In this document: positions 1 to 64,000 of the stretch, one piece after another | Numbering within the stretch: the first letter of the stretch is position 1 | Layout of the letters: every line of letters begins with the position of its first letter | NCBI GenBank assembly: GCA_032718475.1 | Contig: JAUCBJ010007091.1 | Span: 1-64,000 of the forward strand | Direction of reading: 5' to 3' | DNA length: 64,000 nt | From: Nemertoderma westbladi | Taxonomy: Eukaryota > Animalia > Xenacoelomorpha | Notes under the pieces: model-generated | Told to the model about the DNA's origin: nothing | The model's database searches: none | The model's input: only the letters and a program-made list of their open reading frames with translations | Position numbers and translations under genes: made by a program

Positions 1-19
1 AGCGTTAAAACGCAAAACA

Positions 20-390
20 AATCTGTTAAGCCCTTTGACCATCTGAAATTCTAGTCGATTAAGATATCGCGGCACCCACCAATATACTTGAAAGACAAAA
101 TTCTAGAATCAGTGGTTAACGTCCCCAGACATATTCTGGAATAAATCGGTGCCCATCTTAAATATTAAATATTTAATAAATATTTATAAAATATATTAGA
201 ACAAATGTTATAATAGAGTAAATGCTGACCAATAAACTCTAAAGAGTTTGTAAACCAAAAATCTGTTCAAATTTAGATCCTTGAAATTTCTAGTCGATTA
301 AGATATCGTAGCACTTACCGATACTCTTAAAAAGACAAAATTCCTAGAATTAAGGATCTTAGTTCCCAGACATGCTCTGGAATAAAATTG
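20..390. repeat. Diverged ~240-bp tandem duplication
   Basis: Blocks such as TTCTAGTCGATTAAGATATCG, AAAGACAAAATTC and CCCAGACAT..TCTGGAATAAA recur at a ~241-bp offset (e.g. ~48 and ~287). Confidence 0.7.
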
Positions 391-1317
391 TGTCTATTTT
401 CGTGTCAAATAATAAAATTTTTACGGGAATAAATTTTAAATTCATATCCTCTCATGAATTTGATAAATTGTCATTTTATACAATTTATAACATTCCCAAA
501 ATTCCATTAATTAATAGATCATGGGAGCGGAGATTCACCCTATTAAGTATATTAGTGTGCGAGAATCTCCAATGTGTAGTCAATAGAATAATAAAATTCA
601 TAAAATCATGTATAAAGGGGAATATTGACAATTAAATAATTACTATTAAATAACATCCCAGATCTGTATGCATGAGAATTACCCAAATTCTACTGCTAGC
701 TTTCCATAATGTCACCATAGCAACAACCACGCTAGAATTAGAAGCGAGTTAAAAGAACAATAGAAAGCTTGCCCCATTGAATAGCATGCGGAATAAATAG
801 CACACTGCTAGTATCCAGGGATACATAATAATAACGTGGCATTCTGGAAGGCACTTGACTAACGGACAAATGGCCCAAATGTGTACAATTTGGGACAGTT
901 GTATGGAATTTGTGCATTTATAGGTGAATGTTACTATTAAAGTGTGTTTACAGTAGCGAGTCGCAGTTGTCAAAGTTACCCTGCCTCTGTAGCAAGAACC
1001 TGAAGTAATTCTAAGCCCTTGGGATGGACAGTGGAGTGCCTCGCGCTGGTTAATGTTGTCGTTGTGTAGCTACTACGTTGGCGAGAGGCACAGCGACGAC
1101 AGTACATCAGCGCTGAGGATCTTGCGCTGTCCGGGGGCATTGAGGGGGAGGCAGCGACGATCGCTAGCCTAAATATAATCAATTATAATATTGATAAACT
1201 CATATAGCAGCTATGACTGAGTTAATAGAAGATGATCTTGGTATCAGGGAGCGATATACCCTACCATTGTAAGCGTTTGTTGATAGTTTAATAAGCGGCG
1301 ATGCTAGTCAACCTACT

Positions 1318-3598
1318 ATGGAGAACGATGGCCGTTATATCGAACCGCCAATGTCAAAGGAACACCTCACGCGTGAATTGGACTATAGAAAATTCACTGC
1401 TCGCTATACGCATCGTAATGGTACGTATATGGACTTCTTAACTACTGGTCATCCTATCGATTTACACGATACGGACGATGTAGACACCGAAAGGGAAATG
1501 ATCCTATTTAAATATCATACCCAGCGGAGTCGGAACAATAAACTGAGAATCAAACATGAAAACTCTATTCGAAACCGACTCGAAAGAGAGAATGTGGAAG
1601 AATGTTCGTAAAGACAAGTAGAGGAGAACCAGCTGGAGAAAAACCATACGTTAATGTCCAGGGTCCATAATGTGAATAGTTTTCCCCGGGGCGCGGGTGC
1701 TCGCGGGCGGTCTCCTTCGGGAGGCTGTAATTTCCTCTTACTTCATCCTCTTCCTGCAATTATTGTGATCAGTGTCACAATCAAAGAGTAAGAATGAGTA
1801 ATGACGTAAAAGAAAAACATGTCCATTGTGGTATCTTATAGATACTACCCACATATCCTTCCTCCTCCATACTACTATTCTCCCTCTATCTATCGCTATC
1901 GAGGATACAAGACCTCTTCTTCCCATCTTCTCTACCCAACGCGCTCGGAGCTTTTGGGAGATGATCGATCAATCATAGTGGTATCGTGGTATTGATCGTA
2001 CCGCCTCCTACTAAACTTCCCCATCCCTTACTATTGGTCTGGATGCTTATATTGGTCTCCGCACCTCCTGTCCATGTACCATTGTGTTGGTATTTATAAT
2101 ATCAACTTCCACCCCTCTTGTCGTTGATTGGATAATCAACCAATAATAATTTCCTCAAGTCCACGGCCATTGATACAAGGACTGAAAGGACACGTTAATA
2201 GTCTGTGAACAACTGGTACCATTGTGCGTCATAAATCTGGTTGTTCACCTCCCTTAGTGATTGGGAATAAATAAATAAATAAATAAATAAATAAATAGTC
2301 AGTTCAAGGACCGCGCTCTGACTAAGCTCAGCCTAAGAGACTCAGCTGCTGAGAAGTTAGACAGCGCTGGATTCGCCATTTTCAAGGACGTTTGTATACA
2401 GAACTTACATTCCTCTGTTATACAAAGACCCTGAATCCCCACAGGTTATTCTATCGTGGAAGTCCAAACAGTGGGTTCGCTTGAGGAGACAGCTACACCT
2501 ACCTCAGCTATGCAATTGGAAGACGAACCAATTTGCTTAGAGTCCGAGGAGATTCAACCCACGGCGCCCAGGAGCAGTGACAATGACTACGTCCTGGAAT
2601 GGTATCAAGGTCCACAATGTCTCACCGCATACGATTATCGGCATGCCAATTATGTTTCTAGGAAACATTGCCGATTATGCGCATCATGAGACCACTTCAC
2701 CCCGGTGGACTCCAGCGTACCCTGCTCCTACTTTAAAGATCAACCTACCATGGAGATCTATTGTGCGTATTGTAGACTCAATAACTTACAAATCTTCGCA
2801 GTCTGCCCTCAATTTATGACTCAATGCCATCATTGCCAGTTTAAAGGACACGCAAGTTTCGATTGCCCTTTCAACCGAGATCTGGAAGGCGTAGACGAAA
2901 TGGTTGCCCTGCGCTACATTCGAGCCTGGGAAGCTAACGCGGATCTCCATTGCGAGTCACATCATCGATACTACCCTGGATGTGCCTATGAAGGAGTCTA
3001 TGCGTTTCACCCGTATCTCTTTGCTTCCGTTGAGCAAAAATCTCGCACACCGAGCTACGAGCTAATGAAGCGTGTTGGCGAGAATATTTCGACCAAATTT
3101 GTTCGCAAGTACCTCAGGAACATTAATCCTAACGACCTTAATTCCTATAACTTGATCAACTTCATCCGTCAAGATCCGGAATATGGTGACTTGTTCATCA
3201 ACTCGCATCCAGAACTACAGGAAGTTCATAGATGACCCTATGAATATATAGCCCGAGAACGCGAGTTAGAAAGAACCATCAAACCGAGGAAATTTCTCAC
3301 TACTCACGGTCCACCTACCGCTCTCGTGCAAATGACTCGTCAGGGACCAGTAAGAGCTGCCGTCCTGAAACGCGCTCTAAAGGTTGTTCGACCTCGTTCC
3401 ACTGAGGTTGATATCGATCAACCGGGTACCTCGACCGGCGGATACACCGACCGCAACCCTAAACCTTCCGATGCAATTGTATTGCACCCCTCACCCAGGA
3501 GTTATAGCCCTCCTAGTAAAGTGGTTCACCCCAAAGAGAAAAAGACTCTTGCTAGCCTCAAAAAACTTCGTAAACGCCATTCACGTAAGAAGGACTAA
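1318..3598 (+). pseudogene. Accessory Cys/His-rich (CCHC zinc-knuckle) ORF of an LTR retrotransposon, copy 1, disrupted
   Basis: ORFs 2456-2689, 2705-3235 and 3326-3598 share one frame with two in-frame TGA stops. Contains CHHCQFKGHASFDC (C-x2-C-x4-H-x4-C). Homologous to 33311-34543 (-). The 5' part (1318-~1606) is separated by an apparent insertion (~1607-2296). Confidence 0.75.
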
Positions 3599-3676
3599 TA
3601 GTTTAGAGTATTTTTTATATTTTAGAAACTGTGATTTTTATATTTTATAAACTTAAATCCCATTTTCTGGGAGCGG

Positions 3677-4771
3677 TATAAAAGCTTTTGCGGACATAAC
3701 AAGTCATTTTTCCGCAATGTGCAGAATACTCTAAAATAGCCCTGAATTTGTCCAACTACGCGACGGGAAGGAATTGGAGCTGGTGTGACGACATCTATCA
3801 GCTGATTCTCTGTGGACGTGGAACTTTTCTTTGTTCTGCCTATTCAGCCAATCAGAGCGATTTTCCCCCTTATGCCTGACCGAGGCCTATGGAAAGCCGC
3901 GCAATGCATTACGGTCTTTGTTTACCTTTTCTGAGCACCAGAACCGGCTTGGAATTTTCTGTACTTCTGTTTGGAAGTTTCAGACTTTGGCCTAAATATC
4001 AGATGGCTTTGATTATAAGAACGTAAATCTATTATCTGACCGACACACACTTGGAGCACCGACTGAACATACTGACTGTTCACCGCATTATTTTACTTCT
4101 GTTTACTGTCTGTTATTAATTGTTGTTATATTAATGGATATTGCTGTTATATTTGGAGAATACCGATAAATAATCATAAAACCCCCAATCTTCTTGATTA
4201 CTGAAGGTAAGAGGAACAGATTTACCGGTAGCAACTGCGACTTAAATTATAGTGGTTTTTGTGTGAATTAAATGCTATTTCATAATCCCTACATGTGTCA
4301 GTTGCGATCTTCCTTATATATGATCAAATTCAGTGACGGTCGGCAGATTAGTGTGAAGTAGTGTGAAGTCGTGTGAAGTGGTGTGAAATATAATAAAGCA
4401 TCTCCTAAAGAATGCGCTATTTACGAAACTCTGTGGCCATCTAGTTGTGATTAGTATAAGTCATAACTCTGTTTTTATACTTAAAGCGCCACGTCCTAAA
4501 GGAACTGTTAATATTTCCCCGAAAGTAAATATATTGTCAGAGATTATATAATAACGATCAATCAAATAATACAGAAGATCTACACCGCAATAACTCTCAA
4601 GGAAGCCGAATCCAGTCTCCCTTAACTGTGGGTGAATGATCGCGCACAGACTGGCTTCGGCTGAAGTAACTTCAGTACACTAAATAAATGATATAGGCTA
4701 AAGTCGATTTATAAACAAGAGGACAACTAAAATTGGCAGGTTAAACTGCTAAAGGTCTAAAAGCGCGAACA
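3677..4771 (+). mobile_element. 3' LTR (~1.1 kb) of a BEL/Pao-like retrotransposon, copy 1
   Basis: Purine tract GGGAGCGG directly upstream. Starts TATAAAAGCTTTT (TGTAAAAGCTTTT in copy 2) and ends AAAAGCGCGAACA. Colinear with the reverse complement of 11889-12386 plus 32556-33232. Confidence 0.75.
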
Positions 4772-4788
4772 ACTACCTTGGTTACCAT

Positions 4789-4853
4789 GCCGGGGTTGAA
4801 CCCACAACCTCCGTGAGATGTGAATTCAATATAACCACAATATAACCGGTGGG
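4789..4853 (-). mobile_element. 5' head fragment of a tRNA-derived SINE (same family as 35812-36090)
   Basis: Reverse complement reads CCACC..GTGGTT..ATTGAATTCACATCTC..GGTTGTGGGTTCAACC, matching the head of the SINE at 35812. Confidence 0.6.
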
Positions 4854-5000
4854 CTCTGAACCAAGGTGGAACAAGTGTCAGATACCGTCAGATCAGATCA
4901 GATCAGATAAGGACAGACGTTTTAGCCATCCTAGACAGTCATAGCTGTCTGCATCGTGTTAATACACAAAGTAAAGGAGTGAGATCTGCTATAAATATAA

Positions 5001-7128
5001 CTAGAGACGGGACTAGCTGCCCGTGAAGCAAGTTGTATGAGACAGTACGAGTCAAGTAAAAGCTTTTTGTTCTGTCTGATAATAAATTAGTGTGAGGGTA
5101 GTCCCGGTGGTGTACGAGACATTTTCATGACAACTTCAAGCTATAATTATTATGTGGTAATCATCTAATGAATTACTAGAACGCCATCAAGATGGCTTTA
5201 AACGAACCTGTCTTACACAGACTCCAAGAAACAGATGGGATTGGAAGATGCAAACCAAGAATGACTTGCATCAACCAAAAAACTGCCTCCCATCTAATGT
5301 AATACACATTCGCCTAGGCAAACAAATCATAATCACAATTACTACGATGATGTGTGAAATGGTATCCATATCCGCAACCTGAGAAACGGCCCAAAAGAGC
5401 AGTTTATTCTGCGGAGGGGTCTTTTCTGTATGAGATAAATAAAATAAAGAACATTAATTACATACATTCTCAGTTAGCATAATAAAAACATCGGAGCAAC
5501 CAATATAATGTACATGTACAAGCATCCTATGAAAGTTTGTGAAATGTTCCCTTAAGTCTACCCAACAGCCGTTGGTACCCGGCTGGCAGCCACCCTGGTT
5601 CAGTTTTATGGTTTTGTTAGTTTAATCGACAGCTGTTGTAAACGTCCCAGATATACAAAACCTACTAAGCCTTTGCATTCCAATTGAGCTTAGCCTAAGT
5701 TGATGACAGTATTATAACGATGACAATTAGGCCCTATAGATACATACGATATATAAATGATGTACTGCTTGACATTACACTAACTGGCTGAATAGAGATA
5801 GAACTATAATAATACGTTTGGCATTCTGTCAGATTTCAGTAGTAAGTAACCTCATAATAATTGCTAAATATCAATCACCTGAAAAACATTTCAAGCAAGG
5901 GAGTTGTGGGTATTTAATTTCGCGTTCAATAATGTTGAAAATATGCAAATATTTCGAATATCGCACTTCGAATCGTTCCCAACTTTTTTATTCAACAACT
6001 AGACAACAATTGATAAATACTTGCGTTTACAATTTTACAATGCATGCAAGTGGTTTCAAGCCATTTGGTGAACATACATAGTGACATAGTGATATAGGTA
6101 AATATATCCATCGTGTTTTTGCCGGCCTCAGCTTTAGACAAAAACTACCCAGTCTAAAGACAGGTTCGTTATAAAAGGTGTTGTGATTGTTGAAGATAGA
6201 GAGCAGTTAGCGAAATAATAGAGCTATCGGATAGAGTACTCAGAGAGGAGTCGAGGTGTCAATTGATTATTAATAATAACAGCAGTTGTCATGAATTCAA
6301 TACAATCGCGCACAAGAAGTGATAAGACAAATTCGTTCTTATTTTTGTAATAAATAAAACAAGTTGAGATGTTTCAATGTAAACCGCGATTAACAATAAT
6401 TTACACTGTTCAATGTAAACCACGATATTAATTAAATACAATAATTATATTATTATTATAACATATTTTTATATTTCAAACTTATTATAACATATTTTTA
6501 TATTTCAAACTATAATGTTAGCCTTATGGAGAATCATTATGAGGCTGAGTAAACATTCAACCTTATAAGCATACAGCCTCCACAGTATTAATGTTGGCAC
6601 AAAGATTTTAAAATAAAACAATAATTAGATGACAGTACAGTCCAATCAATAGTAGCCAACACACTGTGTAAATAACAGTCATTTAGCTTGCACGCCAATT
6701 AATTAACATAGCAAGGATGCATTGGGAAGAGTTATTCAGCTGAGACTGTAATAGCCAGCTAAACCAGTTAATGTTTGCTTACTGTCTGGGTTGTGGAGTA
6801 GAGTGATAATACTAGTGGCACAGAAAGTACTTCTTTGTTAGTTGGCCCTTCCTATTGAATGCATTACCAGGCCATCTCTATACATTTTTCATGAGTGCCA
6901 AGCTGGTGTTTTAATCATTGCGCCTATGGCAATTTTCGTGTTTTGGGGCTATTTTTCGAAATAAAACAAGTTGAGATGTTTCAATTTAACCGCGATTTCA
7001 CAAGTACCCATAAAAATCTATTTTCATGGTTCATGCAAAATTGCATCAAAATCGTTAGCGCCATTTTTGGTCTAGGTCAGTAGCCAGTAGCTTTTTTTCT
7101 TATAGTATTCAAGTCTAACGACTTACTA
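5001..7128 (-). mobile_element. Non-autonomous Helitron/Helentron-like element, family A, copy 1 (contains nested family B)
   Basis: The minus-strand 3' end is a GC-rich hairpin plus CTAG. Subterminal IR AGCAAGT(C/T)GT. ~1.1 kb is nearly colinear with 43508-44613. Confidence 0.7.
5176..6171 (-). mobile_element. Non-autonomous Helitron/Helentron-like element, family B, copy 1
   Basis: Hairpin GCCATC-AA-GATGGC next to terminal CTAG. Subterminal IR AACGAACCTGTCT. Inserted between A and T of family A with no TSD (empty site GAATTATAAAAG seen at ~43678). Inverted copy ends at 45604. Confidence 0.7.
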
Positions 7129-8065
7129 ATAAATTAATAAATTAATTAATTTCATTACCGGACTAACGCCTCTGGTGGCTATAATTAAAATTGTAGGACC
7201 ATTATAAAATATGTATAACAACAGCAGGTAAAACTGGTCAGACAATAATTGTGAACCAATTGAACGAATAGAACGAATTGAAACAATTGTGAAATCAAAT
7301 ATGTCCAATCAATACGGTACATGGACTCCTGCGGCTAAAATGGTAGGACTAAATAATATATAACGGCGGGTAAAATAATAAATTAGATCAAACAATAAAT
7401 TCAGCGATAGAATCGAATAAAATAAAATCTAGTCGAAAATCTGATGCACATGACGCTAGTAGGCCTATACTGTAGTTCAGTAATGAACTAATAGTTTAGT
7501 AAGAGTCAGTTCAGTCGTGTCGTGGTGAGTGAGAGATTGTGTCCATAGTATTTGTGTCTGTTTCTATTTAATCTCAAGAATACCTGTCTATCGTCGAATC
7601 GCACCAATAATACCAGCCCTGCATCTCGCGTTCATAATAATATTATTTTAATAAAAACCCACACAATTAATAACGTGGCGGTAAGAACAGTTAGTAAAGG
7701 CACCAAGGCATGATATAAGTCAATAGCGGTATAAAATCAACCCGGTAAAATAAAATATATATACATGTTGATATAAAATATTCATATGGCGTACTTAATA
7801 GTGTAGGATGTACAATAATTGCTAAGTGTAAAACGTACAAATTTGCCATTAAAATAAAATCGGATAAAATAAGATATAATGAAGGGTAATACCCACAGGC
7901 TGGCTAGCACGTAGGGTCTATTTGGGTACCATAATTAACTGCTGAATACAAAGGATTTATTCAGAGAGAGTAAAATATTATATCGGACAGGACGTATCGT
8001 TGTATCATGTAGATCAGGCGGTAGGAGTTTGTTGCGCTCAGGGATGTCGCTTGGATATTCTTTAA

Positions 8066-8531
8066 CCCTATCCATACCGGGGTACTTTAGACTCTCAAAC
8101 TACCGGGGGGGGGGGGGGGGGGGGACTTTTGGGGACGTAAAGTTTGGAAGCATATAACTTTGTGTGGTGTGATGATATTACTTTAAAGTAAAAAGTTTTA
8201 GATACAAAATTTATTCCTCTTTTCAAATATGCCACACACTAATGCTCAAATATAATATTTATATACTATAATTATGTTTAAATTGAACAACATCATATTG
8301 ATCAACATAATCATTTTAAATTTCCCTCCTACAATAGTTCAGCCAATAATATGACAGTTTCAGAGACAGGTCTGTTTACGTGTCATTTTCATGGTCATAA
8401 ATAATAATATGAAAATTAATTTTTGTTTTAAGATAAAGAATAATAAATTTTAGGAAAAGTAACGGAATTTCACTTGCAATAAATGTAGTTTGGCTTTGAA
8501 CCAAGCAATCAAATAAAGTGCGTCTCCAAAA

Positions 8532-8562
<31 letters not shown>

Positions 8563-8572
8563 ATGGATAGGG
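8066..8572. mobile_element. piggyBac-type MITE (507 bp)
   Basis: TTAA TSD (8062-8065 and 8573-8576), TIR CCCTATCCATAC...GTATGGATAGGG, and inner poly-G/poly-C inverted tracts. Confidence 0.85.
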
Positions 8573-8576
8573 TTAA

Positions 8577-8950
8577 GTGTCTGCGTATAGAGCTGAAACT
8601 AAATTTGGAGATACTGAGAATTGCCAAGCTTGGGAGGTTCAGGTCCCAGGCGGCGTGTGCATAGCTATCAAATGTGTCTCTCTCTACCTTGAACAGTCCC
8701 CCTAGATGGCCGGACAGCAGATAGTCACTGAGAATTCTCCTGATCAGGCCGAGAATCCTGAGCAGGCTGAGACAACGCATGAAAACAAGGTTGCTAAGGG
8801 TAACGTTTCCAACATTAAACGAAGAGCTGTGTTTGATACCCGTTTGTTGCAGTAAACTTGGCCCCTGACTGAGCGCTTGTACTGTAGTGACTATTGAGGC
8901 ACTCCAGTCCGGTAATTGATTGTAGTCCAATATATAATTCGAGAACAAGA
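8577..8950 (-). mobile_element. Degenerate CR1/L2-like LINE RT fragment
   Basis: Minus-strand TGVPQ (RT motif) and LRILGLIRR / YAHAAWD in shifted frames. Confidence 0.45.
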
Positions 8951-9823
8951 TTCAACTAATATGAGTGAGTCTCATGAGGTGGAATATGTTGTGTTTATTA
9001 TATGAGGATAACTCCATTTTCGAATTATCCATTCGTAGAACTACCAATCAGTTTTCTCGTCTATTACGTTTTCGTCCTTCAGCTTACAATCACAATGACT
9101 TGCTCTGAATGATTTGTTAAAAAAATAATTATACTAATACAAACCGTTAATACGCATCGAATGAGCCAAAAAGCAAGGAATGAGAGCAAAATCTGTCAAC
9201 GTGTCAATGTGTCAACATACATACATACATACATTTACAACATACATACAACATAAATACATATGTACATACAAACTGAGCCGATATATATATATTACTG
9301 GAGATGAATATTAATAGTAATTCTACACGATCATTCAAACATACAGTAATTATATTTATATAACTTTACAAACCGGACTAAGCTAGCTGAGTCCGAGTTT
9401 TAAGGCCTGTAGAGTAGAGTAGGCCCTAGTCCTTGGTGAACATATATTTTTTTAACTAGTTTAAAGTTGCCTAAAACGATTTTCCAACTTAATTGAAATC
9501 ACACAAAAAGGAACAGGCAAATTTTGTGCGACTATTTTCAATTAATAAGCTATTAAACATACCCTATACAGTATGTGTAACTTTTGAATAAATTTGAGTA
9601 TCGCAGTCTGTTGGTACTACAGTACTGTAGTATGTAGTACCGCACTTAACCCCACCCTCCAAGCTACAGTAGGCCTACTGTATACAGTAACCTCAGACTT
9701 TGAACTGCAGTACAGTACTCTACAGTATATATTAATTTGATTAATTAACGTATCATTTATTCTAATAAATATCTTATTAATTTATCTAATTTACTCATTT
9801 AGAAATATATCATTTACAATAAA

Positions 9824-10405
9824 ATGCAACCAATTAAATGTGTGGTAGTTGGCGATGGAGGGGTTGGTAAATTATGCCTTATAATTAGTTACACAACAAA
9901 TGCTTTTCCAGGGGAATATATTCCTACACAATATGATGTGTGCTCAGTTAATCTAATGGTTGAAGGTAGGCCTGTCTGCTTGCGATTATGGTATACGCCG
10001 GGGCAAGAGGATTACGACAGAACACGACCCCTCACCTACCCCCAGACTGATGTTTTCCTCATCTGTTTTTCTTTGATTAGTCCCGCATCTTACGAGAATG
10101 TCCGCACCAAGTGGTACCCCGAAGTGTCCCACCACTGTCCAGTAACACCTATCGTTTTAATAGGGACCAAGTTGGATCTGAGAGACGATAAAGAAACGAT
10201 TGAAAAGCTTCAGGACAAGAAACAATCTCCAATATCTTATCGACAGGGTTTGGCGATGGCTAAGGATATCAAAGCTAAAAAGTATTTAGAATGTTCGGCG
10301 TTAACGCAAAAAGGTGTGAAGCAAGTGTTTGACGAGGCTATCAGAGCTGTGCCGTTCCCTAAAAAACCGCGGTTCAATAATGGTAGAAAGTGTAGAATTC
10401 TTTAA
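9824..10405 (+). CDS. Rac: Intronless Rac-family small GTPase with degenerate G1/G3 motifs and effector loop
   Basis: [48 protein letters not shown], polybasic tail and CAAX CRIL. GKT is changed to GKL and WDTAG to WYTPG. Confidence 0.95.
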
Positions 10406-10995
10406 ATACTCTATTCTGTATGACAAATATTTTCGACATAAAATGACTGTTACTGTATACTAATTATTTTATGTTATTACAATTTCACCAATGTACATAT
10501 TTATTCAGTATTTAATCAACGACCTATATAATGTTCCATAAATCTTGAAAAGGCATAGCTATCTAAAACACGATATGAAAATTTCCGGTCGATGGAGGGA
10601 GGTTGTTCCATTCTGAGCTATGAAATGTATCGCCAGAGCTCGTCTTTGTAATAACTCTAATTGCGAAGACATTCAATATTTGGGTTCCAAAAAAGGCTTA
10701 CATCATTCTTTTCCAAGACTTTAATAAATGGTCCATAAAAATGTACAGTAGTGACTTTCAGCTTCATGAGAAGGGAAGAAGCGAGAGTTGTAGAAACGAG
10801 AGTAAAAGTAAAATTTGACAATCTGTAAAGATGTACAGAATTAGCTGTGGAAGTTTCTGAGCCACAATCATACATTCATACCCATACTATATATATACTT
10901 TCTTTAATTAATAGTGTTAAATTAAAATATACAAGATCAGGGTCGTATTATGTATTATAGTATCTTATATTATTATCTTATTATTAATAAAAGAG

Positions 10996-11888
10996 TACTA
11001 CTACTACTAGGATCGGCATGCTGCATTGCAACTGCATTTTTAAGAATGCTGTGCCGGCTTGTCGACAAATTGCGCCGCCACAACTCCCTATCACCAATGA
11101 CATTTGCTAGATCATCCGCATCTTCAGGCCAGTGTCCTTTAAGATGCGTCTCAAGAAAGTCATGGGCTGTCCACCATTCTTATTCACACCATGGGGCTGC
11201 CAAAGTACAAGATTATGCACTGGCTGGTCCTCACGGCGAAAGCAATGTCCTGCAAAGCGGAGGCGATTTTGTTCTATTGTCAAGCTTGGGGGAACCAATG
11301 AGACACCTCCAATGTTATATAGTGTCTGGTTTGAAATGTGTGCATTGTACTTGACACAATGAACCCGGCGTAGCATTCTTGTGAATGTGTCATCCAGAGA
11401 TTTGGTGTCCTCAGCAGTTAGAGCCCAGCATGGACTCCCATAGAGGAGTACTGGAACTACTGCTGCTCTAAATAATCGGACCTTGACTGAATCAAAGGCC
11501 TTAAAGAAGTCAACAAAGATAACAGCCAGCTCCTTTAAACACTCAGGTATTTTAAAGACCTCAGGGGGAACACCATCTACTCCAATGGCACGATTGGTCT
11601 TAATGCTCTTTGCAGCAGCCTTCACTTCTGCAAAGGAGATATCGCCAATGGGAATATCTGGGAGTACAGACTCAGACACGTTTACTTCTATAAAGTTGTC
11701 AGGCAATACCCTGTCATTATTGAGGAGCTTTTCAAAGTGGGCCTTCCAACCATTGAGGCGATCGGCTGGTCATTCAGCCTTAACCTTGGTGGTTGGTTGG
11801 CATTTCCGCCCAGTAAGCAAGTTCATCGATTCCCATGCCTGTGATGATTGCCTGCTGCCGTCAGCATCATTGATGGCATCAACCTGTT
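10996..11888 (-). mobile_element. RTE-clade LINE fragment (internally deleted), target of the LTR element
   Basis: RAIGVDGVPPEVFK, FVDFFKAFDSV, RLRFAGHCFR, (TAG)n tail. The 3' part is near-identical to 59382-59963. Confidence 0.85.
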
Positions 11889-12386
11889 TGTACGCGCTTT
11901 TGAAGACCTTTAGCAGTTTAACCTGCCAAAATTTATATGTCTTTTGGTTTATAAATAGACTTTAGAAAATGACAAGTATTTAATACCAAGAAACACAACA
12001 TTAGCCGAAGCCAGCCTAGTGCGCGTCCATTCACCCGCTGGATATACCCGGGAGACTGGATTCGGAGGGCTTAGATTGTTATTGCAGTGTAAGCTTACTG
12101 TATTATTCGATTGATCGTTAATAAATAATTTCTGACCAATATTATTCACTTTCGGGAAATATTAACAGTTCCTTTAGGACGTGGCGCTCTATCTAGGTAA
12201 ACAGAGATATGACTTATACTAAACACAACGGTAAGTCGGTAAGGCTTATGATTCACGTATGAGGCGCATTCTTTAGGAAATGCTTAGTTATCAGCCACAA
12301 TCATGCACACTACCGGTAACACACAATACTGCTCACTAATTTGCCGACCGTCAATGAATTTTATCATATATAAAGAGAACAGCAAC
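11889..12386 (-). mobile_element. Distal half of the 3' LTR of BEL/Pao copy 2 (split by the Polinton)
   Basis: Reverse complement aligns with ~4300-4771 and ends ...AAAAGCGCGTACA at 11889. Confidence 0.8.
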
Positions 12387-12706
12387 AGTAGTATATATTA
12401 CATGGAGACGGCATCAGAGTCACCCGTAGCCCATCATTACCGTCCATTTCTAGTACTGCAGCCAATCAGAAGCCACCATTTCAACCTTTTGCGGTGGTCG
12501 TTATTATTTCAACCAATCAGATGACAGCATTTCATCCGTAACCATGGCAACTTCTCAAGTTCCCGCTTATTCCGCTAGAGGCGTTATTAGTCACCTAACG
12601 CTAGTACTGCATCCAATCATAAGCCTTTATTTTACAGGTGTTCGGGTGTCTACACTTAGCATCAGGTAACTTCTATTATTTTTCAAATCGCAATTTTTCA
12701 CCAACC
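12387..12706 (+). repeat. Polinton left TIR (320 bp)
   Basis: Reverse complement of 32236-32555 with about 6 mismatches counted by eye. Confidence 0.97.
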
Positions 12707-13311
12707 ATTGCATATTCATCTTCGCGTAGCCTAACCTCTCGATGCATGGCTAGCATCCAACACATCACCACTCAATCCACAGCTGTTACCCACCCACCAA
12801 CCAACCAACAGCGATACACCCACCGATTATTCCCCTTTTCGCCACATCACCACCGCTGTATACTGTATATGATGATGATGACAACGTAGCCAACTACACA
12901 CATATTATATATTATATTATATCGATTGCCAACTCAACGATTATTTACCCACTGCTAGCCACTGCTACTCCTCGACGGCTGTCACCAAACCAAGCAGCCT
13001 ACCAGTCCAGCGGTAGGATACGTGAAATTCCGCCACGTTTCCAGCTACACGTATACGAACATTTCCATAGTTACTCAACCTTGACCGTAATTTTTTTTTT
13101 TATTGCACTGTACTGTACAGTAGTTCCCTACCGGCTAATCAACCAATCAATAAACCGAATTTAGGCTATTTTTCAGTTTAAGACCTGTATTATTTTTGAA
13201 AATATCTTATATATATAATCTCTTGCTTTAATCGCAATTAATCATTTGTAATGGTTTTAGTTTAAAAGTTTTTACTTAGTTTGTTTGATTTACAATAAAA
13301 TAAATTAAATA

Positions 13312-13761
13312 ATGTCTTCTGATTCCAATATGGTTATGCCAATGGTAAGGCATTCATTTTTTGCAGAAGATGGTCAAGCCTATATTGTTATTGATTATAC
13401 AATTTACCGTCAGGGAGATGATAAATATAAAATTGAATTTTCTGAAAAAGCCAGGAAAGTTTTAAGCTCAATTGATATTGATGCTTCTGATAATAGTATT
13501 CATCTTTTAGATTACAACCTGAAAGCTGAGCATGGGGGAGGAAAATTAAGCAACATTTTACTATTATCCATGATAGAGGGATTTATTGTTATTACACAAT
13601 ACAACGAAGCTGGTGAAAAGTTTGAAATACGGCTAAATCGGCATAGCCCCTACGAAATTATGCCTTTCTTTATTGTAATGATTTCAAAAGAATCCTTTGT
13701 CGAACCTGAAGAATCAGCGGATAATGTTGAATATGTTGATAATAATATCATTGATTCTTGA
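13312..13761 (+). CDS. Polinton hypothetical protein (149 aa, acidic C-terminus)
   Basis: Open ATG ORF with AT-rich leader, first gene of the left cassette; no motif recognised. Confidence 0.7.
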   Translation: MSSDSNMVMPMVRHSFFAEDGQAYIVIDYTIYRQGDDKYKIEFSEKARKVLSSIDIDASDNSIHLLDYNLKAEHGGGKLSNILLLSMIEGFIVITQYNEAGEKFEIRLNRHSPYEIMPFFIVMISKESFVEPEESADNVEYVDNNIIDS

Positions 13762-13926
13762 CTTTTCCCTCTATATTATAAATATTTTATGATTATATAT
13801 AAAATTTTGTTGTTTTTAAATAATCGAAAATTGTAGTAGTATTTGTATATACAGTATAACAGTTTTGTTTGTTGTTGTTGTTGTGTATTGTGGTAATTAT
13901 TTTCAATTTACTTTAAAATTTGGAAA

Positions 13927-14379
13927 ATGGATATTTTAAATGAAAAATGTCCAGTTTGCTATTCTAAGTTATTGCAACAACATCGAGATTATTATAAATG
14001 TGAAAATAAACATGCAACTTGCGTACAATGTATTGCACAATATTCCGAAATGAATAATTATTGTTCTAAAATTTGTCCTATTTGTCGCGCACCCATATCT
14101 AAGTTTAATATAAAGTTGGCAAGATACCAACCCTATTATTGGAAAGAGCTTCGCAATATAACTTATATTTCTGCGAAAAGTAATGATCCGGGAGATTTAT
14201 TTACAATATTGGAGAATATTTTTTATAGAAACGTAGTACGACGCTGTTGCTACTATATTCCTTATTTTTTTAGCAGCGAACATAAAAAAATCATTAGCGC
14301 GAAATTTTCGGGAAGTGATTTCCAATCCGCCGATTTTACCTATCATTATTTCGCGTATAAAGATGCTCACCATGCTTGA
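13927..14379 (+). CDS. Polinton RING-finger (C3HC4) putative E3 ubiquitin ligase
   Basis: CPVC-x13-CENKH-x2-CVQC-x14-CPICR. Confidence 0.85.
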   Translation: MDILNEKCPVCYSKLLQQHRDYYKCENKHATCVQCIAQYSEMNNYCSKICPICRAPISKFNIKLARYQPYYWKELRNITYISAKSNDPGDLFTILENIFYRNVVRRCCYYIPYFFSSEHKKIISAKFSGSDFQSADFTYHYFAYKDAHHA

Positions 14380-14595
14380 AATTACATCGGTCTATACTAT
14401 AATTGGAAATAGCACCTTTTGCTGCAGCGAGCGTCACATACTGTAGCGGCGTCGTATGTTAATTAAATATACAGTACTCTAATATTGTAGTTGCATCAAT
14501 TATTGTTATATACATAGTAATGGTGTTGGTTTATTGATATTGATATTGATATTATATTATATTGTATTGTTGATATATCTTAATAATAATAATAA

Positions 14596-15276
14596 ATGGC
14601 TGACTTTAATTCAGGTCCATATAATTTAAATTTTCAAATGGGAACGAGTATGATAATTTCAGGGCCATCTGGCTCCGGAAAGTCTACATTTGTTGGCAAT
14701 TTAATTAAACACAAGAATGGTTGTTTCAACGAAGCCCCCTTGCGAGTATTGTATTGTTACGGGAGCAATCCTCCGACTATTCCAGGTATTACTCACCTTT
14801 ACAAAGGCTTGCCTGAAAATATAGATAGTTTAGTGAATAGTCGAGATTTATTAATTATAGATGATTTGTTAACAGAAACTGAGTCCAGTACAGCTTTAAC
14901 TGTATTGTTTACTAAGGTGGCTCATCATTCCAATATATTTATTTGTTTTATAACGCAAAACATGTTTTACGGTGGGAAGCATAACCGCACAAGATCAATT
15001 AATAGCCATACTTTAGTATTAATGAAAAATCCGAGAGACAGTCTATCGGTTTTAAATTTCGCGAAGCAGATGTTACCAGGGCAGACCAAATTTTTAGTTG
15101 ATTCCTATCAAGATGCGACAATTGAACCATTTTCACATTTCATAATTGATTTACGACAGGAAACACCCGAACATTTAAGATTTAGATCTGATATATTTCG
15201 TAATCATAATTGTTACATTAAAAATTACACTGACTATAAACGTAGCGAAAATAATAATAATAATAATGATAAATAA
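14596..15276 (+). CDS. A32/FtsK-like genome-packaging ATPase
   Basis: Walker A GPSGSGKS, Walker B LLIIDD, ITQN, KNPRD motifs typical of Polinton ATPases. Confidence 0.95.
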   Translation: MADFNSGPYNLNFQMGTSMIISGPSGSGKSTFVGNLIKHKNGCFNEAPLRVLYCYGSNPPTIPGITHLYKGLPENIDSLVNSRDLLIIDDLLTETESSTALTVLFTKVAHHSNIFICFITQNMFYGGKHNRTRSINSHTLVLMKNPRDSLSVLNFAKQMLPGQTKFLVDSYQDATIEPFSHFIIDLRQETPEHLRFRSDIFRNHNCYIKNYTDYKRSENNNNNNDK

Positions 15277-15313
15277 TTAATATTTTGTAACAATTTTCAA
15301 TAATGTTGCAACA

Positions 15314-15697
15314 ATGAATAGACTTGTGCAGAAATATCATAACGAACTGGAATTTCTACGCAGCGCTACCCCTCAACAAAGAACTTATTTTATTAACCAT
15401 ACCGCCAGTAACGAATTAATACGGCTCATTGTAAATACTGCATTAAATGTTCTAAAAGGTAATGTACAATTGACCCCTCATTCATTTAGAAATATTCGCC
15501 GCTATAAGAAGGTATTGAAATCACTCAACCGTAAAACAAAAAATATATCAAGTTACAGAAAAAAGTTAAGCAATCAATCTGGAGGCATACTACCGTTTCT
15601 AATACCCTTACTCGGCATTGGTGCGAAACTTGCCGCGAGTGCCGGTGCCGCGGCCGCGGGGGCTGCTATTGCGAAAAAAATTAACCGTGGACGGTAG
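15314..15697 (+). CDS. Basic core-protein precursor, adenovirus pX(mu)-like C-terminus (Polinton PW-type)
   Basis: K/R-rich body followed by QSGG|ILPFLIPLLGIG, compared with MRGG|ILPLLIPLIAAAIG in adenovirus pX. Confidence 0.75.
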   Translation: MNRLVQKYHNELEFLRSATPQQRTYFINHTASNELIRLIVNTALNVLKGNVQLTPHSFRNIRRYKKVLKSLNRKTKNISSYRKKLSNQSGGILPFLIPLLGIGAKLAASAGAAAAGAAIAKKINRGR

Positions 15698-15703
15698 GTA
15701 ATA

Positions 15704-15874
15704 ATGGTTAAAACGGGAGTAACATTTAGAAAATTATATTTAGTATCGAGTAAACCGTTAGCTGCTGATTTAAAACCACAAGATATACCTAGAGTAAATA
15801 CTACAAAAAGAAAACCCTTTAAAACATCAACTTCGAAGAAAATAATTAAAAAATTTCAGTTGTTCTTACGGTGA
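15704..15874 (+). CDS. Small basic Polinton protein (56 aa; not in the ORF track)
   Basis: ATG 6 nt after the previous stop; MVKTGVTFRKLYLVSSKP...KKIIKKFQLFLR*; fills the gap before the integrase. Confidence 0.55.
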   Translation: MVKTGVTFRKLYLVSSKPLAADLKPQDIPRVNTTKRKPFKTSTSKKIIKKFQLFLR

Positions 15875-15925
15875 TGCCCTTTATAAGAGATTTGAATATA
15901 CATATTACTTGCGGTTGTCGAAAAG

Positions 15926-17017
15926 ATGCCTCGCAAGATGAAACCGATTTTAAGCCGAAGCTTAGACAAAAAACTGTTAAGAATTTATTTAGATCCTTCA
16001 TCCCCTGCGGGATTTGCAAGTGTTGCAAAATTAGCAAAAGCTGCAAACATCAAACCGGCGCAAGCCCAGAAATGGTTGAGCGGACAAAAGACATACACCC
16101 TTCACGCTCCACGTAGACAACATTATCCAACATCTAAAATATTTACGGGAGGCATAAAAGATATATATATGATAGATCTGGTGGATATGCAGCAATATAA
16201 GTCGCAAAATAATAATTATAACTATATATTAACGTGCATTGATGCCTTCAGTCGGCTTGCTTTTGGCTATGCTATGAAAACAAAAAAGGGTGTTGAAATT
16301 ATTAGTATATTGCAAAAAATATTCCAGAAAGGAAAACCAAACAGAATCGCCACGGATCAAGGTTCTGAGTTTCTAAATAAATCTGTAAGGAAATATTTAG
16401 ATACGTTAGGTATACAGTATTACGTAATGTATTCTATGAATAAGGCGGCTATTGTCGAGAGATTTAACAGAACCTTAAAAACAAAGATGTTCAAAATTTT
16501 CACGCAAAGGGGAAATAATATTTGGATAAAAATTTTACCTAAGCTTATCTCGGCTTATAATAGGTCGTATCATAGAACAATACAAATGACACCTATTGAA
16601 GTTAATAAATTTAATGAAACTGAATTAATGAATAGATTATATGGGAAATATAGACAGATAAATCACAAGAAAATAAAATTTAAAGTTGGAGATACAGTAC
16701 GATTATCTATTGCTCGTACTGCTTTTGCTAAAGGCTATCGAGAACAATGGACACGTGAATTATTTATTATTCATCGGGTCAGGTTGGATAGAGTACCAGC
16801 GGTAATGTTCGATATTAAGGACAGCACCGGAGCTATAATAAAGGGCTCATTTTATTCTCACGAACTTCAAAAGGTCCACCCGAATAATAATATTTATCTA
16901 GCAATTGACAAAAAAAATATTGGCAAACTTAAAGAACGTGTACGCAATGGGAAGAAAGAATATTTAGTCCGATTCATCGGATCCAAGAAACAGTCCTGGG
17001 TACAGCATATTCAATAA
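15926..17017 (+). CDS. Retroviral-like (rve) DDE integrase with C-terminal chromodomain-like region
   Basis: IDLVDM / ATDQGSEF / VERFNRTLK catalytic triad; FKVGDTVR; KGY..QWTRELF; NGKKEYLVRF..SWV. Confidence 0.97.
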   Translation: MPRKMKPILSRSLDKKLLRIYLDPSSPAGFASVAKLAKAANIKPAQAQKWLSGQKTYTLHAPRRQHYPTSKIFTGGIKDIYMIDLVDMQQYKSQNNNYNYILTCIDAFSRLAFGYAMKTKKGVEIISILQKIFQKGKPNRIATDQGSEFLNKSVRKYLDTLGIQYYVMYSMNKAAIVERFNRTLKTKMFKIFTQRGNNIWIKILPKLISAYNRSYHRTIQMTPIEVNKFNETELMNRLYGKYRQINHKKIKFKVGDTVRLSIARTAFAKGYREQWTRELFIIHRVRLDRVPAVMFDIKDSTGAIIKGSFYSHELQKVHPNNNIYLAIDKKNIGKLKERVRNGKKEYLVRFIGSKKQSWVQHIQ

Positions 17018-17266
17018 GCTTAGGTTTATACTGTATATTAATTCATTTTGGTCGCATATGACCGTAATTAATCAATAATATTAACTCGAATGATATTACT
17101 ATATCTATAGTTCATCCGCTTTAAATAAAGCCAGTAAAATATTGATCCCACGCATATACTGTAGAAGATGCTGGCAATGAACGTGGTCACAGATGTCTAT
17201 AATTTAACATTATACTGTATGTACAAAGGAGTCAAGTAGAGAGAGCGAGCTTAAATAATAATAATA

Positions 17267-18139
17267 ATGGCCACAGATACATATATCACTCTACTGTCAG
17301 ATAGCTCATTGAACACTTATCCCAATAATAATCCTAGTGAGTTTACTGTTGATTTAGCCGAAGAATTATATATTGGTCCAAATGCCAAAATTGGACTTGC
17401 CGAACTTCAATACCAAGCAACATACAGTAATATTACGCTGCAAACTCAAATTTCGCTGTCAATCGGGGTAGATGCAAAACATGCCAAATTATATAGTTTA
17501 TTTCCTGGTATGCATAACTCTATTCAAGTGATTATTGATGATATAAATAAACTGTTTAATTCTGAAGCGAAATATAGAGATTTCGAATTCATTTTTAATA
17601 CAAATAATTCTAGAATTAAATTTAAATTTCCTAAAAAGTTGAAAAAAATACAATTAAGTCTACGCGGCGATTTAATACAAATTCTAGGCTTAAAACCGTT
17701 ATTGGATCGGAATCATCCGGATATTCCGAATTGGGATATATACAGTACCACTACAGTAGATGAATTAAGCAATATAGAACAGCCGATATTAATTTTAAAT
17801 TATAGCGGGCCAAAAATTTCGGAAATTGGCATTTTAGATTTTCCAGCTCCCACAAATATAACACGTAATAAAGACACTATCTTTATATACACAGATATTA
17901 TTAAGAGCTCATTTGTTGGCGACGCTTTAGCTCCGCTCTTAAGAACCTGCCCTTTAACGCAATTAAATCGAAAATATATTAATCACGAATACGAGAGCAT
18001 TTGCTATTTCCCATTGTTGAATAAAAAACTAAAAACAATCTTAATTACTTTACGTGACGGCCAAGGCCAATTAATTAACTTCAGCGGAGGTCGCACTGTT
18101 ATAACACTTAAGTTATTACGGGGTGGCGGCGATGGATGA
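17267..18139 (+). CDS. Minor capsid protein (penton, PX) paralog 1
   Basis: ITLLSDSS..YPNNNPSEFTVDL, IGLAELQY, IYTDII..FVGD..APLLR, LRDGQGQLINF. Confidence 0.9.
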   Translation: MATDTYITLLSDSSLNTYPNNNPSEFTVDLAEELYIGPNAKIGLAELQYQATYSNITLQTQISLSIGVDAKHAKLYSLFPGMHNSIQVIIDDINKLFNSEAKYRDFEFIFNTNNSRIKFKFPKKLKKIQLSLRGDLIQILGLKPLLDRNHPDIPNWDIYSTTTVDELSNIEQPILILNYSGPKISEIGILDFPAPTNITRNKDTIFIYTDIIKSSFVGDALAPLLRTCPLTQLNRKYINHEYESICYFPLLNKKLKTILITLRDGQGQLINFSGGRTVITLKLLRGGGDG

Positions 18140-18989
18140 GTTCTACGTAAGGCTGCCGAGTAACTCATGTCCAATTGATTTTCCCCGCAATAGCGCTAGT
18201 AATTATCAGATAAATTTCCACGGCGCCTTACCTATAAATCCAAACGAAAACTGGGTGGTAGGTATAAAAAGTATATTTTACTTAGCAACGTTGCCGTCCA
18301 TGTATAACAATGTAGAGAATGTTATTTTATTAAAAAAAGGGAAAAAAATTTTTGAGGATACACTTCCATCTGGTTTATTCTACAGTATCAACGACATTAT
18401 AGATTATTTTAACACGGGGACATTGAAAGATAAATTACAAATAGTTGAAAATACTCAGCAAAATAGATTGCAATTTATTTTAGGGAAAACTGTGCGAGAG
18501 TTATTTATAGGTCAACAATTAGCCTATTATTTTGGAATTACTGAAAATAATCTCGGCGCGAATTTAAATCCAAATTTTAAAATTATTTTGAAGACGAAAA
18601 ATAATATAAAGGGTTATTTAATAAAGGTTATCGGAAATGGAGAAAAAGCTTACCAGATGGTATTTTTATGCCCTCAACCGCCCAACTCTATTCCAGAACC
18701 TAAATCGAACATGTACGTGACTACTAATATAATTGAAAATCAATATATTAACGACTTTGGTTTAGCTTTACTTCGTCGTGTTGCGATACCTGATGATGTG
18801 AAATATGGTAGCGTAATAAATAAAGAATTTGTCAAGGATACAATTCATTATATCCCTGTAAAAAAATAATATAAGATAACATACATTCATATTGAAATAA
18901 CAGACAAAGAAGGAAAAGATTTGAATTTTGAATACGGGACAACTTGTATTACCTTACACTTTAAACGAATAAATTCAAATGGATTCTGA
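18132..18989 (+). pseudogene. Minor capsid protein paralog 2 with one premature TAA (18867-18869)
   Basis: FYVRLPSNS..FPRNSASNY, WVVGI, YVTTNII..ALLR. The same frame continues past the TAA as YKITYIHIEITDKEGKDLNFEYGTTCITLHFKR, the conserved penton C-terminus. Confidence 0.85.
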
Positions 18990-19539
18990 TTTATTTCAAA
19001 GATACAGTAAACCTCAATATGGGGGTTCAGACTCTAATCTTGCTGTTTTTAAAGGCGGAAGAAGTACCAGAGGCTCGACGCAAGTTCCTGTTTTTCGTGG
19101 TGGTTCATATATTGACCCTTACGGTCAACAAATTGGTGCATTTGGTCCAAACTTAAAACAACGTCGTTTTCAGCGTTATCGTAGAGGTATGCGGGCAAAT
19201 CAACACGGAGAAGGTATATTTACAGACGCTTTATCTACATTGAAAAAATTTGGTAAGCCATTAGCTAAAAAAGTTTTACAGAAAGCTTTACCATTTACCA
19301 CAAAATTTATGAGACAACACGTAATACCAAAAGGTAAGCGGGTCTTACATCAGCAGGCTAATACGGTTATTAATAAAGCATTAAATAAAATGAAACCGTC
19401 AACAAGGTCGGTTGTAGAAAAAGTTTATAGAGATTTAAAGCGACCCGCTAGACCAATGTCTATGAACATACATCATCGACGTAGTAAAAAGAGAAATATA
19501 AAAGGCAAACTGAAACACTGCGAAAAAAGTATTTTTTAA
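18979..19539 (+). CDS. Basic virion protein with GG cleavage-like sites and an amphipathic helix (Polinton PZ-type; pVI/pVII-like)
   Basis: QYGG, FKGG, FRGG, QHGEG|IFTDALSTLKKFGKPLAKKVL; lies immediately upstream of the MCP. Confidence 0.7.
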   Translation: MDSDLFQRYSKPQYGGSDSNLAVFKGGRSTRGSTQVPVFRGGSYIDPYGQQIGAFGPNLKQRRFQRYRRGMRANQHGEGIFTDALSTLKKFGKPLAKKVLQKALPFTTKFMRQHVIPKGKRVLHQQANTVINKALNKMKPSTRSVVEKVYRDLKRPARPMSMNIHHRRSKKRNIKGKLKHCEKSIF

Positions 19540-20364
19540 TAATGTCAATTATTAAGGAATTAGATTTATTTTCTACACAGCCAATACAGACTGAATTTAA
19601 AGCAAAACATTATGAAACAATTTACCCCGTATCTAATCTCAGAAGTGAATCTAGGGAGGTCACCTTCCTTGTACCCAGATCCAATGAATTCTATACGAAA
19701 CTGCAAGACGCGTTATTAATTACAAAATGTACAGTACGTTGGGATAGACGACTTGAAAACTCCCATATTTATATGCTGAATTACCCAGCTGAAACTATGT
19801 GGAGTGATATTAAAATAGACCTTAATGAGAAGCAGGTTGAAAATAGCAATAACCATTATTTCTACAAGTCGTACTTATCCAATTTATTATTTACAACTTA
19901 CGAGGATAAAAATGGGCTACTGGGTGCTGGTGGCTTTCATCAACCTTTATCTGAACACGGAAATGAAATTGATCCCGGCGCGCATCCTATTGCTGATGCC
20001 TTTAGTAAACAAATGCAATTTGTAAGTGGATTGACGATTGATTTTGATACTGAAACTAAAATAATACAACCTGGGTATGATTTAAGAATGCATTTTAGAA
20101 AAGTATCAAATTCGTTTATTTTTAAAATCACTCCAAACGCAAACGCTGTGACAAATCTTCGACTAGAATTAGATGAAATAAAAATTCTAATCCCTAGAAT
20201 GGAGGTTAATCCGGTAATAGAAAGCAGTCACCTAAAAGGTTTAGAGAGCTACGATATTGAATATCAATTTCAAAAGAAAGAGGTGACTACATTTACTATT
20301 CCAGCTCAAACCACAAATTACACTCAAACAAACATATTTGATGGTAAAAAACCCAAATTAGTTA

Positions 20365-22149
20365 CAGTCCAGCTCACCAACAGAGTGCCATCGGATCCGA
20401 TCTGAACCGATCGGATCCAACAGCTTCAAACACTTTCAGACAAACTCCAACAGTCCAACAACTTCAAACAGATTCAGACAGTTTCAAACAGATTCAGACA
20501 GTTTCAAACAGAATCAGACAACTTCCAACAACCTGTCAATCACTCCACCCACACTCAACCGCAACCCCAACTCAACTCCCATCTTCTTGCACGCAGATAG
20601 AATGAAAGCGTTTGAAACTACTAAAGGAACTCCATTCATAAAGCCACAATAACGACAGAGTGGACTGGCCACTGGCGGCGCCCTTGAACATTCACACTGT
20701 AACTTAAGCTGACCTGAAGGAACAGCCCATTAGTGAGGTTGGTATTTCTCTTTATTCCTGCCGCTATCTTTGAATAACACAATAGCAGAAAGCTAACCAG
20801 TGGTCTACCCCCAATACAAGAAAGACAAGTTGGCTACCATTGAAATGAATGGGGAATGGAATTCTGTGTTCACATACTAATGTTGCTTTGGGTTGGTCTA
20901 GAGCCATACAATAGAGCTTTACGGAAATACACTTCCAAAGAGCCAAGCAGTGGCGGTATAGGTCCAAAATGCCCATGTAGAATTTCTTCGAATAAGGCTC
21001 AATTTCTTTAAGTTACATTAATTAAAATACTGATAAATATATTTTGCTTTTCGCAGGAGGGACAGTATCCCCCTCTACAGTTAATATAGTGTACGTACAT
21101 GTGTTAGTTATATCGTTGCGTTTATTTATATTTATACAGGTTTGGATATGATCTCTACTAGTTTGATTTTTGTTTTGTCAATTAATTAATTGTGCGGTTA
21201 ATTTGTCAATCACCGCCTTAATTGGCTACATTGCTTATTGTATGAATGAATATAATTAGTTATTAAGACATTATTTTAATTAGTATCTGGTGTGATTAGG
21301 TCTACCTTTTACATAACAACAGTACGTCAATGGCGGATATACTACTACTACTGTACTACTAAGTCGAGCGAACTCGGATAGTGGAAATGAGATCCTTCCA
21401 GGCTTCCCGATTCTCCATAGTTGTCGCAATTTCGTTTCTCCAAAGTTCAGAGAAGTTTCACTCATTGTAATTATATTTACTGTTTGCTTAATCTGTTTGT
21501 GTTTATATCTGTTTATGTGCAGTATTTAGTGCCCTATGTCAAAGAAACTAATATATTTATAGCATTATTTACATTTCTAATTAAATTAAGGAATTAAAAA
21601 CGTGTTGGTGTTATTATATTCATTTATCGGAATTTATATTATAGGAATTTATTATTCGTTTATGCATTCTAGTTAATTAATTTATATAATTAACGACATA
21701 ATTATGTAAATAAAAATTGTTAAATGAAACAAATCTTTATTTCGGTTTATAATTGACAATAGCACACCCTCACAATCACTTCAAATTGAGAGTTAAAGTG
21801 ATTGGCATTCTGTTAATGAGCTCCGCTTTTGTAAGGCATTGGCAAATTCCAACAAATTCCGATGGCGTCAAACATCTTCAGACAACTTCAAACAGTTTCA
21901 GACAATTTCAAACAGCTTCAGACAACTTCAGATAGCTTCCAACAACATCCAACAGAAATTTCAAACACTTTCAGATGGATTTCAGACAGATTCAGATGGG
22001 CTCCAACAGACTAAACTTGTTGGAAATATTTTCTCCAACAGAATCAAACAGTACTAAATCTCTGTAGGTTAGCATTGTGCTTGTTTGAAGCTGTCGGAGT
22101 GTGTTGGATCCGATCGGATCCGATGGCACTCTGTTGGTGAGCGGGACTG
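20365..22149. mobile_element. Non-autonomous TA-targeting (Tc1/mariner-type) DNA transposon, 1785 bp
   Basis: TA TSD (20363-64 and 22150-51), ~38-bp TIR CAGTCC(A/C)GCTCACCAACAGAGTGCCATCGGATCCGATC, and subterminal 10-bp TTCAGACA/TTCAAACA repeats. Confidence 0.9.
21342..21450 (-). mobile_element. 3' tip of an RTE LINE (family of 45809-46860) inside the MITE
   Basis: Near-identical to 45809-45907, including the (TAG)n tail. Confidence 0.75.
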
Positions 22150-22590
22150 TATTATTGGCTTCATAACAAATAACGCTTATTCGGGAGAATTAATTAGCAA
22201 TCCCTTGAAATTTGAACATTTTAACCTTAGACGCGCGGAACTGATTGTAGACGGTCTTCCAGTAGGGGGTGTAATATACGAACCTAATTTTACAGATGGA
22301 ACATATATTTTTGAGTATACTCAATTAATGAAGAACATTAATACATATATTAACGGTTATGGGGGTAATAATATAGACCATGAAACCTACTTAGGTAATT
22401 GCCCCATCCTATCCTGGGACCTAACCGCTGACGGCTACGTTAGAGATCCGCAACCGTCGATATATACTAACGGTCAATTAAAATTAAGATTTGCCGAACC
22501 GTTGGTTGAAACCATAAATGTAATCGTTTTTAATATTTATGATCAATCATTAAGTTTAAATAGCAGGAAAGAAATACATATCGATTAAGT

Positions 22591-23043
22591 ATGTTATCTA
22601 CAGAGGACCTTGATATGTTTCCAGTGGGTGGTCACTATTTGGGCGCGTTTCCAGCTAATAAATTACCTAAATTAGATAATAATAAGCAGCAGGATTATGG
22701 CTTGATAGTAAATACCGATAAACAGCATCTACCCGGGGTTCATTGGATTGCTATATATATACGAGATAATGAGGCCGAAGTATTTGACTCGTTTGGACCA
22801 AAATATCCAAACAGATGTATCGAAAAATGGCTTGAGAAAAATTCCGCAAGGTGGCGTACTACATGCAAACAATTTCAAGACCCCAGGAGGACCACATGCG
22901 GCCTATACTGTCTCTATTACTTAGTAAATCGTATTCACACAATCTATCCAATGAGAGCGTTTACAAATAATGTGGAAATCAATGAAATTATATTATATAA
23001 ATGGCTTGTTAATTATTATAAATTAAACCAACAAGCGTTGTAA
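22591..23043 (+). CDS. Adenain-like (C5) maturation cysteine protease
   Basis: IVNTD..PGVHWIAI, FDSFG, QFQ..TTCGLYC (His-Asp-Gln-Cys). Confidence 0.95.
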   Translation: MLSTEDLDMFPVGGHYLGAFPANKLPKLDNNKQQDYGLIVNTDKQHLPGVHWIAIYIRDNEAEVFDSFGPKYPNRCIEKWLEKNSARWRTTCKQFQDPRRTTCGLYCLYYLVNRIHTIYPMRAFTNNVEINEIILYKWLVNYYKLNQQAL

Positions 23044-23078
23044 TTAATCATTTAGCTTGCTTTTGTTTATCAGATAAA

Positions 23079-23669
23079 ATGGATAATATTATTTTTGTTG
23101 ATTTTCAATATTATAAGATAGACAATAAAGAGTATCCGGTAGTATTTAAAGAATTTGCAATATACGATTCTAATTACACCAAAACTAATGTAAAGACGTT
23201 TTTAATTAAAGGCCCGTCTAATATTAAGTTATCAGCTTTAGATGCAGCTCACGTAAACAATTTACGAGATATGGGTTCTCACTTGCCCTGGGACTACGGG
23301 GACATTTCTCAAGATGACTTTATAAATTATATGAAGAGACATTTAAAATATAAAAAAAACATTCATGTATTTGGGTTGATGAAGCGGGCAATATTAGTTT
23401 CCCAACTCGATGTTCTCGAGCCAAATTCGGTGGAGAAATTGGGAATATATAAGCAATATCACGATTATTTAACACCTTGTCGATTTCACGACCGATTCAC
23501 TACAGTATGCGCGTTCCACTTAAACATAAGGGATAACTGTCTGCGATACTGCTCAGCAAAACGTGTTGGCTGGTTTGAGGCTCCACACTTTTTCATGAGA
23601 AAGCGTTTAACTGCGACTGATGATGATGATAAACAGAAAGAAATAACTGCGGTGGAAGATGTACTGTAG
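23079..23669 (+). CDS. DEDD/DnaQ-like exonuclease-fold protein with Cys/His cluster
   Basis: IIFVDFQ...FKEFAI, LPWDYGDI, HVFG..K, C..H..C..C. Resembles a Polinton accessory family; the ExoI D-x-E reads D-F-Q. Confidence 0.55.
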   Translation: MDNIIFVDFQYYKIDNKEYPVVFKEFAIYDSNYTKTNVKTFLIKGPSNIKLSALDAAHVNNLRDMGSHLPWDYGDISQDDFINYMKRHLKYKKNIHVFGLMKRAILVSQLDVLEPNSVEKLGIYKQYHDYLTPCRFHDRFTTVCAFHLNIRDNCLRYCSAKRVGWFEAPHFFMRKRLTATDDDDKQKEITAVEDVL

Positions 23670-24029
23670 GTTTACTCTAAGCATGTAATGTAATGTGATG
23701 GGATAATATAATTTTATTTTGGTGATGATCTTGATGTTAATATAAAAATATAATAAAATATAATTTTTTTTTACAACAAGTTCTCTAAAAGAGTCAATCG
23801 CGGTAGGTTAACCATGCACATTTAACAATATGACGTAGACGTAACATGTACAGTAAGTATTCTCGATATCGTTCTAATATAGATGTACTGGTATTGTGAA
23901 ACAGCCTATACATCGCAAACTAATAACACATACAGTAGTTGACTAGTAATATTAGTCAGAAAATGCAACATAATCTGTATAGGGTGTAATGATAACCTGT
24001 TGGTACCGGTACTGATAAATTATAGGCCT

Positions 24030-25140
24030 ATCTACAACTGTCATCCACTTTATCAGTACCGGTAGTGTTTTACTCTTCCAACACTGTAGTTTCTGTCTAG
24101 TGGTATCGGTACAGCAGTAATCTGATGCATGCAGGGGTCTCACATATAGGGATTAGATCACCTATCCAAACAATACAGTACTGCTGTACTGTCGCTGTTC
24201 TTGATGTAACATCATAATCAGATAAAGCATACTGATTTCCTTTGATTAGCATTGTACTGCAGTACCGGTACGACAGTACCTGCAGTAACAAACTAAACCA
24301 ATGTATACAATATCGAGAGCTAGTTACAATCAGATGTGTACGCAGTCAGCCACGTTGCGAGGATGCGGTCAACCTCACAGCTAGCCTCGCAGCTCCTATC
24401 CACAACTGTCATCCACTTTATCAGTACAGCAGTAATCTGATACAATAGCATTTGTTTTTTTCACCTATAAGGATACTGCTGTCATGATCTGGATTACACG
24501 CAGGGGTCTCACATATAGGGATTAGATCCCCTACCTAAACAATACAGTACTGCAGTACTGTCGTTGTTCTTGATGTAACAGCATAATCAGATAGAGCATA
24601 CTGATTTCCTTTGATTAGCATTGTACTGCAGTATTAATGTAACAGTACCTGCAGTAACAAACTAGGCTAATGTATACAATATCGTGAGCTAGTTACAATC
24701 AGATGTGTACGCAGTCAGCCACGTTGCGGGGATGCGGTCAACCTCACAGCTCCTATCCACAACTGTCATCCACTTTATCAGTACAGCAGTAATCTGATGC
24801 AATAGCATTTGTTTTTTTTCACCTATAAGGATACTGCTGTCTACCCGAACCTTGATTAGCATAGGCCTACTGCTGTCATAACCTAGATTACATGCAGGAG
24901 TCTCACATATAGGGATTAGATCACCTACCTAAACAATACAGTACTGCAGTACTGTCGCTGTTCTTGATGTAACTGCGTTGTCAGATAGAGCATACTGATT
25001 TCCTTTGATTAGCATTGTCCTGCAGTACGGTACCGGTACCACAGTATTAATGTAACAGCACCCGCAGTAACAAACTAAGTCATTGTATACAATATCATGA
25101 GCCGGATATAATCAGATGTGTACACAGTCATGGGATGCGG
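24030..25140. repeat. About 3 tandem copies of a ~370-390-bp unit in the Polinton convergent intergenic region
   Basis: TCTCACATATAGGGATTAGATC at ~24138, ~24507 and 24901; ACAACTGTCATCCACTTTATCAGTAC at ~24034, ~24402 and ~24759. Confidence 0.9.
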
Positions 25141-25144
25141 TCAA

Positions 25145-25372
25145 CCACGCAGTCAGAGCAGCATCGCTGCCAGCCTCGCATCCAGCCAGCCTCGCAGCCA
25201 GCCTCGCAGCACGCAGTCAGCCTCGCAGTCAGCCTCGCGGCATGCAGTCAGCCTCGCGGCACGCGGCAGCCTCGCAGCCAGCCACGCAGCCAGCCTCACG
25301 GCGCGCAGCAGCAGCCTCGCAGTTGATCATGCAGTCAGCCAGCCAGCTACGCAGCTAGGCACGCAGTCAGCC
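25145..25372. repeat. GC-rich 12-bp minisatellite (GCAG[C/T]CAGCCTC)
   Basis: Direct repeats visible; the motif also occurs inside the 370-bp units. Confidence 0.85.
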
Positions 25373-25460
25373 CGTGAGAGTCATACTTATTCAAACGAGG
25401 TTAGTTTTCCCTAACTACCGATAGATTGATTGAAAAATAATAATGTTTAATTTTCACCTT

Positions 25461-26006
25461 CTAATCACCAACACCTAAAGTCACAACACCAAACATTAAT
25501 AAATAATTAACAAGTTTACTAAATATAGGGTAATAAATGTGAAATTTGCTAGGTGAACACATTAAAGTACATTTACCAGTATGAAAGCAACAAATGACTA
25601 CGGTATTATTTATTCTTATTTTGCAATTATTAAAAATTTCAGGTTCATATATAACTTGAAGTTGTACATTATCAAAGACAACATAAAACCCGGTATTGTT
25701 TATCAATAACCTATAGACTACAGACTTAATACTAAAAATATAAGTACATAAATTAACAGATTTTAAAATCAAATTAATACTAGTTTTATCAAATATATGC
25801 TTTTTTACTTTTTGGAAATTATACTTACTGCCTAATAATGTAATACGACCATTTTTAAATATTAATAATGTGGCACCAAATATCTTATATATAAACTGAT
25901 TTGGTTTGAGTATGTGTTTACCAGATAATTGATTTTTTAATTCTTTAAAATTAATCGCTGACACTTGCTGGCAACTTACATTCTTATTGACTATCTGATA
26001 GTTCAT
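25461..26006 (-). CDS. TATA-box-binding protein (TBP)-like protein encoded by the Polinton
   Basis: Two-repeat TBP signature: IVN..S, ATLLIFKNGRITLLGSK and YEPEIF...VICCFHTGKCTL; 181 aa, the size of a TBP core; overlaps the pPolB stop. Confidence 0.8.
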   Translation of the reverse strand: MNYQIVNKNVSCQQVSAINFKELKNQLSGKHILKPNQFIYKIFGATLLIFKNGRITLLGSKYNFQKVKKHIFDKTSINLILKSVNLCTYIFSIKSVVYRLLINNTGFYVVFDNVQLQVIYEPEIFNNCKIRINNTVVICCFHTGKCTLMCSPSKFHIYYPIFSKLVNYLLMFGVVTLGVGD

Positions 26007-29000
26007 TGTTTGGTTCCCGATAAATAGGTATATTGTTTTTCTTTATCGGTTTTTCGACCTTTGTTTGATAGTGACCCCAGGGAAGCGAATGATTTTTATT
26101 AACCCAATAAAGTTTATCGTCAAATGCGCTGAGAGCAAACTTGTCTCGTGCTATAGTGTACACTTTGTGTAATTTGCTCTGAAACTGATGTGTTTCCTTG
26201 GAAATTTCTTCGTTATCGTAATATGCCCTCAAATAATCTTCGTGACAAATATTTTTATCCACGACAGCTCTTGTTATTCCTTTCGCACGTCGTATGTTGG
26301 ATTCATTGAATTCCAAAATTGAATATAATTTTGGTCTTAAAAATACTGCTTGTTTAATCTCTCGTGAGGCTAGTTCGTCTTTACAGTAATAGAGCCTGGA
26401 TTTATTTTTATCGCTGTAGAGAGGGTGATCCTTGGGGTAATTGGATGTATCTAGAATATTATTTTTAATTAAGGCTTTTAAAAAATTATTCTGCGATGTA
26501 TTATAGTAACAACCTATTAAAGAGTCCGTGTCTGATGCTACAATTTCAATTCGGCAGTTTAATTCTTTCTCAATAGGTAGCAATTTATCGTAATACAGCT
26601 GATACATATCCAATTTAGCCAAGTCCAAGACAGTACTACCTATATAGACCGGCTTATCGAGAGTTACAGAGTCTTTTACTAATAAATGTCCCGATAAGGA
26701 ATCGTTATAAATCATGAAATTTTCATGATTTATTCGTTTGACTAATTGGTCACATTTTTCTTTACTATTAGCGATACGAAAGTTACATCGATCTCTTATC
26801 TTTTCAATCGTTTTTCCAAATAAAGAATTGTTCAGCAATTTCGCGACAGCTGTTTCAATATAACTTTTTGCCAGCCGCCTTTGATTAATATTAAAATCGA
26901 TGTAATTTTTAAATACAAATTCTTGTTGAAAAGAATATAATTTATGTAGTTTAGTAACAATTAATCCGTGTTTTATATAAAATTTTAACAGTTTTAAATT
27001 TACATGATAGAATTCTTTATCGAATTGTGTCAACATAAGTTTCGGTGCACACATCTTATACTTGCTATTAGTGCCTCTTTGTTTACATACATGATTATAT
27101 TGTTCCCTCATATATGGTGAAAGCATTGTCTCATTTATACTTAAATGTTCTGGGGCTAAGGGTAGTTCTAATGTACGATCGTGAATATCTTTGGGATATT
27201 TCAAATCGCAAATTAAGAAAAACCCAATATCACCTTCAGTATTCAAGATTTATCAAATAGTTTATTAGTTCTTCTGGAGCAGCATTCTCTAAATATGTAA
27301 CGTTGACTTGTTCAAAACCTGAAACAGGTAGCTTTTTACTTAAATTACCAGAATACAAGGAATTAAAATCTATATTGAAAATATGACACTCTTCCTTGCT
27401 TGGATCATAATTATCAGTATCTGGTATATTTGATTCTATGTAATGCTTTCGACAGAATGAAACCCCTCCTCTAATAGATGCTTCAAAATCTCTATATGTT
27501 TGGTAATCTTTTATTAATGTTAACTTACATTTATTGTATTTCAGGGCGCAATCATAAGTGAAAGCTGCGATACTGCAATAATAAACTACTTCTAATTCGT
27601 AGTTTTGTCTACACACTCTCCTAAAGTTCTCAAATATATCAGCGAGGAGACAAACATCGAGTTTTAAGTATGCTAAAAGATAATCCTTGAGATTCACACA
27701 GTCAAACTGACTCCATGATGCGTTGGCAAAACTATATTCCTCGGGTGTACAGGTATTTTGTGTTAATTTACTATAAAATTTGTCTATTGATGGTAATTTC
27801 GAATCATTGAATTTATTTAAATCTGTCAGATACTCGTAGGGAAATATACCTTTTCGTTTAATTGTTGCATTATTTAAATTTGGATAAAAATATTTCATTT
27901 GCTGTTCAGTAATTGGTAGAACTGATGTTATATCCTCGCTGTCTATATCCTTTGTTGAACAATCAACTAAAGTACTTAGGGAAAAGGATAAAAATTGATA
28001 TGTGTCTAAGACACGTAGCTCGATCTTAGTTTTTTCATCTTTAACTGGTATATGCATGCTTAGTGAAATATACCTTTCAGAATTTTTAGGGATTACCTTT
28101 ATATCCCAATCGGAATATTTATTATTGCTAAAACCAACTTGCAAAAGAAAATGCAAATCGTAGAGATTGCAGTTGTGTGCAGCGAGTATATACATGTGTC
28201 GTTTCAACGATAAAGAGCGGTTACATGCGTTACAAGCGGCCGCTATATAGTTACCAGTAATATGTGAGTGATGTTTGTTTTTCTCAGACTTATCCTTAAA
28301 TAAAACATTGCAATAAAAGCAAGTTTTAGCTTTCCAAAAACTTAACTTATCTACATCGTTAAGTATAATCTTCTCTCGCGTATGGGTTTCTGCCCACTTA
28401 TATAATTGGGTGATGTCATTATATACAGAGTCTAAAAAGTCTTGAATACAGTTGTTGTCGATTGTTTTTGTAAAGGTCTTCAAATAAAATTTTGGTGGAT
28501 TGATTAATTCGGTACTAGGAACAATTAAATAACTTACAGCGCATGGGATATGATTCTGAATAAATTTACTGTTGATGGCTGGCTCCAAAATAGATTCTAT
28601 GTCAAAATATATTACAAACAATGCTGGTAATGTTCTGTCTAAATTTCTAAAGCTAATGTGAGTTCTTTTTTCAGACGGTAGCTTCTCAACTTGACTTTTA
28701 CCTCGATAACAAGCAAGACGGTGACGTTCTAGAACATCCTTGGTGTAGAAAGGCGCCAAACATCGTTCACAAAAATGCCTACCACGAGTATGAAGAGCTC
28801 TCGTATTCATCAAACGATTCAAGTTAGTTATGCAAACATAATGTGATTGTTTACTCGTATTCTTATTTTTTACAAGTAATATATTCAATAACTCTTTATC
28901 TGGAGTGATTTTACTAAATGGTGCCTGTCTTAATATAGATACTCGATTGTTGTCGTAGAGTAATAAATTAATTATATATGCTGAATTCTGTTTTTCAAAA

Positions 29001-30007
29001 AGTTTAATTGCAAGCGGCCATTCTGTTGGATAATCTTTGTTGCCGTTGTCAAAAATGAAATGACTCATATAATTTTTGTACTGTGAAGTACGGTTTTTGT
29101 TTATCTTCACTTTGCTACTAAATTTTATAGCTATAATTGCCCATTTAAAACAGTCATTATCAGCCGTTTGTATATTTATAACACATTGTTTACACGCTAG
29201 AGCCTTAGGTAACTCCATATATCCATGCCCCTTATATAGTAACGACCTACACTTGGATTCAGCTACTTTAATTTCTACTCTTAATAAAGATTTAACACGC
29301 CACCCTGAGCCACGAGTGTTAAATATGGCTATTTTTTCCATTAATTTTTCTAGTACATACTCAAACCATGTGTCAAAACTTTCATGTGAATCTACGGTAT
29401 TAACTGCACCACCTGAAGAACTAAAATAGAAAGCTTCTTCTTGATCACCCTCTGAAAAATGTGATCGATACATGAGTATATTCACACCTAGCCAGGGTCT
29501 AAGTACATTCATTTCGCTAAGTTTTCCTAATAATAAAGTTTGGATGTGAGGTAGAATTTTAATTAATGTTGAATGAATATCAGGAAAATCTTCATCATTT
29601 GGAAGATTGTAAACATAGATTTCTAAACGGTTATCGTGTGCGGCTCGTTCAATGTTAAAAATTGATGAACCTTGACCAGATTTCAGTCTTTTTCTAGATA
29701 CGATAGTATTGTTTTGGTTCCGTTGTGGTGGTGGTCTAACATGATAATAACGTTGGTGACAGTCGTGACGTAAGTAATTCTCATATAAATACTCTTTATT
29801 ACAAGTAGGGCAAGTTTTTTCATACACGCAAAACTTCATTTCTTTACATCCTGTAGTCGTTTCATGTCGTTTACATATTTCTTCACGTGAACATTTCACT
29901 CGACAATTAAAACAATTGTATTCTTCAAAATGAGATTTCACATGTGTTAAATAATTTCGTTTAGAAATTTGATGAGGACAAAATGGACATTTCAATTGTT
30001 TATCCAT
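25984..30007 (-). pseudogene. polB: Protein-primed family B DNA polymerase, split by a 1-nt frameshift at ~27245
   Basis: N-terminal Zn fingers, GSGW, DNDCFKWAI..SHY (vOTU-like), Exo YFDIES / AHN..YD / YLKLDV, EndoVII-like HHSHITG..CNACN, DFNSLY, KLLNNSLFGK, SDTDS, RPKLY, AKGI. Confidence 0.96.
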
Positions 30008-30255
30008 CTCTTTATTATCCTAAAAACAATTTAAAATTAATATGAATATTGTTATATATATAATCAAAAAATTCATAAGCTACTCAACACAAATAAAATA
30101 TAATATCTAAACTTTAATTAATTTAATATTTTCAGAATGAGCTCGAATGAATCAGTTGAGCTCTTTATATATATATATATATATATATATATTTCAAGTT
30201 TCTACTTATACCAACCAATCATAAATAACAGTTACATTGTAAACTAATATCATAA

Positions 30256-30530
30256 ATAAAGTTGCTTTTACAACTGAATTCTTTATAATAAAATCAAGTC
30301 TAAACCAAGATGTGTATAATGCGTTTTGAATTTTCATTGATAAAGTAGGTTTTACATGCAAATGTTTTATTATGGTGGTGTAAACTCATGCATTTACATG
30401 CGAATGTTTTATTCCTAATCCCGTGCTCACATTAAATATAAACTATCACCAATATTTACTCAATAAAGTCACCTTTACATGCAAATACTTTATAATAATC
30501 ACACTTTGTGATAAAAAGTTACCTTTACAA
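30256..30530. promoter_or_regulatory. Degenerate ~41-bp repeats with ATGCAAAT octamers upstream of pPolB
   Basis: ATAAAGT..TTTACA(TGC) recurs at ~30256, 30340, 30381, 30463 and 30511; ATGCAAAT at 30356-30363 and 30479-30486. Confidence 0.5.
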
Positions 30531-30574
30531 GTCAGTGTGAAACTGAAAAAGAAAAGTCTCTAGTTAATAATAAA

Positions 30575-31618
30575 TCAATCTGATACTGTTTTTATATGTT
30601 CCTTATTGTAATCTGCTACCTCTTCACTTGCTTTTGTAACTTTTATTTTCTTTGTAGATATAGAATCATTGTTGGGAATGGAAGATGTTTGAGATGTAGA
30701 TCTGCGCTTTCTATCACACGAGGTCTCTTCGATGTATGTGTTTGGATTAAATGTGGATGAAACTACTTCTGGAAATGACTTATTAACCTTAAACTTCCAA
30801 GTTGGTGGATATAGAATCACGAAACCGTCTGCTATATCAGTTGATGAAACCTTTAACATCATATCGTAGAGAAACTCTATATATGGTATGTCTTTATCGT
30901 AATGTAACTGTAAATATTTGCTTTCCTTGTCTGTAATAATTACTTTTTTTTCTTGTACATTTATTTTTACTTTAAGTCGGTCAGATAAAGCTTTATCATC
31001 CGTATCTAGCTCTGAAAAGACACCTTCGTTACTAATTTCATAATTCCATTCATACCACAATGAATTTACTTCCGATGCTGTTAAGTTAAACCCATTATAA
31101 TACCTAAGACCAATAGCATCAGAATATCTAGCTGAAATCTCCCATAGTCCCATATAAGTCGCTCCTTTATATTTGCTTACAAAACCAACAAAAGATGGGT
31201 TGGTTAAATTAACAACATAACACTGATTTATTATTTCGAGTGGTGGTGATAACAATTCTAATATTTCTGTCTTACTCTGAAGCAATAAATTAATGAGTGA
31301 TTTGTTTAGAATTTGACATTTGCCTTGCTTCTGAATATATACGTTTTCAGTAATAACACAGGTGGAAATATTTAACTTTCCTCTTGTAAATTCTATATTA
31401 GGATAAATATTACCTCTTGAAACTGGTGATTCCTTTTGTCGGTTGAATAATATTTCTAAGACGTCTAGAAGGTAGAGTGTATCCTGGTAAGAGAAGCACG
31501 TTGTTACATTGCTATCGCTTGAGAGTAATATAAAGTACTTGCCATAAACAATACTACAGGTATATTTATTAAATGTAAATTTCCAAGTATTGCTTGAAGT
31601 TTTTTTAAATAAATCCAT
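30575..31618 (-). CDS. Polinton protein with a PC4/p15-like ssDNA-binding motif and basic NLS-like tail
   Basis: FVSKYKGATYMGLWEI...GFNLTASEVNSL resembles PC4 VSVRDFKGKVLIDIRE...GISLNPEQWSQL; RKRR near the C-terminus. Confidence 0.6.
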   Translation of the reverse strand: MDLFKKTSSNTWKFTFNKYTCSIVYGKYFILLSSDSNVTTCFSYQDTLYLLDVLEILFNRQKESPVSRGNIYPNIEFTRGKLNISTCVITENVYIQKQGKCQILNKSLINLLLQSKTEILELLSPPLEIINQCYVVNLTNPSFVGFVSKYKGATYMGLWEISARYSDAIGLRYYNGFNLTASEVNSLWYEWNYEISNEGVFSELDTDDKALSDRLKVKINVQEKKVIITDKESKYLQLHYDKDIPYIEFLYDMMLKVSSTDIADGFVILYPPTWKFKVNKSFPEVVSSTFNPNTYIEETSCDRKRRSTSQTSSIPNNDSISTKKIKVTKASEEVADYNKEHIKTVSD

Positions 31619-32235
31619 AATTAGAATGAAAACTATTTTGAAAAATAAAAACTAAATAAATGATTATTAGATTGTAAAACTTCTGTTTATATGGTTGCTT
31701 TAATACAGCAGAGTGACTTACAGTGAGGAATATAGTAGATTCGTGTAACAGATGCAACGTGTACAGCTAAATTTATTACATTAGCGTGAGTTAGAGAGTG
31801 AAATAGCAGTAACGTGTAACAGATGCAACGTAATCAATGCTAGTCCTATCATTCTAACTTATATTCAACTTAGTTGATCGATCAGATACATCGATAAAAG
31901 AAATCGATTATTATTAATAGTCGAATTAATGTATTCTACGCTATAGTAATTATGTTAAGGAACTAGAAGCTATTTATAATCATCTGCTACCAGTGATGAA
32001 GATGAAGAATTCAATGACTATGGTATAACTCAGATATTTATCGCCTTTTTCTCTCGAGGTTGGATGGAAGAGTGATTGGTGAGTTGTGAGGAGTTATATC
32101 AGTCCCGGGTTCGAACCCTGTTGAATATTTTGTTATCTGAAAAATTGCAAAATTAAATTTAGTTACTAGTGAAAAATAGCGATTTGAAAAATAATAGAAG
32201 TTACCTGTAGACACACCTAGCATCTGTAAAATAAA

Positions 32236-32555
32236 GGTTGGTGAAAAATTGCGATTTGAAAAATAATAGAAGTTACCTGATGCTAAGTGTAGACACCCGA
32301 ACACCTGTAAAATAAAGGCTTATGATTGGATGCAGTACTAGCGTTAGGTGACTAATAACACCTCTAGCGGAATAAGCGGGAATTTGAGAAGTTGCCATGG
32401 TTACGGATGAAATGCTGTCATCTGATTGGTTGAAATAATAACGACCACTGGTAAAGGTTGAAATGGTGGCTTCTGATTGGCTGCAGTACTAGAAATGGAT
32501 GGTAATGATGGGCTACGGGTGACTCTGATGCCGTCTCCATGTAATATATACTACT
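32236..32555 (-). repeat. Polinton right TIR (320 bp)
   Basis: Inverse of 12387-12706; followed by the TSD AGCAAC; inner end partly duplicated in tandem (~32168-32312). Confidence 0.97.
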
Positions 32556-33232
32556 AGCAACTGACTCATGTAGTGCTTATCAAATAGCATTAAATTCACT
32601 ACAAACCACAATAATATAAGTCGCAATCGCTATATGTAACCCGTCTCTCTAACCTGTAGTGTATCAAGAAAATTGGGAAATTTGGGTTCTTTATAGATGT
32701 TCTCCAAATAATATTCAACCAACTGATACAAAATATGACAACAGTAAATAGCAGTATAATAATGTATGTTGAACCGATAATGTAAGACTGAACTGATAAC
32801 AGTTATACGCTCTATAATCTAAGCCTACTAATGTTTCTTCTAAAGTCTGAAACGAATTGACTCTAGAGCCGGTGTTCCTGGCCTAGATAGAAACAACACA
32901 ACAGTATCACAAAAACAGTAAGACTGAACACTCCTAGCACGATCTGCCAAATATCTCCACATCGACAGAAAAAATCGCTCTGATTGGCTGTTAAGCTAAA
33001 CAAAGAACCATGTGTCCAATGGCCGTTTCCATGTCAGCAACCAGCTGTTAGATGTCGTAATCTGAATCATCAAGGCTAAGCTGTGCCAGGGTATTTGACG
33101 CATTGCGGGTTTTTTGCCTTACCATGTCCGCCAAAGCACACATATAGAAGAATGACTTTTATGTCCGTTAAAACACCTATAACGGTACCTTGCGGGCGAG
33201 GGGGACTGATTATATCCGCAAAAGCTTTTACA
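32556..33232 (-). mobile_element. Proximal half of the 3' LTR of BEL/Pao copy 2
   Basis: Minus strand reads PPT GGGAGCGG then TGTAAAAGCTTTT; aligns to 3677-~4305. Confidence 0.75.
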
Positions 33233-33310
33233 CCGCTCCCAGAAAATGGGATTCAAGTTTATAAATATACAAAAATCACAGTTTCTAATATATGTAAATA
33301 CTCTAAACAG

Positions 33311-34543
33311 CTAGTCTTTCTTGCGCGGACGGCGTTTACGCAGTTTTTTAAAGCTGGCCAGAGTCCTTTTCTCTTTGGGGCGAGCCACCTTACAAGGAGG
33401 GCTATAACTCCTGGGTGAAGGGTGCAATATAATTGCATCAGAGGGTGTAGGATTATGGTCGGTGTATACGCCAGTCGAAGTGCCGGGTTGATTGACATCA
33501 ACGTCGGGGGAGAGGGGTCTAACGGCTTTGAGAGCGCGTTTTAAGACAGCCGCTCTTACGGGTCCTTTACGAGTGGTCTGAACGAGAGCCGTGGGTGGAC
33601 CATAGGCAGTTAGAAACCTCCGGGGTTTAATGGTTCTTTCCAACTCGCGTTCGCGGGCTCGGTATTCGTAAGGCCGTCGATATACTTCCTGTAACTCGGG
33701 GTGTGAGTTAACAAATAAGTCTCCATAGTCCGGATCCTGACGGATATAATTGATTAAGTTATAGGAATGAAGGTCGCTAGGATTAACACTCCTGAGAAAT
33801 TTGCGTACGAACTTGGTTGAAATACATTCTCCGACGCGCTTCAGTAGTTCGTAACTAGATATGCGTGATTTCTGTTCGACAGAAGCGAATAGATAAGGAT
33901 GGAACGCATAAACTCCTTCGTAAGCGCGTCCAGGATAATGGCGATGGCGCGAATCACAATGTAAATCAGCGTTCGCTTCCCAAGCTCTGATGTAACGTAG
34001 TGTGATCATTTCATCTACGCTTTCCAAATCGTGATTAAAAGGGCAATCGAAACTGGCGTGTCCCTTTAGTTGACAATGGTGACATTGAGTCATAAATTGA
34101 GGGCAAACCGCAAAAATGTACAAGTTATTGAGTCTGCAATACGCACAATAAATTTCCATCACCGGTTGTTCGTGGAAATAGGAACAGCGGACGCTTGTGT
34201 CCATGGGCGTAACATGGTCTCTCGATGCGCATAACCGACAACGTTGCCGAGAAACATAGTTGGCATGGCGATAATTGTACGCAGTGAGACACTGTGGACC
34301 TTGATACCATTCTAGGATGTAATCGTTGTCGCTGTTCCGGGAGCGATAGGCTGAATCTCCTCAGATTCTAGGCATATTGGTTCGTCTTCCCAGTCTGTTA
34401 CGAATATAATTTTCGTGATCTATTCTCGGTTTATCGTTACGACTCCGCTGGGTATGATATTTAAATAGAACCATTTCCCTTTCGGTGTCTACATCGTCCG
34501 TATCATGTAAATCGATAGGATGGCCGGTAGTTAGGAAGTCCAT
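33311..34543 (-). CDS. Accessory zinc-knuckle ORF of the LTR element, copy 2 (open over >297 aa; 5' part rearranged)
   Basis: CRLCASRDH, CAYC, CHHCQLKGHASFDC and basic tail KKLRKRRPRKKD; homolog of 1318-3598. Confidence 0.75.
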
Positions 34544-34552
34544 ATACGTACT

Positions 34553-37027
34553 ATTCCATTCTCTATTTCTTCATCGGAATCTTCATAGCATTGCAGGAGT
34601 CTCAGTATCTGCTTATTGGTTTCTTCATGCTCCTGGTAACTAATTTTCTCCTTGAGAAACCGGTCAGATGTCTTATATTTGGGTAAATTTTTAATAACAT
34701 GAACTTGTGCAGATGTCAATGGAGCGGTATCACTAGTGGTCTTCGTCCTGGAGTAGTGATGATGAAAACATCGCCTTAAATATGTGACGGCTTTACAGAG
34801 CCGATTCCAGGAACTGTAGTGATGCATTGCTCTCTGCAGCAGGGGTGAGATTCCTTGCGAGACGTCTGGTATTCCAGATTTCCAACCTCTATCTCTAATT
34901 TCCACAACAGACTTATTTGTGGCGAGGGATTGTGGATCCGAAGCATCATTCCCGGAAGTATGTAATACAGATAGATCGATCGTCGGTTTAAATAACTTCG
35001 ATTTACTCGCCCGGGTTTTAGGTTTGACTGTCTCCGCTCCCTTGGCTTGTCTAATCTCCGCCGTAGTAAGGTGAGGAGGCCATTCATCCTCTTCCTTGCT
35101 CAGGAAGTCGGGTCCACCCAACCAATCTGGAGTATCTATCAGTTCCTGTGGAGTTGCTCCCCTGGAGGCGATATCGGCTGGATTAATCGTACCAGGGCAA
35201 TGTCTCCATTGATCTATCTTTGTGCGACTAAGAATAATAGCTACCCTGTTAGTAACAAAAACGCTGAACTGACAGACTTCATTGGTTAGATACTCCAACA
35301 CGAGTAAAGCGTCGGTCCAATAAACCGTTTTCTCCAGTGGATAGTCGATTTGTTCTGTTACGTTCCGGCCGATGGCTGTAGCGTATAAAGCCGCCTTTAA
35401 CTCCGCTCGAGGAACCTTTAACTTGTTGTTAATCAATGCCTTAGAGGTAACCAAGGCGACTTTGATTCCATCCGGAGTTTCGACTCGCAGATATGCTACT
35501 ATACCTATTCCCATGTCGCTGGCGTCTCCAAACACATGGAGTTGATAGGAATACGTAGGAAGAACATGACCAAAATATGCACGGGAAATTATAAAGTTCT
35601 CGATGGCCGGTAGAGAATCTTCCCATTTCATCCATTTCTTCAACAGTTCTCCCTTACGCGGATCGTCCCATGAGTGGTTTTCAAGCCACATTTGTTGTAC
35701 TAAACTCCGAGCAATCAATATAACTGGGCTAATAAATCCCAATGGGTCGAAATAAGCGCTCAGGATACTTAAACAAATCCGTTTGGACCGAACTGGATTA
35801 TCTCGCACCTTGGTTCCACCTTGGTGTAGTGGTTGCATTGAATTCACATCTCCTGTAGGTCGTGGGTTCGATCCTCACATGGACCAGGGCAGTTTTCGTT
35901 TCGGCACGAATGCTTTAAAGGGACCAGCCAGGGCGCATCTCTGCCTTGCATCCTTAAGTGGTAGCTAAATGAGTACTAGAGTTTCCTCTGGGGAGTAAAG
36001 TTCTGGGGGGACCGCACTGGAAATAAGTCGTCAGACTTTGTGCGTAATCCCTGGCCTAGCGGCCGAAGAAAATTTACTTTTACTTTTACTTTTACTCGCT
36101 GTTTTAGCTGAAAAAACAGGATATCTCTTTCAGTGTCCCACTTCAAGCCAAGCGTCTTGGTTTCTGGAAGATCGTCCTTTATTAAATCTAGGTCTTTCGC
36201 TCCTCGGTCTTCTACCGGTATCGCTTCCAGAAACTCACGGGAGTTGCTGGTGAATTTCGTCAGTCGAAATCCACCTCTTTTCAAACACTCTACCATTCCT
36301 TTCGCGACATCTATGGCTTCTTCTACTGATGGAAGGGACCTTAAATTGTCGTCCATGTATATATTACGTTTGATGTTGTCTATCACCTCTTTGGAGAAGG
36401 CGTCTCGGTTGTCATTCGCAGTGGTTCGCACCACGGAGCAGGCGTTGGAAGGGCTTGATATGATCCCAAAAGCCTGGATGGTCATCCAGTACTCTACCGG
36501 TTTCTGGTTGAGGTCTCCTTCAGGCCACCACAGAAATCTCAGACTGTCTCTATCTCTATCCAGCGCCTTGGCTTGTAAGAACATTCCTTCTATATCGGAG
36601 GCGAACGCGATGGAATATTGTCTTAATCTCAAAAGTATTCCCAACAAAGATTGGAGTAAGTTGGGTCCTGGTAACAACTCGGAATTGAGGGATTGGCCCA
36701 TATATAGAGCAGAGCCATCGAATACGACTCGTACTTCGTGGGGTTTACCGGGTTTGGGAACGTAATGATGTGTTAAGTAATACGTTCTCTCAGTCACTGG
36801 TGTTCCTTCCGGTACTCGCTCCGCGTATCCCTTTGTTATAAATTTCTTCAACTGAGTTTGGTACATTTCTTTAGCTGAAACATTAGCCGTAAGGCGTCGA
36901 TGTAATTGAGCGATTCTTTTCTCTGCCAAGGGTCTGTTATTTATAAATCTAGGTTCTCGTTTTCGAAATGGTAGGCCGATTTCATATCTACCTTGGTCCT
37001 TTAAAAAACGTGTAGTTGTTTCCTGGA
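34553..37027 (-). mobile_element. BEL/Pao pol fragment (RT plus RNase H/Pao peptidase), SINE-interrupted, integrase deleted
   Basis: YYLTHHYV, RVVFDGS, LLPGPNL, DIEGMFLQ, YMDD, LGLKWD, FDPLG, LHVFGDAS, PRAEL, WTDA, WRHCPG..NPADIASRG. Confidence 0.95.
35812..36090 (+). mobile_element. Full-length tRNA-derived SINE inserted in BEL pol
   Basis: Box A TGGTGTAGTGG, box B GGTTCGATCC, (TTTTAC)n tail; separates the RT and RNase H ORFs. Confidence 0.8.
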
Positions 37028-37155
37028 TTTATATATATATATATATATATATATAATCAAAAAATTCATAAGCTACTCAACACAAATAAAATATAATATC
37101 TAAACTTTAATTAATTTAATATTTTCAGAATGAGCTCGAATGAATCAGTTGAGCT

Positions 37156-37189
<34 letters not shown>

Positions 37190-39564
37190 CAAGTTTCTAC
37201 TTATACCAACCAATCATAAATAACAGTTACATTGGAAACTAATATCATAAATAAAGTTGCTTTTACAACTGAATTCTTTATAATAAAATCAAGTCTAAAC
37301 CAAGATGTGTATAATGCGTTTTGAATTTTCATTGATAAAGTAGGTTTTACATGCAAATGTTTTATTATGGTGGTGTAAACTCATGCATTTACATGCGAAT
37401 GTTTTATTCCTAATCCCGTGCTCACATTAAATATAAACTATCACCAATATTTACTCAATAAAGTCACCTTTACATGCAAATACTTTATAATAATCACACT
37501 TTGTGATAAAAAGTTACCTTTACAAGTCAGTGTGAAACTGAAAAAGAAAAGTCTCTAGTTAATAATAAATCAATCTGATACTGTTTTTATATGTTCCTTA
37601 TTGTAATCTGCTACCTCTTCACTTGCTTTTGTAACTTTTATTTTCTTTGTAGATATAGAATCATTGTTGGGAATGGAAGATGTTTGAGATGTAGATCTGC
37701 GCTTTCTATCACTCGAGGTCTCTTCGATGTATGTGTTTGGATTAAATGTGGATGAAACTACTTCTGGAAATGACTTATTAACCTTAAACTTCCAAGTTGG
37801 TGGATATAGAATCACGAAACCGTCTGCTATATCAGTTGATGAAACCTTTAACATCATATCGTAGAGAAACTCTATATATGGTATGTCTTTATCGTAATGT
37901 AACTGTAAATATTTGCTTTCCTTGTCTGTAATAATTACTTTTTTTTCTTGTACATTTATTTTTACTTTAAGTCGGTCAGATAAAGCTTTATCGTCCATAT
38001 CTAGCTCTGAAAAGACACCTTCGTTACTAATTTCATAATTCCATTCATACCACAATGAATTTACTTCCGATGCTGTTAAGTTAAACCCATTATAATACCT
38101 AAGACCAATAGCATCAGAATATCTAGCTGAAATCTCCCATAGTCCCATATAAGTCGCTCCTTTATATTTGCTTACAAAACCAACAAAAGATGGGTTGGTT
38201 AAATTAACAACATAACACTGATTTATTATTTCGAGTGGTGGTGATAACAATTCTAATATTTCTGTCTTACTCTGAAGCAATAAATTAATGATTTGTTTAG
38301 AATTTGACATTTGCCTTGCTTCTGAATATATACGTTTTCAGTAATAACACAGGTGGAAATATTTAACTTTCCTCTTGTAAATTCTATATTAGGATAAATG
38401 AAACATGAAATAAAAAATGAAACTGGTGATTCCTTTTGTCGGTTGAATAATATTTCTAAGACGTCTAGAAGGTAGAGTGTATCCTGGTAAGAGAAGCACG
38501 TTGTTACATTGTTATCGCTTGAGAGTAATATAAAGTACTTGCCATAAACAATACTACAGGTATATTTATTAAATGTAAATTTCCAAGTATTGCTTGAAGT
38601 TTTTTTAAATAAATCCATAATTAGAATGAAAACTATTTTGAAAAATAAAAACTAAATAAATGATTATTAGATTGTAAAACTTCTGTTTATATGGTTGCTT
38701 TAATACAGCAGAGTGACTTACAGTGAGGAATATAGTAGATTTGTGTAACAGATGCAACGTGTACAGCTAAATTTATTACATTAGCGTGAGTTAGAGAGTG
38801 AAATAGCAGTAACGTGTAACAGATGCAACGTAATCAATGCTAGCCCTATCATTCTAACTTATATTCAAATTAGTTGATCGAACAGTTACATCGATAAAAT
38901 AAATCGATTATTATTAATAGTCGAATTAATGTATTCTACGCTATAGTAATTATGTTAAGGAACTAGAAGCTATTTATAATCATCTGCTACCAGTGATGAA
39001 GATGAAGAATTCAATGACTATGCTATAACTCAGATATTTATCGCCTTTTTCTCTCGAGGTTGGATGGAAGAGTGATTGGTGAGTTGTGAGGAGTTATATC
39101 AGTCCCGGGTTCGAACCCTGTTGAATATTTTGTTATCTGAAAAATTGCAAAATTAAATTTAGTTACTAGTGAAAAATAGCGATTTGAAAAATAATAGAAG
39201 TTACCTGATGCTAAGTGTAGACACCCGAACACCTGTAAAATAAAGGTTGGTGAAAAATTGCGATTTGAAAAATAATAGAAGTTACCTGATGCTAAGTGTA
39301 GACACCCGGACACCTGTAAAATAAAGGCTTATGATTGGATGCAGTACTAGCGTTAGGTGACTAATAACGCCTCTAGCGGAATAAGCGGGAACTTGAGAAG
39401 TTGCCATGGTTACGGATGAAATGCTGTCATCTGATTGGTTGAAATAATAACGACCACTGGTAAAGGTTGAAATGGTGGCTTCTGATTGGCTGCAGTACTA
39501 GAAATGGACGGTAATGATGGGCTATGGGTGACTCTGATGCCGTCTCCATGTAATATATACTACT
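37028..39564. mobile_element. Truncated second copy of the same Polinton (right end only)
   Basis: Near-identical to ~30052-32555. Ends exactly at the TIR terminus ACTACT but is flanked by GGCATG, not AGCAAC. Confidence 0.95.
37570..38618 (-). pseudogene. Frameshifted copy of the PC4-like ORF
   Basis: Two ORFs (38253-38618 and 37570-38310); 4-bp deletion at ~38290 relative to 31295. Confidence 0.9.
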
Positions 39565-40699
39565 GGCATGTCACAATTCTTATTATATTTAATAGGGCGT
39601 TACCCAGTAAGCAACCGAGGGTGGACTCTCTATAGCCGAGGGGCACTTGTATAATAACTAATAATCACGAACCCCGTCCTCTTGTAATATACACCTAACT
39701 CTGCAGTAGTCAGTAGTAGTAGTAATAGTAGTTAGTAGTAGTAGAATAAGAGTGAGAAAGAGAGAGAGAAAGAGAAATAGAGAGAGAGAGAGAGAGAGAG
39801 TGAGAGGAAGTAGAGTAGAATAAGATACGGATTCATAATTATTGTATCAAACTCATGTACTACTTACTTCAATGTGCCAATTGTAATAATAATTAAACAT
39901 TACTCTGATTACGCTGAGTTTGGCCCCATAAGATATTATACTGACGTATTTTATATTAATATATCCATGCGAGTAAACAAGAAGTGAAGTAAATGTTTAT
40001 TATTATAGTTTTAGAAATTGAGTGATATACCCAAGATAGTGAAATATATAATATACCAGAAATTGCAATTTGATCAGATGTATCAAAGCGGCGTCTTTAG
40101 TATAATACAAATCACTCTGTTATACAATGTAAATATACTAAATCTATTTATAAATATATTATGAGCCCTACATTGTATATTTCTCTACAGGTAGACAATG
40201 TAGTATGTTAAAACTTGATATAATTTGGTATAATGTATAACATACTACAAATAAGACTGAGGCAGCTAAACTATATTGCAAAGAAATCAAATATCCTAAA
40301 GTAATATACTAGACCATCCCTCCACCCTATAAATAGTGTTCACCACCTACCCCACCCACCACCCTTATTACTACATAATAATGAAAGATAGTACTGGCGC
40401 TCCGGTCACTCCATTCCCTCCGCTGGGGGGGTTAAGTACTAGGTTTTGACACTATGCAAAATCCGAGCACAGAGTTAGAAGCGCATTGGATAGGCGAACA
40501 TTTCTTGCAGTGAAAGTATTTCCATATCTGTTATAGTTTTCGAGATAGTCAGACATGAGTAGCAAAAATTTGAATTTTTTTCGGTAAAGTCTGATTTCAC
40601 CGGTACCTGTCATCCGAAATAAGGATTATGATATATCGTTAGATGCGGGTCCACTAACTGTACATTCACATTTTTTCAAGAAAAAAATTCGATCAAGGG

Positions 40700-41920
40700 T
40701 TTTTGAAATATTTTCGAATTACCGGAAGCAGACTTTGGACGACCATATCTCCGGTACCGGTAGGCCTATTGAGTCGAAATTTTTTTTAATCTACTTAGAA
40801 CACTCCAGTGAATGTTTTTTAGTTTGAAAGTTTTGCCCCAAAATGCTTAGAAGTAATTTCGAAAAAACTGATCATTTCGCGATCATGATCTTTTGACTCC
40901 CTAGAATTGTACTTTTTTATGGTCAAATTTTGGCTACCCCCCCTAATTCGAGGGTGAGGAATCTTTTTGTAATGTTAAGTTTTTTCATACGGTGAACTCA
41001 CAGGACTTGGTCTTCGAAATAAAACCGAAAACATGATCTTTCCTGATCATGGCCTGATCAAATCGCTTTTTGAAAATTTCGAAATGCCCAAAAGTTGCCG
41101 CTTCTTAATAGAAGTCGATTAATAAAAAAAAAATCGGGGGTCTCAAACAAAGTTTTCGAGAAAATCTGGAAAAACCGAAAAACACGATCTTTTATGATCA
41201 GGTATCAGATCTCGAGAACCGGTTGTCCGATCGAGCCAATTTTTTTTTAATCAACTCAGAATAGACCATTGAACATTTCTTACAATGAATGTTTATTAGA
41301 AAAATGCTTAGATTCGATTTTAAATATACTGATCTTTTCGCGATCATGATCTCGAGTTTTGACCCACTAGACTTGAACCTTTTTATGCCCAAATTTTGGC
41401 TACCCCCCATAATTCGAGGGTGAGGAATCTTTTTGTGATGTTAAGTTTTTCCATACGGTGAACTCCCAGGACTTGGTCTTCGAAATAAAACCAAAAACAC
41501 GATCTTTTCTGATCGCGGCCTGATCAAATCGCTTTTTGAAAATTTCGAAATGCTCAAAAGTTGCCCCTTCATCATAGAAGTCGATTTGTAAAAAAAAAAT
41601 CGGGGGTCTCAAACAAAGTTTTCGAGAAAATTTGAAAAAACCGAAAAATATGATCTTTAATGATCAGGTATCAGATCTCGAGAACCGGTTGTCCGATCGA
41701 GCCAATTTTTTTTTTAATCGACTCAGGGCGGTGTTCTGAACGTTCTGAACAGTAATTGTTTATATCCAAAATGCTTAGTTACGATTTTACGAAGTCTGAT
41801 CTTGGCGCGATCATGATCTTGCGTTTTGATCAGGAAGAATTCACTTTTTTTTAAATCTTTTAACGGGAATCATGACTAATGTGGGGTCGCTGATTCTTTT
41901 TGTAATGTTAAGTTTTTCGA
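40700..41920. repeat. Tandem ~466-bp units (about 2.5 copies), probably the interior of a non-autonomous DNA element
   Basis: GATCAGGTATCAGATCTCGAGAACCGGTTGTCCGATCGAGCC at ~41196 and ~41662; TAATTCGAGGGTGAGGAATC at ~40944 and ~41410. Confidence 0.85.
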
Positions 41921-42996
41921 TTGGAGCAAGCCTTGAGTGTCCGAATCCTGATCAAAACTGATCTTTGATGATCATGGTCAAGATCATGATCTGATCGCTC
42001 CAAAAAAAGTTTTTTTAATGTAAACCCTATGCTGCCTATCGATTGGCGCCGGTCCCAAGTCCGTAGCATTAGCGGTTCTGGAGATTCCTGCATAGCAACG
42101 AGGTTGCTAGGGAGGCTGACTTTTTGACTCAAATTGGCCCTAGCCGGAGAACCGTAGACTTTTGAAACGTAATGTATATGGGAAAAAGTCTTCTAGATAA
42201 ATTTTGGGGGGGGGGGGGTCTAGGAACATCCTATTGTTGGTTTTCGCTTAGTTGCTGAGATCTTGTGCTCCCTAAAATTCCGGTCCATCTATAAAGGCGT
42301 TGCAATGACTAGAACCGTGGCCGGGCACGGATACGAGTTCTCCGAACATGATAACCTGCGGTTGGGGCCCTGACCGTCTAGTTAGTCAGATAGTAGAACG
42401 TTAGTCTTGGCTTGGAAGTCGGAGCTGTCCTCCCAGGCATATAGGACATGCTAATTACCTGTACAAGTAACACCAAACCCGTCGGTCAACTACGTTGTAA
42501 AATTTTTAGGTCAATTATTTTATATTAGATAATTTGTTAATTTTGTTCGAAGATATAAAATATTAAATTTGTATTGTATTTATATTAGTGATAAATAATA
42601 CAATACATTTTAGTGATTATAAAAGTTAACCGTATTTACTAACCTAGCAACTTACACCATGTCCTGAAATAGTGTGTCGTAATTCCCACAAATTTTTCTA
42701 CAAATCGTAATGAGATTGAATGAAATTTGAAACAGAGATAGTTTCATCTCCTTCCTCCTTAGTGGCTGAGCCAGGACTTTTATTTTTGCTTTCATTCATT
42801 AGATATAAGCGTTTTTATGAGATAAACAAAATCTTCAAAAAAAATAAACGCGACTATTTATCAATTAGTATCTAGTTATTGAATAAAAAAGTTTAGAACG
42901 ATTCGATGTGCGATATTCGAAATATTAGCATATTATCAACATTATGGAACGCGAAATTAAATACCCACAACTACACTTTTACAGCTGAACAACATT

Positions 42997-44948
42997 CTTT
43001 AATACAGTGTCACATGGACTACAGTATGCATGCTCTTCTTGGTATGAAGGCTTAACCAAACAGCTTAAATGTAAATTACAAGTAGCTCAGAATAAAGTAG
43101 TACGATTTATTAAAGACTACAAACCTAGGCACCACCTAACTCCAGATGACTTTTCTGAATCTGGACTACTTAACTTAGATAGTAGAGTTAAGCAGCTACG
43201 CCTTAACCATGTGCATAAAGTGTATAATGGTAAATGTCCCAATTACCTAAAACAAAAATTCAACAGAGTACGCGATACACACACTCTTACAGTCCCAGAG
43301 CTAGTGCTTCAAACTTCTACCTCCCGAATTGTAAATCCTTCGAATCTGATCTTTCTTTTTTAACGGCATTAAAAATTGGAACGCTCTGCCTAATGAAATT
43401 AAAAACCTAAATAATCAACATTCTTTTAAATCTGCAGTTAAATCTCACCTCCGTGTGCAATGTAAAAATAGGTACAATAGTCCTACAGTAAGTTATTAGT
43501 TTATTAACTAGAGACGGGCCTAGCGGCCCGTGAAGCAAGTCGTAGGAGACAGTACGAATTAAGTAAAAGCTTTTTGTTCTGTCTGATAATCAATTAGTGT
43601 GAGGGTAGTCCCGGTGGTGTACGAAAAATTTTCTAGACAACTTCAAACTATAATTATTATGTTGTAATCATCTAAATGAATTATAAAAGCTGTTGTGATT
43701 ATAGAAGATAGAGAGCAGTTAGCGAAATGATTATTTTATTCTATCGGATAGAGTAGTCGGAGTCTCAGAGAGGAGTCGAGGTGTCAATTGATTAATAATA
43801 ACAATAACAGCAGTTGTCATGAATTCAATACAATCGCGCACAAGAAGTGAAAAGACAAATTCGTTCTTATTTTTGTAATAAATAAAACAAGTTGAGATGT
43901 TTCAATGTAAACCGCGATTAACAATTTACACTGTTCAATGTAAACCACGATATAATTATTATAACAGATTTTTATATTTCAAACTATAATGTTAGCCTTA
44001 TGGAGAATCATTATGAGGCTGAGTAAACATTCAGCCTTATAAGCATACACCCTCCACAGTATTAATGTTGGCACAAAGATTTCAAAATAAAACAATAATG
44101 CGATGAGAGCATAGTACAGTACAATACACTGTGCAGCCAACACACTGTTTAACTAACAGTAATTTAGCTTGCACGCCAATTAATTAACATAGCAAGGATG
44201 CATTGGGAAGAGTTATTCAGCTGAGACTGTAATAGCCAGCTAAACCAGTTAATGTTTTGTTTGATTATTGTCTGGGTTGTAGAGTAGAGTGATAAAAAAC
44301 TTGGCAGAGAAAGTACTTCTTTGTTAGTTGCCCTTCCTATTGAATGCATTACCAGGCCATCTCTATACATTTTTCATGAGTGCCAGCTGGTGTTTTAACA
44401 TTGCGCCTATGGCAATTTTCGTGTTTTGGGGCTATTTTTCGAAATAAAACAAGTTGAGATGTTTCAATTTAAACAGCGATTTCACAAATACCCTTAGAAA
44501 TCCATTTTCATGGTCCATGCAAAATTTCATCAAAATCGTTAGAGCCGTTTTTGCTCTAGGTCAGTAGTCAGTAGCTTTTTTTTCTTACAGTAATCAAGTC
44601 TAACGACTTGCTAATTATTTACTATTTATACTGTAATTACGTTTTATAATAAATTGTTCTGTACATTACATATTTATCGTTGAGTCGGACATTGTCTCGC
44701 TCTCGGTAAAGTTGTACATGTACGTACATAGTGTAATTACGTTTTATATTGGTTTTAGGTTAGCGTAGTGTAATATTGTATTTGTAACCAAGTAACATAA
44801 AGGACCCCCTTGGAAATAAGCTGCAAAGCTTTAGGGGTAATCCTATATGTTATGTTGGACAATACCTTTATACCGGTACATTGTTTGGTGTATTTATTAT
44901 TGTTTTTACATAATGTATAAATAAATCTATCTATAAATCGATCTATCA
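42997..44948 (+). mobile_element. CR1/L2-group LINE 3' fragment with 3' UTR, interrupted by family A
   Basis: YACSSWY, KLQVAQNKVVRFI, CPNYL; AATAAA and (TCTA)n-like tail at ~44920-44945. Confidence 0.6.
43508..44613 (-). mobile_element. Helentron-like family A, copy 2 (uninterrupted, ~1.1 kb)
   Basis: Hairpin ACGGGCC-TAGC-GGCCCGT next to CTAG; colinear with 5001-5175 plus 6172-7128. Confidence 0.75.
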
Positions 44949-45808
44949 TTTCACTACATTATTTATATTATTATTGTTCATCTCTATTCAGTCAGTTAGT
45001 TTATATATCGTATGTATCTACTGTCATCGTAATATTGTCATCGTCATAATACTGTCTGTCATCAACTGAGGGTAAGCTCAATTATAATGTAAAGGCTTAG
45101 TAGGTTTTGTATATCTAGGGCGTTTACAACAGCTGTCGATTAAACTAACAAAACCAGAAAACTGAACCAGGAACCAGTGTGCCAGCCGGGTACCAACGGG
45201 TGTTGGGTAGACTTTGGAAGATTTCACAAACTTTCATAGGAGGCTTGTACAAGTACATGTACATTATATTGGTTGCTCCGATGTTTTTATTAGGCTAACT
45301 GAGAATGTATTAGGTATAAATAATTCGAGTTCTTTATTTTATTTATCTAATACAGTAAGATCCCTTCGCAGAATAAACTGCTCTTTTGGGCCGTTTCTCA
45401 GGTTGCGGATATGGATACCATTTCACACATCATCGTAGTAATTGTGATTATGATTTGTTTGCCTAGGCGAATGTGTATTACATTAAATGGGAGGCAGTTT
45501 TTTGGTTGATGCAAGGCATTCATGGTTTGCATCTTCCAATCCCATCTGTTTCATGGAGTCTGTATAAGACAGGTTCGTTTAAAGCCATCTTGATGGCGTT
45601 CTAGTTTAATAGAATAAAAATGTGCTGCAGCGGAAGTAATTACATGCCACTTTCGAATGCCCCTATCTCAGCTATTTCCCAACCAAATTCAAATATATTT
45701 ACATATTTGAAATCCTTGCAGGGCCAGCTTTCTATCGCGCAATAAGTTCGAAGAGTAATTATAGTAGGACTGGTGCAATATCGACGGAGACATTTTTTAA
45801 ACGCTTAT

Positions 45809-46860
45809 ACTACTACTAGGTCGAACGAACTCGGACAGTGGAAATGAGATCCTTCCAGGCTTCCCGATTCTCCAAAGTTGTCGCAATTTTGTTTCTCGCA
45901 AGTTCAGTATCCCTTTCAAGCGGGTCTATATATGTTATCGGTCTTACGTTATCGGTCGTCCACGGCTACGCTTTCCATGAGTTGGTTGCCAGAAAAGTAG
46001 ATCTGGTATGACCTCGTCTTTACTTCGCCAGCAGTGCCCACTGAATCTTAATCTGCGTTCACGGATGGTGGTTGATACAGGTGGTATTGTACCACAAATC
46101 TCGGCGTGATGTCTCCAGCTGATGTTTAGGGTTGCCCTTAGTAGTCTTGTGTAGCAACCATCAAATCGTTGTTCAAGTGATTTAGTCAGTGTCCAGGTCT
46201 CACCCCCGTATATAAGTACACTTTCTACTGTTGCTCGAAAGAACTTAGTCTTCAGGTGCCTGGAGAGATCTGATTTCCAGATGGTATCCATTTTTGATAG
46301 AGCTACCCAAGCCTTTGCTTTCCTAACTTCTATGTCCTTTTTGCTACTCTCTATCCATGATCCAAGGTACTGGAAGTCGTCAACCTTCCTTAGTTGATTA
46401 ATATCTATTGTTTTCAAGTTTCCATCAACATTAAAAGTCATGAATTCGGTCTTGGTAGCATTTATATGCAATCCAACCTCCTTAGCAGTCCTCTCCACTT
46501 TATTCAGTAGAAACTGTGCATCTGCTGGCATATTAGAGAATAGGGCGATGTCATCCGCAACGTCGTCGGTGTCTGTGACTGTAGTTGCCGGATATCTACT
46601 ACATCTGCGTTCTTGAAGTGTGAATCCCAGATCTTCACCCTTTGTGGCCGTCCTCATTGCGAAATCCAGCACAATTACAAATAGTAATGGTGCTAATGTC
46701 TCACCTTGCAGTACGCCAGCCAGGATTGAGAAAAACTCAGTTTCACTATCTGGTGAGAGTACCTGTGCTTCTGTGTCACAATATAACAATCCAATGCCAG
46801 CAACAATTACTTCTGGTAATCCGAAATTTCTTAGGATTTCCAGTATTTTACCTCTATGGA
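45809..46860 (-). mobile_element. RTE-clade LINE, 5'-truncated (second family)
   Basis: GVLQGETLAPLLF, ADDIAL, GLHINATKTE, DFQYLGSWI, RRLRFSGHCWR, (TAG)n tail. Confidence 0.92.
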
Positions 46861-47399
46861 AGGTCTTACCTATGGAAGGTTTTACCTCTATGGATACCTC
46901 TCGTATGCATTCTTGCACACCCGTAACGAGGAGGGAGATGAAACGAACTATGTTTAAAATCCCATGCAATCTCATTACGATTTGTAAAAAAATTGGGGTG
47001 GGGGGGGGGGGGGGGGCGGGGTGGTTGTGGTGTCACTGAATTACGACACTATATTCCAGGACATGGTGTAGAGTACGTTCAATTTACAAAATACCAAATA
47101 TTACCCTTATTCATGCAAAGATACGTACGCAATAACCCAGCCTGGGACTTCTAGAATATTAATTTCTACCAGAATGGGAAACGGTATAATCGCAAATACT
47201 ATTTGGGACCTACTTTCTGAGTTTTGCATGTGGTGTTTTTTTTAGGAATCATCAAATCTAGACCACTACCATTTGAGTTTCTCTCGACGGCTTTCAATAA
47301 TTTATGTTGCATTAGTTGCGCAGATTTCTCAGCTTTACACATTAATATAAACTTAGGAATTATGGCATACAGTATTCAATCTCTCAACATTTTTTACCC

Positions 47400-48555
47400 T
47401 ATAATTAATTATTTTACGTATAAAATTAATTTATTCACCCTAAAAATACCGTGAAAAAATTAATTTATTCACCCTAAAAATAGCGTGAAAACATTAATTT
47501 ATTCACCCTAAAAATAGCGTATAAAATTAATTTATTCACCCTAAGAATAGCGTGAAAAAATTAATTTATTCGCCCTAAAAATAGCGCGAAAACATTAATT
47601 TATTCACCCTAAAAATAGCGCGTATAAAATTAATTTATTCACCCTAAGAATAGCGTGAAAAATTAATTTATTCACCCTAAAAATAGCGTGAAAAAATTAA
47701 TTTATTCATCATAAAAATAGCGTGAAAACATTAATTTATTCGCCCTAAAAATAGCGTGAAAAAATTAATTTATTCACCCTAAAAATAGCGTTAAAACACC
47801 CTATGAAAACATTAATTTATTCACCCTAAAAATAGCGTGAAAAAAAAATTTATTCGCCCTAAAAATAGCGTGAAAAATTACTTTATTCACCCTAAAAATA
47901 GCGTAAAAACTTTAATTTATTCACCCTAAAAATAGCGTAAAAAATTAATTTATTCACCCTAAAAATAGCGTAAAAAATTAATTTATTCACCCTAAAAATA
48001 GCGTAAAAAATAATTTATTCACCCTAAAAATAGCGTTAAAACATTAATTTATTCGCCCTAAAAATAGCGTGAAAATTTACTTTATTCACCCTAAAAATAG
48101 CGTAAAAACATTAATTTATTCACCCTAAAATTAGCGTAAAAAATTAATTTATTTACCCTAAAAATAGCGTGAAAATATTAATTTATTCACCCTAAAAATA
48201 GCGTGAAAAATTAATTTATTCACCCTAAAAATAGCGTGAAAACATTAATTTATTCACCCTAAAAATAGCGTGAAAAAAAAAATTTATTCGCCCTAAAAAT
48301 AGCGTGAAAAATTACTTTATTCACCCTAAAAATAACGTAAAAACATTAATTTATTCACCCTAAAAATAGCGTAAAAAATTAATTTATTCACCCTAAAAAT
48401 AGCGTAAAAAATTAATTTATTCACCCTAATAATAGCGTAAAAAATTAATTTATTCACCCTAAAAATAGCGTGAAAAAATTTCATCCTAAAAATAGCGTGA
48501 AAAAATTAATTTATTCACCCTAAAAATAGCGTGAAAAACCCTAAAAATAGCGTGA
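47400..48555. repeat. ~33-bp satellite ATTAATTTATTCACCCTAAAAATAGCGTGAAAA
   Basis: More than 30 head-to-tail copies with no unique spacers. Confidence 0.97.
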
Positions 48556-48713
48556 GAAAAGTAGTCGTGATTGGACAATTACAATAATACACATAGTAGG
48601 CCTCCTTCCAAATTCAAGGGGTGATTCTACTGTATTGGGGAGGGGGGGAGGGGGGGGGGGGGGGGTAAGCCCCCTACGGTTTTTCTTATTTTGTATATTG
48701 TAGTATATTGTAG

Positions 48714-49602
48714 TTCAAGTGATTACCTTGTAGCTCAAGTGATTAATTTTAGCTCAAGTGATTACTTTTCAGCTCAATCAAGTGATTACTTTGTAGCTCA
48801 CGTGATTACTTTGTTGCTCAAGTGATTACTTTGCAGCTCAAGTGATTACTTTACAGCTCAAGTGATTACTTTGCAGCTCCAGTGATTACTTTGCAGCTCA
48901 AGTGATTACTTTGCAGCTCAAGTGATTACTTAGCAGCTCAAGTGATTACTTTGCAGCTCAAGTGATTACTTTGCAGCTCAAGTGATTACTTTGCATCTCA
49001 AGTGATTACTTTGCAGCTCAAGTGATTACTTAGCAGCTCAAGTGATTACTTTGCAGCTCAAGTGATTACTTTGCAGCTCAAGTGATTACTTTGCATCTCA
49101 AGTGATTACTTTGCAGCTCAAGTGATTACTTTGCATCTCAAGTGATTACTTTGCAGCTCAAGTGATTACTTTGCTGCTCAAGTGATTACTTTGCATCTCA
49201 AGTGATTACTTTACAGCTCAAGTGATTACTTTGCAGCTCAAGTGATTACTTTGTAGCTCAAGTGATTAATTTTTAGCTGAAGTGATTACTTTTCAGCTCA
49301 ATCAAGTGATTACTATGTAGCTCAAGTGATTACTTTGCAGCTCAAGTGATTACTTTGTAGCTCAAATGATTACTTTGTAGCTCAAGTGATTACTTTGCAG
49401 CTCAGGTGATTACTTTGTAGATCAAGTGATTAATTTTTAGCTCAAGTGATTACTTTTCAGCTCAATCAAGTGATTACTTTGTAACTCAAGTGATTACTTT
49501 GCAGCTCAAGTGATTACTTTGCATCTTAAGTGATTACTTTGCAGCTCAAGTGATTACTTTGTAGCTCAAGTGATTTAAATTTTAGCTCAAGTGATTACTT
49601 TT
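48714..49602. repeat. 20-bp satellite AGTGATTACTTTGCAGCTCA (left part)
   Basis: About 44 tandem copies; the array resumes at 58086. Confidence 0.97.
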
Positions 49603-49603
49603 A

Positions 49604-53510
<3,907 letters not shown>

Positions 53511-53519
53511 TGGTAAGTG

Positions 53520-56500
53520 AGCCCTTTGTCTCATCCTCGTATTTCAGTCAATTAGTCCCCAGTTCCACTAGCTAATTGGAAAAGGTTGCATCTGACTATA
53601 GTACATCATACGATGGTAATATTATCCCACTACAATTTATTGTTCTTATAAATCTTATTTGTATTATTCATAATTAGGATGGGGGCATTTTACTTCAGTC
53701 TACAATTCCATCGCTGCCTTCCAGGCATCCTGATGTTTTCCTGTCAGTAAATGACGTCAGCGAATACCATCTAGAATGTCGGTCTAGAACTTCTATCCCA
53801 TCCTTCCAGCTCATCGTATTTTCTCTTTTATCTTCGTCCTGGCTTGGACGTTCCCTGCCATCCTGTTTGTTCTTAATCACGGATGTATTTGCCACCATGG
53901 CTTGAGTGCAGTTGTTATCATCTCTTGATAACGCTTCGCTGGTGGTCCCATCAAGTATCCCTCCTACCCATACCCCTGGTTGCGCCCCTCGGGACGTTTC
54001 TTATCTCGCAGGATATAGGCACTCATAATAAATCACAAACTCCGCCCTGTTGTTTAATGACCAGGTGTCGCTGGGTATTGGTGATCCCTCTGTATGGCGC
54101 GGTTGTTGTTACCTCCCATCAGCCCGGCGGGCAAATGGCAATTTCCTCCCGGCCAACCAAGGTTTTCCTTTATATGGAACATTCCACCTCTTTATGACAT
54201 AGTCGTGGAGGATCCTGCTGATCATTTTATCCACCTTTACCCAGTGTCCCATGGATCCCCACTAGCCGTTACTTCTGTCACTGCTTCTCCGCCATCCCGA
54301 TTCCCCTCTCTCACCAAACTGGTGGTGCCTTGCAAAGGTCCAGAAGGGCAAGAGATAACTAACTTCTGTTCTAATTAGTGTCAAATCAGTGATGGCCTAC
54401 CTCCGATCTACCCTTTGTACGTGTACATGTTCCCCCAATATGTCCGTTACCCCTTAGTCATGCCTCTAGCTAGACTATACATGGTCCCATTGACCCAGCT
54501 TTAGTATTGGTCCCATTGACCCAGCATAAGTATTGTTCCCATTGACCCGGTGTAAGCATTGGTCCCATTGATCCAGCGTAAGTAATGGTCCCATTGACCC
54601 GGTGTAAGTATTGGTCCCATTGACCCGGTGTAAGTATTGGTCCCATTGACCTGGCGTAAGTATTGGTCCCATTGACCCGGCTTAAGTATTGGTCCCATTG
54701 ACCCAGCGTAAGTTATGTTTTTATTTCATTATTTTTTATTTTTATTTTGTGGGAAGGGTGTATCGCCCTCATTCCCATACCCTCCATCCAACTTATTGGA
54801 TGACTTATCAACCTAAGGGCGATTCTTCCAGCAGGCAACTCTCCTACTGCCCCCCTATAGGTCCTCTTATTCTTCGCCCCACTCTCCTTGTCAATCCTAA
54901 CTCCCTCAGATCTGACCTTCCCTTCTCCTCCTCCCTAAGATCGGATCTTTCCGTCACCCCACAGAACTCCTCATCATCCCCTGATGGAAAAATGTCACCC
55001 TTCATCTCATCCTCACTGGTACATGCCACCTCTGCTGGCCTCCCCCTCAATATATGCGCCGGCGTTAAAGCCTCCGATGACCCTTGGTCATCACTCGGTA
55101 CACAAAATGGGTTAACATTTAATGCCCCCTCGTACTCTGCCAGCCCCGTGTACAACACGTCTCCTCTAATTTCCCTGTTCCCTTCGTCACCCTTCGTCAT
55201 CGGCTCCTCTCTCTTTGGATTAACCTTCTTACATCCTCTCCCTTTCCACATTGTCTTCTTATTTAATACCAGGGGTATCTGTATACTCCTTATTTGGATT
55301 GGCATCTCTTCCATATATCTCTCCGGATATCTCGCCATCCAATCTTCCCCATCCTTGTACCGGACTGGTGTCTCTTCCGGACATCTCTCCGGAAATCTCG
55401 CCATCCGCTCTTCCCCATCCTTATACTGATACTCGCCAGGAATGTTCAGTAAGACCTACAGTATGTCATGCAGTCTGAATGTGCTCCTCCAGACCGAAGT
55501 TTAATCTTCTCGAATATTCTGAGAACTCCTCCCCGCGACTACCATATCGTCGATCAGCAGCTACGTTCCAATGGGAAGTTTCCCTTCGATCCCTTCTTAT
55601 CTCATCCTCCTCATCTCGGTATACTCTGTACCCCTCTCCCGGTGCGTAATATATGTCGGCAGGCTGTGTTTCTAAGGGGCAACAGCAATCTCTCGAAGTA
55701 TAACCCCACCAGCCCTCTCTCTCTACTTCAACTATCGACGGTTTGCTGTCCGTCCTATCTCGACATCTCCAGTTGCCCATAGCAACATTTCCTCGCTCGT
55801 TTCTATCACCCTCCTTGCGTCCTCTAGTCCTGGTGTTATATCTACATTCATGAGATCTCGTATCGACCTCCCAGATGAACTCTACCATTCTCCTTCCATT
55901 TCCCGAGTGGGCTCGACATTCCCTCATTTGGCCATTCGCAACATGAACGCTTACTGAACTACTTACTCAACATTATTATTATTTAAATTATTTACCGAAG
56001 CATTATTTCCTGTATGAAATGTACCCTCGTTATTATTAAAGTTATCCACTACAGTATTGTTAATATTTGCATTCCCATTAAACGTATTGTCATTACCCCC
56101 CCCCCCCCCCCCCCATCCGTCGGGTCACGCCAGTTTTGTGTTTGTCGTGTCATGTTTGTTGTTGTATTAACAAAGGTTTCCATGACCCCTGGTTCCTCAT
56201 AAATATTTCCCGAACCAGCTTCGCTCTCTGATAAACCCATTTTTGCCAGTTCAAATCGGCGCTTTTGTTTCGCCTGATACTGCATTAACCCCCTCAACTG
56301 GGTATGCAATCATCCCGCATTATCTTACGAGCTATTTCCCTTTCCCTCTCCTCTCAAACACTCTGATCGGCTAACTCTGCCTCCCTTTGCTCGTTCACCT
56401 TTCTTTCCTCCCATTCTCTACGCTCACTCACTTCCCTTTCCTACCGTTCTCTGCGCTCACTCACTTCCCTCTCAACCCTCTCTGCCTCCCTCGCCTATTG

Positions 56501-58085
56501 CTCTCTATAGTCTCTCGCCACTTTCTCGGCCCTCTCTTTACACTCTCTCGCTAACCCTTTCTCCCTCTCTAACAGCGCAGTTCCCTCATCCAGCTATCTC
56601 TCTAATTCCTTTTGGTCTAATGCGACCATGTCAAGCTGACACATCAGATCTATCCCTAACACCCTTCTTGCTTTCGCGGAGGGTGTAGCAGACTTTTCGG
56701 TTGCGACAGACTCCCATTGCCTCCCAGGTTTACCAATTTTATCATGCCTGCCAGCGGTTTCACTAACGGACGCCACTGAATCCTCGGGGTTAACCTCTGC
56801 CCCGGCGTTGTGCGGATCCGCCCACCCTACTAACTTAATTCCCCGCGCATCCACCAGATAAGGCCATATGTACACTACACCATACGGCATTATTTCAGAT
56901 CGCCACAATTCGAACAGTTCTGTGGCGACCCCTCTCGCCCTTTCACTCGCCAGTTCTCCCTGCCCAAATCGGGCTAGGTAGTGAAAATGTTTGTTATACT
57001 CACCGAGTCTCCGGTTCAACTTGGGCTCGCCTACCTTTACTCCTTCCTTAGACTCCTTTAGAGTCTTCACCGTGGCGTTATATGCCCGTTGCAGGTGATC
57101 ACTCGTCCCGACGTCCTCCTCCTCAACTTTTTGACTTCCTGTCCTCTTCCGGCATGGTACCGCTGGCCCCACCATTGCCATTCTGGTGGGCCGCTCGCCG
57201 CCTGTAGCCGCTGGTTGACTGGCGACTCCAGTACTCCTCTCACCGCTCCCATCCCATGTCGACTCCAGCTTCTAGTCCCCTTGTACCTGTCCACCTTCCT
57301 CCTCTACCACTGAATCATCTTTCCTCGGCGAATGCGGTGTGGCAGGCCGGTACCACCTCGTCTCCGCTTCCCAAATCGTTTGGTCTCGGTTGCTCAGGAT
57401 CCCCTTCGAACCCTGGGGCATTCGTTGTTCACTCATCTCATTGGCGTGTCATTAGCGTGCTAAGCGTTTAGCGTGTCTGGTTTTCAACTGTGACGGGATC
57501 CCCGAGTTGGTGAGGGAATCCCGACTAGGTTTTGTCTTGGTTTTATACGTGTCGCCGCATCCGTTTACTGTGGCTGGAGAACTGAAAGGCCAAAGGCCGA
57601 TGTAATAACAGAGTTTTGATGTTAATGTTGTTAATCTCAGATAAGTATACAAGTACCGGTAGTATAGCACAATCAGTAACACAATGACAGGTGTGACGGT
57701 GACAACGACGACAGTTGAAAACCATTCGACTTCTGCTCACCCAATATTACCAACTAGCACAATTGACAGAGTAACGGTTGTATATTACATGGGACACATT
57801 ACAACCTAGGTTTGGCTAACCAGTGGATGCGCTATAATTGGACACATGCTGTCCCTCCATTGGTCGATCTATATCCCTTAGCCAATCCCTAATTTTCCCT
57901 GGCCCTGTATTGGCCTTTCCGAGAGATGAGCTGATGCGCTGGCATCTCTCTTTTGCGGACAATATATCCTCATTCTCCCTCCTATCCAATATTGTGTTAA
58001 CAATATTGGATGGCTAATCATGATTCGTAAATCATGACTTTCCCCATTTTCCGCTGGGTGGTGCAGCAAATTGGATACGCTAACA
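53520..58085 (-). mobile_element. Degenerate BEL/Pao-like element: probable LTR (~57450-58085), gag 5' region and integrase C-terminal remnant
   Basis: Minus strand starts TGTTAGCGT at the satellite junction; coiled-coil gag-like frames; LAEYEGALN..LTPAHILRGR (BEL integrase C-terminal motif); 55443-55672 is an inverted match to 49604-49832. Confidence 0.65.
54480..54712. repeat. 26-bp minisatellite GTAAGTATTGGTCCCATTGACCCGGT (9 copies)
   Basis: GGTCCCATTG recurs every 26 bp from 54483 to 54691. Confidence 0.95.
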
Positions 58086-58250
58086 AGTTCAGGTGATTAT
58101 TTTGCAGCTCAAGTGATTACTTTGCCGCTCAAGCGATTACTTTACAGCTCAAATTATTACTTTGCAGCTCGAGTGATTACTTTACAGCTCAAGTGATTAC
58201 TTTGTAGATCAGGTGATTACTTTGCAGATTAAATGATTACTTTACTGCTC
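58086..58250. repeat. 20-bp satellite (right part)
   Basis: Same unit and orientation as 48714-49602. Confidence 0.9.
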
Positions 58251-59381
58251 CCCTCTATTTCTGACAGATAATATAACAAAGTAGCATAGACTGTTATGGT
58301 TAGAATTTTAGAAATAATTGGTTTCAGTTAATCATCTAAAAACATCATCAATTCAGAATCAGTTTTTTTGTTATTATAGGAATGTTACTTAATTTGTTTC
58401 TGCAATTGTGTTCCTTGCTATTTTATATTACTTATTTTGCTTAATTTAAGTTCAAACCACCATTTTTATTGATAAAGTTAATTGCGTCATAATATTTGTG
58501 TCTTTTACTCAAAATACATACATTCTTTTAATTGACGCCATCTAGTGCCATTATCTACATAGCCAATTTGGTTTGAATTCTTTATCACCAGATGTCTAGG
58601 TGGCGCTGCACGCCTCTTCCTATAGCTGGTATATATACACTGTTGATCCAATAGCCCACTCACTTTTCGTGTTATTATTGTGCCATTAGTTGGCCAGCGA
58701 ATGCATATTTATCCATGTAGAGGGTAAGAGCCCAGTCAACTTTAATTGACTGGTGATTATTACATCTAATGTCTGTTGAATGGTTTTCTGTTGTTAATAA
58801 ATGAATTCTAATTATTTGTTACAGTATAATATTTGACATCATACTTGTTATTGCTGTTATTTGGTTAATATAATATCACTGATATCCCGAGATTAAATAC
58901 ATTTTACACACACCTAACCCAGGTAGGTCTCTATAGCTAAGCATTATTGATAACCTGGACAATTGTGTCAGATCTACGTGTGTTGTTATACCTCTAATTC
59001 AATAAATAATTAATCTATGGCGATATTTCAGACCCGTAATGCAAGCGAAGCTCTGAATATTAATGATAAATTATCATGATTGAGAGTTGTCATAAATTGA
59101 ATACTGTAGCGATAATAATATAAACAGATACAGACTTGTCACAATACGTTTCCTCTAAAGTAAAACACAATCACCAGACTTGAGACAATCACCATCACAC
59201 CCGACCCTCACGGTACTGTATGCTAGTGAAATATAATAGATGATCAATTACTGTAATAGACTGAGCGAAACATTGAGCAAATCAATACAATAGTGGGAAA
59301 AGGGGAATAGAGTGATACACTAGAACGGCTTTCCGTTGAAGGTACACTAGCGCAATTACCGTTTCAGTGTTTCAGACTGAG

Positions 59382-59963
59382 GACCTTCGAATACGTAAGG
59401 GAAAGGCATGGGCAGCCTTGAATAGACTTTCCAGGATTTGGAAGTCACCGAGATTTAATCGGAAACTTAAGGTCCGATTATTTAGAGCTGCAGTAGTTCC
59501 AGTACTCCTCTTTGGGAGTCCATGCTGGGCTCTAACTGCTGAGGATACCAAATCTCTGGATGGCACATTCACAAGAATGCTACGCCGGGTTCATTGTGTC
59601 AAGTACAATGCACACATCACCAACCTGACACTATATAACATTGGAGGTGTCTCATTGGTTCCCCTAAGCTTGACACTAGAACAAAATCGCCTCCGCTTTG
59701 CAGGACATTGCTTTCGCCGTGAGGACCAGCCAGTGCATAATCTTGTACTTTGGCAGCCTCATGGAGTGAATAAGCATGGTGGACAGCCCATGACTTTCTT
59801 GAGACGCATCTTAAAGGACACTGGCCTTGAAGATGCAGATGATCTAGCAAATGTCATGGGTGATAGGGAGTTGTGGCGGCGCAATTTTGTCGACAAGCCG
59901 GCACAGCATTCTTAAAAATGCAACTGCAATGCAGCATGCCGTTACTAGTAGTAGTAGTAGTAG
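59382..59963 (+). mobile_element. RTE LINE 3' fragment (same family as 10996-11888)
   Basis: RIRKGKAWAALNRLSRIWKS, RLRFAGHCFR, (TAG)n tail. Confidence 0.9.
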
Positions 59964-60140
59964 TTCAGACTGGTTGTTTTTACTCGCATTCTTACATGGT
60001 TTATTAAACAATCGGAAAGAGTCGAAATATATAAAAATAGTGATTAAAAACGTCTTTTTTGTCAAATGCGCTAACATAATTAATTAATTACTTATAAATT
60101 ACGCAATAATTAGAAGTTCATTTTTGAATGGGTAAATAAA

Positions 60141-62294
60141 TTAGATTGTTGTTGTATTAGTTTGCTGACTTTGCCTTCTGACTATTGCCGAAATAGAATT
60201 ATTGAAAATAGCTGATTGGTGCTCAGTTGCTGTATCAAATGTGACCGCCGTGTACGGGTACATGTCAGATCCAGATATTTTTTCAGTTGCTGTCTGAAAT
60301 AAGGAAGATACATTTTCTTTGGGAAGTGACATAAGCAAAATCATCGACTCAAATTTACTCAGATTCTTTTCCCTTAGGTTGTGTATGTCTCGAAGTTTTA
60401 GTTCAGGAAACTCAGAATAATCCATAAAGATCTTATTAAACTTATGTAAATAATCGAGTCGGTTTAACAGAGCCAGAAATGGTATCCATATCAGAATGAT
60501 GAAAAGTAGACAACTCCCAAAAAGAACTGTCCATGTTGGTAAATCATCCTCAAGTTCATATTTGTGGGTTTTAATTGCGTCGAGTGGCTGGTACTTGAAT
60601 GTCATCTCAGAAAATAATTTAAGGGTCTGCAGTGTTAAAATGATCGGAGCAAAATACCTCCAAATGATCATGAAAAATCCACTCGCCTTTTTACCAGTCA
60701 TAGATTCGAAGTCAAACATTAATCGACTGAATACGCCTGGAGTCAGTGTTATAACATATGCAATTACCATGTTAATAATTGTTCCCGAAATATTATTAAC
60801 AAAGTAATCTCCCACATTGCTAAGGTATTTACCAATTCTCAAGGTATATATTAAACTAATAGACCAGAAAATGAAACATATCACCATCAACGTCAAATTG
60901 AATGATAACTTTGATCGTGTTTCTCGAATTAGACACGCAATTGTATACATAGTTGTAAGTATACTATCAGTTCCTAGGCACACAAGTATAGTAAAGTAGG
61001 CTGCTGCCCAATATTGAGATAAATTCATCATTTCAAACATATCAGAAAGGTGCATGAAAGCAATGGTGTCTCCAGCTCCACTGCCACTAGTATAACTACT
61101 TAGTAAATATGTTGCGTTTGTAGAGCATTGATGAGTGACTCCATCTGACTTTGAATTTAATTCAATGCATTCTTGGGCATCCAGATTGGCCTTCCGCCCC
61201 AGATTGGCGTAAATAGTTAACGCGCCTAAGACGGACATTAGGTAATCCGCAGTTGCCACAATTTTTGCATCTTTATAAAAATCATTTGTTCTTGGTAAGT
61301 AACTAGCCAAACAAAGATGAGCTCCTAAACCAATTTTGGAACTAACTATCGATCGCGTCAAAGCTGTCTTCCATCCCTGTGGGTCGAAAAATTTGCTGAA
61401 GTCAGGTTTAAGTAAATACTTGACACCAGATATCCCACCTTTAGAGGTAAATGCGTGTAGGAATAGAAATGTGGTCATTAAAACCCCATATGGAACTGTA
61501 ATCCGTAAAACCTTCGCTGTTGAATGAATACCACCAATCAAACAGATGTAAAATATAATCCATGCCACAGTACATGCAGCTAAGATTTTGTACGCAAAAA
61601 TTGGTTGTGAAAAATCATTGAAATTTCCGGCCATTTGAAGTGAGGTCGTGTAATAAAAATACTCGCTGGCATTTATCCTTTCCACACATTCCGCCACCGG
61701 GGTTTCATTTACATGCCACATAGACTCTAGTATTGTCTCGCTCTCGGTAGGGCAGATTCGCCAAGGGAGCGGGTCTTGTAATGACATAAACAGATAGTAG
61801 AAACAATATGAAACATTAACGCTGTACATCATAACCCCTAAACTGCATCCCATTAGTGTGGCTACGCCAATTCCAGTGAAGCTCTTGTTAATCTGATACC
61901 ACGAAAAGACGTGACTCCGCCGAAATCGCTGACCGATTCCCATTTCGATGGCCATTATCGGCATCCCGACAATGCAATGTGCGACAGCGAATTGGATGAG
62001 AAAAATCAATCCACCGTTTTTCTCGACTATGTATGGGAAGTCCTTAAAGTTTGATGTGCCAACCGCGCACGCAATTGGTAATAGTAAATATTCCCACTTT
62101 GATGTAAACAGGTTTCTGGCTCTGGTCTTGTGGGAATCATCCAAAGCAAACTCGTATATTCTACGGTTAGTTTTTTCTTCAACCGTCTCACCAGCTACTT
62201 CGGTGGCGCCTTCTCTAAATATATAAAAGTTGTTAGGTTCACTAAGTTTAGTTTCACTAAGCTTTGGTGTGAGTTGTTGAAACATCTTAAACAC
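60141..62294 (-). CDS. SLC6: Intronless, divergent SLC6/NSS-family Na+-dependent transporter (717 aa)
   Basis: AVGTSNFKDFPY..NGG..F, GMP..EMGIGQ, GIG, LPW..C, W..A..S..GLG, ASY; about 12 hydrophobic segments. Confidence 0.92.
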   Translation of the reverse strand: MFKMFQQLTPKLSETKLSEPNNFYIFREGATEVAGETVEEKTNRRIYEFALDDSHKTRARNLFTSKWEYLLLPIACAVGTSNFKDFPYIVEKNGGLIFLIQFAVAHCIVGMPIMAIEMGIGQRFRRSHVFSWYQINKSFTGIGVATLMGCSLGVMMYSVNVSYCFYYLFMSLQDPLPWRICPTESETILESMWHVNETPVAECVERINASEYFYYTTSLQMAGNFNDFSQPIFAYKILAACTVAWIIFYICLIGGIHSTAKVLRITVPYGVLMTTFLFLHAFTSKGGISGVKYLLKPDFSKFFDPQGWKTALTRSIVSSKIGLGAHLCLASYLPRTNDFYKDAKIVATADYLMSVLGALTIYANLGRKANLDAQECIELNSKSDGVTHQCSTNATYLLSSYTSGSGAGDTIAFMHLSDMFEMMNLSQYWAAAYFTILVCLGTDSILTTMYTIACLIRETRSKLSFNLTLMVICFIFWSISLIYTLRIGKYLSNVGDYFVNNISGTIINMVIAYVITLTPGVFSRLMFDFESMTGKKASGFFMIIWRYFAPIILTLQTLKLFSEMTFKYQPLDAIKTHKYELEDDLPTWTVLFGSCLLFIILIWIPFLALLNRLDYLHKFNKIFMDYSEFPELKLRDIHNLREKNLSKFESMILLMSLPKENVSSLFQTATEKISGSDMYPYTAVTFDTATEHQSAIFNNSISAIVRRQSQQTNTTTI

Positions 62295-62854
62295 AAATAT
62301 TAATGTTCTTTATTTCCATAAGCATTTCTGTTAAGTATCTTCATTTTTTAATTCCGATTTATGTTGTTTTTTTTAACTGCAATCTCTCTGAAAGTACGAA
62401 AATAAGCTGAGATTAAATCCAGCACTAAGAGTATAGTTTTAACTATTTACATACTTGTGTGTAAAGTAGCACTTTTCAGTGTGCTGATCCGAGTGCCTTG
62501 TTACACGAACGAACGTTAGTGAGTGAGTGAAGATAAAGCCACGAGGATCAGAACACTGTAAAGTACTTTGCAACAAGTAGGTATGTAGTTTTATTCCAAA
62601 ATTGTAACATTACGAAATTATTGTATATATATTATGATAAGTGTTAGAAACTGCACAAAATAAATTAGTTGCTGTATTAATAAAGTAAAAATGACATAAA
62701 TTATGTTATAAATGAGTTAGCTTATATTTATGTTGGCGTTGGCACTACTACAGAATATGTGTACCGGTACCCACGACCGTGTTTTTGTTGTAATAGCTAG
62801 TTTTTGCTACTATTTTTTAATGTTCTATGTCATATTATCTATAGTTTTGTAAAA

Positions 62855-63375
62855 AAAAAAAATTTTCTAGAACAAATATTTTTTGTTCTGGAACAATAAA
62901 ATAATAGATTTATTAGAAATTATTTCTTATGTGTAATAAATTGTTTAATTATCTATAAACGTTAATAGCTACTAATTTTCAGGCTAGCTAGTGATTTTGC
63001 AAGTTTAGCTCTCATTAAAAAAAAATAATTTTCAGAAATTATTTGTTATGTGTAATAAATTGTTTTTTTTAAATAATAGCCAACTTGCAAAATCACTAGC
63101 TAGCCTAGAAATTGGTAGCTATTAATGTTCATAGATAATTAAACATTTAAATTTAACATAATAATAATTAAACATCATTAAACATTTATTACACATAACA
63201 AATAATTTCTGAAATTTTTTTTTAATGATAGCTACCGGTAAACTTTGAAAATCACTAGCTAGCCTGATAATTTGTAGTTTTTAATGTTTATAGATAAATA
63301 AACTATTTATTACACATAGTGACAAATTTTTAATAATAATTTTTTTTTAATGTTCTAGAACAAAAAATTCTAGAA
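62855..63375. repeat. AT-rich foldback (long imperfect palindrome built from a ~120-bp unit)
   Basis: AGGCTAGCTAGTGATTTT (~62981) is inverted at ~63089 and ~63248; TTATGTGTAATAAAT is inverted at ~63185 and ~63305. Confidence 0.75.
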
Positions 63376-63682
63376 TATAGAGTAAGAGAGGGTGACTAAA
63401 TTTTAAGAGTTAATTTACGCATAGCTAACCCTCAGGCATATAATAACTTGTAACTCCACAGATTATTTATTTAGGGGCGATATATTTAAAAATTTAAGCT
63501 GCTAAATAAAGAAACCGGATAAAGAACACAAATAATAAGAGCAATACATAATAGTAATACATCTTACTGGTTTATATTGGTTGATATTGGATATTGATAC
63601 TGCAGTACCGATACAGCAAACGCTTTTTAATGCTGAAATAAGATTGTAAACCTAAAAATCAAGCAAAACCAAACTAGGTTCA

Positions 63683-64000
63683 ATGGAACTAAACGATAGC
63701 GTTATATATCTATCAGGAAGAACCGTTAACAACACGAACACACCATCCAGTAATCAAGCGACCTACGATTGTTTCGGGACCACAATCACAGCCAAAGATA
63801 TTGATACGCTTCGAGGCAGAGGGTGGCTTACGCACAGCGTTATCGAAGTTGTGCTAAATTCTTTAAGAACATCCCGGGATGATGTGTTGGTGCTGCACCA
63901 TTTTATAGACCGCTACTCAGCCAGCGATGGCGGCTACGAATCGGTGAAGCGTTGGACGCGGAACACTAATATCTTCTCGCTTGCTTTGATACTGTTTCCT
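63683..64000 (+). CDS. Ulp1/SENP-like (C48) protease, 5' part; runs off the window and is not in the ORF track
   Basis: Open frame from ATG 63683: FGTTITAKDIDTLRGRGWLTHSVIE...GGYESVKRWTRNTNIFSLALILFP, matching the SENP DI.TL....WL.D.VI and GY..VKRWT...IF motifs. Confidence 0.8.
   Translation, partial: MELNDSVIYLSGRTVNNTNTPSSNQATYDCFGTTITAKDIDTLRGRGWLTHSVIEVVLNSLRTSRDDVLVLHHFIDRYSASDGGYESVKRWTRNTNIFSLALILFP

Follow-up and report, generated by a model that had tools for sequence, protein, structure and literature searches.

The ORF at 25461-26006 on the minus strand of a Polinton from Nemertoderma westbladi is, judged by sequence profiles and a predicted structure, a real TBP-family protein with the two-lobed TBP saddle. 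We give a probability of roughly 0.55 to the reading that this protein binds relaxed TATA-like boxes of packaging, integrase and capsid genes and recruits host TFIIB and Pol II, by which it would act as a late switch. The window, i.e. the whole stretch of DNA that was analysed, comprises 64,000 nt of contig JAUCBJ010007091.1 and hosts the Polinton at 12387-32555.

The element and its gene content

The Polinton copy (~20.2 kb) has AGTAGT termini and is bordered on both sides by the 6-bp target-site duplication AGCAAC. Its left terminal inverted repeat (12387-12709, plus strand, 323 nt) pairs at 98% with the right one (32233-32555, minus strand). These long repeats and the target-site duplication place the element among the Polintons/Mavericks, as do its genes for a protein-primed PolB (frameshifted), an rve integrase, an adenain-like protease and a packaging ATPase (a weak match).

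The plus strand carries a RING-finger-like ORF of 150 aa that stays under the Pfam cut-offs (13927-14379), the packaging ATPase with a P-loop and a weak Pox_A32 match (14596-15276), a small basic core-like protein with a weak Adeno_PX match and homologs in relatives (15314-15697), a retrovirus-like integrase (15926-17017; rve, E 5.3e-12), two putative minor capsid genes (17267-18869), a putative major capsid gene (19542-22588) and an adenovirus-type maturation protease (22591-23043; Peptidase_C5, E 1.1e-5). The capsid labels follow from position and resemblance: the size and position of these ORFs fit double and single jelly-roll genes, and Pfam gives no family match. On the minus strand lie the protein-primed DNA polymerase B (pPolB; 25984-30007), with the TBP-like gene directly behind it, and, upstream, an ORF of 347 aa (30575-31618).

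The window copy is decayed. A frameshift near 27240 splits pPolB into ORFs of 923 and 380 aa, the latter being the C-terminal one (25984-27126), and an insert of ~1.7 kb with inverted ends interrupts the putative major capsid gene; an earlier note on this DNA had overlooked both lesions.

A TBP-family protein

The TBP-like ORF is intact and intronless, encodes 181 aa and overlaps the pPolB stop by 23 nt, as the earlier note had described; both TBP repeat motifs quoted there are present. Pfam assigns it to TBP (PF00352) at E 5.7e-9, in two stretches and scoring 36.1 bits (cut-off 22.9), and all 15 family members score over the cut-off. A profile built from 11 relatives, with the query left out, finds the ORF at E 4.6e-18 as its sole match in the window, and 35 of the 36 matches of the family profile in the PDB are TBP sequences. 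As a single query the protein recovered 0 of 41 candidates and had no match in 1.84 billion representatives; single-sequence searches yielded one unrelated match in the PDB and none in viral contigs. Only loci anchored on the polymerase led to the relatives.

The AF2 model (pLDDT 65, pTM 0.53) has TBPs as its top Foldseek matches (E 5e-9, TM ~0.58), where the earlier note had proposed that the lack of a predicted saddle would speak against its reading. In structural comparisons TBPs reach Z 11-13 over ~165 residues versus 7.6 for the next fold, the best superposition having Z 13.2 with 172 aligned residues and an rmsd of 5.0. A single-sequence fold of the same protein was uninformative (pLDDT 42). 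For a homolog from locus L009, an Atlas structure search returned TBP with a score of 0.96 and TM 0.86. The C-lobe stirrup of the window protein is modelled at pLDDT <50, which counts against a late-promoter factor.

Conserved and replaced residues

Three of the four DNA-intercalating Phe are kept (F50, F125 and F141), as had been noticed before, and the fourth position is Pro35. In yeast TBP numbering, the equivalents of N69 (N7 in the window protein), F116, E186, E188, F190 and F207 are invariant in 15/15 members and the F99 equivalent is Pro in all of them. The symmetric Asn/Thr pairs of TBP read the central bases of the box. Here the first Asn is retained; the second (the Asn159 equivalent) has become Ser and the two Thr positions Leu and Met in the query, losses that count against the late-promoter model. 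TBP's C-terminal lobe holds the 5' half of the box; the N-terminal lobe holds the 3' half and binds TFIIA, TAF1 and Mot1. The Polinton family has a conserved C-terminal lobe and a diverged N-terminal lobe lacking one Phe; with such a lobe, demands on the 3' half of the box would be looser and the protein would escape host regulators. The query is only 20-28% identical to its relatives and sits on a long branch, so its place within the family is unsure.

Two C-lobe glutamates of TBP contact TFIIB/TFB/Brf (PMC7221094). Their counterparts E121 and E123 are invariant in 15/15 members, the match to positions C.L3.2 and C.L3.4 of that paper being our own mapping. No TFIIB family match turned up in 21 ORFs of the window or in 50 unassigned ORFs from related loci. 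Since both glutamates are invariant and no TFIIB gene was found, the protein appears to use the adapter of the host.

Promoter boxes and the late-switch model

Boxes of the type ATAAAC or TTAAGC were found upstream of genes in six of eight TBP-bearing relatives (empirical p 0.003-0.013). They are clade-specific and mostly lie 35-100 nt before the start codons of ATPase, integrase and capsid genes; the six relatives are confined to three clades and are thus not independent. No such box was significant in the only two control loci, which have no TBP match and are possibly incomplete, nor in the TBP-bearing loci L035 and L043. The box also precedes pPolB in L045 and the TBP gene itself in L009, which blurs an early/late split. 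ATAAACA also fits a host forkhead site.

Within the window element, the cassette genes have no significant box and the best de novo words fail correction. TATAA, which was among six patterns examined, occurs before six of nine genes (p 0.04). Canonical TATA combined with an initiator-like TCATT matches before four non-structural genes: the 347-aa ORF (31659-31691, minus strand), pPolB (30136-30183, minus strand), a 149-aa ORF at 13312-13761 (site at 13210-13246, plus strand) and a 196-aa ORF at 23079-23669 (site at 23017-23052, plus strand). In total 11 matches were counted, including overlaps and the duplicated right end, and 0/100 shuffles reach 11; this test overstates the case, because the pattern was chosen post hoc, matches overlap and the right end is duplicated.

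In the late-switch model the non-structural genes, including pPolB with the TBP gene directly behind it, would be read first by host TBP/TFIID. The element's own TBP would then act on the packaging, integrase and capsid genes, so that late genes would be switched on with no RNA polymerase of the virus. The proposal of the earlier note that the virus may supply its own factor for structural-gene promoters is plausible as a late role and gains support from the boxes in relatives; the window element itself has no significant box before these genes.

That absence, together with the canonical TATA before four early-type genes, would suit a protein acting as a decoy or repressor, which binds canonical TATA or soaks up host TFIIB/Brf and so silences early promoters of the element or host genes. 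TFIIB glutamates that stay invariant although the N-lobe has diverged would fit as well. We nevertheless regard this as unlikely, since the clade-specific boxes in relatives precede genes that need activation and the three intercalating Phe are kept in 15/15 members.

Selection, spread and inheritance

Among copies of the TBP-like gene, 22 synonymous and 18 non-synonymous changes were counted, at 40 of 64 variant sites. Judged by the resulting pN/pS of about 0.20 (p 6e-7), the gene shows purifying selection among copies. One listed variant changes codon 121, which counts against the late-switch model. TBP relatives occur at 14 of 82 Polinton-type polymerase loci, giving 15 members with the query, and in 8 of the 10 loci that have at least 7.5 kb behind pPolB. 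The TBP and pPolB trees have their main groups in common (Mantel rho 0.78, p 0.0002). Only two TBPs, from L083 and L084, were included as outgroups. In the related loci 0.4 to 7.3 kb separate the TBP gene from the polymerase match, and the gene is found on either strand. The polB-TBP linkage, which the earlier note had proposed to look for in other Polintons, thus holds as co-inheritance, but a fixed adjacency is not general.

Inheritance with pPolB and the overlap with its stop in the window could also point to a protein that bends DNA at the AT-rich termini to aid replication, integration or packaging, and which would be no transcription factor. Saddles resembling that of TBP are also seen in proteins outside transcription, such as rolling-circle initiators (Z 7.6). 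However, it is not evident what the invariant TFIIB-contact glutamates would be needed for there, and the position of the gene relative to pPolB is highly variable, so that we see little chance for this explanation.

The 347-aa ORF and the PC4 question

According to the earlier note, the TBP-like gene may form a two-part viral basal transcription module with a PC4-like gene on the other side of pPolB. An ORF of 347 aa is indeed found upstream of pPolB on the same strand, and a pattern like that of the PC4/SUB1 ssDNA-binding fold (S-K-Y-K-G ... G-F-N-L) is visible by eye at residues 130-190. This likeness does not rise above chance: against a profile of 21 PC4 domains the ORF scores -0.7 bits, rank 2142 among 5000 shuffles, the profile being drawn from one bacterial phylum, so that it may miss very distant members. 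Neither the whole ORF nor three pieces of it had a Pfam match (PF02229 included), no PC4-type PHROG match or relevant PDB match was obtained, and none of 3028 candidates was a homolog. The ORF is five times as long as a PC4 domain, and its low-complexity tail contains a basic stretch, RKRR.

Elements of this class can carry true PC4 genes: the same profile finds one in L065 (E 1.9e-10). This is the only clear PC4 gene at the 82 loci, and L065 has no TBP within the 7.6 kb covered. Profile searches detected no counterpart of the 347-aa ORF beside related TBPs. One TBP clade has small, beta-beta-beta-alpha-looking ORFs directly before TBP, but these match no PC4 profile and show no link to the 347-aa ORF; by these profiles such a neighbour is lacking in the clades L009/L013/L015/L023 and L043/L045. 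An Atlas structure search with the small ORF of L014 returned nothing usable (0.76), and no window ORF was matched by profiles for two further small gene families from the relatives. The possibility that the 347-aa ORF consists of four tandem repeats equal to the two small ORFs beside related TBPs was discarded, as it contains no internal repeat above shuffles.

The window contains two copies of the 347-aa ORF. Between them are 2 synonymous and 8 non-synonymous changes as well as gaps; with so few changes and such decay, selection cannot be judged from this pair.

Despite two genes flanking pPolB on one strand, the joint module is improbable without a statistical PC4 signal or a consistent neighbour. 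More probably, the 347-aa ORF encodes an early protein that is separate from TBP and not its partner.

Host polymerase and origin of the gene

The genes preceded by boxes are long, AT-rich and protein-coding and rich in T-runs, at which Pol III would stop. Recruitment of Brf1/Brf2 and RNA polymerase III instead of TFIIB and Pol II is accordingly very improbable, even though the same glutamates contact Brf1/Brf2 (PMC7221094).

In the Polinton-like fragment L084 the TBP is much closer to cellular ones and has all four Phe, so that fresh captures of TBP may occur. For the window gene, a recent capture of a host TBP fragment or pseudogene without a role for the element, which the earlier note had named as a possible refutation and which the decay of this copy and the L084 case might favour, is contradicted by an identity of only ~19% to cellular TBPs, by an intact and intronless ORF with pN/pS ~0.2, and by relatives in 14 of 82 loci whose tree mirrors that of the polymerase.

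Comparison with known systems

The late-switch reading can be set beside several known uses of TBP. With cellular TBPs of eukaryotes and archaea (PF00352; PDB 1ytb, 1mp9, 1cdw) the Polinton protein shares the two-lobed saddle across the whole 180-aa core, three intercalating Phe, the first Asn and the YEPE stirrup with both TFIIB-contact glutamates. It differs in being ~19% identical and encoded by a mobile element, in an invariant Pro for the first Phe, in the replacement of the second Asn and both Thr, in a shortened N-lobe stirrup and hairpin, and in having no N-terminal extension.

A TBP-like gene has been noticed before in the same element class: a gene labelled 'TBP' is shown for MELD viruses with adintovirus-like PolB in the legend of Fig. 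5 of Starrett et al. 2021 (PMC8502044), whose text, as far as covered here, does not analyse its residues, spread or promoters. In the main text of several Polinton papers and in PMC11071296, no analysis of a Polinton TBP was found; figures, Repbase and bioRxiv supplements may hold such an annotation. The window adds a deep-branching family member with evidence of selection, in a broken copy that has no clear box and no supported PC4 partner.

In its mode of action the closest parallel would be the viral TBP of beta- and gammaherpesviruses (KSHV ORF24), which serves TATTWAA late promoters (PMC12529657): there, too, a nuclear DNA virus without an RNA polymerase uses a TBP mimic and a non-canonical box for late, particle-building genes. 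The herpesvirus complex comprises a multidomain vTBP with a Pol II-binding domain and five viral partners, whereas the Polinton protein is a bare core of 181 aa, and no partners of that type are among the Pfam matches of the window ORFs. A shared non-canonical box precedes the late genes of the herpesvirus system; boxes were found in 6/8 Polinton relatives and none was significant in the window element. TBP is also reported in 59% of mirusvirus genomes (PMC10132985).

The BFVD matches of the Polinton protein include TBP-like proteins of large dsDNA viruses. Giant viruses have their own RNA polymerase. The TBPs of Nucleocytoviricota likewise have two lobes with a diverged N-lobe, but most of these viruses have a TFIIB gene of their own, and the first glutamate is retained in only ~40% of cases (PMC7221094), in contrast to the Polinton family with both glutamates in 15/15 members and no TFIIB gene found.

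More tentatively, a broad lineage of animal Polintons may run the smallest known viral late-transcription switch: a bare TBP core with one Phe turned into an invariant Pro, a surface for host TFIIB and a private box that co-evolves per clade, serving the element's own capsid and integrase genes only via host Pol II. The invariant Phe-to-Pro change and the clade-specific boxes would also offer a natural series in which to study DNA reading by TBP. For Polintons, which lack an RNA polymerase, a TBP of their own with intact TFIIB contacts would be a direct, testable answer to how replication genes and particle genes are timed, and would constitute a third design of viral TBP use, beside the TBP and TFIIB pair of giant viruses and the multi-protein complex of herpesviruses.

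The Polinton and its surroundings

The window contains a Polinton/Maverick of ~20.2 kb (12387-32555), with AGTAGT ends, a perfect 6-bp target duplication and terminal inverted repeats of 323 nt that are 98% alike. Its plus strand encodes a P-loop ATPase, a small basic protein, an rve integrase (E 5.3e-12), an adenain-like protease (E 1.1e-5) and, named from position and resemblance only, two putative minor capsid proteins and one putative major capsid protein; the 347-aa ORF, the DNA polymerase pPolB and the 181-aa ORF lie on the minus strand. This copy is broken: a frameshift near 27240 splits pPolB, and an insert of ~1.7 kb (about 20400-22130) disrupts the putative major capsid gene. This insert has inverted ends of 70 nt and tandem repeats of 10 nt and looks like a non-autonomous DNA transposon. 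Near-identical sequence, in numerous diverged copies, is present in DNA runs that three studies produced from one organism.

The element is flanked by pieces of Pao/BEL and other retrotransposons. The host flanks also hold two intronless ORFs, named by recognition, that resemble a Rac GTPase (9803-10405) and an SLC6 transporter (60141-62309). This flank content makes an animal host very likely. A second copy of the right 2.5 kb of the Polinton (37033-39565; 97.7% identical, different flank) lies 7 kb downstream behind Pao/BEL pieces; its 347-aa ORF is broken and neither a polymerase nor a TBP accompanies it. Three direct repeats of 370-390 nt and a GC-rich 12-nt repeat array (24100-25400), differing in length among copies across runs, separate the converging 196-aa and TBP genes. 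A 57-aa ORF (15702-15875) separates the integrase gene from that of the small basic protein; its start resembles by eye a small gene at the equivalent place in relatives, but a profile did not match it.

A TBP-like gene next to the polymerase

The 181-aa ORF (25461-26006, minus strand), whose overlap with the pPolB stop, described in the earlier note, spans 23 nt, matches the Pfam TBP family (E 5.7e-9; 36.1 bits versus a cut-off of 22.9). Because the protein is so divergent, single-sequence searches with it recovered no relative, and loci were therefore gathered via similarity to the polymerase. A TBP-like ORF was identified in 14 of these 82 loci, most of which are short, and in 8 of the 10 with at least 7.5 kb behind the polymerase match. 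A profile of 11 relatives, with the query left out, recovered the ORF as its sole match in the window (E 4.6e-18), and all 15 family proteins match Pfam TBP. Among the 36 PDB matches of the family profile 35 are TBP sequences (best E 4e-30). With a structure model built from the family alignment (pLDDT 65, pTM 0.53), TBPs rank top in the PDB (E 5e-9; Z 11-13 versus 7.6 for the next fold) and viral TBPs are matched in BFVD. Sequence and model thus agree with the earlier note that this is a real TBP-like gene, with a predicted TBP fold.

Conserved residues and a probable use of the host adapter

Residue positions were anchored on the canonical viral TBP of the outgroup contig L083 and mapped to yeast numbering. 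The equivalents of N69, F116, E186, E188, F190 and F207 are invariant (15/15), whereas that of F99 is proline in all 15 proteins; the three of four intercalating phenylalanines were therefore correctly noticed before and are a family trait. The T124 equivalent is kept in none of the 15; the window protein has Ser in place of N159 and Met in place of T215.

According to one study, two C-lobe glutamates of TBP contact TFIIB and Brf, the first is kept in only ~40% of viral TBPs, and nearly all TBP-bearing viruses also encode their own TFIIB (PMC7221094). In contrast to the viral TBPs covered there, the Polinton proteins keep both glutamates (15/15), and no match to the TFIIB family was found among 21 window ORFs and 50 ORFs of related loci. 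With both glutamates fixed and no such match, the Polinton proteins probably work through the adapter of the host (TFIIB).

Promoter boxes

The region 15-110 nt before start codons was scanned against AT-matched windows. A significant box was found in six of eight TBP-bearing relatives (empirical p 0.003-0.013), the exceptions being L043 and L035; two loci without a TBP match had none in the same scan. The box is either ATAAAC, mostly preceded by C or T (L009, 9/12 genes; L023, 7/13; L045, 9/11), or TTAAGC (L014, 8/12; L019, 7/14; L021, 5/9). Its type tracks the TBP clade, on a thin base of three clades and two controls. It mainly precedes ATPase, integrase and capsid genes, and also pPolB in L045 and the TBP gene itself in L009. 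The baculovirus late motif, TAAG, lies within the TTAAGC box, which sometimes reads TATTTAAGC and then comes close to the TATTWAA box of herpesviruses.

The window copy does not supply a box of its own, the relatives' type not being significant before its genes. TATAA, one of six patterns tried, stands before six of its nine cassette genes (p 0.04). A canonical TATA with TCATT, presumably an initiator, ~30 nt behind it precedes the 149-aa ORF (13312-13761), the 196-aa ORF (23079-23669), pPolB (25984-30007) and the 347-aa ORF (30575-31618) and none of the nine cassette genes, a pattern picked after inspection of the sequence.

A possible late switch and its alternatives

In TBP, the C-lobe holds the 5' half of the box and the N-lobe the 3' half, with the N-lobe also contacting TFIIA, TAF1 and Mot1. 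From the fold, residues, selection, co-inheritance and boxes observed, we consider a late switch the most likely reading (probability about 0.55). Host TFIID would read the canonical early promoters, after which the element TBP would bind relaxed TATA-like boxes before the cassette genes and, through its intact C-lobe, recruit host TFIIB and Pol II. The altered N-lobe may tolerate more variation in the box's 3' half and evade control by TFIIA, TAF1 and Mot1; escape from Mot1 has been argued for viral TBPs (PMC7221094).

It is rather unlikely that the protein is instead a decoy or repressor, and somewhat less probable still that it is a DNA-bending helper in replication or packaging. The TBP plus PC4 module of the earlier note is doubtful, as a PC4 partner is unsupported by sequence: the 347-aa ORF has no homolog in Pfam, PC4-type PHROGs, the PDB or databases, and when compared with a profile built from 21 PC4 domains it scored -0.7 bits, ranking 2142 among 5000 shuffles. 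That profile does detect a true tandem PC4 gene in the related locus L065 (E 1.9e-10). A very distant PC4/PUR-like fold may nevertheless exist in the 347-aa ORF. The L065 gene (6226-6849) lies on the strand opposite the polymerase, near an ORF that looks like Bcl-2 by recognition (4778-5224), and no TBP was found in the 7.6 kb of this locus covered. In one clade, the TBP gene is directly preceded, and partly overlapped, by one small ORF or by a paralogous pair of them (hhalign probability 92%; L014:2105-3235, L019, L021, L024, L028, L029, L035, L055), with no detected relationship to the 347-aa ORF or PC4. A route via Pol III seems improbable.

Age and selection

That the gene is a dead capture is hardly credible. 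Among copies from four runs, the best-supported 40 of 64 variant sites comprise 22 synonymous and 18 non-synonymous changes, 27 at third positions; pN/pS is ~0.20 (p 6e-7), a rough figure because these best-supported sites were pooled over subfamilies. For 15 elements, the TBP tree and the pPolB tree have their main groups in common (Mantel rho 0.78, p 0.0002), even though clades vary in gene order; the window protein has a long branch in both trees. When two outgroups are added, a 99/97 split sets the 15 proline-bearing proteins apart. The gene is thus no recent host capture absent from sister Polintons; judged from sequence, it is real, old and under selection in this Polinton lineage.

The outgroup L083, a 44.7-kb viral contig, is probably a large DNA virus; its TBP neighbours ribonucleotide reductase and a PolB that an HNH-like insert divides. 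The other, L084:2731-3318, is a much more cell-like, near-canonical TBP with all four phenylalanines, possibly an intermediate or a separate capture; it lies on a Polinton-like fragment (ATPase, small basic protein) in a bacterial genome bin, probably as a contaminant.

Comparison with known systems

In the open-licence article text searched no analysis of a Polinton TBP was found, and the gene has barely been noted in print, as a label in one figure legend by Starrett et al. (Fig. 5; PMC8502044 and preprint). Other sources describe TBPs in large DNA viruses (PMC7221094) and mirusviruses (PMC10132985), and KSHV ORF24 with TATTWAA as the herpesvirus late system (PMC12529657). The Polinton TBP would act in the manner of this herpesvirus system, to which it does not belong.
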